Shown here: positions 1 to 64,000 of the stretch, piece by piece
Layout: each line of letters opens with the position of its first letter
How positions within the stretch are numbered: position 1 is the first letter of the stretch
NCBI RefSeq assembly: GCF_000143415.4
Contig: NW_003314265.1
Location: 2,683,181 to 2,747,180, forward strand
DNA from: Selaginella moellendorffii
Taxonomy: Eukaryota > Plantae > Lycopodiophyta
DNA: 64,000 nucleotides
Direction of reading: 5' to 3'
The notes under the pieces: generated by a model
The model's input: the letters and a program-made list of their open reading frames with translations, nothing else
Databases searched by the model: none
Told to the model about the DNA's origin: nothing
Position numbers and translations under genes: made by a program

Positions 1-387
1 CTTATTTCCTCCACATGAAACTTGAAAGACAAGTACTGCAAAACAGTCATGGCTCCACAAGTCACCAAAAACGAAAAGAGCATGGTCAGAGACACCCATG
101 AATTTGAGATCAAGCTGTAACATCTTCTCTAAGCTATGGATTCTTTATAAATTCCAGTGTGATCTCTCTCTGTGTGTTCTTTGCTATGTTTGTTACAGGA
201 TCAATCGTCCTGCTCTGTAAACTTATCTGCTGTGTGGATGGAATGACACTATCAATCAATCCTCTCCTCCCAGCACCTTGAATGCTCCACTGCAGCAGCC
301 AAGTTGTTAGCCAGTTCCTCGTGTTTTTATCCTCGGACCAGAGAATTTAAAGCTCATGATCTTACCTCGGCCGAAAGCTGCTATCAA

Positions 388-1745
388 TCACTCGAGCAAA
401 CACTTTGTTTTTTCCTTTCGTGTCACGGAGAATCTAAACACCATCTGGTGCCTGTAAACTTCCCCGGGGGAAACCATCACGCTCGGGAACCTTGCGTCGT
501 TAACGGCATTTGGAAATCCCTGCGTCTCGAGGCAAAGCCCGGCGTGCTTCCTGTAAACCTGTCCATCTTTTCCAGCCTCTGCCACTAAGAAGTTCCCCGT
601 GTAGAACTGCAAGCCCGGCGCGTCCGTGAGAAGCTCCATCGTTCTTCCACTGGATGGATCTCTCACCCTGGCAGCAAAGCAAAGCCCAGGTCCTTGCTTC
701 TGATCCAGCACGTAGTTGTGATCGTATCCCCCCTCGACTTGATCAATCCTGGAACCGATCCTGGCCTCTTGCAGGAAATCAAAGGCGGTGCCTGCGACGG
801 GGGCGAGCTCGCCAGTGGGAATCTGGAAGTCGTCCACTGGAGTGTAGCGAGAGGCCGAGATGCAAATGGTGTGGTCGAGGATGCTGCCGCTCTTGTGCCC
901 CGCCAGGTTCCAGTACGTGTGCTGCGCAAGGCTGACCGGAGTTTGCTTGCTCGCCGGCACAGCTCTCATTTCCACGCGCAGCTCGTTCTCGTGAAGAGCA
1001 TAAGTTACTGAAACGTCCAGCTCGCCCGGGAATCCTTCACGAAAAGGAAGAGAAGGCTTTAAAGCTGTACAGGAAGTCGAAAGCGAGGAAGCTATACCTT
1101 GCTCGCCATCGCTGCTGCGGTACGTAAATTCGACCGCTGGGACCTGAGATTCCTTGACAATTTGCGACTGCCACAGCACTTTGTCATATCCAACTTCACC
1201 ACCTGTGCAGTGTGGATGGTGTTTTTTTGTTTTTTTGTTTTTGTCCCACACAAACTTCACAGTGAGGAAAGTCCAGGCAGAAAAGAGCAAGCGTACCATG
1301 AAGAGTGTTCATGTTGTTATTGGCAGGCAGAGTGTACGTGACTCCATCCATGGAAAAAGATGCGTCTTTGATCCGGTTCGCTACGCGACCAACAATGCAT
1401 CCAAAATACGGCGAGGTTCCATCCTGGAAAAACGACGACTCTAAGAAGAAGAAGAAGAAGAAGAAAGGCGAGAAAAACAACAAAGAAGAGAAGATACCAT
1501 GTAAGGATCGCAGGAATCAAATCCCAGAACGATATCAATGTCCTCTCCAGCTGCAAAAATTCAAATCTAGAGAGAAAACCAAGGATTATTCTCAAACCTG
1601 AAGGATCCCTGAGGCAGAGCGAGACGATGGTCGCTCCCCAGTTCGTGATCCTGGCAGTGATGCCTCCATTCCTCAAGGTGTACAGATAGACCCCCGGCTT
1701 GCGCCCCCAAGCCTCCACATCTACACACTTGCTATCACTCGCCAT
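388..1745 (-). CDS. Aldose 1-epimerase (galactose mutarotase), multi-exon
   Basis: Exon pieces in ORFs 1317-1745 ([13 protein letters not shown]), 1196-1483 ([14 protein letters not shown]...NTLHG) and 388-1299 ([51 protein letters not shown]). These are standard mutarotase motifs. Short GT-AG introns lie between them; internal exon limits are approximate. Confidence 0.93.
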
Positions 1746-1928
1746 TGCTAACAGAAGAATAGCATGCCCTTATTCTCCCAAATATTTTTCCTCAACTTAT
1801 ATTAGTTCTATTTCTAAAGATAAGATCGTAAAAACCTGATTTTTCTTCCTTTTTTTTGTAAAAAATTCTCCTTGAGTTCTTCAAGGCATAAATGTACACA
1901 TTTGCTATGATCGATCGAGCAGACGAAG

Positions 1929-4232
1929 CTAGAGAGGTGGAGGAGGGACATGGTCGTGCTCCGAGAGGTATGGAGTGACATGCCGGAGCTTCTTCTTGGC
2001 GAGGTCCTCGTCCAAGTTGGCCATGCTCGCCGTCCCGCCCCGGTAAGACTCCCACACGATGCTCGACAGCCTCTCCCTCACCGCCGCCGGCTCCTTGTCC
2101 CGCATCGCCTCCAGCTCCGCCTCCATGGTCTGCGGCTCCTTGAGGCTCGCAAACTCGCGCAGCAGCCGCTCGTGCACCGGCATCCAGTTCCGCGGCAGCG
2201 GCGAGAACACCGCCTCGGGTATCCGGTCCAGGAACCGGAACTCGATCGGCTCGATGCCCGTCTTCATGCCCGACACCACCGCCTGCCGGTACTGCGGCGT
2301 CCGCCCCTTGCGGTCCTTGAGCTGGTAGCTCAAGTCGGAGCTGGCCGTCTTGTAAACCTTCGCCTGCGAGCGGAGCTTGTACTTGGCGGCGTACATCTTC
2401 GCCAGCGACGATCGGAAGACGTAGCCGATGAGGCCGCAGACGGCCTTGCGATTGAAGGCGTACTTGTACCAGTCGGCGAGCGCGCGGAGGAGCTTGTTCA
2501 TGTGAGCGTTGGTCTGCGCCTGCTCGGTGTGGAAGAGCCTCATGCACGCCAGCGGGTGGTCGTCACCTTTGAGCACCCCGACCTCGCGGAGCTTGTGGAG
2601 GCAGTACTGCATGTCCGCCTTGACGCACAGGATGGTCTTGTGGAGCTTGAGCGTGCGGTACCTGTTGTCCGAGAAGAGCTGCCGCCGGGTGATGATGAGG
2701 CGGCGGCGGAAGATCTCGTGGCCCAGGAAGAAGGTCCGGCGGGTGATGTGCACCGGCGGGTCCAGGTCCGGCTCCGTGAAGAAGGTCTCGCGGCAAAAGG
2801 CACGGCAGCGCTCCACGGCGCGCAGCGCGTCGTGCCGCGTGCCGCGCACCGATATCAGGAAGTGCCCCGAGTAGCGGATGTACTCCATGCGCTTGGAGTT
2901 GTCCGACATGAGCTCCTTCCCGGCCACCACCGCCAGCTGCTGCTCCAGCCGGGGATTCGGCGGCGGGGAGCCACCGCCACCTTTTCCATCGCCACCTTCT
3001 TCATCGTCGCTGCTCGACGAGGAATCCTCGTAGTGCCGCCGCTCGATGTAAGGCGTGTTCCTGTAAGTCTCCTCGTCGTCGCTGCTGTCCGGCTCCTTCT
3101 TGTGCTGCCACAGATAATCTCCTTGCGGGGACTCGTCCGGCTCCATGCCCAAGTTTGGATCGTGGGGGCGGAAGAACTCGCTCATCTGGCCCTCCATCCA
3201 CGAATCCAGCTCGTTGAGGTAGATGTTGGCGAGGAGAGGCGCGAGCTTGTGGCAGTATCCCCACTTGGGCGACTTTTGCGCCTCGACCGGAGCGAAGCCG
3301 AGCACGGTGTCCAGCCAGAACGGGCACCGCTTGGGCTTCTTATCCTCGCTCAGCTGCTTTAGCTGGCGATACGAGACTCTCACCGGCCGCGGGATGGGAA
3401 CCTCGAGCCGGAGCCTCCCTCGGAGGCCGCTGGCGATGAGCTCGATCACCCTCGAGTCCTGGACGACGTTGGCGAGCACCCGGGTGATAAGCTCCGGCTG
3501 CGGATCGTCGTAGAGCTTGGTGAGATCGCCCTTGACGGTCCACACCACGCCGTCGAAGTTGCCCTGGATGTAGCGCAGGCACGACTGCGCGCTCCGCCCC
3601 GGCCGCCCCCCAAACGCGCGCTGCGAGAGCCTCACCTCGAACAGCGGCTCCAGCACGAAGATGAGCACCTCCTGGACGATCTCGTCCTGGAAATCGCCGC
3701 GGGGGTCGTCGCGCTGCCGGATTGGGGGCGGGTCGCTGCCGGGCTTGGGCGGCGGGAAGACGAAGATCTGCTCCTTGCCGCCCCAGGCGAAGGTGCCGTC
3801 CATGACCGCGCGCTTGAGGTTGTCGAGGTCGGCCAGGGTCTCCTGGTCGATCCGGCTGGTGGGCGCCCAGAGGCCGCGGTTGTAGCAGGATCGCTGGTAG
3901 GCGCAGTGCCAGAGGTCGGGGCTGTGGAGGAAGCGCTCCAGATTGTGGTGCGTCTTGTCGGGGCTGCGGTAGCTGCTGATCCAGAGGTAGGAGATGAGAT
4001 TGGTGGTGCGCAGCCGGGCGGCGGAGGTGCGCGGGCAGTAGTCCACCTCTTCCATGTTCTTGGCGAAGAGATAGGCGGGCTGGGGCTTGGGCTTGGGCGG
4101 GGTCTTGGCGTAGCTGCGCGTGATGACCATGGGCATCGCCTTGGCTTCCACCACTGCCTGGAGCCCTGCATTGGAATTTGGACGGCGCCATTGCCATCCG
4201 GATGCCCGCCTTGCTGCCGCTGTCGCGGCCAT
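1929..4232 (-). CDS. nMAT2: Nuclear-encoded group II intron maturase (degenerate RT plus domain X), nMAT2-like, probably mitochondrial
   Basis: Intronless 767-aa ORF with an Arg/Ala-rich presequence-like N-terminus. RT motifs are QDEIVQEVL..LEP.FE, GRPGRSAQ, KGDL and LAPLLANIYLNELD. RYSGHFLI replaces RYADD, as in plant nMAT2 (RYGGH). A domain X-like segment is present (WYKYAFNRK...SLAKMYAAKYKL). Confidence 0.88.
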   Translation of the reverse strand: MAATAAARRASGWQWRRPNSNAGLQAVVEAKAMPMVITRSYAKTPPKPKPQPAYLFAKNMEEVDYCPRTSAARLRTTNLISYLWISSYRSPDKTHHNLERFLHSPDLWHCAYQRSCYNRGLWAPTSRIDQETLADLDNLKRAVMDGTFAWGGKEQIFVFPPPKPGSDPPPIRQRDDPRGDFQDEIVQEVLIFVLEPLFEVRLSQRAFGGRPGRSAQSCLRYIQGNFDGVVWTVKGDLTKLYDDPQPELITRVLANVVQDSRVIELIASGLRGRLRLEVPIPRPVRVSYRQLKQLSEDKKPKRCPFWLDTVLGFAPVEAQKSPKWGYCHKLAPLLANIYLNELDSWMEGQMSEFFRPHDPNLGMEPDESPQGDYLWQHKKEPDSSDDEETYRNTPYIERRHYEDSSSSSDDEEGGDGKGGGGSPPPNPRLEQQLAVVAGKELMSDNSKRMEYIRYSGHFLISVRGTRHDALRAVERCRAFCRETFFTEPDLDPPVHITRRTFFLGHEIFRRRLIITRRQLFSDNRYRTLKLHKTILCVKADMQYCLHKLREVGVLKGDDHPLACMRLFHTEQAQTNAHMNKLLRALADWYKYAFNRKAVCGLIGYVFRSSLAKMYAAKYKLRSQAKVYKTASSDLSYQLKDRKGRTPQYRQAVVSGMKTGIEPIEFRFLDRIPEAVFSPLPRNWMPVHERLLREFASLKEPQTMEAELEAMRDKEPAAVRERLSSIVWESYRGGTASMANLDEDLAKKKLRHVTPYLSEHDHVPPPPL

Positions 4233-4296
4233 TTCATAAACCCTACACCATAAACCCTAGAATTCCGTTGCGCCCTAAAATTCTTTCATTTTAAAG
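4233..4296. promoter_or_regulatory. 64-bp bidirectional intergenic region with two telo-boxes (AAACCCTA)
   Basis: AAACCCTA at 4238-4245 and 4252-4259, between the divergent ATGs at 4232 and 4297. Confidence 0.6.
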
Positions 4297-5529
4297 ATGG
4301 CGGCGAGGCGAGCAGTGCGTCCCTTGGAGAAGGATCTGCTGGCTGCCAGGTTCTTCAACAGGAAGCGCGAGCTGTCGGATCTTAACGACCTTTTGACGCC
4401 GGAGGTGTTGGCGGAGCCGGGGCAGATGGTGATCGTCACGGGCCCGAAAGACTCGGGTAAGACGGCGCTGCTCAGGGAGTACCGCCGCCGGCAAGCCCAT
4501 GGCGAGTTTCTGGGGGTCTCTTCCTACATCGACATGCGCGAGAAGCCCAACGTAGATCCAGCAGGCTTTGCGGCAAGCCTTCGTGGTAGCATGGTTGATA
4601 GCATGGAGCTTAAAGAAAAGCTGGGGATCGAAGTCCTGGGAGCCAACGTAGAGCACTGCAAGGGCAGTGCTAGTGAGGATGGATTGTCCATGACAATGCG
4701 CTGGCTGGAATCATACTGCTTGGAGAGACGTCATCTGGTGAGGCCGGAGCAGTGCTCCACCACCTTGGTGGATGCATACAAGCAAGGGTTTCCCACCATC
4801 TTCATCGATGAGGCGAATGCGTTAGCGGCATGGCACTCACTGCCCGATGGAGAAGCCCAGCTGGAGGCGCTCTTCCGCTTCCTTGTGCGCATCTCCAAGC
4901 AGGAGTGTGGAGCGCACATTGTGCTGGCCTCGTCTGAGAGCTTCTTCAGGAGATGGCTGCTCTCCTCGGCTGCATTCCAAGGCCACGGCGTCAGCGTCTT
5001 CAGCGTCGGCCACCTGGCTGAAGAAGAAGCCAAGGCGTTTATGCTGGAGCGCGTGCCGGCATCGTCCAAGAAGGAAGCCGAAGCTGTGTGGGATGATGTG
5101 TTCGCTCACGTTGGAGGCGCCATACTCAACTTGCACCGAGTCGTGCGCCTGGCACACCGCGCTGTGGCCACCGGCGAGCGTCTCCGGGATCGCTGGGAGC
5201 GAGAGAAGAAGCGGCTGTTCATGGATGCGGCGTACCGTGTCATGGAGGGATTTCGTCCGGAAGGGATGCGTAAGGTAGGTGTTCGAGAGCCGCCGAAGTG
5301 GAAAAAAGACGACTGGGCTCGCTTGGTGAAGAAGATGGCCGACTCCCGCGACGGTGTCATCGCGTATGACTCTCTGGCCGATGTTCCTGGCCTGGACTCG
5401 ATGATCGAGCATGATCTCCTCCAGCTCCGGGCATACAGCGACACCGAGAGGGAGATCATTGCGGATGAGTGGCCCGTTGTCATTCCAACCTCCCGGATGG
5501 CTCTTCACGTTATGAGGATCAAAGGATGA
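4297..5529 (+). CDS. P-loop ATPase of the archaeal-type ATPase_2/AAA_16 (STAND-related) family
   Basis: Intronless 410-aa ORF with N-terminal FFNRKRELSDL, Walker A GPKDSGKT, Walker B IFIDEAN, sensor-like IVLASS, and a GHLAEEEA...VGG helical region. Confidence 0.82.
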   Translation: MAARRAVRPLEKDLLAARFFNRKRELSDLNDLLTPEVLAEPGQMVIVTGPKDSGKTALLREYRRRQAHGEFLGVSSYIDMREKPNVDPAGFAASLRGSMVDSMELKEKLGIEVLGANVEHCKGSASEDGLSMTMRWLESYCLERRHLVRPEQCSTTLVDAYKQGFPTIFIDEANALAAWHSLPDGEAQLEALFRFLVRISKQECGAHIVLASSESFFRRWLLSSAAFQGHGVSVFSVGHLAEEEAKAFMLERVPASSKKEAEAVWDDVFAHVGGAILNLHRVVRLAHRAVATGERLRDRWEREKKRLFMDAAYRVMEGFRPEGMRKVGVREPPKWKKDDWARLVKKMADSRDGVIAYDSLADVPGLDSMIEHDLLQLRAYSDTEREIIADEWPVVIPTSRMALHVMRIKG

Positions 5530-5542
5530 TCTTTTAATGTTT

Positions 5543-5900
5543 TTACCTTTGGTTTATATATTCGGCGCTCCAGGAACAAGGCTCGAATCGCGTAGCCACA
5601 CGATCCCACGCTCCACCAGGTCTGTGTGACTGACGCGACGAGATGGTTTGTCTATAATGACCACTATAACATTGTGAAGTTATCTGCAAGAGGACGCTCT
5701 GAGCTTCGCCCAGTCGGCCATGCTGAGCATATAAGTTGCAGGAGACAACGTCTTGCTCTGGCATCGCATCGAACAGAAACTTTGCTTGATAGACACTACA
5801 CGGCTGCACAGCTAGTATCGACTTCCACGACGCCAGGTTGTGCGTAGGCATCTCTTCGAACACTTTCTTTCCACTCTATGCAGGAGCTTTGAGCATAGTA
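5543..5900 (-). pseudogene. Degenerate PLS-type PPR fragment
   Basis: Eroded PPR motifs (FEEMPTHNLASW, LFDAMPEQDVVSC, YAQHGRLGEAQSV) with deletions and frameshifts. Confidence 0.75.
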
Positions 5901-8667
5901 CTGGAGAGAAACCAAGAGTTTACGTCTTGTGAAGAGATTGCAGCTTTTCTCTCCCGGGCACTGTGTTCTGTCCCTTTCAGTCATTCTTTCTGCGAGTATG
6001 GTTATAAAAATGCAGCAACACTTTGTTATTAATAATGCAATAGAAGCTCTGTCATAAACCAAGCTTTAACTGGAACTTCAAAGCCCACTTGAATTGGGGC
6101 TTGTTGTTAAAATTGTAGGACACTCAAAGGTTCGCCACAAGTCTCGCAGGTGATATTGCATGCTCGATACTGGGAATGAACACCCCGCCACTAATCCAAA
6201 AAGGTGGCCTACCATCCTTAGGATAAGCTTGGGAATATCCTAGGTTATAATATGCTTTGAATCTAAGGATGATGTCATTTGGGCTCCAGGAATAATTTTG
6301 GCCACTGATATTTGCCAACTAGTACAACTTTCTATCTACTGAAATCTTGGGATCAGCTGGAGGGAGTTGGGATGGAGGTGATGGCTATGGAGATCTAGCC
6401 TTAAGAGATTTTCTTCCCTTCTTATACTCACAGAGTGGGATAGGCATACCTGCAAAAGTGATTTCTGTAACTCTTTCACAAATTTTAAGCATAGATAACA
6501 ATGCAAAGGTTAGCATGGCCCATGCTTTCATGGAAAGTGCCAAGAACTTGAGTTTTCTAGTAACTCAGCAAGATGTTTTGCATTCCAAATCCAATGGGAG
6601 GTGTTGTAATGTAAAACACTTTTGAAGGACTAGCTCAATTTAATTTGATTCAATAAAAATAAATTGTATGAGTTTTATTTTTTGCATTTATATATTTAAG
6701 TTAATTGTAATGATAAAAAGAAGTTTTTAATAATTTTTTGTGATAATATTTATTTTAAAATTCTTACTATCCTTTTAACATGAATTTCTATGTATAAGGA
6801 ACCAAAAAATTTATTTAGTGGGCAATACTGTTAATCTATGACTTGGCAGTAATAATGATATAGGCTATTGTGAATATATGCATTTGTTTAATATTTGAAT
6901 TATTTTTTGGGTTAAGCATGACAAGCTAATGGAAAATTTGAGGTGTTTATATTTTAATTTCAGTAAATGTATTAGTAAATATAGTTAACTATATGAATGT
7001 ATTTTCAAATAAAGGTAAAATAAGCTTTTTTATAAACAAGAATATATTTGTTTTCTTTCTACATGGGGCTTATAAACATTGTTTAGTGTGAAAGGTATCA
7101 TTCTCCTATAAATTTTGAAAGCACTCACATCATATTTAGCCCTATAGGGAGGAATCAAGAGCAATCACGTGAAATATGTCCCATATTTTCTAAAGTGAGG
7201 TATAGACAAAGAACAAATATATAAGTAAATAAACGTAAAAATTTGCTAATTGCTAAAGGAAATATTCACCACTTTAGATATAAAACACCCTTTGCAAGGC
7301 ATGAATCAATCCATATGTACCTCCTCATGCTCAAATTACATTTATATTTATAGTGAAATGTTTTTTAAAGAAACCCAAGTCATAATTGATAAAAACAAAT
7401 GTTATTATTTTAGTAATTTTTTTTATAAAACTAAGTAAGATAAAAACTATAGTCCAAATAGATAGAGCAATCTTTGGGAGAAATAAAGTATAACCTTACA
7501 ATTTTAATAAAATTTCCTCAAATAAATAATGAAATAGCATTTTCAAATGAAAGATTAATGTGTTACAATTTATATTTTCATTAATCAAAATTTAAATAAT
7601 AATAATATTAAACATGAAGTTTATTGAATATTTCAGGAATTCAACTATTGTGTTTCCTACTTTACCATTCACCATTCCAACTTGTTTCATTGAATGCTCT
7701 GGGTTTCGTCTTACTCCAGTCTCTTCAAACTTTTGGATCTTCTTCTTTGTCCTGTCCTTGCCCTGTTTGACCAAACACTTTACAGAAAGAACACCCCATG
7801 CAAAGATCTGAGAAACAGTCCGACCCACCGTGTGCGCGCATGTAGCTAATGTGGCCCTTCTCATACCTTTCCCTTTCCTTTCATCTTTTAGACTCCTCGA
7901 TCCTGCAGCACCCACCAAAGAAAGGCATAAACAAATCAGCAATCCACAAAGAACTCCCGTCTTCTACCAAGTTCGATCCATGGGATCCGAGCCTACCAAG
8001 CAGCAGAGATATTAAAGAAGAAACAAAAAGAGAAGAGAGAGGAAAAATAGAAGAATAAAAGAAGAAAAAAGAAGTTCACAGACCTGGCTTGCAGCTTTAG
8101 GGGGAGAGGAGACAGTCTCGCCAAGCACCACCAACATTATAAGATATCTGTTGCTGGCTTTTCGCTTGGCCCTCGCTGATGCTCATGGATTGCGTCTCTC
8201 CAATTCATTTGCCTGCGCAGACCTTGAGCTGTCGTCGCCATAGTACGGCGGTAAAAACTGCTTGACGGTCGATTGATACTGCAGCGACTGCTGCTGCTAC
8301 TGGCGCGGACAATTCAATCGAAAGTCGCAAGACCAAAGAGTGCAAACAAAAGCAAATAGAGGAATAAAAAGCGCAACGAAAAACACAAGCAGAGAAGCCC
8401 ACGCAAAAGAAAAGATAAAAAAGAGGAACTTGCCTTCTTGCTCGTTGTCCCTTGTCTTTCCCGTTGTTTCTATCCAGCTTCAGCTAACCCCGGCCCGTCC
8501 TTCCGCTTGTTTCCTTGTAGCTAGCTTTGCTCTCTGATCAGCTCTTGCGGGCGCAAGCATAGTTTGACTGAGAGGTGTGATTCAAAGTGAGACGGAAGAC
8601 GAAAACGAGATTACCTGGTTTGGCCGCCAGAGTGGAGGAAGAAAGAGCTCTCGAGCCGCGACCGCGA

Positions 8668-8701
8668 GTGAGCGAGAGCGAGAGAGAGAGAGAGAGCGAG
8701 C
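8668..8701 (+). repeat. (GA)n tract upstream of the LRR-RLK
   Basis: gagcgagagcgagagagagagagagagcgagc; a GAGA-type element in the promoter/5' region. Confidence 0.6.
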
Positions 8702-9082
8702 GTCCAGGTAGCAAAAGAAGGGATTCTTTGGCGCTGCGGCTCATCTCTCGTGAAGCCCATCGTTCTCTTTTCATTTCCGTCCCTGTCTCGCTCTCACGTC
8801 ACGCACGCACTGCGAAGACGAGGAAGAAGAGATCGCGTTTTGCTTGATCCAATCCCCCAATCCCCTTCGTTCTTCCTCCCTGGAACAGAAGAGCAGAGAC
8901 AGCCACTCATCAAAGATGCGAAGTACCACCCCAAAGAGCTCACGAAGATCCACCATCATCACAAGCTACACTAACAAGATCAACACCAAAAACAGGAAAA
9001 TCGAGAGAATGGATCACACAGGATCATAACTCAAGTAGCAGCGAATTCCAATCGAAAGAAAGCGAGGAGCGTGGCTTACCCC

Positions 9083-12000
9083 ATGGCGGCTCTCGTCCTC
9101 CTCGCCATCCTTGTCCTAGCGATGGCTCACGAAGGTACGGAAAAAATGCCCAGCCATGGCATCTTCTTCGCTCACACACCTCGTATTCTTGCCCAGGAAA
9201 TTCCATCTCCCTGGAGGAGGAGATGGCGATCTTGCTCCGCTTCAAGCGATCTCTCCTCCTAGCAAACCCTAGCGCGCTCCAGAGCTGGAAACCCGACGAT
9301 CGAAGCCCTTGCGAGTGGCAAGGAGTCAGCTGCGTGGCCAAGCACGTAATCTCGATCGATCTCTCCAACCAGCGCCTCACGGGCCCAATCCCCGATGACA
9401 TCGGCCTCCTCGCGGACCTGGAATCCCTGATCTTGGCTGCCAACTCCCTCAACGGCAGCATCCCGGACGTGATCGGCAACCTCGGCGGGCTAAGAACCCT
9501 AGATATCTCCAACAATTCCCTCTCGGGCTCTCTTCCAAGAATCCTCTCGCCCGGCATCCAGTTCCTCAACATCTCCTCCAACAATCTCACCGGCGCAATC
9601 CCCCCGGAGCTCTTCTCGCAATGCCAGGCGCTGGAGCGCCTGGATCTCTCCGGCAACCAGTTCCACGGATCCATCCCTAGCTCCCTGGGCGGCTGCGCGG
9701 CATTGGAGGTCTTGAGCCTGGAGAACACCAATCTCGTCGGCGAGATCCCTCCAGAGCTCGCCAGCGGCAGCCTCGCATCCCTCACGGACCTCAACCTCGC
9801 CAACAATCACCTGGTCGGATCCATCCCCGGCGGCCTCTTCGTCCCCAGCCTCCGCAACATCGATCTCTCCCTCAACAATCTCACCGGCGAGATCCCGCGG
9901 GAGATATTCCGCAGCGCCGATCTCGAGAGCCTCTTCCTCTCGCAGAACCACTTCACGCGCATCCCTCAGGAAATAGGGTTGTTGCGCTCACTGCGCTTCC
10001 TCGTTCTCGGCAGGAACAACATCACCGAGCTCCCGGCATCCATCGCCAACTGCAGCGAGCTTAGGGTTTTGATCCTCAACGAGAACCTCCTCGCGGGGGA
10101 GATCCCGGCCGCCATCGCCAAGCTCGCCAAGCTCCAGTTCCTGGTCCTCCACACCAATGGCTTCACCGGCGGGATCCCGGAGTGGATCGCCACGAGCCAT
10201 CGCCAGCTCCTCCACCTGGATCTCAGCGACAACAGCATCACCGGCGTCATCCCCAGCGGATTCAACGCCACCAGCTTGGCGAAGCTCCAGTTCTTGCTCC
10301 TGGCGGGAAATCGCCTCACGGGATCCATCCCGCCGAGCCTGGGCGAGATCTCGCAGCTCCAGTTCCTGGATCTCTCCGGGAATCGCCTCACGGGCTCCAT
10401 CCCGCCATCGCTAGGGAAGCTCACGCGATTGCTGTGGCTCATGCTCGCCAACAACAACCTCTCCGGAGCGATCCCTCGCGAGCTGGGCAATTGCTCCAGC
10501 CTCCTGTGGCTCAATGCTGCCAAGAACTCCATCGCCGGCGAGCTCCCGCCCGAGCTGGAATCCATGGGCAAGGCCGCCAAGGCGACCTTCGATGACAACA
10601 TCGCGAATCTCCCCCAGGTCCCCAAGGAGATCGGCGAGTGCGCTGTTCTTCGCCGCTGGCTGCCCAGCAACTATCCCCCATTCAGCCTCGTCTACAGGGT
10701 CCTGGATCGCGATCGCTGCCAGCAATTCTGGAACCTCCTCCTGCGCGGCAAGTTCATCTACTCGGTGTGCTCCACCATCCCCACCGAGAAATCCATGGGC
10801 TACATCCAGCTCTCGGAGAACCGCCTCTCGGGCAGCATCCCGGCGAGCTATGGCGGCATCGATCGGCTGAGCCTCCTCTTCCTCTACCAGAACCGATTGA
10901 GCGGCGCCATCCCGGGATCGCTCAGCAACCTCAAGCTCACGGGCTTGAATCTCTCGCACAACGCGCTCGAGGGCGCCATCCCGGACAGCTTCGGCCAGTT
11001 CCAGTGCCTCCAGAGCCTCGATCTGTCCAGCAACCGGCTGAGCGGCCAGATCCCCTACTCGCTCACGCGCCTCACCTCGCTCAACAAATTCAATGTCTCC
11101 TACAACCCCGGCCTCGCGGGGCCGATCCCCTTCGCCGGGCAGCTCGCCACGTTCGATCAAGACTCCTTCATCGGTGATTCCCAGCTGTGCTACGTCCCAG
11201 CGCTCACCGGCACCAGCGATCCCAGCACCGCCATCCCCTTCTGCAACGGATCTCCCAGGAACCCTAGCTCGTCGTCCTCGCGCGGTGTCCCCGCGCCAAT
11301 GCACGCCTCCACCATCCTGGGTATCAGCCTGGCGTGCGCGCTGGGCGTGATCGCCATGGGCCTGGCGGCGATCTGCTGGATGACCCGGAGAGACAGCGGC
11401 GGCGGCGGCGGCGGAGGAGGAGGAGGAGGCGGAGGATCGGCGGCGCTCGATTCGCAGGGCTTCAAGATGATGAAATCCTCGTCGGCGCGCTTCGATCACT
11501 CGGCCGCCATGGACGCCGTGTCGCTCTTCACCATGGATCTCCCCAAGCAGCTCACGTACAAGGATCTGGTGGCGGCCACGGGCAACTTCCACGACTCCAA
11601 CATCGTGGGGTGTGGCGGCTTTGGCGTGGTGTACAAGGCCCAGCTTTCCGACGGATCGACGGTGGCGATCAAGAAGCTCATCCGGGAAGGGCCAGCCGGC
11701 GAGCGGGAATTCCAGGCCGAGATGCACACCCTGGGCCACATCGTCCACGAGAATCTCGTCCCGCTCATGGGATATTCCTCGTACGGCGCTCAGATGCTGC
11801 TCGTGTACGAGCTCATGGTCAACGGCAGCGTGGAGGACTGGCTGTACGGCTGCCGCCGCCACGCTGGCGGCGCGGGCGGCCTGGATTGGCCGGCCCGGCT
11901 CGACGTGGCGATTGGTACGGCACGGGGTCTCAAGTTCTTGCACCACAGCTGCTCCCCGCCAATCATCCACCGCGACATGAAGGCTAGTAATATTCTACTT

Positions 12001-12510
12001 GACGCGGGGTTTCGGCCACGTGTCACGGACTTTGGCCTGGCCAGGGCTTTGGCCGGGCAGGAGGAGACCCACGTCAGCACCATCGTGGCCGGGACGCTGG
12101 GGTATGTCCCGCCAGAGTACTGCCAGACGTGGCGGGCTACTGTCAAGGGCGACGTGTATAGCTACGGCGTCGTCCTCCTGGAGCTCTTGTCCGGGCGGAG
12201 GCCAATGCTGGACGCTGGGAACTATATCATGGCCGGGGAGGACAGTGGTCGCGATCTTCATCACAATGTGGAGGAGTTTGAGGATCAGTGTTATAGCAAC
12301 TTGGTGGAGTGGGCGGTGGAGTGTTACCGGCGGGATCAGCTGTCGCGGCTGCTTGATCCGCTCGTGGCCAGGACGGCGGGGTCTCACGATGGTCTCGCCA
12401 AGTTCTTGAGGCTGGCGCTGGATTGCACGCAAGACGTTCCAGTGAGGAGGCCGTGCATGAGAGATGTGTGCCAGAGGCTCGAGGATATCAAAGAGGGAGG
12501 AGGGGTTTGA
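9083..12510 (+). CDS. NILR1: LRR receptor-like kinase, subfamily X, NILR1 (At1g74360)-like; join(9083..9134,9197..12510)
   Basis: Signal-peptide exon MAALVLLAILVLAMAHE, then a 62-nt GT-AG intron joining in frame to the 9223 ORF. Features are an LRRNT Cys pair, ~20 LRRs, the island domain GECAVLRRWLPSNYPPFSLVY...C...W..LL.G characteristic of NILR1, a TM helix, and an intact RD kinase (GCGGFG, VAIKKL, HRDMK, DFG, GTLGYVPPEY). Confidence 0.9.
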
Positions 12511-12707
12511 TCTCCATCCAGATTCCAAAGCCGTTGATCACTCGCAGATTTGTACATGGTTTTCGAATTCGCAGAGAAAAGAGTAGTTTCTGTAACCTCT
12601 TTTTTTTTTCTTCTCAATAACCGGCAGAGCAAATTGATCAACTGGACAGAGATTAGAGAATTCATGCGGGTTATCATAAAAATCAGTGTGTCGAGTCACA
12701 ATCGACT

Positions 12708-12863
12708 CTATGAGAGTCTGCTAGCAGTGCTGGATTCGAGATCTTGGCGATCTTCGTGGTGTTGGTGGTGGAGCGCGTCCTCCATTCTCATCATCTCGAG
12801 CAGGCTGTTGCTCGAGAGAGGGATCCCAGGAAGCTGGTGGAGCTGCTCCTTGTTATATGCGAG
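12708..12863 (-). pseudogene. Orphaned 3' end (51 codons plus TAG) of the membrane-protein gene, cut off by the insertion
   Basis: Reads LAYNKEQLHQLPGIPLSSNSLLEMMRMEDALHHQHHEDRQDLESSTASRLS* in frame with ...IQICHE once the element and one TSD are removed. Confidence 0.8.
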
Positions 12864-12868
12864 CTCAT

Positions 12869-13936
12869 TGAAGAGGTGTGGATACTCTTCTTCGCTGGAT
12901 ATCTACTGCTAGTGAGAAAACAAACGGGGAAAGGGCCCAATCTCCAGGGGCTGAGAGGGAAAGATGAGTGAATGAGTGTTGTGTATTACTATGAAAAAAT
13001 GAATGGAGATGGGGATTCACAACTCAAATTCCCCCCCCTTAAAAGGCAGGCAGTTCTAACTGCCAGCATATGCTAACAATTGGTATATGCTGTTGGCTTC
13101 AATTAGGTTTTTGGTTGATACACTTTGTTCCTCTGATTGAGTCCTCAATGTGAGTGTAGTTAATCTCTATCGTTTGTTGTTGCTGCTGCTCAAGTTGATA
13201 GAGGCGCTTCTGCTGTGGGAGTGTGAGCTCGTGGTTGGGGACACTGTCTAGTGGATCTGCCCCATCATCCTAGATAATATCCACACCTCTTCACTATTTC
13301 AGTTGTCCACGACCAAGTGAACCTCCCATCAAGAAGGAGTTCTATGAGCCCTTCAACCACTGGCTCAACACTCAGCTTGAGGAGATGAAGCAGATCTGCA
13401 TGCTCGAGTTGATAGAGGCAACACTTTTGCTGCGGGACTGTGAGCTCGTGGTTGGGGACACTGTCTAGTGGATCTGCCCCATTGTCCTGGAGCTCGGCTA
13501 CCTTGGCCAGGAGGGCAGTATGATCATTCTTGAGCTTCCAATAGCGGATGTTGCGCTTGTTGTACTTCAACTTGTAGGTGTGTTCGTGAGCTGCTGATGG
13601 GGTTGATGGCTACTTGGAGACGATCTTTCTGATGTCCCAGAGGTCAAAAACCTAAGCTCAGGGACTCCAGCCCTGAACCCAGGGCTGCATTGGAGCCATA
13701 GATTTGATCATGCACAGCATATACCATTTGTTAGCATATGCTAGCAGTTAGAACCGCCTGCCTTTTAAGGGGGGGAATCTGAGTTGTGGATCCCCATTTC
13801 CATTCATTGTTTTCATATCAATACACAATGAACACTCGTTCACTCATCTTTCCCTCTCAGCCCCTGGAGATTGGGCCCTTTTTGTTTTCTCACTAGCAGT
13901 AGATATCCAGCAAAGAGGAGTATCCACACCTCTTCA
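12869..13936. mobile_element. 1068-bp non-autonomous element with ~225-bp terminal inverted repeats, TG...CA ends and 5-bp TSD CTCAT
   Basis: Arms 12869-13093 and 13714-13936 are reverse complements. CTCAT occurs at 12864-12868 and 13937-13941. Removing the element restores the host ORF. Confidence 0.9.
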
Positions 13937-15158
13937 CTCATGGCAGATTTGGATGGTTTCCTCGTCAGCGGTGGAGGTGGCTGCCTGATCACGATCGAAT
14001 TCGTGCGGCTGCAGTGATGGAGTCGTGGCAGCAGGCGTGGGCTGCTCGCGAAATTGCTCGTCGCAGATCTTTGCAATTGCCAACTGAAGAAAAACAATAA
14101 AACAGAGCTTATGTCGAGAGAAACATCGTGAGAAATCTTACCTTCTCTCCGTCCGGTTGCTGCACAGCAACAATCACCTCTCTGGGATCTCCAAAACTGT
14201 GAAACTTGTCTCCGTCCGATGTGGTCGAAGGCTCCACGCCATTGCCCTCGCTCTCTCGGTCTCGTAAAACTATCATCGGCATTCCCTGCAATCCAGAATA
14301 GTTTCTTCTCGATCGATGAGCAAATAATTCGTGGAAGAATCAATCGTACCACCGGCTGCTGTGTCCTCTGATCAATGGCATTGGAGAGCGGGGACACCTG
14401 AAAACTCGGCCAGTTTGCGATGATATGGCCTTCGTCGTTGGCCATTGGCATCCGTGAGACTTTGATCACCATAACCGCGACAAAGGTCTGCGAAAGGAGA
14501 TAAATTCAAAAGTTTGAAATTAGGGTAATCCCGTACCTCGTACGACAAGAGGATGCTGTAGAGAACAAGGGGCACGGCGCAGTGGTACCTCCCGCAAGGC
14601 TGCCTCTTTGCGTAGACCGCGAGGGATAGAAGCGAGAGCAAGATTTGAGCAGCGGAGTACTGATCAATAGATCAAGCAAAGGCTATTCAACGTTGATGGA
14701 TATGAATCGTATAGCGATTTGTAAATCTTACCAGAGATGGGATGTATCCCCGCGAGCAAATGAGCGCGATTATCTCCATCGCCCGGTTGAGCATCATGGG
14801 ATACAAGTGCCATGGGAAATAGCTGGCCGTGAAAAGCTGGTAGCACAAAACTCCCACAATCTCAATCTGCCAAGACCGAATCAATCGATCGATCATCAGA
14901 ACAACTGTGGCTTAAACTTTCGCAAGAACTCACCAGGTCTACACAAACAAGGAAGAGAAAGAGCGCCACAACGTACTTGTGCTTGAGGACGACATGGTGC
15001 TGGTTATTGTTGGAGGTGGGGATGATCATATGTGGCGGCGGCGGCGGATTCAAGTGATCGTTGCCCAAGATGTGATGATCCAGATCCCATGGTACCATCC
15101 GGTTCCAAAAGCTCGCCCATCTCCGCCGAGCGCTGCCGATCCATAGAGACGGAGGCAT
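13934..15158 (-). CDS. Uncharacterised multi-pass membrane protein, 6 exons: complement(join(13934..14083,14142..14285,14350..14487,14537..14659,14732..14866,14934..15158)); 304 aa, truncated by the insertion (355 aa before it)
   Basis: Five GT-AG introns of 49-72 nt, all phase 0, join into an open frame. The protein has about four hydrophobic segments (YVVALFLFLVCVDLIEIVGVLCY; MEIIALICS; AAQILLSLLSLAVY; AVPLVLYSILLSYETFVAVMVI) and a C-terminal VIVAVQQPDGEKLAIAKI motif. Confidence 0.78.
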
Positions 15159-15448
15159 CTATCATGGATGTCTGAGCTCTACGAGTGAAAGAAGGCCGCG
15201 AGACCTGGCCTGGATCATGATCTAGACGACTGTGCTCCCGGATTCAATCGAGAGCTCCTCCTCCTCCTCCGCATTATCCCTTCCAAATTCCAATCACTCC
15301 TCCATGGATCGAAAGAGATGGCGGAGGAGACAAAGAGACGATCCTTTCCCCTTCTCTCCCCTCTGCATTGAACTGATCCTTCATCTAACAGTTAACTGCC
15401 GGGAGTCCATGTCAGCCCTAAAAGCCGCTAAGGGCTAAAACGTTTAAT

Positions 15449-15513
15449 TGGCTTCATCCAGGTTCGAACTGGAGACCTTCAGTGGACGTGATAACCAACT
15501 ACACCATGAAACC
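15449..15513 (-). pseudogene. tRNA-Val pseudogene lacking the anticodon loop
   Basis: Near-identical to 17570-17643 but missing 9 nt (tgttagact on the + strand) that cover the anticodon loop. The A- and B-boxes are intact. Confidence 0.9.
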
Positions 15514-15866
15514 ATAACAAAAGTTTTATCCTAAACTAGGATAATCTGCTAGGCTTTAAACACGGTTTACCACCCGGCCTGACAATTGCAACTAGAGCTT
15601 CTCGTCTCCAAATCTTTGCAACATACATTTAAATGATTAATATCTCCCACATGATCAAAAAAAGCAATTCATACTACAGCAAAAAATATGTCCCCCATCC
15701 AACCAATTTATATCCCGTGAGGAGTGTAAGTAAGCCGCGACCATCAGCCACTTACATTACACATTAGCCCTGGGACTTAATTTATATTCATCCTTCCAAT
15801 GTGGCATGTTGACCTAAACTACGACGTTTTACCATTTTTTTTTTTTTCTCTCCTTCCTCGAATATC

Positions 15867-16381
15867 TCACACAACACTCGCGCGGCAACAAGGACAGTGC
15901 TTACTTCGCTCGATCCACGGCTCCATGCATTCCTTGTGGAATCCGTGTCTACATGGCAGTAGCAGGCTCGTCCGCTCAATTTCTTCCAGGCAAATCGGGC
16001 AATCCGGGCTCTCATCCTTGTGCGAGAGAATTTGGAGCCAAATTTCTTTTCTGGTGGTGTTGGAGTCAGAACCATGTTGGATCCATGCCGATTTATTCTG
16101 ATCGAGCTTGTGAGAGGAAACGAGAGAAAAACAAGCTATGGCTACTTACCTCAACTCCGATGCTCGGAGCCTGGCTTCCATGATTGGGAAGAGTGTCAAG
16201 AGAACGGTTTCAAAACAAAATTCTGTACCTCGGAGGACGAGCGGGGGACTCCAATCTTCTGCGGCTGCTTGTCCCTCGGCGCCACTAAGTTGGAAGTTGA
16301 GCGACTGGATCTGTCCGAGCTCACGCACGAATGGTTGCTCGTCCGCCTTCGACGCGCAAGCTCGACACCAGGTAACATTCT
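15867..16381 (-). pseudogene. RHY1A-like RING-H2 E3 ligase pseudogene (duplicate copy)
   Basis: Same MLPGVELARRRR start and RING-H2 sequence as 17871-18511. A ~110-bp deletion removes the intron-1 acceptor and most of exon 2, and a 10-nt deletion frameshifts exon 3 before the RING. Confidence 0.85.
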
Positions 16382-16559
16382 TCCTCCTTTGTCAGGCTCC
16401 GTCGTCAAAACGAAACTATTTAGCTACCCGCCGCAAACTTCCAAGAAGCTCCACCCAAAGGGTAATACCTGGCCGTTAAAAGATTGGATTGGCAGCCACA
16501 CACACAGGCTGTGAGGGAAACCAAAACCTTACATGGGAGAAAGAGGGCGATCGAAATAA

Positions 16560-16950
16560 TGTCTCGAGAGAAAGACTGACAAATCTTGCCTTTTCTCCGT
16601 CCAGTTGCTGCACGGCAACAATCACCTCTGGGATCTCCAAGACTGTGAAACTTGTCTCCGTCCGATGTGGTCGAAGGCTCTACGCCATTGCCTTCGCTCT
16701 CTTCGTCTCGTAAAACGATCATCGGCATTCCCTACAATCCAGAAAAAGAGTTTTGATCTTTATGAACAAGCGATTTGTAAAAGATCGATCGTACCACCGG
16801 CTGCTGCGTTCTGTGATCAATGGCATTGGACGGCCAGTTTGCGATGATATGACCCTCGTTGTTGGCCATTGGCATCCGCGAAACTTTGATCACCATAATC
16901 GCGACAAAGCGCGAAATTCAAAAGTTTGAAATTAGGGCAATCTCATACCT
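16560..16950 (-). pseudogene. Partial duplicate (exons 4-5) of the membrane-protein gene
   Basis: Direct, diverged copy of ~14110-14540 (MPMIVLRDEESEGNGVEPSTTSDGDKFHS). A further inverted fragment at ~17150-17285 copies ~14556-14730. Confidence 0.85.
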
Positions 16951-17569
16951 CGCATTGCATTCAACACCCTAATGTTTCTCTCGATCTCAAACATATACTT
17001 TGCCTCCTCAATCTTCTTTCTTTCAGCACAAATAAGTATTGAGTTCTGGATTTGAGTGAAAAAGTTTATTGTGAAGAAATAATGTTAACATAACACAAAA
17101 AAAAGTCATAAATTGAATTAAAAAGTTCAAATAACTTTTAATCGTGCTGATTTGTTTCAAATTGCTATATGATTTATTTCCATCAACTTTGTGCTTGATC
17201 TATTCAAATCTTGCTCTGCTTCTATCCCTCACAATCTATGCAAAGAGGCACCCTTGTGGGAGGTACCAGCTCCTTGTTCTCTATGTTTATAAGTTAATTA
17301 CTCGATTATCTACATTTTACTTTAGTTAATGACATTATTTAAAAAATTGGGTTATAAAATTTTTGATCTCAAAGAAAACACATAACCTAAATTGGGCACT
17401 TAATTTGGGCATTTAATTAGAGTAATACGACTGAAAGAAGCAAGCTTAGGGTTAGGGCTTTTCAATTGGCGATGCATTATCCCTTAATCACTCCACGGAT
17501 TGAGAGAGATGCCTAAAATTGAAATTAATCGGCTGACCTGTGCAACACGCGTACTCAAGAAAATTCAGC

Positions 17570-17643
17570 TGGCTTCATCCAGGTTTGAACTGGAGACCTT
17601 CAGTGTGTTAGACTGACGTGATGACCAACTACACCATGAAACC
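17570..17643 (-). tRNA. trnV-AAC: tRNA-Val (anticodon AAC)
   Basis: Reverse complement GGTTTCATGGTGTAGTTGGTCATCACGTCAGTCTAACACACTGAAGGTCTCCAGTTCAAACCTGGATGAAGCCA folds as a cloverleaf and matches plant cytosolic tRNA-Val(AAC). The anticodon is at 17607-17609. Confidence 0.92.
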
Positions 17644-17870
17644 ATTAACGAATGTTTTATCTTAAAGTAGAATAATCTGATTCTGCTTGAGAATATTCCT
17701 CACACGGTTTGGTGTTGAAAACTCTTGTCTGTTGCTCCGTGAGGAGCGTAAGTAAGCCGCGGCCATCAGCCTGGGACTTAATTTATATTCCCTCCAACAA
17801 GGCATGTGGACATGTTGACCTAAAGTACGACGTTTTACCAATTTTTTTTTTCTCTCCTTCCTCGAATATC

Positions 17871-18511
17871 TCACACAACACTCGCGCGGCAACAAGGACA
17901 GTGATTACTTCGCTCGATCCACGGCTTTATGCATTCCTTGTGGAATCCGTGTCTACACGGCAGTAGCAGGCTCGTCCGCCCAATTTCTTCCAGGCAAATC
18001 GGGCAATCCGGCCTCTCATCCTTGTGCGAGAGAATTTGGAGCTTGCCACTGCCAAATTTCTTTTTTGTTGGTGTTGGAGTAGGAACCGTGTTGGATCCAT
18101 GCCGAGTTATTCTGCGCATTCGCTCGAGCTTGTGAGAGGAAACGAGAGAAAAACAACTTACCTCAACTCCGGTGCTCGGAGCCTGGCTTCCAACCTCTCC
18201 CGAGCTTCGTTTGCTGCGGTTCTGGATGTCTCGTCTCTTGGGTGGAAACGATATCGCGCTTGCAGTGTTGCTAGAGCGTTAGCAGCTGCTTCTTCAATCT
18301 ATGATTTGGAAGAGTGTCAGGAGAACGATTTCAAAACAAGATTTTGTACCTCGGAGGACGTGCGGGGGACTCCAATCTTCTGCTGCTGCCGCTGCTGCTG
18401 CTTGTCCCTCGTCGCCACTATGTTGGAAGTCGAGCGACTGGATCTCTCCGAGCTCACGCACGAATAGTTGCTCGTCCGCCTTCGACGCGCAAGCTCGACA
18501 CCAGGTAACAT
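17871..18511 (-). CDS. RHY1A: RING-H2 E3 ubiquitin ligase, RHY1A-like; complement(join(17871..18111,18162..18298,18350..18511)), 179 aa
   Basis: N-terminal MLPGVELARRRR, an EARERLEARLR helix, and C-terminal CPICLEE...LPCRHGFHKECIKPWIERSNHCPCCR. Two GT-AG introns give an open frame. Confidence 0.87.
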
Positions 18512-18880
18512 TCTTCCTCCTTTGTCAGGCTTCGCTCGTCAAATCGAGACTATTTAGCTACCCCGCAGCAAACTTCCAAGAAGCTCCACCAAAGGTTAAT
18601 ATCTGGCCGTTAAAAGGATTGGATTGGCAGCCACACACACAGGCTGTGAGGCAAACCAAAACCTTACCTGCGAGAAAGAGCGATCGAAATAATGCTTGGA
18701 CTTTTATGTCCCAACGTCGCTTCAGCTTAGCACTAACGAAGAAAGAAAACGCAAAGAAAATCAGCGATTTAGAATCTCAAATCTGAAGGGAAATTGACAG
18801 TGTAGAAAACGATATTTTGCGTCTTTGGAATCATTCTAGACAAAGCAGATCAGGAGAATGACAAGACGAACCTGGTTTGA

Positions 18881-19711
18881 TTACTGTTGTGGTTCTGTAA
18901 GTTGGACAAGACCATCTGTCAGCCAGTAGCTGATTTCACCCCTCGTGACCTTGGACATCCTGAACAGCCACTTAGTCAGCCTTTTGCCATGCCTCACGCT
19001 CGCCACAACTTTGCCGTCGCTGGCATTCACGATTTCGTAGCTTTCCATCTTGAGGAGCTCCGGAAATCTGCCTGCCTAGAGCCTTTTAGAAACCAGAGAC
19101 AACGCTAGCATTCGCGTAAACTCACCTTGTCTTGAACTTGAGCGCGAAATGGCCAAAGTGGTAGAGGTCAGCCGCGGATCCAAAGTAGCAAGGAAGGCTA
19201 CCATCAAAATCTCCTTCAGCATTTGCAAACAAGTACATCACCTGCGAGAGCGTTCTTTAGAAACTCCACTCCATGCGCGTTTGCCAAAGAAAACAAGATG
19301 AAAAGAGGTAACTCTGACCTCCAGCCCGTGATCTTGGCGAGGATTATTGTTCTCCAGCAATGCATCCAGTTGGATCCGCACAGCCTCCTCGGCATTAAGC
19401 TGGAAAGGATTCGTGTGAGTTTTGAGGACAATCACAAAACCACTCTCGAGATATTTACCTGTGGCAGCGGTTTTGCGCCAGGCCCGGTGGCAGCAGCATC
19501 ATTCCTCCGGACGCTGCCGAGATCAATCAATGAGCGAGAACCGCCGCGCAACAATTTCTCGTTACCTCGCGTCGTCGCCATCGAAGGGCGACGAAGAAGC
19601 CGCCACTCGCATTCGCATTCCCTGGAAAGGAAGATTTCTCGTCCATCCCGCGGCTGCCGCGCAAGGACGATGGAGAACAGGCAGCGGCGGAAGCCCCGCG
19701 CCTAGCAGCAT
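18881..19711 (-). CDS. Probable plastid-targeted DUF4864-like protein; complement(join(18881..19067,19126..19241,19319..19399,19459..19513,19566..19711)), 194 aa
   Basis: Five exons join in frame through GT-AG introns. A transit-peptide-like N-terminus precedes KPLPQLNAEEAVRIQLDALLENNNPRQDHGLEVMYLFAN ... FRMSK...YWLTDGLV, which resembles the P.L.PEEVV..QL.AL..ND...G family. The family name is from memory. Confidence 0.75.
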
Positions 19712-19950
19712 TGGCCGGCGACCTAGCAATCTCGCTAGCAAGAACCCTGAACTGGTCAACGTGGCCGTCTCCTTGACCATTGACCACGCGGAAAAGTCGC
19801 TCCACCGGTGAAGTCGCGTGCTGCGGCCCTGGACTAGAAGTGCGCGATCGATCAGTGCTCTCATCAAAATGTGATCGATCGCGTGCTGGTGATCCATCGC
19901 TCCATCGAGTAATCAATTCATCTAGTTCTTAGGCGCTCACCACAAGATCC

Positions 19951-20400
19951 ATGGCGACCTTTTGCAAGAGGGCGATGACACAGGGCAGCGCGATCGTGGT
20001 GCGATTCATGGGGCGCTACCCGCCAACAGCGAGATCCGTGTACAAGCCGCCCAACTCGCCGGATCACAGCCACCGCCACGAGCACGATCACCACGCGCTC
20101 CTTCACCTGGAGCAAATGGCACTCCGGCGCGAGTTCTTGCTGCCCAGCATCGCCAGCATGGTGGTCTCGCTCGATCAGCAGGGCGCGGAGTGGCAGTGGC
20201 TCTCTTCCATCCAAGGTGACGACGAATCACGCGAACTGTTCGAGGCAATCGAGAGGGTCTGCATGGAGAGGCTCTCGATCGAGCAGTGGGATCTCGCGGT
20301 AGCGATCAAGGCCATGGTGGCCGCGGGGAAGATCTCCCCACTCGTTTACATCATCCTCCTCAAGCTTTTTGTCCTCGACACAGTTTCGATACTGGATTGA
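19951..20400 (+). CDS. Hypothetical protein, 149 aa
   Basis: Single GC-rich ORF with gene-like codon usage, an ATG in good context, an RYPPTARSVYKPP motif and a His-rich patch. Family not recognised. Confidence 0.55.
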   Translation: MATFCKRAMTQGSAIVVRFMGRYPPTARSVYKPPNSPDHSHRHEHDHHALLHLEQMALRREFLLPSIASMVVSLDQQGAEWQWLSSIQGDDESRELFEAIERVCMERLSIEQWDLAVAIKAMVAAGKISPLVYIILLKLFVLDTVSILD

Positions 20401-20758
20401 GATATCCATTCTTTCATAGTGAGAGATCCATCAAGATCTAAATTTTTTTTGCCTGGAGAAACTTCCAGCCTACCTAAGATCCAGAGTATACAATTTTGAT
20501 TTTTTCCTTCTATATACTTTGATTCATAGTACTCGGTACAAAGGGTGACATATCGACTTTCACAAGGAAATCAAACTCACTATTTAGTTATTGAAAGCAG
20601 CAAAGCTTTCAGCAGCTCCTCGTTTTCTTCCAATCTTTAGTTCTTCGTTGTTGCGAGCAGCGTCCTCGAGAACACGAGAAATTCGGCTGGAAACTTTCTC
20701 CCCCCTCTCTGTCTCTCTCTCCCTCTCACTCTCCTCCATCTCCTGCGATCGCATTTCT

Positions 20759-22510
20759 TCACAGAGGTATCCCGTCCACCCTGGACACTTCGTCGCATCT
20801 GATAATGAGGCCGTCCAAGTTGGCCGGGAGGAGGAACTTACGCCATTGGCAGCCAGTGGACACGGGCTCGGGAGGAGCGACGATCATCAGGACGTTTTCG
20901 TGCCTCTGGACAACCCCCAACACTGTGACGGTGCTGCCCTCTTTGATATACCTGCGCAGGAACAAACGATTCCATCAGCCCAAGGAAAGACCAAAGCGAG
21001 CCGACTTGTTACCCCTCGGTGAGCCGCATTATCCTGTCCTCCCGGGAGAGGTTCCTCTCCGATAGCCAGCGAACGAAATCCTTTGGCAGGTCCTTGGTAG
21101 CGGGGGCGACCTCCACCACGGGGCTCTCCTCGACATACGGTGTGATGTTGGCACCATAGCCGGCTTTTACCAGAGCTCTCAAGCCCGATTGAAAGTCTGA
21201 GATGTAAAAGTCCACCACATGCCTCTGCGCAAACAGGGAAGTTCATAAGCAGGAATCTCTGGGAATGGAAGAGGAAAACTCACGTCCATGTGTCGGAGAG
21301 CCCAGGTAAACCTCCTCTGCTTGTCGTTGACCGGCTTTGAATCGACGCCTCTGAATTCATGAAGACCCGTTGACGTGTATATACAGCGATTTACTTTCTG
21401 GTAGGATGACTCTAAAGGAACACTGCCACAAGTCACAACCTACAAAAGGGACAAAAGAAAACCATCAGAAGAAGAAAATGAAAGAAAAGAAAGAACAAAG
21501 TTTAGCAGAGTTACCCCGGTGATTTTCACGTACTGCCCGTCCTTCGCATTGCCGAGCTGAGCGTCTGGGAAGTTGGCAATAAAGCCGAGCACCGACTTCT
21601 TTCCCCAGCAAGTGTTCCAGATGAGCAGAACCATGAGGGCCACAAAGAGTGACCCGACCACGATGAGCAGGATGGCGTTCTGGACCGCCACGAGAATGAA
21701 GCCGCCCGCGATGAACCCCATGATGAAGAGCGGGATGACCGTCCACAGTATCACCTTCGGGAAGTTGCTCCGGAGCGAGTAGCTCTGCTCGTTGCTCATG
21801 TTGGTCACCGCCTGGCCGTGCATGGACGACGCCCTGGGGAACCTCCCGGACGCCCCCAGCTCCATGGAGCCGGACAGCCCCTTGCGCGGAGCCCCGGTGG
21901 AGGAGAGCGGCCCAGAGGTGATGAGTCCGGTGGCAGGGAGATTAGGCGTAAGTGGGCCGGAAGTCTTCAGAACGTTGGGCGTTGTCCCGCCTGACAAAGG
22001 CCCTGACGTCTTCAAGCCACCACCAGCGCCGTGTGGTCCCGTGAGCGGCCCCGACTTGGAGCCAGAGCTCGCAAACCCCGCCCCGGAGAGGGGCCCCGAG
22101 TTGGATCTTTGGGAGTAGGACTTGCTAGCGCTCATCGGGCCCGAGGTGGGGAAAGCCGTCCGAGGCGCTCCAGATGGGAGTGGTCCGGAGTGTGAGCGCG
22201 ACAGCACCGCGGAACCCACTTGGTGTTGCTGCTGCTGCTGCTGCTGCTTTGCCTGTGGATTCCCAACTCCACTCCCAATTGGACCCGACTTCTTTGTCTT
22301 GGGAGCCTCTACGGGTATGTCAAACATCTTGCCCAGCTCGCCAGACTTCTTTATGTCACCACCTGTGTATGGCATCGCTGTGGAGCTCATCGTTGGCAGC
22401 CTCTCCTTGTACGGATCCGGCCGCCCGGAGACGTAGAGCCCATTGCTGAGCTGATGCGAGGGGAAGCTCGTGGTCGGGATGCTGTAGTTGCCGCTGTTGC
22501 TGCCAGCCAT
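20759..22510 (-). CDS. SHOU4: SHOU4/At1g16860-like plasma-membrane protein, multi-exon
   Basis: SHQLSNGLYVSGRP...MPYTGGDIKKSGELGKMFDIP, SGP repeats, two TM helices, and AKDGQYVKITG|VVTCGSVPLESS, DFYISDFQSGLRALVKAGYG, YIKEGSTVTVLGVVQR. Exon 1 is 21515-22510. Confidence 0.9.
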
Positions 22511-23271
22511 GGCCTTCCCGGTGTGGACGGACGAAATCTCGCGAAATATTTCCCTTGCCCCGCGCCAAGAACCAATGCCCGTGCCGAAATATTTTCCCTA
22601 GAAGCACTCCTTACCCCGTCAGTGCTAGATCCGCGGTGTACACCCCCGGCATTGTCGAATCCGGGCGAAATGCCGCTCCCCCGGTGCTGGCGGTGTTCCC
22701 TGGAGCGGCGGAGCAGGAGGCGTCGGGGCCGAGGAGAGCAATGCCGGTGGATTTCGTGGCGCGCGCCTTGATTTCGCTGCCAAATCCCAGTGCCAGCGGC
22801 AAGCGCGTCGGGGAAATGCAGCACAGCGGCTGCTACCTGCGAGTGCGTAGATCCCCACAGCGCCGCGGCACCATCGCTCTCCGATCTTGCGCTAGGGTTT
22901 TGAGAGTTACGCTAATTTAAACAAATAAAGCCAGGATGGAACGGGTTTAGGGTTTAGCTACGGTAAAAAACAGGAAGAAAGAGTGTGCTAATTAAGAGTT
23001 AATTAATGGGGGTTTAATAAAAAGTAGTGGCGGTCTCATTGCCTCCATTTCCTCCAGTGCGCTTGGAATAATCCGCCCAAACCAAGCCGTTAAGCTGAAG
23101 GAAGAAGAAACGATGGACATTGATAATGATTCTAGAAAACATTGGTAAAGAGCCATCATAGCTAAAGTAGCTTTGATCAAAGCTTGGACTTCTAGAACTA
23201 TTCTAGCTATCAAGGAATATACATCCATACATACAAAAACCGTTCGTAAGTAGACCCTCCCAAGAGATTCT

Positions 23272-24530
23272 CTAGTCGTCATCGCCATATTGGCTGTTGA
23301 TCAAGGAGAGCGCCCAAGCATCCGGGCTGAATCCACGCGATGGAAGCTCTGGATCATCCGAGAGCTCGCTGGCTTGATCGCTCATGCTCACAACCGGTGC
23401 CAGAGCCAGATCTTGCTCTGGGGGTATGTTCTCCGCGAGGGGCTGGACGCTCAAGGCCACCATTTGCTTGGAATGCTCGCCTCCTGCGCAAAAAGCTTCG
23501 TTTTCCGAGATGAAACGTGGAAGAATGAAGATCAATGCTCTTACCAGTGACCACCATTTGCTTGGAATGCTCGGCTCCTGCGCAAAAACCATCGTTTTTC
23601 AACTAGAAACGAAAGAAAAAGTGGGACGAACTTACCATTGATGGGATCAGCCACAGCGGATGGAAAATCTCCTGCAAAACTCGCCGAGGATGAGATCGTA
23701 TAGTCGTAAAGCTACGCTTTTTTCGTTTACCGTATGGAGAGACTTTCCTTGTTGGAGCCCGGAAGATGAATGGCTCCAGGACGATCCCGAGACGCTCCGG
23801 ATTCGTTCGAGGCTTTTTATTAGCCGGAGGAAAGGCTTTGCTTCCCCCAAGAACAGCGATCTCCTCTTTAGATGCAGCGGCAGGCTTTTGAGCTTCCACC
23901 GGTTTGAGAGGAGAGGAAGAAACGGCAGGCTTTTGAGCTTCCACCGGTTTGAGACGAGAGGAAGAAACTTTGGCTCCAGCGGCAGCTTTTCTTGAAGCTT
24001 CCACCGGACTGGAAGTGGAAGCTTTGAATCCAGCAGCCTTTGCCGCTGGCGATGCGCGACATCGCGACGGTCTCTTTTCCTTTCCCCGGTCGACCACTGG
24101 CAGTCATGCTTTTGTTCGAGAAAAGAGAGAAAAGAGATTTTTTTTTTCTTACCAGTGCCAGTCGAGGAGCTCTTCATGGAAGTACCGCTTTCGATCGCCA
24201 ATGTGTCCGCTTCCTGCTGCGCAACATCGGCTATGAGCATGGAAGCGAAACCAAAGAGAAGAAACGAAGAAACGAATGGGAAATACCATCTGGTCGAGGC
24301 AAAGCTCGGCCAGAACTTCGAAATGGTTTTGCTCCAGGAATGCCCATCCATTGTAAACCTGCAAGCCGACGATCGATCAGGAGCAAAATACACACACACA
24401 CAAAAAAAAAAAGTGGTTCTTTAGAGACCTTGAGCGCCTCGGTGAGAACCCCGAGAACAAATTTTCTGGGCAGCCCAATCGCTGCCATGGCATCCAGAGC
24501 TCTCGCTGTTCTCTCGCTGTCTTCGTGCAT
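23272..24530 (-). CDS. WIYLD (ubiquitin-binding) domain protein with a low-complexity C-terminus, multi-exon; 3' end uncertain
   Basis: ERTARALDAMAAIGLPRKFVLGVLTEALKV|YNGWAFLEQNHFEVLAELCLDQ matches the WIYLD pattern. Later exons are Lys/Ser/Pro-rich with short internal repeats. Confidence 0.68.
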
Positions 24531-24769
24531 CGCTCCCGCCCTGAAACATAAAATCTAGAAAGAAAATGACCTTTGCATGACCCAAAACAAAATCATGTTT
24601 TTCCTCAACAAGCTGAAAAAAAAAATTGGAGCTTGGATTTGTGTCAGACTCTATATAATGTAAAGTCGATTGTCAAACGCTCTCACAAAAGGGCTTCTTT
24701 GTCCCCCATTGCGAAACTCTGAATCTCGCCTGTATACACAACGAAGAAAGAAAGATCTTCTTGCCTTGC

Positions 24770-26341
24770 TTACTTTCCATGCAGCTTGCAGTAAGCGTAG
24801 AATCCAGAACCCAAAAATCCCAGAGCTTGGCCCAAAACGTTTAGCTGTTGGCACAAAGCCACACAGATTTTCGAGTGAGAACAAAAAGGAGCACAAAAAC
24901 TTGGCCTCACCCAGTCAAACGGCAGGCCTCCAAAAAGCAGCCATCCCAGAAAAATAGTGCCGAGGTCCTGCCAGACGAAATCAAAAACCAAAAAAGAACT
25001 TTGAAAGTTTGCCAAGCAACAGATGTGTAGCAAACGAACCTTGATGTTTCCGCACATTGTTTGCGTCAATGGCGAGTTTAGAGACGTGTTGAGGAAAATT
25101 GTGTAGTTAAAAATGAAGGCTAGAATACATGATAAAACTAGCACAGCCTGAGAGAGAGGAAACCAAAAGCTAATCAGCAAGCAGCTTAAACCGAGTGATG
25201 AAACTCCAACCTGGAATCCGTGCTCGTATAAAGCTGGAAAATCTGTTGCTGAGTGAAGCTCTCCCGTCAGCCATGTCCAGACTAGCAGTATTGGTAAACA
25301 AACTAAGCCTGCTCAGAATAAAAGTGTAAAGAAACACAGAGCTTTACGGAAAACCATGAGCTTACTATTACACCACATGAGGCCAAAGCTGTTTAGTCCT
25401 GTGACCTTCCCTGCAAAGTGATTGATCGTATGACAATGAGCATAAAACGGGAGAAAAAGTCGCAAACATACCGAGGCGAGCAATCACCGCTAGGTAGATT
25501 GCCGTTGTTACGTTGGAGATGACAACCAAAGAATAGCCGGCGGTATCAAAGGAGAAGTCTCTGGCTCCAGCTAGAAACGCTCCAAAGACTATAACTCCCA
25601 CGCTGCAAAAAGAAAGAGGCAAAAGTTCTTAAAGTTTTTCCTTTCTCTATCTTGCGAGATCTTAGAGACAAACCTGCAAATCACTTCTCTCGAATGCCTC
25701 TGTCCCATGATGGCGTACTCCATTGCCATTGTGAACAAGACTGTCGTTCGCCGGAGCGTTGTGTACATTGGCACGCTCACTCCTCTGAGTGACGCCATTC
25801 CAATCACCTGTTCATGCGCGAAAACTGAGAAGAGATTGACAAAGTCGAGCTCACTCACCATGTACATTAGATACGAGAATGACAGTGGTAGAGTCCGCTT
25901 GAAAGTTCTCATGGGAACCAAAAGCCTCTTGCTGGTCGACCCTTCCTTCCCGAGAATAATTTCCAGTGGCTCATTCTCAAACGTGATCCAGTTCCAGTAT
26001 CGCAGAGTGTAAAGTAGGCAGATCGAGCAGATGATCTTTGCGAAAAATGTGAAAAGGAAGAAACAGGAAAAAAACAAACCGAAGTACCTGAAGAAGTGTG
26101 ATCACGTTAGCACAGGGAAAGCTGTAAGTTGAGAGCGCAGCCTTGTTAAACATGACGAGCAAAACTGCAAGAGATGAGAAAAAAAACAAAGAGATCAGCT
26201 CTCCTGACCTACAGGATGAATCGATCGGTCCATTCATCCATCGATCGGCGTACCTGCGCAAGCCATGTAGGAGAGAGCGGCGAGGATGCCCCGCCGCCCC
26301 ATCCCCCTGGCGCCCATGTCGTCTACGCCATCGCCCGCCAT
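24770..26341 (-). CDS. Nucleotide-sugar transporter (UGNT1/UTr7-like, SLC35D group), multi-exon
   Basis: RRGILAALSYMACA|VLLVMFNKAALSTYSFPCANVITLLQ, GVSVPMYTTLRRTT, GAFLAGARDFSFD, LNSPLTQTMCGNIK|D, and terminal GFYAYCKLHGK*. Confidence 0.9.
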
Positions 26342-26585
26342 TCTTCCTCTCCTCTACAGCATTGACCACTCTCCCAGGAACCCTAATTCCTGTTTGAATT
26401 GAACGTTGATCTCGGTGAAACGCTGACCGAGAAGAGAGTTGCGCGTTCCCGCCCAAAAGAAGTAACTTCCGAAGTTTTCGGTGTTTTGCCTTTTCTCTTG
26501 CGTTGATGTGCTTGATCTTCACAAGAGCAAACTCTTCTACAATGTTTTGGTATCAATCGCATTGGTGATAACATGAGCTTCTTCT

Positions 26586-28460
26586 TTAGTTCGCTATAAG
26601 AACTTGCTTGTATTCGAAGAACGAATGATCTATCGTCTCCTCCACTAGCAGCAAGGACTTCGACTCGTCCACCTCGTGATCCTGGGCGAAGAGGCTGGAG
26701 AGGAGGGCATACGCGGACGATCTCTTGGGCGACGACGCGAGCGCCAACTCCGAGATCCTGCGACCCCTCCTTGGATCTCGGTGAACCCGGCAAGCGCCCA
26801 CCAAGCTCGTCAAGCTCACAAAGTCGGGCTCAAACGGCATGTTGGCGACGAGATCCTCGGCCTTTTCCAGCTGCCCGGTTCTCCCCATGAGATCCACAAC
26901 GCAGCCGAAGTGATCCCTCTCAGGGACGATGCCGTGATCGCCCACCATGGTTGCGAAGCAGCGGAGAGCGTCGCGGAGCTCCCCCGCGTGGCTGCACGCC
27001 GAGAGAAGCACGGTAAAGCTCACGGGATCGGCGTGGAAGCCCGCCAGGTTCATGTCTTGGAAGAGCTCCAATGCGGCGGCGGAGTGGCCGGCGTGCGCGT
27101 ACGCCGCGAGCATCGTGTTCCACAGCAGCACGCACAGCTCCGGGAGATCGTCGAAAAGCTTGCGCGCGGTGGCGACATGGCCACAGCGGCCGTAGACGTT
27201 GATGAGCATCGCGGCGAGCGTGGCATCGGCGGCGAGGCCACGGATGGAGATCTCCTCGTGGATGGCCTTGCCCGCGTCCAGCACGGCCTCGCGCGCGCAC
27301 GCGTGGAGGCTGCTGATGAAGGTGATGCGATTCGGGGACGCGCCGCTCGCCACCATCGCCCGGAAGAGCTCCAGCGCCTCGCGGAAGCTCGAGTGCTGGA
27401 CCGCCGCCGCGATGATCGCGTTCCAGGCCACCACGTCCGGGTCGGCCAGCGCGTGGAAGACGTCTCTTGCGCCTTGCAAGTGCCCGTTCTGGGCGAACGC
27501 TGCGATCATCGTGGTTGAGGAGACGGGGCTCTCCTCCGGGAGGAGATTGTAGAGACGCATCGCGGAGGAGAGGTCACCGATCCGGGCAAAGTCGATGATG
27601 AGCGCGTTCCAGGCGAGGTTGTCGTGCTGCGGCATCCGATCAAAGACGCTGCTCGCCTGCGAGAGATGGCCGTGCTGTGAGAAGCTCATCATCAGCGCGG
27701 TCCAGCTGATCACGTCCCTCCCGGCCATGGAGTGGAAGACGCTGGCCGCCTCGATCGCCTGCCCGGCCTTGCCGTAGAGATTGATCAAGCTGTTGTGGAC
27801 CTTGCGATCCAGCAAGACGCCACTGCTCGCAACCTCCGCGTGGATGATCCGGCCGAGGGACGCCCACGCGAGGCAGCCAGCACACGCTTCGATCGCGGTC
27901 GTGAATGTAATGCGATCCGCCGCGACGCCCTCAATTTGCATCAGTCGAAAGAGATTGATCGCCTGCTGGGAATACCCGTTCTGGGCATACGCTGCGATCA
28001 TCGCGTTCCATGTCACGGTGTCGTGATCCGGGGTTTGATCGAAGACCTCTCTGGCCTCGCGTACCCATCCCTTCTGCGCGAAGCTTGTGATCATCAGATT
28101 CCAGGAGACCGAGTCTCTCTCAGGCATCCGCTCAAAGATTTTCTTCGCGTCACCAAAATGCCCGTTCTGGGCAAATGCCGCACTCATGATGTTCCAGGAG
28201 AAGACGTTGCGCTCCTTGATCCTGGAAAAAGCCCTCGCGGCACCCTCGATATCGCGGCAGCTGCCATACATCTGGACGAGGAGATTCCCCAGAAACGTTG
28301 ATCCATCCAGCCCCAGCTTGCCGAGCTCGGCGTGGATTTGCTTGCCATCGGCTAGGGCCTTGGATCTGGCGCAGCGGCGGATCTCCTCGCCGAGCCGATC
28401 CACGGAAGGAGCTGCCAGTCTCGATCTTGCGGCGTTGCTTGCCCATTCGCGCTGGATCAT
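26586..28460 (-). CDS. PLS-class pentatricopeptide repeat protein with E domain, no DYW
   Basis: Intronless 624-aa ORF with P-L-S repeats (ERDSVSWN, DVVAWNAII, PNRITFIS) and an E-domain (MPFEPDFVSLTSLVGACRVH...SAYALLSSLFA). Confidence 0.93.
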   Translation of the reverse strand: MIQREWASNAARSRLAAPSVDRLGEEIRRCARSKALADGKQIHAELGKLGLDGSTFLGNLLVQMYGSCRDIEGAARAFSRIKERNVFSWNIMSAAFAQNGHFGDAKKIFERMPERDSVSWNLMITSFAQKGWVREAREVFDQTPDHDTVTWNAMIAAYAQNGYSQQAINLFRLMQIEGVAADRITFTTAIEACAGCLAWASLGRIIHAEVASSGVLLDRKVHNSLINLYGKAGQAIEAASVFHSMAGRDVISWTALMMSFSQHGHLSQASSVFDRMPQHDNLAWNALIIDFARIGDLSSAMRLYNLLPEESPVSSTTMIAAFAQNGHLQGARDVFHALADPDVVAWNAIIAAAVQHSSFREALELFRAMVASGASPNRITFISSLHACAREAVLDAGKAIHEEISIRGLAADATLAAMLINVYGRCGHVATARKLFDDLPELCVLLWNTMLAAYAHAGHSAAALELFQDMNLAGFHADPVSFTVLLSACSHAGELRDALRCFATMVGDHGIVPERDHFGCVVDLMGRTGQLEKAEDLVANMPFEPDFVSLTSLVGACRVHRDPRRGRRISELALASSPKRSSAYALLSSLFAQDHEVDESKSLLLVEETIDHSFFEYKQVLIAN

Positions 28461-28502
28461 AGCCGATCGTCATCCGGGCCGGATGGGAATGCCCTAAGTT
28501 TC

Positions 28503-30004
28503 ATGGCATTTTCATGTGGTGTGAGGTTCTTCTCGCCCTCGCCATCGCCATCGCCATTCGCAGCGCCCAGATCGACGTCCCAGCGGCATTTGGCCTCTGC
28601 TAGCAGTGAGTCGTTGCGATTTGGGTGGTGTCAATCACTCTCTTGATTGGTGATCCCAGTGGCTAGCGGCGGCGATGGCGATGGCGATCCCATCCGGCAT
28701 TGGATCCTTGGAGATGGCGGCGCTACCAAGATCACCAGGATTACGCCTGTGGGAGGCGGATGCATCAATGCTGCCAATCGCTACGACACGGACGCTGGCT
28801 CTTTCTTCGTGAAAACGAACAGGCAAGGAATTCTCTTATTTTCTTTTCTCTTGAGAGCTATGGTTTCTTACCGGGATGGATGGATGGATTGTTTCTACAG
28901 AGGAATCGATTCTTCCATGTTTGAGGCCGAGGCCGCTGGCCTGGATGCCATGTACCGGACGAACACTGTACGCGTGCCAAAGCCTCTAAAGGTCTCACAT
29001 TTTCTTTCTTCTTTCTCCAACTTTGTTTCATAGAGTTGTCTTGTTTCTTTGCTTCTACCTTTTTTTTTTCTTTTCTAGGCAGGGAGTTTGCCCCGAGGAG
29101 GCTCTTTCATCATCATGGAATACATCGAGTTTGGCGGATCGACACTTCATGGCCAGGTGAGAAAGCAGTGCATGGTGATGAAGAGTTGTTTTGTTTAAAC
29201 ACTTTCAGTTTTCCAGAGGGAGCTGGGGAGGATGCTTGGGAAAATGCACAAGGCTGGGATTTCCGACAGAGGATTTGGATTTGAGATGGATAACACCATT
29301 GGCAGGCAAGTTCTTTTGGAGTTCGTGTTTTGTCATTGTGTTTTTGCTGTGATCAGCACACCGCAGCCGAATCCATGGACACCCGACTGGATCACGTTCT
29401 TCCGTGATCACCGCATTGGTCACCAGCTGGAACTACTCTTCACGAATTACAGCGACCAGCAAATCTACGAGAAAGGTTCTTCCACGTGAAGTAGAGTGCT
29501 GAAGCGCCATTTTGTCTTCCAGGCAAAAAACTGCTGGAGAAGATCCCATATCTTCTCAGAGACTTGAAGGACGTGCAACCGTGCTTGCTTCACGGAGATC
29601 TCTGGAGTGGCAACATGGCTTACGACAAGGATGGCAAGCCTGTCATTCTCGATCCAGCTTGCTACTGTAAGATCCTCGTCGTCCTCTCAAAGTTTTCAAT
29701 TTTTCTTCCCAGATGGTCACAACGAGGCGGAATTTGGAATGTCGTGGTGTGCGAGTTTCAACTCAAGCTTCTACGATGCATACTTCAAAGTAAAAAGTCG
29801 TCATTCCCTTCATCGTTGCTGAGGAGAAAGCGTGTTAAACAGTCTTGTTCTTTACTTTTCCAGGAGATGCCAAAGCAGAAGGGATTTGAAGACCGGCTCC
29901 ATCTCTACAAGCTCTACCACTACTTGAACCATTACAATCTCTTTGGGAGCTCCTACCGCACGCAGTGTATCTCGATCATAAGTCGGTACAATAATCAACT
30001 TTAG
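28503..30004 (+). CDS. Protein-ribulosamine/fructosamine 3-kinase, chloroplast-type, multi-exon
   Basis: Transit-peptide exon, then PVGGGCINAA, FFVKTNR, MFEAEAAGL, FGFEMDNTIGSTPQ.N.W, PCLLHGDLWSGN, ILDPACY|YGHNEAEFGM and LYHYLNHYNLFG. Confidence 0.93.
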
Positions 30005-30379
30005 AAGATGGTAAGAAGGAATATGAGTTAGAAGCATCAAAAGGCTAACTTGATCGGATTTCAAAAATTCCTGCTAGATCTAAATTAGTTTTGTTCAGAA
30101 AGTTCATAAGGTCTCTCAATACAACAAGGCCAGAAGTGAATGCAAAATAAGTACCGATCTTCCCCGGTACGAAGGTCACCTCATCCGGCAGTGGCTGCTC
30201 GGTTGCTGGATGGATCTCGTGCTGTGCTCGAGCTGCACTGGATCCTTATGCTGCTCAGGCTGCATGAGAGCTTAGGTTCTAGTTCATGATTGAGGTGGCT
30301 ACCAGTCTCTTGGGCTCCCAGCTCTGGAGCCTTAAAGTCTTGTTCAAAGTTGTCGAAACATGCGTGGAGTGTACTTCGA

Positions 30380-30680
30380 CCAAGGTGAGTGTCCATGACA
30401 TTCAAACCTACTAGATGTTTGCAGTTCTCAAAGCCATAGCCATGGCTCTACTGGATAATTGTGTGAGATTGACTTTGTGTCCAAGATGTCCAAGAGTTTC
30501 ATCCACACCTTGCTTGAAGTAACGCTTGTAGGGGTCGAATCATGCAACGTCCAATGGCTGCATGTGGCAATATCACATCCATGCCTAACATTCTCGCTGT
30601 GTCCATGGCAAGTTTGGTCACTTGGTAATGATTTTACAAATTCTTCAAGCCAAAATGGCCACAAGCTGTCTGTCATCTAG
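30380..30680 (-). mobile_element. Degenerate pogo/CENP-B-type (DDE_1) transposase fragment
   Basis: The minus strand reads GMDVILP...MQPLDVA*FDPYKRYFKQ...AMAMALRTANI, the QPLD signature region, with a stop and frameshifts. Confidence 0.65.
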
Positions 30681-32439
30681 GTTTTGTTGCTGTGACGAAC
30701 GCAGTTCTAAAGCTTGATTCAACAAATCACTGCAATAATGGTGATTGATAAAAGGCGCCAAGAGGCAGTTATGGTCGAGCCGCCCGAGGGTAGGACTGGA
30801 CATGCGCTGTGCTTGGCGGAGCTAGAGAGAGTGCAGGAGCGAGTTTTTCCATGCATCTCTTCCGCAGGTAACAGATTACCACCTCTATTCCGTACAACTT
30901 GAACTTCTCAAGTTACGCCGATCTCGACTCATGGGTCACATTCGAGCATCTCTGGAGCTGTCAACGTGCGGTACGCCACAAGCTCTGGAGCTCGCATTCA
31001 CAAAGTGAGTGTATGTTACACAGGGTGTTTTTTACATGTCGGTGGTTCTTTTGCAGGATGAATGACGAGCTGCGGGCTGAGGTGGGAACATCAGATTGCT
31101 GGATATGTGTCCATCTCTCTTCTTGATTGCTGTTAATGTTTGGTGTTCAGTATAGGATTGGTGTGCACAAAACATGTCCTTGAAGGTGGTCACATGTGTA
31201 TGTGTTTGGCGAGGCCCTTGCGTCGGTGACGCTGTGTCGAAGTGGGAAGGACGAGATGCTGAGCCGTCTAAGTTCTCTTTACCGTCTCAAAAATGCTAGC
31301 CCCCTGCAAAGTAGCAGTCGACCTTTTTATTACCACAAGGTACTCACTCTTTTGTTGAAATTTGTTATTCTGAAAGTTTGTGCACACAGGAGCGGCTGAC
31401 TACAGCAGACACCTATCTTATTGTTGCGTCAAATCACCTAGAGTGTCACATGGATAGCGATTTTACAAGCGTTTTCACCTCTCGGATTGACGCACTCGTG
31501 AGTATTACATACTTCTAATCCACAAAAGACGAGCTTGTAATGTGCGAACTAGTACAGGGCCTCGAGGAAGCATGGCGCCAGATTGCCGGTACAGGGACTG
31601 ATGAATGCAGGACATTCGCAGTACTTCCTGCTGGAGAGCTGCTGCGACAGAAAGTGGCCGGTGAGTGGACAGGGACAAAGAGGAAACCCTAATCAACATT
31701 TATCATCCTGCTGAATCTGAGTCTGAAGACAAAGAAATGAGGCTAGGGGTATTACACCCCATGGTTTGCACCCCCACCGTACATCCATAATCTATTTGCA
31801 GCTATATAACCATAGTACCGGTTTCAGTCAATGGGAACCCTCAAGTACCCAAACCCATTACGTCTTGCGAGCCTGCACGTCCCAGGGAACCCTGCATAAG
31901 GGTGATGGACTTCAAGGTAATAGCGCTTCAAATTCACCTCTCTTTTTCTTTGTTGTTTGAGATTTTTTTATCAGGAAAAGGACCTCAAGCTTGTCTGTAA
32001 AGTCAACTTTTGCAAGTTTGTGATTAAATGTGGGAACATAGGAGAGTGGTTTGTGGACGGAAAGAATGATGCTATTGTAATTCCTGTTGGAGGTCAGATA
32101 CACAGAGGTGAAGCAAAGGGGTTTTTGGCATTTGACTTGAGCTTTTGTCTTTTCAGAAATATGTTTTGCTACTGGTTCCTTTATTGTTGGATATCATGTA
32201 ACTTGTCTTTCCTTATTTCATCTTTTTACCTTTTAACTAACTTGTTTCTCAGCCCTTCAGCAAGACTGCGAGCATTATTACTCAAGGCCCAAAATACTCC
32301 AAAGTCAGGGAGACAGAAGCTGCCAAGCATCTTGGTCTCACTTACAGGTATGAGTAGCAAATTTAACACATTGTGCTTTTGCTATAAGTAGTGGCATTTG
32401 GGGGTACTAAAGACATATGTGTTAATGAAAAGGCATTTT

Positions 32440-33540
32440 TTCTAGCTTGGAATAAAGTTAGATGAGTTGTTTGACCTACCAAGCAGTCAAAGTTGATCAT
32501 TAGAAGTTTATTATTTATATGTACCTAAGAATAATTTGGATAAATCTTGATGAGTTTTATCATTGGTTTGCCCAAGAATTTTTGAGGAAATGATGTTATT
32601 TGGGTTGCTATGGATCATTTGATAAAGATTGGCTCATTTTTTCTTGGTGAAAATAACAATTAAAGTTTTTGAACTTATGTAAATTAGTTGTTTAGTATTT
32701 ATGGTTTGATGAGTGACATTGTGAGTGAACGAAATCTTAAATTCATATCAAAGTTTTGGCAAGTAGTCTTTAAAACGCTAGAGACTACATTAAGCATCAG
32801 TAGTGGTGAACATCCATAATTAAATGAGTAAATAAAGTGCATGAATTAGCTATTAGAAGATATGTTGAGGGTTTTTTCTTTTAGGAAACTTGATATGGGA
32901 AAAAGAACTTATTTTTCATAATAATGCTAAAAAATTAGCTATTGATATATCTTCATTTATAGCATTGTATGTCTACCATAGGTTTGAGTTTGACTTATGA
33001 ATGCATTTTACTTATAATTTCCTCAAGGATATATAAAATAAGCTTGAGTTAGCAAAGTTGAACATAAGGTAACTCAAGAATGAGACAAAAGGTTGGATGG
33101 TGAGCATTATTATCATTGGGAGTACAAAGTTAGTGACAAGTTTTTCCTTAAGCTATCTAATACATAATGGTCTTTGAAAGGTGGTGGTAATACTAAGTTA
33201 TTTTTATGGTATTTGAAAATTATCCAACATTAAAGCCTAAAGTGCAATTGAAGGTCTTAAACAATTTTATAGTGCATGAGGGACCTTGATTACACTTGTT
33301 GGACTTGCTAACTAATTTAAAAATTCATTCAACATTCCACATAGAAGATTAAAGTGTGTGCACTTTAACAATGTTATTCCTAAAAACTGATGTTGAAGAA
33401 GTTAGTCCAACCTATAAAGTTGGTGAAGATACACTGTAAAACAGCAAAGGAGTTGTTAGTTTAGTGGAATGGCTTATAGCAAAGGCTATATGTGAAGTTT
33501 GTAAATGACTTGAAAAAAGTATTTCCAAGTTTTAATTATA
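32440..33540 (+). mobile_element. Degenerate Ty3/Gypsy integrase (probable chromodomain end)
   Basis: Eroded remnants in the expected order of QxVKVxH, SMDFIxGLPR, DVIWVxxDxLxKxAHF, IVSxRxxKFxSKFW, HPxxxGQxExxNxxLEDMLR. Many stops; AT-rich. Confidence 0.72.
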
Positions 33541-34499
33541 ATTGGACAACATTCCTAAAAAAGAGAAAAACTAAGTTCTATATTGTTATACTGTTATTTT
33601 AATTTCATTCTCTTGTTTTCATGATGTAGTATCATGTAAAAAAGCCATATTATTTTCTTTCCTTTGTGGCTGTTTATCACAATGTTAGCGTTGTTATTTG
33701 CAAATCTTTCCTCTAGCCTTGTACTCACCACAAAAATATTCTAAGACATGGCCCTAAGATTCATTTCAAGCCAACAGCATGTTCAAGCAAGGTCATGCAA
33801 TGGCCCATTCACTAGCCTCCTGCTCTTGCTGTCCTGCTCCTCTACTGCCACTATGCACTGCACCTTCTTGTGGCCCTGGTGAGTGGTGTAGCTCACCATA
33901 GTTTTCTCTTGAATGGCAATTTATTATATATGGCAAGTCCCAAATTAAGAAATAATTTCTTCCATTCAACACAAGCACTAGAAACTTGGAAGAAATTGAA
34001 CCCCAAGGATTAGTGCTGAAGCCTCTGCACACGACCCATATAGTTTCAAAAGGGACCGGGCACTTGTGAAGGCTTCGTTATACACTTCTTTGGGGGTGAA
34101 TGAAAAGCGAGGTTTGTTGCTCCAACAAGATATATAGCCATCATAATCATCAAAGGCAAGGAGGTCTGTTGCAGTTACCTAGGCTCTCCAGGTGGGTTCA
34201 TCCTTCATGACAAAGTGGACCTACAATTTCAAACACAGAATAACAAACACATGTCTAATTCAGGGCAGCTTACTGCAATGGACACTTTAGCACATTTGAG
34301 TGCCTTTTATATGCTTTCTACAGCAATCCGTGCTGCTTTATCCAGAGGAAACCTGAAATATAATGCAAACTCAGTATACAAGAGGTAAGGTGTGAGTACA
34401 AACCTGCCATGTCTGCACGAGATAGATGGGAGCGTTGTGTGCTTAACACCCTTCCTGCAAGCAAATGATATAGTATATTGAATAACACAAATTTATCAC

Positions 34500-36300
34500 C
34501 CCTCAAATCTATAGGGGTATCCCTTCACAAAACCTTAACATAAACATTAATGATAAAGGAGTTGAAGTTAACAAACTCTTTAAGTTTATATAAGAGATTG
34601 CCATGAATTAGATAGAATTTACAATCCTACATAATACATCAGCCACCTTATTATCACTATGCTTGTATTAGATCTTAATAAACATTTAATGGTTTAAATC
34701 CACATAGAAGTCCAATCTATATGGATAATGTCATTCTTTCACACCAATGTTTATAACATAGAATTTTTTGTCTTAAGTAAGCTAGTTTTACTGTATAACA
34801 TCAAACTTATAGCTTGTATATGTGAGAGGGTGCCCAACTTGAATCAATACAACATCACTTTCATCCATCTCAACCATAAAAGGCTTTTTAAGATTTAAAA
34901 TCTTCAACATTATTCTCTGTGTTAAGCTTGATATCAAAGTGTATCACAAGACCACTCACCATTCCAAGAGCATAGCTGAGTGTGGAGTGGAGCTCAAATA
35001 ACCAAATGAATACCATCAATCTATCCATACTTAATCTCTTTAGAATGACTACCTTCCATCACTAGCCACTTGGACCATCTCCTCACTCTAGAGGTGGTTG
35101 ATTGCAAGAACATGTAGCTCAAGCTACTCAATTTGAGCTCTAATTTTTTGCAAGAGGTCTAAAAAACCTCTTTGGCTTTGAGAGCCTGTAAAGCTTGGAT
35201 TTTAATGAGAAATCTTTAGCAGTAATTGGAGTTCCATACTTTAGCTCAATGTTATAATTGCTTAACCTGTCTATCAAGAACTTGACTATAAGAGTTTCCA
35301 TCAAAGTTAAGACTATAGAAACTAGAGCTCTTAGATAATGACTTAACATTGCTTTAATTGTTGAAACACCATTTTGACACTTTTCATCTCAACCAACAAA
35401 TAGTAGCATGCTTTAATATGTTATAAAGTCAAGGGAATAACTATTTTTAAAAAGTGCTTTATAAATTGTGATAAAACTCCAATTATACCAAAGAAACAAG
35501 CCAATCAGTTACAACTTAGATTTTTATGAGATTAACTCTCATATCAAATATACAAGATATTGTAAGCCATAATTTATTTTTCTAATTTGTTAACTTACCT
35601 CACTTATTCAACAACTTTTGTTTTAACTATAGTTAAATTTTTTTGTCAAGACCCACTGCTATTTGGTCTTGTTTGGCTTTAGCTATTTATTATATGAGTA
35701 AGAAAGTGTTACCCATTTCTTCAAGGATTCCAAAACTCTTTTGCCTAATCCCCCTCACCGAGGTATAACATTAATTATAGTACTTGGTTATATGAGATTG
35801 AATTTAGTCCATTTATTCGTGTATATAAGTAAGGGTCTAAACCAATTAATATACTTATTCTTATATCCTAAGCACTTAAAATGTGCATTTTCTATTTTTT
35901 TATTTAAAATAAAAATAAAAAACATACTTATGTCTTAAAATATTAAAATCACTCTTTTAAAACTATTTATTGTAAACACCAATGTTGTGGAGATAAAGGA
36001 TAGAACATGGAAATTGAAAGACATAAATGAAACACTAGATGAGTGATCTTTCTTTAGGTTTGCAGTCCTTGTAGCTGCATTGACCAACAAATTTGAGTGT
36101 GAAAACTTCATCCTCGGTGAGCTTGTTGAATATATTAGTCTTTTCTTTTTCAAACGTATCTAGCAAGGGAAATTGAAGGGTTATTGGAGAAACCTTGGCA
36201 TCTAGAGAATTGGAGAGAGCGGGACTGTGGAATAATGCTATAGTGCTAGTGGATTCCAAAAGCAGAAGCATTAGGTGGTGATACAACAAATAAAACAACT
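34500..36300 (-). mobile_element. Degenerate Ty3/Gypsy gag-pol relic (protease and RNase H remnants)
   Basis: Minus-strand remnants KKPFMVEMDESD...QVGHPLTYTSYKF...DKKFYVI (RNase H) and YNIELKYGTP...KLYRLS (pre-RT). Limits are approximate. Confidence 0.62.
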
Positions 36301-36648
36301 ACAGAAGCCCTCACCTTGTCCATCTTAGGGATTGACATTCCAAGACTTTCCCATGGAAGATGAAGTAAGTCTAGCATCCATTCGATTTCTTTTGTTCTTT
36401 TCATTTAATTTTAGTTTACAACACAGTATAAACAAAGATGTGGATGGAGTTCTTTGAGTGACTTTGGTTAAAGGGATGCAATCTCTAAAATACTTTGGAA
36501 TTCTAGAGAGGCTTGTTACATGTATTGAATTAGGAACACCAAAAACAATATGAACTTATGACATCTACAACGTCCATGATTAATATATCGCCCAGGATTT
36601 TATTATACAAATAATAATAATACAAGCTTTTTATATTTAACTTCATGT

Positions 36649-38843
36649 TCATATCAAGGCAGCACGTAATAATACATACTCCAGACTGCGTATGGCGCGG
36701 TTTTCCCAGAAGAACACCGTGCTGCCGAATGTGATGAAGCTGATGACCCCCATGGCGATGCTGAAGGGGAGCAGTCCATCACCATCGCCAGCATTGTGTT
36801 GCTGCTGCTCGCGGCGATCATCATTCGGTGCAATCGACGACAGATTGTTGGGGTTAGGGCTGCATTGCACGGTGATGAGAGGTAAGCCGCAGAGGTATGG
36901 ATTCCCGGCATAGCTGCTGGCCGGGAACGTTGTCAGTTTGCCAGTCTGTGGAATCGAACCTGAGAGATTGTTGTGAGAAACGTTGAACAGGCCAATGTTG
37001 AGGTGGGAGAGGGAAGCCGGTATGATTCCCTGCAAGGCATTTTGCGAGAGGTCCATGTAGAGCAAATTGCTGAGGTCCCCGAGGGACTCAGGGATTCCAC
37101 CGGTGAGGGAGTTGTTCTGCAAGAACAAGCTTGCATGCTCAACATTTGACCGATCTAGGCCGGGATATGGGCTCTGCCGCTTCTATTGGTGAGGAGCTTC
37201 TCCAGATCGGTCATTCGGATTCCTTGCACTGGAATGAGGCTTGTCCAGCTAGCAACTCTGGTCGTGTCATTGGCATTGAAATCGACCAGCATGAATCTCA
37301 GGTTGGCAACCAGATCATCGTCCTCCACGTTCAAAAGTTCCACTCTGCTGTGTTGGCGGCCGATTCGATCTGAGATGGACCCTGACAAAGCGTTGCTGTT
37401 GAGCTCTATATCGACCAAGTTGTCACACTCGTCCAGCTCCTTTGGTATCTCGCCTTGGAGCAGATTATGGCTGAGTTGAAGAAGCTTGAGGTTCCCGTTG
37501 GAGAATCGGGGGATTGATCCAGTGAGTCTGTTGTTGATCAAACTCAGCCACCACAGCTTGCTCAGGTGTGTCAGATCGGAAGGGATGTCTCCATAGAGAT
37601 TGTTGTGCCCGAGCAGAAGAATTTTGAGGCTGCTGCAAGAGCCCAGGCTAGAAGGAATCCGGCCTTGAAGATGGTTGACCCACACGAGCAGATGTTCGAG
37701 TTTGGGAAGCTTGGAGCAGAGATTGTGAGGAATCTCTCCAGTCAAGGCATTGAAACTCAAATCTAGTAGCTCTAAGCTGGAACAATCTGCGACCGAACTG
37801 AGGACTAGTCCTTCCAGGTTGTTGTTGGGCAGCATTAATGTGCGGAGTTTTGAAGGAGCACGCTGTGATGATGCGCAAATTCTGGTTGGAGTGATGCGGA
37901 AATTGTTGGCGCTGAAGTCGATATAGTGGAGATATGAGTGGATGATGGGAACTCGTCCTGAGAATCGGTTGAAACTGGCATCGAGGATTTGCAGAGATGG
38001 TAAGGACTTGGCCAAGTTTGTGAAACTGCCGGAGAGATTGTTGTTCGAGATGTTGAGCACCCTGAGCGAAGCACAGATTGCCGGATGCTTGAATTCTGAA
38101 AGCATGTTGGAAGATATGTCGAGCTCTGAGAGGTTCCGACAGCCGTCAGAGTCGATTACCAGTGCCGTGAATATATTGGAGGCGAGCTTCAGATTGCGGA
38201 TGTTACTAGATGAACTCAACGATGGGAATACTTCCGAGAAATTGTTGTGATCCAAAGAGATACTTTCCAGTGAGCTGCAATTCATGATCTGCCTGGGGAC
38301 ACTGCCGGTTAGCCGATTCTTGGAGACATCCAGATGCTGCAAGCTGCATGATAGAGGAAAGAACGACGGTGGCAAGGGACCAGTGAGCATATTGTTGGAC
38401 AGATTCAGCGATTTCATGCCTCGGCAGTCGGCAAGAAGCTGCAACGGGACGCCTCCTTCCAATCTGTTACCGGACAAGTCGAGCATGTTCAAAGCGCATG
38501 TTTGGAGCGACAGATCCTCAACAGAACCCGTGAAGTTGGTGTTGGAAATGATCAACTTTTTCAACTCCGGCAGTCCTTGGATCGCAGATGCCAGAAGAGA
38601 GCTCGGGAACGATGCCAGATTCCGTAAATGAAGTTCGACTACCCGCCCCTGGTTAGAACAAGCAACGCCTTCCCATTCACAGATGCTGCTTGTACTTGAA
38701 TCCCAAGCATTACCTGCCATATGTTCTCTCAAGCGGAGGAGGATCGTGGAGTCATTCCCACCACCAACGGTCGCAAATGTGAGCAATATCGCGAGCCACA
38801 ACATGGCTCTTCTCCAGACGATGCAAGGTTTGTTCTTTCTCAT
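36649..38843 (-). pseudogene. LRR receptor-like protein (no kinase) with a premature stop and a frameshift
   Basis: Signal peptide, CEWEGVAC cap and ~19 LRRs, then TAG in IPA*IGQM at 37155-37157 and a frameshift before LFLQNNSLTGGIP. Followed by the GNPYLCG cap, a TM helix and a short tail. Confidence 0.85.
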
Positions 38844-39409
38844 ATGGATATGTAGACTTGAAATTTTGTGCTTATTAGACTTCCATCACGACTTTGTGAC
38901 CCATGATCTGGAACAAATGTTCAACAACGACTAGTCCGACGGCAATGCCGGCTCAGATGCAATGATGCTCTTGTATTTATGTGCTAAACTCTCTCTGATC
39001 ATGAAACTGAGAGTGAGACCAACATCGTTAAGCTATGGAAACATCCAGGATACGCGTCAGTTTTGACTCAAACAAAGGATCAAAGGCGTCCAGTCAAACT
39101 TTGTGCTTCTCTTCCGTGTTGAACAATGATTCTGATTTTAGAGATGGGAATCATGGGATAGGAAAATTGCTCACAGCATTGGTTGCAGCTGGACGCAGGT
39201 TCTACTTAGATGCAGGAAAAACTTATGTCCAGTTCAATTACATCTGTATGATTCATCCCATAAAAGAAACCCTCGTTGCAAGCTGGACAAGCAATCTAGG
39301 AAATCAGGCTGCACGAACCAAGGCTTTGGATTCAACTAAAGTTCCAACTTTGAACAAATTTTCCATATAACGCTTGGAGGATTAAATGCAACATCTGTGT
39401 GATGAGTGC

Positions 39410-42070
39410 GGACCACTCTTGAGCTTATGAGTTGAAAAGTTAAGTTTGCAATCTCAGCTCTAGTTTAATATAAATATTATAAAGTTTCAAAAATTAAGGC
39501 TTTATATTTTATACAAATAAAAATTTTTTGATAGAGATTTTTTATCCAAGAATTAAAATATTTACTATGTGCTAAAAATGTAGGTTTGTCAGAATTTTAA
39601 ATAAGATAAGATACAAATCTGTACCATGTGCTTTTTAAAAATTATCAAGTTTGAATTAAGATTCTTTTGCAAGGCCATGTATCTATAAGACACATGAATA
39701 TTATGGGCATTATTGCAAAGAGAACACTTGCAAGTATATAAAATGAAATGTATGTATTTATAATAATTATAAAAAAATATAAAAGTTTATAATATTAGGT
39801 CAAATGAACTTGTTATAACATACATGACCAATGGTCCTAATGTTGAGTATCATTTTACTCCAAGACAATGCTCCTGGAGTGAACCATCTCAAGTGGCTAA
39901 TGAAGAGAGTGCATCATAATAAGTTGAAATCATTTACTATAGCATAGAACTGAAGCAATAGGCAATCTAACACGTGTTAGCAAAATCTAATATAAAGTGT
40001 GTGAGAATACTTTTGAGGGGCAAATGCTAGACTTAGGTTTATGGTAATAAATTTGCTTTTATTCCATCTGCATATTTCTATAAGAAATGAAAGCAAGTAG
40101 GATTTTTAAGATGGTGCTAGTTATATTGTTGCGACACTAATGTCAATCATACAAAGTGGCTTGAAAACATTATACTGACAAAACCTAATGCAATACCTAA
40201 AGAATGGCTGATTACTAATGAAGTCATACTCACCTCAAATAAGATTGGAAATTTTAAGAAATTTGGTTTCAATCTTGAGAGAAGGAGAGTTGGAGACATG
40301 AGTGACAAAATTAACACTATTCCCATAGAGATGTATAAAAGGGTAACAAGAAAACATAAAATAGTTAAATTTATTAGTACCATTTCCAAGCAAAAGTAAG
40401 GTAAAATAAACTTGATTCAAATTCTTGAGTGTGAGATTTTTTCCATGAAGTGCATTATTGTGCTAGCAAAGGAGTATATTGTGAAAACTAAAGGTGGAGA
40501 GTATAAAATTGCGATTCAAAATCTTCTATCTTGCACATGTTCAGACTTCACAAAGCACAAAGAGCATAAGAAGGTATATGCTCCTTGCATATATATTACA
40601 TTTTCATCAACATCTTGCATCAAGATTTTCAAGTGGACATTCATATAAACCAAACAAGCCTTACTATTGCTAAGTTGCAAAAGACTTTTAGAAGTGATTA
40701 GATTATGTTTATTCTTTATCAATATTATAAACTTTTATATTTTATATAATTATTAGAATCACATACTTTTCATTTTATACTTGCAAGTATTCTCTTCATA
40801 ATAATGCCCATAATATTTATGTGTCTCATAGATATATGGTCTTGCAAAAGAATCTTAATTCAAACTTGATAATTTAAAAAAAGCATATAGTATAGATTTA
40901 AATCTTATCTTATTTACAGTTTTGATGAACCTACCTATTTTGGCATGTAGAAAATATTGATAAGAAATCTTTAATAAAATATTTTTATTTATATAAAATG
41001 CAAAGAGATGTTAATATATATTACAAAGTTAGGTTTGCTATGAATCTTAATTTCTAAAACTTTATAATATTTATATTAAACTATATTTGAAATTTGAGCT
41101 CAACTTATCAACTTAACTCTACATTTCATGAGCTTAAGAGTGATCGATACTCCCACTCCCAAACTGAGCCACTTCAAGTGGTTGATGAAAAAAGTGCATC
41201 ACAACAAATTGAAATTGCTTACCATAATGTTGACTCAAGGTAATAAACAATTTACCAAGTACTAGCAAAATCTAATGTAATGTATATATAAATGTTTTTA
41301 GGGGGCAAATGTTAAATCTGGATCTATAGTGATAAATCTACTTTTGTTCCAACCCCATGTTTCCATGGGGGAACGAAAGCAAATAAAATTTTTGAGATGG
41401 TGTTGGTTGTATTGTTGTAATGCCAATGGTAATCATACAAATTGGTTTGAAGATATTATAGTGATTAGTAAGTGCATCCCTTCTAGAGGTCGGGACTCTT
41501 TGCATGTATTAGCTCTAAAATTACTATGGTTATCCGCGGTCGGCAGGGTTCGATCATGGTCAGGATAAAACATCCATCACAATCCAAGTTACTACTTAAG
41601 ACAAGGTATCATAAGGCCTCAAAACTTAATAAAGTGCCTAAAGAATAGCTAGTTGTTAATAGGGTCATTCTCACCACAAATGAGATTGAAAACCTTGAGA
41701 AATTTTATGCTTTCCCATATTCCTTATGCTTTATAAAGTTTGAACATGTGTAAAAAAAAAGGTTTTGAATAACAATTATATATTCTTTATTTTTTGTTTT
41801 CACAATGTACTTCTTCACTAGCATAGTGATGCACTTTATGGAGAGAATCTCACACTCAAACATAGGTTATTTTATCATGCTTTTACTTGGAGATGGTATT
41901 AGTAAATTTGATTGCCTTACCTTTTCTTGTTAGCCTTTTGCTCTTTACAAGTATATGTATTACATCCTCACCAGCATTTTGCACTTGTATCCTAAAATGG
42001 ACGTTCATATACACTAAACAAACTTTATTATTTTTGAGTTATAGAAGACTTTTGGAAGTAATTAGATGAG
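39410..42070. mobile_element. Scrambled AT-rich SWIM zinc-finger element relics with ~400-bp inverted repeats
   Basis: ~39410-39797 is the reverse complement of ~40721-41145. SWIM remnant YKIAIQNLLSCTCSDF...APC at 40470-40600 (+), with an inverted second copy at ~41710-41860. Direct copies at ~39880-40270 and ~41165-41700. Confidence 0.65.
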
Positions 42071-42339
42071 AGATCAGATATACACTAAAGGTAGTTGAAG
42101 ACGAAGAAGTGCTCTTGCTCACTAATAACTTGATCTGAAAATAAACTTTTATAGATAAACTCGTAAGGACATGTCTATTTTTAGTTCAAGGATAGAGTCA
42201 ATTTTTTACTATAGCTTCCTCTCTTGAGATTCACATATCCAAGATTTATTCTAAACAAAACAAAATGTAAGAGAGATATTATTTTAAAGTATGTAATATT
42301 ATTTGCCTACCTCTTGAGGCTAAACACAAATTATACACT

Positions 42340-42623
42340 ATAAGCAACTAGTTTTTCCATTTTACTTTAGTCACTTAACCACACATTTGATCATTTGAAG
42401 GAGTCTTACTCACAACCTCCGTAAGTCCTATTCAAGACTTGGGGACATACTAGCCTCGTGAATGGCATCTATACTACTTAGCCTTTGCACTTGGTCTAAG
42501 TGCTCCATATGTCCAATCCCATGATCGACACCCAAATGTACCACTAACATATTAGCCTGTTACGCTAAGGCTATGCTCATTTACTCTTGTCATATTGGTA
42601 GTCCAAGACCACTTACATTACAG
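42340..42623 (-). mobile_element. Truncated older LTR fragment, family A
   Basis: Diverged direct copy of 42624-42900 and reverse complement of the 3' end of the LTR at 59720-61377. Confidence 0.75.
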
Positions 42624-45098
42624 TGTAAGTGACTAAATTTTTCATTCTACTTTAGTCATTTAACCACACTTTTGACCATTTGGAAGAGTCTCACTCACAA
42701 CTTCCATAAGTTTTATTTTGGACTTAGGGACTTGCTAGTCTTGAGAATGGCATCCTTCAACCTTTGCACTTAGTCCAAGTGCTCCACATGTCCGATCCCA
42801 TGACCGACACCCAAAGGTATCACTGACATATTAGCATGTTAGTACGCTAAAGCCATGCCCATTCTTCTTTGTCACACTAGTGATCCAACACCACCTATAT
42901 GTAAGCAACCAAAGGGAACGACTCGAGAGACGATCCATGGGGTTCAAATATAGAGGGAAAGGGCCCATGAATAAGAGTGCACCCCCTTTTCCAATCGGTT
43001 AAGGGTCTTGGGATAGTTGGAGTTAAGCGTCCTTGGGTTTGAATAGTACTGGGCTGGGTGACCTCCCGGGAAGTCCAAACTCAGGAGCTTACATTTGGTA
43101 TCAGAGCGGTCTCGGGTCCGACTCTGTTAGTTGGCTAGGGGAATCACACCACATGTTAATTGACATCTGGCTGGTCCAATTTGCTCCTGCTGGGCTCGAC
43201 CCGAGGGGTAGGGTGTCAAGAGAGCGGGGCTCTCGGGAGAGTTGCGGCTCTCAGCTTCCGTTCACGAGGGCGTGAACTTGCAGGGAAGCGTGGTGGATTG
43301 TAAGCAACCAAAGGGAACGACTCGAGAGACGATCCATGGGGTTCAAATATAGAGGGAAAGGGCCCATGAATAAGAGTGCACCCCCTTTTCCAATCGGTTA
43401 AGGGTCTTGGGATAGTTGGAGTTAAGCGTCCTTGGGTTTGAATAGTATTGGGCTGGGTGACCTCCCGGGAAGTCCAAACTCAGAAGCTTACATTTGGTAT
43501 CAGAGCGGTCTCGAGTCCGACTCTGTTGGTTGGCTAGGGGAATCACACCACATGTTAATTGACATCTGGCTGGTCCAATTTGCTCCTGCTGGGCTCGACC
43601 CGAGGGGTAGGGTGTCAAGAGAGCGGGGCTTTCGGGAGAGTTGCGGCTCTCAGCTTCCGTTCACGAGGGCATGAACTTGCAAGGAAGCGTGGTGGATTGT
43701 AAGCAACCAAAGGGAACGACTCGAGAGACAATCCATGGGGTTCAAATATAGAGGGAAAGGGCCCATGAATAAGAGTGCACCCCCTTTTCCAATCGGTTAA
43801 GGGTCTTGGGATAGTTGGAGTTAAGTGTCCTTGGGTTTGAATAGTACTGGGCTGGGTGACCTCCCGGGAAGTCCAAACTCAAGAGCTTACACTATATCAC
43901 AGTTCTGTTTCTCAAAGATTAGGTCATTTGTCCATGAGAGATCATCCTAGATCCACTCTTTAACATCCTTAGGATGCCTATAAACATGGGGAACAACTTT
44001 CCCCAATATCCTTTTTTCGGTCCCTACCAAGTCCTTTTTTATCCATGGATGTGTTCACTAACATTGCCACTAGGTCAAGGCTTACAGACTTGATCACTAA
44101 GTCCCATTGTCCTCTGGGACTTCCTTACTAAATGATTGTATCCTTGGGAACTACACTAAAGGACTGTTCCTTTTCCTTTTCACAATCCAGGACTTTAAGA
44201 CAACATTTTAGAACACTATGGCCCTATGCAAGCCTCATAGGTACTTTCCCCACCTTCTGCCTTTGGGTGCTTTAGCCATGGGGCTAGAGCGAGGTTTTGT
44301 TGAGCTGCTAGGTATCCAAGTAGGTAGTGCCACCCACACTTGGATTGGGAACATCAGCCATTCGATCTTTCGGGGGAGTTAAAGCTGGCTTTTGAACACT
44401 TCACCAAACTACCCCACTTGTCAATTCGTACTCACTCTAGCGTTAGATTCCTCACTAGATATATCATCACGCAACACATAGGCATAACCTTCTTGGGTCA
44501 CACTAGCTTTTCCTAGCCAAATTGGCTCCACTAGGGTCCAACCCCCACACTCTCCCTACTATACTTTTGGAACCCCCTACAGGCCCCCCCTTGGGGGGCG
44601 ATCGCTTTGGGCTTTCACCCAACAACCTGTATTAGTATTCAGACTTAGACTTAGACTTGGACTCGGACTCAGACTTAGACTTGGTCTTGGTCTCAGACTC
44701 GACCTTTATCTTAGTCTCGATTTCAGTCTCAATCTCGGTCTTGGTTTCATCTTGGACTTCATCTCGGATCCATCTCGGACTCCATCTTGGACTCCATCTC
44801 GGACTCCATCTCGGCTCCATCTTGGGTCCATCTCGGACTCCATCTCAGATCTATCTCAAACTTCTCAACACTTCCATATGTCATGCGTTGGTCTTTTTAT
44901 GTCCCTTTTTTAGAGATTCATTTATTGCTCGTCGAGCTTGTTCCTCGAGCCCTTCATTGGGAGTTCCACTCCCGCTCTCAAATGTTCAAGTTGAAGCTTT
45001 TAGTCCAAATATGTTACTCTCGTTTGGCTTTCGCTTCAACCAGTATTATGTGGCACCTTTTCAACTCCACTTTGGGGTTTAGGGATTTGTGTCTCACA
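42624..45098 (-). mobile_element. Family A 3' LTR, interrupted by the Cassandra array; degenerate internal sequence continues to ~45600
   Basis: TG...CA termini and the reverse complement of 59720-61377. A PPT-like GGGTGGTGGAGT lies on the minus strand at 45099-45110. Confidence 0.82.
42900..43891 (+). mobile_element. Cassandra-type TRIM tandem array (LTR-int-LTR-int-LTR) with a 5S rRNA-derived domain in each LTR
   Basis: 194-bp LTRs at 42900-43093, 43299-43492 and 43698-43891 (TG...CA), period 399 bp. PBS TGGTATCAGAGC follows LTR1 and LTR2, and a PPT precedes LTR2 and LTR3. TSD CTATA at 42895-42899 and 43892-43896. The 5S-like segment is AGTTAAGCGTCCTTGGG...TAGTACTGGGCTGGGTGACCTCCCGGGAAGTCC. 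Confidence 0.95.
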
Positions 45099-48000
45099 AC
45101 TCCACCACCCATAGACGAAGTTCAATGTCCTTATCAAATGATAAACCATTTTATAAAGTAATACCAATATATATTACCCTTTTCATCCTTAGCACCAAAC
45201 CAATATTCGAAGGTTCACCATGCCTTTCCTATCCTTTGAGAAGTGTAATCTCTTCAACTTAGAGACTTATTCGATCACTTGTGGTGGTTCTCTCCTTTTA
45301 TTGGTTTAGTCCTTGCTAAACCCATTAAATACACCTTCTCTATCTCAATCCCACTATTTGTTCTCAAGTAATCTTAGCTTCTATCAACATCACTATTGCA
45401 CTTTGGAATTTTTATTTTAATTTCTCAAGTCAATTTCTTGGGTATCTTCGACACTTTGCATTGCACTTATGGTGCAAACTCCACTCCCCCATCCTAGGAA
45501 GTCCTTTACTTGAAGGCACTATTATCCTTTCTTTTATTTCATAGCACACTTGGCACGAAATTCCACGTATCCATAATTTATGCTAAGGCTATCCATAGCC
45601 CTATCATTGATCTTTGGAAATATATTTTCTTTTTTTAGAAACTAAAGCAAATAGCAATTACTTAAAAAATAAGCTGAACACTACTTTGCCATGATTATCT
45701 TATGCAATTCTACAGTACTATATTGCATAACACCAAACTCATTTTTGAACAATTCTCAAATATTCTATTAAAATTTGTAGCATTTTTATAAAACTTTTAG
45801 TTTTTCAAGGATATATAGTCATGTTTTCTTCATTGGAAATTCTTTCAAAGATCTTCTGAATCACTATAGTTGGCCATGCCAAATTATACAAAACAAATGA
45901 AAAATGAGTATACCATTCTTGCTGTTTTGACTTAAACACATGATTGTCATGCTAAAGCGGCTTACTTTTATAAAAGAAAAATTTAAACTATAGAAAAGAA
46001 ACTTCAGTCACAGGAGAAGCAACTTGAAGCTGCTAACCTGGATTCATCAACTTTCTTTTTAAGCTTCATGAGCCATTGCAATCTGCTAAGTTATTTCTTA
46101 TTATTTCTAGTTTTATTGCTCATCCTGCTCAATAACCTCATTTGAGCCTTTGAGATTTTTCAAGCATTCCTAAGTCCCTCTGGAAAACTGAAAGTGTTTA
46201 AATAAACACAATGTTGATTTGCCAAATTTGATGCATTTCATGATGATGAAAGAGCCTCTCAAAGCAAATTCCCTACCTAGAAAAAAAATGTGAAGTATCA
46301 ACAAAAAACATCAACAAAGAATCAATAAAATTCTATAAAATAACATTGGAATGAAAGAAGAAAGAAATGTGAGATCTTTAGAGTGTTTATCATAGCCTAG
46401 AACCTAGATAAATCAATAACTCCTCAAGGAAGAAGAAAAGAAAAGATAGCAATGCTATGGAACATACTCCATCCCTAAGATTTAATTAAGAACTCCAAAC
46501 CAAAAGAATATTGAGGGGAATATTATCCTTAAATGATAATCTGATGCTGTAAATATTTAAAATCATTACCATTTATGGAAGATTTATCAATTACAAAACC
46601 TAATAAAATTCTAGTAGAGGTACGGATATGGAGAAAATAAACTATCTCATATTGGTTGTAAAGTTTTTGCATTGATTCTAGATATTAAGAAGTTTGATAA
46701 GAAGGCAATGCCACTTTATATGGTTAAATATGACAGTGTGAAGAAAGGATATCCCTTGTTCAATCCTCAATAAAATCTTAATTCCTAACCATATTAACAA
46801 GGAAGAAATCCAATTTAGATATACCATTGTGTTTCATACTTTTACTTTCAAGAAAGTAAGTATCTCCACATTGATTAGCATGGTTTTTGTTACTTCTACA
46901 GTTAACTTATTCCATCGCTAAATTACACCATTTTTTGAAATATGTTAAATTCTTTTTTATCTTTATTTTAGCACAATATTTAGAGAATTTATGTGATAAG
47001 TATTCATTGGTAGAATTAGTCATAAAAATATATAGATTTTCCTTGGTGAATGCCTTAATCTCGGTTTGAAAAACTTCAAAAGATTTATATTTAGATTTTA
47101 GAAAAAAAAAAAACTGAAATTATCTTCAAGATATCCCATTCTATTCTCTCTTGTCAATAATTTATTTTTTTAATTTACTTGTTGAATCCTCCCTATGATC
47201 TTAATGGATGTCATTCACATATAAGTAGTAAATTCCTTTGATAATATTGGTAGCCTTTTGAGTTGGAAAATAAGAGATCTCCAACTCAAGAAGAATGAGC
47301 TTATAGATTACATTGGTTTTTATATTAGTCACATCATAAAGAGGATTAGGCAAAAGTTAAGAAAGAAGATTTTGATGATGAAAGTGATATTTCAAATTTT
47401 AATCTTAGAAAGGAGTATAAGGTTAAAAATATTATTAAATCTATGCTTATCAATTCTATTATTGCAAAATTAGAATATAGATTTGCAATTACCAACAACT
47501 TACCATAGTTCAAATTGGTGTGTTGGAATTAAAACTTTCTACTTTAAATTTTAAAGATGGAAGTGATTTATTAAAATATTTTTCTTTAGTTCATAGGTAT
47601 TTTGCTATTCTTCAAAAAGTTGGTCATGGTGTTCGTAAAGAATAGAAAAACCCAAAAGTATAACAATCTTATGATCATTATTGAAATTGTTCAATGTTGA
47701 GAACTACAAAGGAAAAGATTAAGTTGCACTTTGAATTAGAATTAATCAAAATACTTCTTTGGTAGAGCATTTTAAGTTATTTGAAAGGTGTTAGTGTAGT
47801 TCTCATGGTTGTAAAAAAAGTTTTGTTAAATAAAAATAAAAGCATTCAATCTCTTAATAATTTTAGTAAATTGTAGCATTTGTGGTTTTCACCCTTTAGC
47901 CTATAGTGATTTACTATCAGAGCGGAACATAAACCCTTTGGTCACATATTCAAGAGTAGCAAAGCAAAACTCAAGTTTTACTACTTTAAGCCACTGAATA

Positions 48001-48683
48001 AAAGGATGGAGCTAAACTCTTAAATGTAAAACCAAGGAGTGAAGGAAGTGAAAGAACTTTTGAGCATATAATCTAACGAGTAAAAAAGTAAGAGCTTAGA
48101 AGAACATAGGAACAATCTTAGAGTATTCAACATCATAATGCCAAAATTAGTATGCAAAATGGAGCCAAGCAATGTTTAATGTAAATTTAGCATACCAATA
48201 GCATAACATAAAGATATAAGTACTCCACCAACTAACATGGTATAAAACTTAGACGCAAAACAAAGATAAATATGCAAGCAAGAGCTAGATTATGTTTTAT
48301 GTTGGTTTGCCATGTTAGAATGGTGTTAGATTGTAAATTTGGATATGGGAATAATACCATCATCTTCAAGATAATCTCTACATTCCATAAATATCCCTAA
48401 CTAGCAAATTTAGACACTTTCCATAAATAGTCAATGGGATCAAATGAAACTAACACATGGGGCATGATAGCAAAAGTGTTTTGTAAACACATTAACCTAT
48501 CATTTAACGAATATTTCTAACACTAACAAGTGCAAGCCAACTAATGAGTTTCTTTAATCAGGTTAAATATGCTTAATTAATAGTACTTAGAAATTTCATC
48601 CTTATGCTTTTCTAGCCAAGTGCATACGTGAAAATTAGTTTCCCAACTAACTTGGGCAAAGACTAATAAAATGTTTAACGATA

Positions 48684-48865
48684 TATAAGCAATTTAAGAG
48701 AAAATCCATAGAGATATAAATATAAAGGGAAAGGGCCTATAAATAATAATGCACCCTTTTTTCCAATTGGTTAAAAGTCTTAGGATATTTGAGGTTAAAT
48801 GCCTTTGGGTTTGAGTAGTATTATATTACGTGATCGCCTAAAAAGTCTAAATTCAGGATCTTATA
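48684..48865 (+). mobile_element. Degenerate solo Cassandra LTR
   Basis: Colinear with the 194-bp LTR (aaagggcc...gcaccc.ttttccaat.ggttaa...ttgggtttga.tagta). Flanks cgata/caata fit a CpG-decayed 5-bp TSD. Confidence 0.8.
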
Positions 48866-51800
48866 CAATATTGACCTTTTGCCGTTATGGTAGTAAGGAA
48901 AAAATATCTGAAAAGGACTTGTTAAAAAATAACTTTCAATACCTACATCTTTGTTGATGCATACTTTAATCTAAATCACCACTAAGGAAACAACTTTAGA
49001 AAAAATTCACGGTGTTCACACTTTGTAAAAAGTGCATTAATTTAAATGAGTTAGGGGCTAAATTCTTTGTCTAATGTAAAGGCATTATAACTTAGACACC
49101 TTCAAGTCATCACTGACAAGGAAATAACCAACAAAGTTAGCCACCCTTACTATTCTAGATGTCACATAACTTACAAAAGATGATATACCCTTGTCTCCAA
49201 GTGATATAGAAAGAGAAGTCAAAGGCCCCAACTCTCCTAAACAAATAAATTAACCTATTGGTAAGGTTTATATAGACTACTATAAAAAGGTAATTAGGGT
49301 TGTTTACACAATTATACCTTTTTTAACAGAATAAAGAATATTGAGAGAGAGGTAGGTTATATAATCAATTGAGAATAATTATCTTATGAATAAAGATTTC
49401 ACCATTTATACGAAGTGCCGAAGTTAGTCTTGACTTTATTGGCCCAAACTTGAAGAGTAATAGATGGATTTATAAACAAAAATATTTTAGAGATAACAAA
49501 TTATCAATGAATAAAGTTTAGGTTAAAACACAAGAGTAATCCAATTAAGTTATCAACCGATAAATCAATATAGTAAAGGAACCACCAAGATTATAATAGT
49601 TTAAAAGCATTAGATTAACCATCTAACAAAATTTAATAGCAACTATATCATCAAAAAAACTCAATTATAAAACAACTACTAAAGATTGTAGATAGCATGC
49701 TAAAAACTTATGAAAGATAACTCAAAGAACACAAAGTATCATTGACCAATAAAAAAAATGCTCATGAATATATCACTTCTTAATCTTAACATCTTAATCT
49801 ACTTTAACAACAATCAATAGAACAAAATAAAAGTTGCAAGGGATAACAAACACTTGGTCATTTCAATCATCACACTACCCAATTTAAATAAATCCTAGTC
49901 AACAATACTAAAGAATCAAAGTTTATTATTAATATCTCAAACCTAAGAAACTAATCTAGAACAAACCACAAAGAACATGTGATAATACAGAAAGCTAAAA
50001 GCTATCAAAAGAGAATAATTAACCATTATAAAAGATTATCAATCATCCTATTAATATAGAGATGCATAATTATCATCAAATAAATAATCCATCATCCCGA
50101 AGAACAAAAAATTAATTCAACATCAACAATAATCAAATAAAATCATTGACAAGGATAATCAACTATCCTAGATGATAGTCAACCATCACCAATGATCGTC
50201 AGATATGAATACCAACTTAAATATTGAAACTAATGATCGAAAATGCCTTCTTAGATAACTTCTAATAAATGGAATAATGAGCATGAAAACTCAAAAAACT
50301 AAAAGCTTGAAGAAGCTTATAACCAAGTTTCACCTAATAATGAATATGAGTCTCGCATAAACCAACTTCAATACCAAAGAAAAAATCATAATACAACCCA
50401 TAATATCCTACTTAACATATCCATAAACTAAACTTCATAATGCAAAAGTGAATGAAGAATATGTCTACATCAATTCAAAAGCCAAGTAAAAAAAATTATA
50501 CTCAACAAGTGATCACCAAACGATCTTTAATGAATCTATTCTTTATAGCAAAATATATAACTCACTTCATAACAAGTACAAGAAGAATTATTAATGATCA
50601 ATATAAAATCCAATAAGGATCTAACAATTCCAATAGATCCCTAAGTCTTTCTCTTATGAAGCTAGTATAATTCATGATGAAATCACTTTTCAAAGAAAAG
50701 CCAAAGCCCAACCTCTACTAAATAATCTTGTCTAAACCACAACTATCTCAATTTGTCACTCAATTGATTTAAACGTTATCATAATTGCTAACTAGCAAAA
50801 TGTACGAATGCTAATAACATAAAGGTATAGTTAACTATCAATACCATCTTTATTAAGACTAGTGAAATTAAATATTAATCTCCATTAAACCCAATTGTTC
50901 ACCAACTATCTAAATCACTACAAATAAAAAATCCAACTTTCTTAATATACTTATGGAGATAATAACTCATTTCACTTCACTCTGAACTCTAATAATGTCA
51001 ATATTATAACATCACTTCAATATTATGAACACTGAAACAAAACTAAAAGAAAGCAAGAGTGAATCACCACTTAACACTCTTTAACAACCAAACTAACCAA
51101 GGTTGAAGATACTAAACTTAGTATCTAAGACCAATCCTTTAATAATACTCAACTATAAATAACACATAATCAAAGAGTGAATCATCACATCTAAGATTTA
51201 ATGTAATCCAATACTATAGACTAAATGAAACCAAACAATATCAACAAAGGTAGAATTAATATGCCAACATGAAAAATCATAAAATCCCAAAAATATGATC
51301 CTTTGTAATACCACTTAGTAAGCAATCCTATCACTACTTAATTATTATCAAGGAAAGCAATTATCAACAATCCTCGATGAAGTCTACAAGTAACCACTAG
51401 TTACCAAGAAACCATTAATCATTTTTCAACTTGCCTTAATAAGACTAAATCACTAAACTTACATCATCGAGTCATATATTTGTTCAATAGAAAAGTAATA
51501 CCCTAGGTATAACATATAGGAATATGGACAAGTACAGCTACTAGAATCCAATCAAACAACAATAACACATCTAATTAACAGCCCTAAGCATAACTGAAGA
51601 GGTTAACTATACATAATCAATACTTAGTCAAAACTAAAGTGAAAACCATAAAATAGACTCATATAGTACACAACTTCTTAATAGACAAAACTACAATATG
51701 AGTATTAACACCTCAATAACAACAATTAAATTGGACATCATTATCTTTAGTCAAGGAGCAAAGCCATCAAAACAAAGTCAAGATTAATGTGAGTTCACTA

Positions 51801-52041
51801 CTCTTATAGAGTTTAATAAAATGTAAAATGCAACCTGCTACAAAGCATAATGCTATAGAAAAAAGGCACAAGAGTCACCACTCTAGAAAAAGTGCAATAG
51901 CCATTTTTTTATGCCAACTCTAGACTCTGTCTAACCCCAAAAGTTAAAAGCTCTTTCAAACTATAAAAAATAAAATGGTTTTTAAGCAAAATAATTAACA
52001 AATCAGCCATTGGAAAAGTCTAAAATAAATTTGTGGAAAAC

Positions 52042-53808
52042 TATAGCGCATGTGATCATGGGATGAGATTTGGATATACTGTCACCATGGATCCTTGGAA
52101 CCTTGGGGGATAAAATGGGGATAAAATAGCCACTAAGGGCTCTCTCATCAAGCAATTGCCCCTTTTCCAGTTGGCTTAAGGGGAGAGAGATAAGGTGCGC
52201 TACAGTTGGTAAATGTAGCGCATGTGGTTTTGACCCTTTATCCTATGGTGATTTACCATAAGATAACACCACGAAGCGGAACCTAAACCCTCTTTGTGCT
52301 ATGTGACAGATGCCATGTGTCACATGCCACATGTTCATGCCACGTGTCCATAGGAACCCGAGGTTTAGGGCCTTAGGCCACTAAACGAAGGAACGGTGCC
52401 AAACTCCCAAGCACGGAGCCAAGGAGTGACGGAACTGAACCACGGAACAACTCCTGAGCATATAGGCCAAGGAGCGAAGGGATAGGAGCCCGGAGCGACT
52501 TGGAACAGTCCTAGAGCAACCAGCATCCCAATGCCAGGACCAGCATGCAAAACGGAGCTAAACGGAGTCTGGCGCTATTTCGGCATACCGGTGGCCTAAC
52601 GCGAGGATATAGGTACTCTACCAGCTAGCATGGAATGGAACTTGGGCTTAGACCCAAGCCAGACACAGAACAAGGACAGGCACGCAAGCGGGAGCTAGAC
52701 TATGCCCCTCCCCCCCCCTTGAGGAACACACACTTTGGGCTTTCACCCTAAGCCTTCTTTAGTATCAAGAGTTAGTATCTGGGACAAGCTTGAAACTTAC
52801 TAAATATGGAATGTTCCTAGATTGCAAATTTGGACACGGGACGAACACCATTGTGTTCAGGACGATTTCTACATTCTGTAGATATGCCAAATGAGCAAAT
52901 CTGGACACTTTCCATAAATAGCATTTGCGACCGAAATGAGACTAACATAAAGGGCATGATAGCAAGGGTGTTTGGCAGACACGGTAAGCTATCATGTAGC
53001 GATATTGAGGGACTAATCTCAATATGCGAGGTTCTTGTCACTAGCAAGTGCAAGACAAAACGAGACGGGAACTCCTTACCGGGCTAAGTATGCTTAGCTA
53101 ATAACACGTAGGAATTCCGTCTTTATGCTCGTCCGGTCTAAGTACACTCGAAATGCCTAGTTAACTCCACTATCACAAGAGGGACTGATAAAGGGTCTAG
53201 CAATACTGACCTCCTGCCATTGTGGCAGTAAGGTAAGAGTGTCCGTAAGGACTGGTCGACGAGTAACTTTCGATACCCGAAGTCATATTTGCGACATGGT
53301 ATTAGAGAAAATGGCACGGGTTCGATTCCCATTGATTAGTGGCTACCTAAAATATAATATACCCTTGAGCAAGGTATATTCCTACCCCTAAATTTGAAAA
53401 ATCGTACGTATGGGACATCCATGCGTACGTCCTTCCTCTTGTGTGGAGTATCCACGGACGAAGGTATCCACCGTGGGACTGCGGTACGGGTGGATGACTA
53501 GTTGCCTCACATGGAATAGCTGGTCTACACAATGGAAGAATTGGTAGATTTAGTGCGGAAATGGAGGTGCTGATTCCCCTTGGCTCAATAGGGGTTGTTA
53601 GTCAATAGTCAATGAGGACATTGACATCTCTGAAGGGGGGGTGAGTGTAGCGCATGTGATCATGGGATGAGATTTGGATATACTGTCACCGTGGATCCTT
53701 GGAACCTTGGGGGATAAAATGGGGATAAAATAGCCACTAAGGGCTCTCTCATCAAGCAATTGCCCCTTTTCCAATTGGTTTAAGGGGAGAGAGATAAGAT
53801 GCGCTACA
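52042..53808 (+). mobile_element. TRIM family C copy 1 (~163-bp LTRs), interrupted in its PBS by a family B solo LTR
   Basis: LTRs at 52042-52204 and 53646-53808. TSD AAAAC at 52037-52041 and 53809-53813. PPT GAAGGGGGGGTGAG precedes LTR2. Confidence 0.92.
52214..53296 (-). mobile_element. Family B solo LTR (~1.08 kb)
   Basis: TG...CA ends and reverse complement of 57104-58166. TSD TGGTA at 52207-52211 and 53297-53301, with an extra AA at 52212-52213. Confidence 0.9.
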
Positions 53809-55304
53809 AAAACTTCCATCCTAGAGAAAGAATAACTTTTTGTCCAAGAATGCAAATTCTCAAGACTCTTTTACCTGTAACTTAATATAAGTTCACCTTA
53901 ACATAAATTCTTATGATCCATTAGTATGCCTAAACATCTAACATCATACCCTTATTTCAACCAACATTCACGAATAATAATAAATACCCAAAAATATGAT
54001 CATAAATACTATATCTTTGGATATCTATATCACATTAACACTTTCTTCAATCATCTTAAAAATCAAATGTAAAGCCAAAACATTAACAAAAAAAAAATGA
54101 TATGAAAAATCAAGCTTCAAGGAAAACTCCTTATCATTCGACATATCAAGCCACTTCCATTAACACAAATGTTAACAATGCCAATATCTCAAATACACAT
54201 TTTTTTCCATCTAATAATCTATTCCATGTGTTAACAGATAAACTAACAAGCTATAGCAAATGAATGTTACAACTTTTTCAAAATTCAATAAGCAAACTCT
54301 CAAAAAACCAAGGTACCAACACTAATTTAGCATATAATGAACTACCATCAAGAACCAAGTTAAAGCTACTACAATGCTACTATGTGCAAATAGATTAGCA
54401 TTACTATCAACCACTTTAAGGTTGATTATCATTTGACCAAGCAACTTCATAAACACACTACTTATAATTATAAGGGTATAATATAAAAATCACAATGACT
54501 TGATCATCAATTGAGAAATACTATGAGCAATACTCATGTCACTACTACAAAGATTTATATGAGTATCAAGTGCCAACTCAATTCAACAAAATGCAATATA
54601 AATGTCATATTCACAGATAAAAATTTATAACACTTAACACCATAAACTTTATTCATGATATAGATAAGTTTATATCACTCTCTTTCTGACAAAACTTAAA
54701 ATAAATCCAACACCAAGCTACTCAAGGAAAAATAATAAAGTTTATCAAAAAACAATTTAAGCATTGCAACCCAAACCTTTTAATAGCAAGCTTAAGCAAA
54801 ATGGTTTAGCGCTTCACCACTATCCATCTCATAACTCACCACTTGTAAGACCATAATAACTAACATAGATTAAATAGGAATTCTCAATTGCATGATATGA
54901 ATACAAGCAATGAAATCACACTTCGTTGCCAAATTATCTCTCCCAAAAGAGTAAATGATTTACATGTTTGATCCTTATCCCTAATAACTTTCTATTTGGT
55001 CTCATCTTGACTTAACCTCAAGCTCGCATTTACAATTCACTTTAAGAAAAGTTTATAAGAGAGTATAGTAATGACTACTTAAACTAATAGACTAATCCCT
55101 ATATTTTAATTGATCCACTCATAATCATATCTAGGAAAGATCTTCTAGTGTCATACTAAACAACTATGGATTAACCTATTCACCACTCATAGCAAACCTA
55201 GGGAAGGTTTACTTTTACCCATAATATATATAACAACTTATATGATATGCTAACATTAATCTTGTCAACTCAAAGCATAACCTTAAGTTACTAATATGCC
55301 TCAC

Positions 55305-57103
55305 TATAGCGCACTTGAATTTGGAGCCGAACTCCAAGCCTGTTGCGTTACAAAACGAGGGTCTGGTACAATCCCATGAGCACCAGCTCCCCGTATCTAG
55401 CACCTTCACGCAAAATGGTGTCAGATGGAGTCTGGCACAATTTTGGCATATCAGTGGCCTAATGCGAGGAGAAGGGTACCCCACCAACTAGAGCAGCGTG
55501 GAGCTTAGGCTTAGACCTAAGCCAGATGCAGAACAAGGAGCAACACAGCCTAGCAGGAGCCAAACTAATGTCTCAGGTGGTTAGACATGCATTCGAACCA
55601 CTACCCCTACTATACATTTGGAACCCCCCACATCCCCCCCTGAGGAATACACGCTTTGGGCTTTCACCCCAAGCCTCCCTTAATACCAGGAGTTAGTCTC
55701 TGGGACAAGCTCAAAACTTATTAAATATGGAATGGCGCTAAATTATGAATTTGGACATGGGACAAACACCATTGTGTTTATGCCAATCTCTACATTCCGT
55801 AGATATGCCAAATGAACAAATCTAGACACTTTCCATAATTAGCATTTAGGACCAGAATGAGACTAACACAAAGGGCGTGATAGTAAAGGTGTTTGGCAGA
55901 CACGGTAAGCTATCATCTAACGAATATTGAGGAACTAGTCTTAATATCGCAGGGGTTCCCAACACTAGCAAGTGCAAATCAGCATCATGAGTTTCTCGTC
56001 ACCGTGTCAAGTATGCTTGACTTAATGACAACTTAGGATTTCCTTCCTTAGTGCCCTTTTGGTCTAAGTGTACATGTGCTGACCATTTTCTCAACTAGCT
56101 TGGGTGGAGACCATAAAGGGAACCAACAGTATCGACCTCTTGCCATCGTGGCAGTAAGGAGAGAGTGTCTGTAAGGACTAGCCGACAAATATCTTTCAAT
56201 ACCCAAAGTCACATTTGCGACACTCTCCCCCCCTGTAACGCACCTTATCTCTCTCCCCTTAAGCCAATTGGAAAAAGGGCAATTGCTTGATGAGAGAGCC
56301 CTTAGTGGCTATTTTATCCCCATTTATCCCCCAAGGTTCCAAGGATCCACGGTGACAGTATATCCAAATCTCATCCCATGATCACATGCGCTACACTCAC
56401 CCCCCCTTCAGAGATGTCAATGTCCTCATTGATTATTGACTAACAACCCCTACTGAGCCAAGGGGAACCAACACCTCCATTTCCGCACTCAATCTACCAA
56501 TCCTTCCATTATGTAGACCAGCTATTCCATGTGAGGCAACTAGTCATCCACCCGTACCGCAGTCCCACGGTGGATACCTTCGTCCGTGGATACTCCACAC
56601 AAGAGGAAGGACATACGCATGGATGCCCAATACGTACGATTTCAAATTTAGGGGTAGGAATATACCTTGCTCAAGGGTATATTATACTTTTAAGTAGCCA
56701 CTAATCAATGGGAATCAAACCCGTGCCATTTTCTCTGATACCAACTGTAGCGCACCTTATCTCTCTCCCCTTAAGCCAACTGAAAAAGGGGCAATTGCTT
56801 GATGAGAGAGCCCTTAGTGGCTATTTTATCCCCATTTATCCCCCAAGGTTCCAAGGATCCATGGTGACAGTATATCCAAATCTCATCCCATGATCACATG
56901 CGCTACACGCCCTTAGGGAAGATCGATGTCCTCGTCGATGTATACTCGAGTCCAGCAAACCGTCAAGGAAACAACTCCAAAAGTTAACGAAAAGCACACT
57001 ATGTGGGAAACACACCAACTTAAATGAGTTATGAAATAACTTCTCCTCTACGTCCAAAGATGTTAAAACTTAGACACCCTCTAGCCGTCATTGACAAGGA
57101 AAT
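55305..57103 (-). mobile_element. Family B element 3' end: LTR 55305-56222, PPT, and a short internal remnant at 56908-57103
   Basis: The LTR is homologous to 52214-53296 and ends ...TTTGCGACA, followed by CTCTCCCCC (the PPT on the minus strand). The internal remnant is cut by the next B copy. Confidence 0.8.
56234..56907 (-). mobile_element. TRIM family C copy 2 (674 bp, structurally complete)
   Basis: 162-bp LTRs at 56234-56395 and 56746-56907. PBS TGGTATCAGAG (minus strand) at 56733-56743 and PPT at ~56396-56410. Flanks CCCCC/CGCCC form a TSD with one mismatch. Confidence 0.92.
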
Positions 57104-59719
57104 TGTCGCGAATGTGACTTCGAGTATCGAAAGTTACCTGTCGGCCAGTCCTTACGGACACTCTTACCTTACTGCCACGATGGCAAGAGGTCGGTATTGC
57201 TGGACCCGTTATCAATTTCCCACTTGAGCTAGTTGAGAAACTGGTCAATGACCATGCACTTAGATTGGATAAATATAAGGTAGGAACCCTATGTGTTTCT
57301 TGCTAAGCATACTCGGCTTGGTTTGAGAAACTTGAGTCATTGGCTTGCACTTGCTAGTATCAAGAACCCTCGCGATATTGAGATTAGTCCCTCAATATTC
57401 GCTAGATGATAGCTTACCGTGTTTGCCAAACACCCTCGCTATCATGCCCTTTGTGTTAATCTCATTTCGGTCCCAGATGCTAATTATGGAAAGTGTTTGG
57501 ACTTGCTCATTTGGCATATCTATGGAATGTAGAGATCAGCCTGAACACAATGGTGTTTGTCCCATGTCCAAATTCGCAATCTAACACCATTCCATATTTA
57601 GTTGTGGGGGTTGTGGGGGTGTTCCAAATGTATAGTAGGGATAGGGGGTAGGTCGAGCATGGCCGACCAACCTGAGGCATAGCCTAGCTCCCGCTTGCGT
57701 GCCTGTCCTTGTTCTGTGTCCGGCTTGGGCCTAAGCCCAAATTCCACACCATGCTAGCTGGTGGAGTACCCATGTCCTCGCGTTAGGCCACCGGTATGCC
57801 GAAATAGCGCCAGACTCCGTTTGGCTCCGTTTTGTGTGCTGGTTTTGGCATTGGGATGCTGGTTGCTCCAAGACTGTTCCAAATCGCTCCGGGCTTCTGT
57901 CCCTTCGTTCCTTGGGCTTTATGCTTGGGAGTTACTCCGTGGTTTGGTTCCATCACTCCTTGGCTCCACGCTTGGGGGTTTGGCACCATTTCTTCGTTCA
58001 GTGGCCTAAGGCCCTAAACCTCGGGTTCTACACTACGTTCCTTTGGACACGTGGCATGTGACACATGGCTCTATCACGTGGCACAAAGAGGGTTTAGGTT
58101 TCGCTTCGTGGTGTTATCCTATAGTAAATCACCATAGGATAGAAGGTCAAAACCACGTGCACTACATTTGGTATCAGAGGATGAGTCTCGGTGAGTACTA
58201 TCCAATGAGATTGGGCAACTAGTCTCATTGCATACGCAGAGATGAAAACGATGATTCGAGTGGGTACACATTTGGGTGCAAAGGCTTTGCAATCGTTCCT
58301 TGGGTATGGAATTTGGTTACCTTTCGTACTAGATTGTATGAGCTTTCGCTTGGGCTCATAGGAAGGATTAAGTTGTTCCATTCACATGAGTTTGAGCTTG
58401 GGCTCATGAGTGAGGCACATTAGCAACTCAAGGTTACACTTTGAGTTGGCAGGATTAATGTTAGTCTATTAGTGGTTCCGTGAGTTGTTTCATATACCAT
58501 GGGTTTAAGTAAACCTTCCCTGGGTTTGCTATGAGTGGCAAATAGGCTGGTCTGTAACTTTTTAGCATGGCACTAGTGGATCCTTCCTTGGCATGATTAC
58601 AAGTGGATCAATCAAGATTGTAGGGATTAGTCTATTGATTCAAGTAATCATTGCCGTGTTCTCTCATAAACTTTTCTTGGATTGGACTGAGGGCAGTGCG
58701 AAAACAAGCTTGAGGTTTAGTCAAAGATGAGACCGAAAAGAGAGTCGTCAGGGACGAAGGATCAAACACGTAAATCATCTCCTCTTCTTGGAGAGATGAT
58801 TTGCAACAAGATGTGACTCATTGCTCATGTTCATGGTATGCAATCAAGGGTCCTTACCTTGATGCATGTTGGAAATGATGGTTTTACAAGTGGTGAGTTA
58901 TGGGATGGATAGCGGTGAAGCGTTAAACCATTTTGTCTAAACTTGCTATTGGAAGACTTGAATTGCAATGTTCAATTCTTTTCCGGGGAACCTTGCTATT
59001 GCTCCTTGAGTAGCTTGGTGTTGGATTAGTTTTGAGTTTGGTCGGAAAGAGAGTGGCATGAGCTTGTCCATGTTGTTAATAAAAGTTAGTGGTATTTAGT
59101 GTTATAAAGCTCTATCGGTAGAGTGTGGCATTTATGTTACATTTTGTTGAATTGAGTTGACACTTGATACCCACATAAACTTTTGAAGTAGTGACATTGG
59201 CATTGCTTGTGGTGTTACTCAATTGATGATCAAGTCATTGTGACGCTTATATCATATCCATGTGATAGTGAGCAATGTGTTTATGAAATTGCTTGGGTAA
59301 ACGATGATCAACCCCAAGGTGGTTGATGGTGAAGCTAGTCTACTTGCACGAAGTAGCATTATAGTAGCTTTGACTGGATTCTCAATGATGGTCTATTATG
59401 CTATGCTTAAGTTGGTACCTTGTTTCCTAAGGGTTTGCCCATAAGATGTTGGAAAAAGGGTTGTAGCATTCATTTGCTATAGTTCATCGGTTGATTCGTT
59501 AGCACTTGGAGTAGATTATTGGATGGAGAAAATGTGTAGTTGAGGCATTAACATCACTAGCACTTGTGTTAGTGGAAGTGGCATTACTATTTCAAGTGAT
59601 GAGGAATTTTCCTTAAATCTTGATTTTTCATGTCATTTTTCTTAATGTTTTGACTTCACATTATATCTTGAAGGTGGTTGAAGAAGAGTGTTAGTGTAAT
59701 GTGAATATCCAAAGATGTG

Positions 59720-60220
59720 TGTGAGACACAAAATCCCTAGGCCCCAAAGTGGAGCCGGAAAGGGTGCCACGTGGTAGTGGCTGAAGCGAGAGCCAAACGA
59801 GCGTAACACGTTTGGACCAAAAGCTCTGACTTGAAAAGTCAAGAGCGGGAGTGGAACTCCCAACGAAGTGCTCGAGGAACGAGCACGAAGCGAGCAAAAA
59901 GCAAGGCTCCAAAAAGGGACCCAAAAGGACCAACACATGACACGTGGAAGTGTCCGAGATGGACTCGAGTTGGAGTCCGAAGTGGAGTCCGAGATGGACT
60001 CGAGTTGGAGTCCGAAGTGGAGTCCGAGATGGACCCGAGTTGGAGTCCGAAATGGAGTCCGAGATGGACCTGAGATGGAGTCCGAGATGGAGTCCGAGAT
60101 GGACTCGAGATGGAGTCCGAGATGGAGTCCGAGGTGGACCCAAGATGGACCCGAAATGGAGTCCGAGATGGAGTCCGAGATGGAGTCCGAGATGGAGTCC
60201 GAAGTCGAGACTGAGACCGG

Positions 60221-60258
<38 letters not shown>

Positions 60259-61377
60259 TCGGGACCGAGACCGAGACCGAGGCCGAGGCCGAGGCCGAGA
60301 CCGAGCCCGAGCCTGAGCCTGAGCCCGAGTCCGAGTCCGAGTCCGAGTCCGAGTCCGAGTCCGAGTCCGAGTCCAGAGCCTGAGAGGGTGAAAGCCCAAA
60401 GCGTTTGTCTCCCAGACCCTGGGGGGTTTGGTGAGCTCCAAAAGTATAGTAGGGGGAGGACTGCAGTGGAGCCAGTTTGGCCAGGAAAGGCCAGTTTGGC
60501 CCAGGAAGGTCGGACCCAGTGTTGGGTGATGAGTTGCCCACTGGGAAGTCCAAGACTAGAGTGAACACAGACCGACAAGCGGGGTAGCTTGGTGAAGTGT
60601 TCAAGAGCCGGCTCTAGTTCCCCCGGGAGATCGACTGGCCGATGCTCCCAGTCCAAGTGTGGGTGGCACTACCTACTTGGATACCTGGTGTGGCTCAACG
60701 GAACCCGCTCTAAGCCCATGGCTAGAGCACCCAAGGGCAGAAGGCGAGGAGAGTACCCAGGTGGCTCGCGTAAGGCCATGGTGTTCCGAAATGTTGTCCC
60801 AAAGGCCCAGACTGTGGAAAGGAAGAGGAGCAGTCCTCTGGGGTAGTGACCAAGGACACAGTCGTGTGGTGAGGAAGTCCCAGAGGACCGTGGGACTTAG
60901 TGGTCGGGCCTGAAGTCTCGATCCAGTGGCAGTGTTGGCAAACACGGCTAGGGGCAGAAAGGGACTTAGTGGGGACTGACAGAGGGATATTGGGGAAGGC
61001 TATTCCCCTTGTCGGTGGGCATCCTAAGGATGCTAAGGAGTGGATCTGAGATGACCACTCACGGATGGTTTGCCTAGTCTTGGAGAGCCAAGACGGTGAT
61101 GCAAGTGGTATTGGACTACCAGTGTGGCAAAGGTGATTGGGCATGGCCTTAGCGTAACGGGCTGCTATGTCGGTGGTACCTTTGAGTGTCGGTCATGGGA
61201 TCGGACACGTGGAGCACTTGGACCAAGTGCAAATGTTGAGTGGCATGGATGCCATTCTCGGGGCTAGCAAGTCCCAAGTCCTGGATTGGACTTATGGAGG
61301 TTGTGAATGAGACTCCTCCAAGTGGTCAGAGGTGTGGTTAAGTGACTAAAGTAGAATGGAAAATTTAGTCGCTTACA
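59720..61377 (+). mobile_element. Family A solo LTR (1658 bp)
   Basis: TGTGAGAC...GCTTACA ends, with TSD ATGTG at 59715-59719 and 61378-61382. Confidence 0.93.
59952..60375 (+). repeat. Compound 6/12-mer tandem repeat inside the family A LTR
   Basis: (GAGATGGAGTCC)n grading into (GAGACC)n, (GAGGCC)n, (GAGCCY)n and (GAGTCC)n. A shorter decayed counterpart lies at ~44635-44850. Confidence 0.95.
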
Positions 61378-61912
61378 ATGTGGTCTTCGTGATCAAGCCT
61401 TGGATGTTCACTTTGCATTTTTGCAGATGCTGGTGTTAGATATCAGAAAAATGGGCAAAAATGTTTGAGGCTTAAGCATACTAAAGCTCTATTTTGTTAA
61501 AGTGGGAATTGTCATTATCCCACTTGTAAAATAAGGTTTCCAAACCTTTATATAGTATATAAATATAACAAAATTCAACTGCATTGAGGCACATGCCATT
61601 TTATTTTAAACAAGGAAATGTCTACTCAATCACTTCTCCTCCCCCTGCCACTGCTTCACCTCTCTCTTCTCCTTGTCATCGTCGTCCAATTTCTTTCCAT
61701 CCTTTTAATATTGGCTTAGTTGCTCCGAGTCTAGGTGGAACCCAAGTCCCCATTCAATCTTTACTTTCCCCTTATTAATAAAACAACTTCATAAACTTCC
61801 AATAACATGCTGTAAATGCAAATCCTCTCAAAGAATTGTCTTTTAATATTAATACAATGGCATGGAACCCCATGCCATAATAAGTTACATTTTTAAATAA
61901 ATACATGCCATC

Positions 61913-63993
61913 TCAGACTGTTATTTTTTGCCTCCAACGCCTATACAATAATCTTGGAATTTCATCACTCTCCACACTATCAGGATTTAAACCCAATAGT
62001 AATGCCATCTCTTCTCTAATACGTCCACGCTCATGTTCAGTGGTCGAAGAACCCATCCGGTTGAGCAGATTATGGAGATGCGGATAGTGCTTGGCTAGAC
62101 AATATACATGCCATAAATGATGACTGGTGTCTGTCCGATCAAATGGCTTCTGATATACCATTCCATCTGCCATTTGGTTGATTTCTACAGCCACCTCCTG
62201 GAATGGCCGGTTCTCTATCACCATCGCTTCAAGCCGTTTTGCAAGGTCCCCCAGAACATACGGTTTCTTCTCCCTAGTTTCCATACTGCAAGAGATGGGG
62301 TGCACTGCATATGTGTACGTGTTCGCTGCAGTTTTAATCGGTGAGTCATCGATGATGAGGATTTCACTTGACCTAGCAGTCCGGTTCATCACTACAGCCT
62401 CTGCCTTGACGAAGATGGGCTTGCTACCCCTCATATGGACCATAGTCAAGCAATCCTCCTGCGTTAGGAGAAAGTCAAATGGTAATATTACTCGCGTCTA
62501 ATCGTGCATCATCTGTAGCAACGTTAATGCATTGTGGCGCATCATGGATGTCCAAACTCCCAATTGCAAATTGAACCCAGCCCTTTGTTTTAAGTGTCGC
62601 ATGGTCATTATTAGATCCCGCAGTTTCTCCCGTGTGATTAATGTGAATCTGTCTCTTTTGACCAACTTGCGACCGCAGGCTTTGGAGGGTGCAGTGACAT
62701 TCGAGGACAAGCCACGCTCATGGGAGAAAAGGACACCGTTCAGATCAAAAACGATACAGTACTTTCGCCGTGACTCTGAAATGAAATGCGTCAGCATAAA
62801 AAATGGTACAAGTCAATTTTACCATCTACAATATTAGCGAATGGTGCTCCCGATGGTCGTTCAGAGGGTTTTGGTCGAGGAAACGTGAAGGGCGGAAATA
62901 CTCTCCTCTGCAATGTGGGGTCAATCGCATCCGATGGCGTGTGGGCACATGCCATTTCAGCTGTAGACTCTGGTACAACTGGCTCAACAGTGGCATGGGG
63001 TGGTTCCGATGGCGTGTGATCACACGCCATTTCAGTTGGTGCCTCCGTTGGCAAAGTGGACATGACCGAACAGGCAGCAGGGGCGGTGTAGGGAGGTTCC
63101 AATGGCACGTAGTCAGACGATTGGGCACACGTTGGAAATGAGGATACGATCGGCTTGGCGGCTGGGGCGGCCTCATGCGGGTCCAATGGCGCCTGGTCAC
63201 CGTCAGTTGGATACGTGGACAAGATTGACTCAGTGGTATGGGCAGCATCAAGTGGAGCGTGGTCAGCTTGCTTGGCGTTGATATGGATAGTAGCCTCCAC
63301 AAGCTCTGATGACTCTTGCAGGCAAGTAGAGTCCACTGGCGGATCCATATGCATGTCCAAATATCTCCCTTCGATTGAGATGGTATCCTCCCGTGCTACT
63401 AAAAACAAACTCATTAGCACATTGAATCGACTATATTGTATTTACCATCAACTGCTATTGAGGAACTAGGACCGATATCACTTGGGCGCACTGCTGATTC
63501 TGAAGGATTGGACATACGTTTCGACCCTTGCTTGGCACTATCCTTCCTCGACACTAAAGGCTAGAGTTTGTATCTTAATTCAACTGAATAATCTCTACTT
63601 ACCATTTCTTCTGCGACCTACATGGACAATGTTAGAAATGGTAAAAGGTTAGGAATGGATGTACTATTATTTACCTGATGGTTTGTCTTGTATGACCTTC
63701 CTCCGCTGCTCTTTGGCCACCTCAGGCTGGCCATCGTCATCATCATCGTCATCGTCGTTATTGTGATCGTCACCATTGTGAGGACCATCCAAGTCCTCTT
63801 CGTCCTCCTCTTCTTCATCCTCCTCTTCTTCGTCCTCCTCTTCTTTGTCCTCCTCTTCGTCCTTCTGCTCTTCCTGCTCATTATCTTTCTCTGGCTCCTC
63901 ATCCCCCTCTTGCATTTCTTCCATAGGCTGCTTAGGCTGGATGGCTTGTTTTTCTAGGACCATCTTGGGAAAATCATTTGGCCGAGTCTCCAT
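61913..63993 (-). pseudogene. FCP1/NIF-like HAD phosphatase-domain gene with an acidic and Pro-rich N-terminus; one in-frame TAG; 5' end may lie outside the window
   Basis: CIVFDLNGVL, GVWTSMMRHN, LLTQEDC, KPIFVK and ILIIDDSPIK are NIF-domain motifs. A 47-nt GT-AG intron at 62776-62822 joins the Pro-rich exon in frame. TAG at 62498-62500 splits two same-frame ORFs. Confidence 0.72.
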
Positions 63994-64000
63994 CTCAAAA

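Follow-up and report, generated by a model that had tools for sequence, protein, structure and literature searches.

The window analysed here is a 64-kb stretch of Selaginella moellendorffii DNA. At positions 12869-13936, it carries an insertion of 1068 bp with TG...CA ends, the outer sequence of which starts TGAAGAGGTGTGGATA and recurs at the other terminus as its reverse complement in 16 of 16 positions. The pentamer CTCAT abuts the insertion on both sides, at 12864-12868 on the left and at 13937-13941 on the right. The insertion, its ends and the CTCAT duplication are thus present as an earlier, sequence-only reading of this DNA had described them.

The empty site and the inserting enzyme

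The sequence-only reading had pointed to the other haplotype of the same plant as the place to look for an empty site, and the site is present there. On L001 (GL377656.1), the left flank, a single pentamer (CTCGT) and the right flank follow one another with no insert between them. The 5-bp target-site duplication (TSD) is thereby proven independently, and the insertion is hemizygous, residing on one of the two chromosome copies. The 64-kb window itself contains no paralogous empty site, as the duplicated flank begins only at 14114. On the haplotype that carries it, the insertion costs a predicted gene its final 46 codons.

The length of the TSD decides the first alternative, in which the element belongs to a common plant superfamily with terminal inverted repeats (TIRs) and its TSD has been misread. 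The TSD measures 8 bp in hAT, 9-11 bp in Mutator-like, 3 bp in CACTA, 3 bp (TWA) in PIF/Harbinger and 2 bp (TA) in Tc1/mariner elements. TIRs of about 200-300 bp do recall Mutator-like elements, but the empty site gives a duplication of exactly 5 bp, which is not TA, TWA, 8 bp or 9-11 bp, and the termini are not those of CACTA. Such an identity is therefore ruled out for hAT, Mutator-like, CACTA, PIF/Harbinger and Tc1/mariner elements alike, in line with the earlier view that these superfamilies do not fit.

TG...CA ends together with a 5-bp TSD are what a retroviral-type DDE integrase leaves behind, and the enzyme that inserted the 1068-bp element was probably an integrase of this kind. With LTR-type 3′ ends at both of its termini, the element would show that two suitable CA ends suffice for integration and that a complete retroelement is not required. 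A derivative of a DIRS-like retroelement, inserted by a tyrosine recombinase, would also have inverted terminal repeats, and the internal copy of the terminal sequence described below loosely recalls the internal complementary region of such elements. That copy, however, corresponds to one terminus only and contains no junction of both termini, and neither a recombinase nor a reverse transcriptase is present. DIRS elements are not known to make a TSD, and in our view the proven 5-bp TSD therefore refutes this identity.

The terminal modules and the centre of the element

The two ends of the element are inverted copies of a family module of about 293 bp, which consists of a G-run followed by a unit ending in CCTCTTCA. 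The right arm (13638-13936, plus strand) is a full copy, homologous to positions 5427-5710 and to the reverse complement of positions 5736-6032 at a second locus, L008. The left arm (12869-13135, minus strand) is the inverted copy. Over the well-conserved outer 225 nt, the arms share 207 matches, with 11 mismatches and 4 small indels. The inverted homology continues inward from there to 13135 on the left and to 13638 on the right, with three extra indels in the inner part, so that the arms measure 267 and 299 bp, respectively. The arms of about 225 bp previously proposed are thus genuinely homologous, but their extent had been set too short. Folded back on each other, the arms would form a hairpin with a stem of about 270 bp, which may serve as an input for small-RNA silencing.

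Within the right arm, the polypurine-tract-like purine tract AAGGGGGGGAA (13767-13777, plus strand) lies 2 nt before TGAGTTGTGGAT, the start of an LTR-like terminal unit of 157 bp (13780-13936, plus strand) that runs from TGAGTTGTGGAT to ATCCACACCTCTTCA. The left arm mirrors this arrangement: a C-run on the plus strand (13029-13040), the counterpart of the purine tract or G-run, accompanies a minus-strand unit at 12869-13026, the outer end of which, TGAAGAGG, is the reverse complement of the module terminus CCTCTTCA. The tract and the mirrored units had been noticed before at exactly these positions. The distance from the G-run to the end of the module is 151-165 nt in four of the four family copies, namely the two arms and the two copies at L008. 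In contrast, the dinucleotide that opens the unit varies, as it is TG in both arms of the window but CG and CA in the L008 copies. Because this TG is not kept at L008, the unit is delimited less reliably on its inner side than on its outer side.

A local standard for this junction is provided by a genuine TRIM at 56233-56908 (minus strand) of the window. It has an A-A-G-run with the LTR beginning a few nucleotides further on, and its LTR has inverted ends. The arm junction, ttttaaGGGGGGGaatc and then TGAG, shares its design with the PPT/LTR junction of this TRIM, and the unit of 157 bp compares with an LTR of 164 bp. This likeness bears out the former impression that the arms resemble a polypurine tract plus an LTR. 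At the sequence level, the terminal unit is not similar to either of the two TRIM families of the window.

The arms differ mainly by transitions (9 of the 11 mismatches, five at CG/CHG), which fits the decay of two originally identical arms. Their divergence is 5.0%, as compared to a pooled non-coding haplotype divergence of 2.2% (P about 0.01) and to 6.4% in the adjacent left flank.

Between the arms lies a non-palindromic, non-coding centre of about 502 bp (13136-13637, plus strand), with no likeness to any protein or RNA family. It contains a direct repeat in two copies that are 87.5% identical (13183-13274 and 13396-13491, both on the plus strand), the first of which includes a G-rich run and a motif resembling the unit start, a likeness that is suggestive only. 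A third copy of the terminal 16-mer is found at 13278-13293 (plus strand) in the orientation of the right end; the 16-mer occurs exactly three times in the 64 kb. Besides the two terminal modules, the interior thus holds this 16-nt fragment and one doubtful mini-copy. The hexamer GTGGAT occurs six times in the element, against 0.5 expected. No homology exists between 13094-13182 and 13294-13395.

Searches for coding capacity were uniformly negative. The element has no long open reading frame in any of the six frames and no match in Pfam or Rfam. A 114-aa internal reading frame has no relatives among 1.84 billion representatives, and the one candidate, P0121, proved to be a tandem-repeat artefact. 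For the open frame through both terminal units, there were no protein candidates, the eligible proteins being those of 34-107 aa only. A 24-mer taken from the arms had 0 matches in a metagenome scan, and the 64-kb window contains no reading frame for a transposase or an integrase.

The sequence-only reading had also found no primer-binding site (PBS), and this stands. The TRIMs of the window have a PBS type of which the best match in the element has 3 mismatches in 12, with 0.8 matches of this quality expected by chance, and no TGG occurs within 60 nt beyond the internal terminus. A stretch complementary to tRNA-Val at 13091-13109 (15/19; reached in 0.55% of shuffles) was dropped, because the four-copy alignment shows that this 19-mer is a composite spanning two deletion junctions in the inward continuation of the left arm.

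The structure of the arms and the centre also bears on the possibility that the insertion began as an ordinary TRIM or solo structure, integrated in the normal way, and acquired its inverted form only afterwards at the site, by inversion, gene conversion, or nested insertion and deletion. The diverged internal duplication (87.5%) and the stray terminal 16-mer do show a history of rearrangement, and recombination-driven TRIM derivatives are common (bioRxiv 10.64898/2026.03.01.708851). However, the left arm extends through the G-run and takes in over 100 bp of the module sequence upstream of this run, which argues that a 3′ end was duplicated and that no 5′ LTR was flipped. In addition, the perfect 16-bp inverted outer ends abut an intact TSD opposite a clean empty site, and the element contains no additional TSDs. 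The insertion is not older than the split of the haplotypes, which leaves little time for multiple rearrangements. We therefore regard a rearrangement in place as improbable.

A second locus and the origin of the insertion

How common is the inverted layout in this family? About 200 kb of sequence from S. moellendorffii was sampled for further copies, as the sequence-only reading had proposed. The second locus L008 is likewise inverted, but it is inside-out and lacks a TSD, and the sample contains no copy with direct LTRs, PBS and PPT. This outcome corresponds to neither of those that the sequence-only reading had foreseen for its refuting test. At L008, the module occurs at 5427-5710 and again, as its reverse complement, at 5736-6032. 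The symmetry of this palindrome runs 4 nt past the module end, around a loop of 17 nt. This is the signature of a fold-back copy and indicates that fold-back copying does occur in the module family. After the module end come TT and then TGG..., which is the canonical position of a PBS; the spacer (5713-5730) matched neither of the two tRNAs compared with it. The centre of L008 shares nothing with the region of the internal 16-mer in the window beyond the 16-mer itself, and Rfam returned only generic hairpin miRNA models for the palindrome, far below threshold.

We consider it about an even chance (roughly 0.5) that the insertion is a composite derived from an LTR retrotransposon, which arose through a strand switch in reverse transcription and was integrated by an enzyme supplied in trans. 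The integrase, the RNA/cDNA origin and the strand-switch step are the parts of this reading that we infer. The source would be a small LTR retrotransposon of a TRIM-like lineage, and the insertion itself would be a non-coding, non-autonomous product. Its two ends would be outward-facing, inverted copies of the 3′-terminal module of the family, that is, the G-run plus the LTR-like unit ending in CA. During reverse transcription in a particle provided by another element, the growing DNA strand may have switched template or folded back, which would yield a linear DNA molecule whose two termini both carry an LTR 3′ end, one of these in the place of a 5′ LTR. The integrase would require just two CA 3′ ends, which it would join to staggered chromosomal cuts 5 bp apart, and the repair of these cuts would generate the CTCAT duplication. 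With no PBS, no direct LTR pair and no open reading frame, the 1068-bp copy can most likely not retrotranspose any further.

Several features favour this LTR-derived origin: the empty site, the TG...CA ends matching in 16 of 16 positions, the TRIM-like junction of G-run and unit, the G-run in all four copies, and the TGG at the canonical PBS position of L008. The abundance of TRIMs in the host, the inverted pairs of maize, complex insertions within a single TSD, the scarcity of MITEs, the fold-back at L008 and the transition-type decay of the arms point the same way. Against it counts that the sole unbiased second locus is also inverted, which would be unexpected if inverted copies were rare accidents. 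The TG is not conserved, and the module could equally be a single terminal repeat of about 293 bp with the G-run as an internal motif. The lack of a PBS in the element, the excess of arm divergence over the pooled haplotype divergence, though not over that of the adjacent left flank, and the lack of an ordinary family member in about 200 kb count against it as well, and no reverse-transcriptase or integrase partner was identified.

The main rival is a TIR DNA transposon that is non-autonomous and belongs to an integrase-related superfamily, either Ginger2/TDD-like or a relative of GingerRoot, which is a possible though rather doubtful identity. The arms of about 270-300 bp would then be true TIRs with repeated subterminal binding motifs, and a DDE transposase encoded elsewhere would cut and paste the element, generating the 5-bp TSD. 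Long TIRs, TG...CA ends and a 5-bp TSD are in agreement with this alternative, as are the inverted pairs seen at both family loci, and the excess of GTGGAT and the internal terminal 16-mer resemble subterminal repeats. Arms already diverged at the time of insertion would suit the arm divergence relative to that of the haplotypes. The presence of GingerRoot in the genus, its TG...CA minority type and the 5-bp TSDs of TDD-4/5, described below, speak for this alternative as well, and the TSD, TIRs and ends of GingerRoot and the termini of Ginger1 and Ginger2 speak against it. On the other hand, the window contains no transposase, and the inside-out structure of L008 and its lack of a TSD mean that this locus is no transposon insertion. 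It is left unexplained why, as in the local TRIMs, a G-run immediately precedes a unit whose ends are inverted in the manner of an LTR, and TIR-type MITEs are nearly absent from the S. moellendorffii genome, with 73 copies (PMC3964958).

A further alternative, which we consider unlikely, is a small S. moellendorffii family, active in recent times, whose members normally have the inverted layout, with LTR-derived ends that act as TIRs and an integrase-type enzyme that moves the unit. If such a family were demonstrated, it would inform the long-debated relationship between LTR retrotransposons and integrase-bearing DNA transposons. It would represent, in a plant, a living intermediate that connects LTR retrotransposons with DNA transposons of the Ginger type, and the inside-out palindrome of L008 would be a trace of replication or end-joining intermediates.

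Comparison with known systems

The filled and empty alleles in one individual make this locus a clean natural case of an integrase-type insertion in which both ends are LTR 3′ ends. It also provides a concrete case for the origin of complex and inverted TRIM structures, which published surveys have left open.

Among DNA transposons, GingerRoot is an integrase-related element of Selaginella lepidophylla (Cerbin et al. 2019, PMC6839031), and the main text of that paper does not mention S. moellendorffii. GingerRoot shares with the element the host genus, long TIRs, integrase-type ends (TG...CA as a minority type, in 5 of 77 copies), a short TSD in the range of integrases, and non-coding copies or copies that often carry foreign fragments. 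It differs in its TSD (6 bp, as compared to 5 bp), its TIRs (100-150 bp, as compared to 267-299 bp), its mostly TA...TA ends and its length (3.9-12.9 kb, as compared to 1068 bp). The Ginger2/TDD group has TG...CA ends, TIRs of 50-180 bp and a Gypsy-integrase-like transposase, and within it TDD-4/5 alone produce 5-bp TSDs, while the metazoan members have 4-bp TSDs (Bao et al. 2010, PMC2836005). Ginger1 duplicates 4 bp (CCGG/CCGT), whereas the element duplicates the 5 bp CTCAT, and the termini of both Ginger1 and Ginger2 are TGTNR, whereas those of the element are TGAAG (PMC2836005). Reports of Ginger, Ginger2/TDD included, from plants are lacking, and no transposase is known for the family of the element.

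Among LTR-type systems, the rice TLI loci are tandem LTR-retrotransposon insertions with a single TSD that are polymorphic between genomes (PMC11899658). Like the element, they combine a complex LTR structure with one 5-bp TSD, are absent at the orthologous site and are read as single insertions. The TLI loci are direct head-to-tail arrays of coding elements, whereas the 1068-bp element is inverted and non-coding. TRIMs are abundant in the S. moellendorffii genome, with 8 subfamilies, 10,158 copies and complex arrays (PMC4717578). The TRIMs, including the two families of the window (42900-43891 and 56233-56908), resemble the element in a length below 1.5 kb, the lack of coding capacity, the 5-bp TSD, the TG...CA ends, and a short terminal unit (157 bp in the element, 164-194 bp in the TRIMs) with inverted ends and a G-run just upstream. 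They differ in having direct terminal repeats and a PBS, where the element has inverted repeats and no PBS.

In R-L4I2 of the maize Zma-SMART family, two inverted TRIMs lie inside one 5-bp TSD (Gao et al. 2016, PMC4717578). R-L4I2 and the element are both small, non-coding structures with inverted LTR-type repeats, inserted as a unit within one 5-bp TSD in a TRIM-rich host. R-L4I2 comprises four LTRs and two full internal regions, and each of these regions has a PBS and a PPT of its own. The element, in contrast, consists of only two terminal modules, which are both 3′ ends, around a non-palindromic centre, and it lacks a PBS. The sequence-only reading had weighed a retroelement derivative against a Ginger-like element and held that neither is a standard plant category. 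Both alternatives are retained here, but that statement went too far, as inverted TRIM pairs within one TSD (PMC4717578) and GingerRoot in Selaginella (PMC6839031) are already published. Most likely, the insertion arose as a by-product when retrotransposon copying went astray, and it is a structural variant of a rare type that does not define a new element class.

The insertion and its empty site

The element spans 1068 bp (12869–13936); it starts with TGAAGAGGTGTGGATA, ends with the exact reverse complement of this sequence, and is directly bounded by CTCAT on both sides (12864–12868 and 13937–13941). The window, part of scaffold GL377569.1 (window coordinate + 2,683,180), is colinear at about 97% identity with GL377656.1 (L001), which therefore represents the second haplotype of the sequenced individual. 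In L001, the left and right flanks of the element abut over a single pentamer, CTCGT. This exact empty site proves a hemizygous insertion that entered as a single 1068-bp piece, with a target-site duplication (TSD) of 5 bp. The TG...CA ends, the length and the exact CTCAT duplication proposed by the sequence-only reading are thus confirmed, and the search that it suggested for an empty allele was successful. TSDs of 8, 9–11, 3 and 2 bp are thereby excluded, and membership of a common plant TIR superfamily, which that reading had already disfavored, is highly improbable. An ordinary TRIM rearranged in place is also unlikely. With two CA-3′ ends joined at positions 5 bp apart, the chemistry of the insertion points to a retroviral-type DDE enzyme; we regard a DIRS origin as very improbable.

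The empty haplotype carries a 351-aa hypothetical gene model (L001 13619–14993, minus strand) whose last coding ORF includes the insertion point; its product has no Pfam domain, and the gene may not be real. The counterpart of this model occupies 12711–14298 (minus strand) in the window, where the scaffold annotation calls no gene across the element; only the empty haplotype has the model annotated. In the filled allele, ...IQICHE is followed by a stop codon from the end of the element, while the empty allele continues for 46 more residues.

The neighboring intronless ORF (9223–12510) encodes a 1095-aa LRR receptor kinase, 95% identical to S. moellendorffii SELMODRAFT_128869 with about 21 scattered substitutions. 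Its exact product is absent from the protein collection, and the RefSeq member of its cluster, P0122, maps to L001. About 21 residues distinguish this product from that of the L001 allele, whose GenBank model (P0001) is short of 29 residues that form continuous ORF in the window. On the other side, a tandem duplication of about 2.2–2.4 kb (14114–16561 and 16564–18694; 80–90% identity) contains RING-finger-like ORFs and tRNA-Val(AAC) genes, one intact (17568–17644) and one degenerate (near 15446); L001 has two intact tRNA-Val genes (15284–15359 and 17338–17414). A nuclear maturase-like gene (1929–4232, minus strand), an intronless ORF of 767 aa that encodes a type II intron maturase domain, is of equal length on both haplotypes.

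Architecture of the arms and the local TRIMs

Over their outer 225 nt, the two arms share 207 matching positions, with 11 mismatches and four small indels. The arms had been described as about 225 bp long, which holds for this outer part, but a four-copy alignment and a gap-tolerant self-alignment extend the homology inward, to 12869–13135 on the left and 13638–13936 on the right, around a non-palindromic center of about 502 bp. The inward continuation of the left arm follows the family module, a repeat of about 293 bp, with three more indels of 15, 34 and 16 bp. As the sequence-only reading had observed, the purine tract AAGGGGGGGAA (13767–13777) lies 2 nt ahead of TGAGTTGTGGAT, with its mirror image on the left arm. 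The arms differ by 5.0% (11/218), as compared to 2.2% for pooled non-coding sequence between the haplotypes (P about 0.01), the adjoining left flank itself differing by 6.4%. Transitions account for nine of the 11 differences, five of them falling at CG/CHG.

The window contains exactly three copies of the terminal 16-mer, two at the element ends and one at 13278–13293, and a 92–96-bp block is duplicated within the element at 87.5% identity. The 64-kb window holds no second copy. Scanning all frames revealed no long ORF, Pfam and Rfam gave no matches, and the longest open stretch has no relative among 1.84 billion protein representatives. If transcribed throughout, the element is predicted to give a long hairpin RNA with fully paired arms (−601 kcal/mol), which might conceivably serve as a small-RNA source.

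The window contains two genuine TRIMs. The first (42900–43891) is a tandem array in which three LTRs of 194 bp each (TGTAAGC...GCTTACA) alternate with two internal regions of 205 bp, at 98% identity; primer-binding sites (PBSs) directly follow LTR1 and LTR2, and the 5-bp TSD is CTATA. Every LTR includes a 5S-rRNA-like segment (Rfam RF00001; 26–34 bits, up to 33.7, just below the 38-bit cut-off), and the array is accordingly Cassandra-type, here in a lycophyte. The second (56233–56908, minus strand; 676 bp) has 164-bp LTRs with 9-bp inverted ends, a PBS, and the polypurine tract (PPT) A-A-G(8) a few nt ahead of the 3′ LTR. Its relatives lie at 52044–52204 and 53297–53808, within a larger inverted duplication (about 52.0–59.7 kb), and at a further locus, L005, a Cassandra-type copy is nested in a copy of this family (2851–3937). 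The arm junction of the element, ttttaaGGGGGGGaatc followed by TGAG..., has the same design as the PPT/LTR junction of the second TRIM. This common design is the best internal support for the PPT and LTR-like label; the unit has no sequence similarity to either TRIM family.

The element contains no PBS, in agreement with the sequence-only reading. The PBS motif of the local TRIMs is absent (best match with 3 mismatches in 12; 0.8 such matches expected by chance). A 19-mer at 13091–13109 matches the complement of the tRNA-Val 3′ end at 15 of 19 positions (0.55% of shuffles), but it spans two indel junctions of the left arm and is thus a chance composite. We withdrew this candidate, together with the layout PBS, internal region, PPT and LTR in which an inverted 3′ end replaces the 5′ LTR.

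A second, inside-out palindrome

How are other copies of the family arranged? We sampled six S. moellendorffii loci around PPR paralogs (137 kb), in which both TRIM families of the window recurred, thereby calibrating the sample. The family of the element was seen once, at L008 (GL377691.1) 5427–6032, where two copies of the module, 73–84% identical to the window arms, face each other over a 25-nt spacer. The inverted pairing is therefore found again, but inside-out as compared to the window element, with the CA ends at the center. The symmetry reaches 4 nt past the module ends and encloses a 17-nt loop; the two outer ends terminate at one homologous position and lack a TSD. These features are the signature of a fold-back copy, rather than of two independent insertions. 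The spacer opens with TT-TGG..., the position of a PBS, and matches neither tRNA compared (Val, Glu).

The 157-bp unit (13780–13936, mirrored at 12869–13026) opens with TG in both window arms, as originally described, but with CG and CA in the L008 copies. This makes the inner LTR boundary uncertain, and a single terminal repeat of about 293 bp would be another way to read the entire module. A fragment of the second TRIM type abuts the L008 palindrome (6040–6094), and a Cassandra-type solo LTR lies 3 kb away (2059–2252); this gene-rich sample is dense in TRIM debris.

Origin and comparison with known systems

We favor, with a probability of roughly one half, an LTR-retrotransposon-derived composite. 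It would have arisen when a growing strand switched or folded back in the course of reverse transcription, giving a molecule with inverted ends that an integrase supplied in trans would then have inserted. This reading is preferred because the element shares the PPT/LTR-like design with the local TRIMs, and because its family forms a fold-back palindrome at L008. A non-autonomous Ginger/GingerRoot-like TIR element is the main, less likely rival: both known family loci are inverted pairs and terminal motifs are repeated in the element, but it departs from each described group in one or more of TSD, TIR length and termini. The TSD is the 4-bp CCGG in Ginger1 and 4 bp in Ginger2 (5 bp in TDD-4/5). 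In S. lepidophylla, the integrase-related DNA transposon GingerRoot makes 6-bp TSDs and is bounded by 100–150-bp TIRs, mostly with TA...TA ends (PMC6839031).

The composite origin is further favored because the genome is TRIM-rich and MITE-poor: in S. moellendorffii, the 10,158 TRIM copies belong to 8 subfamilies and make up 1.19% of the genome (PMC4717578), and MITEs number only 73 copies in a screen limited to known TSD types and to elements <800 bp (PMC3964958). Moreover, inverted and complex TRIM insertions have already been published. Five of the 8 subfamilies form complex arrays, and 6 of 93 complex arrays in maize consist of two inverted TRIMs inside one 5-bp TSD (PMC4717578). LTR-element insertions of complex structure that carry one TSD and are polymorphic between genomes are also on record, with their mechanism left open (PMC11899658), and rearranged LTR elements are, by the accepted view, products of template switching (bioRxiv 10.64898/2026.03.01.708851).
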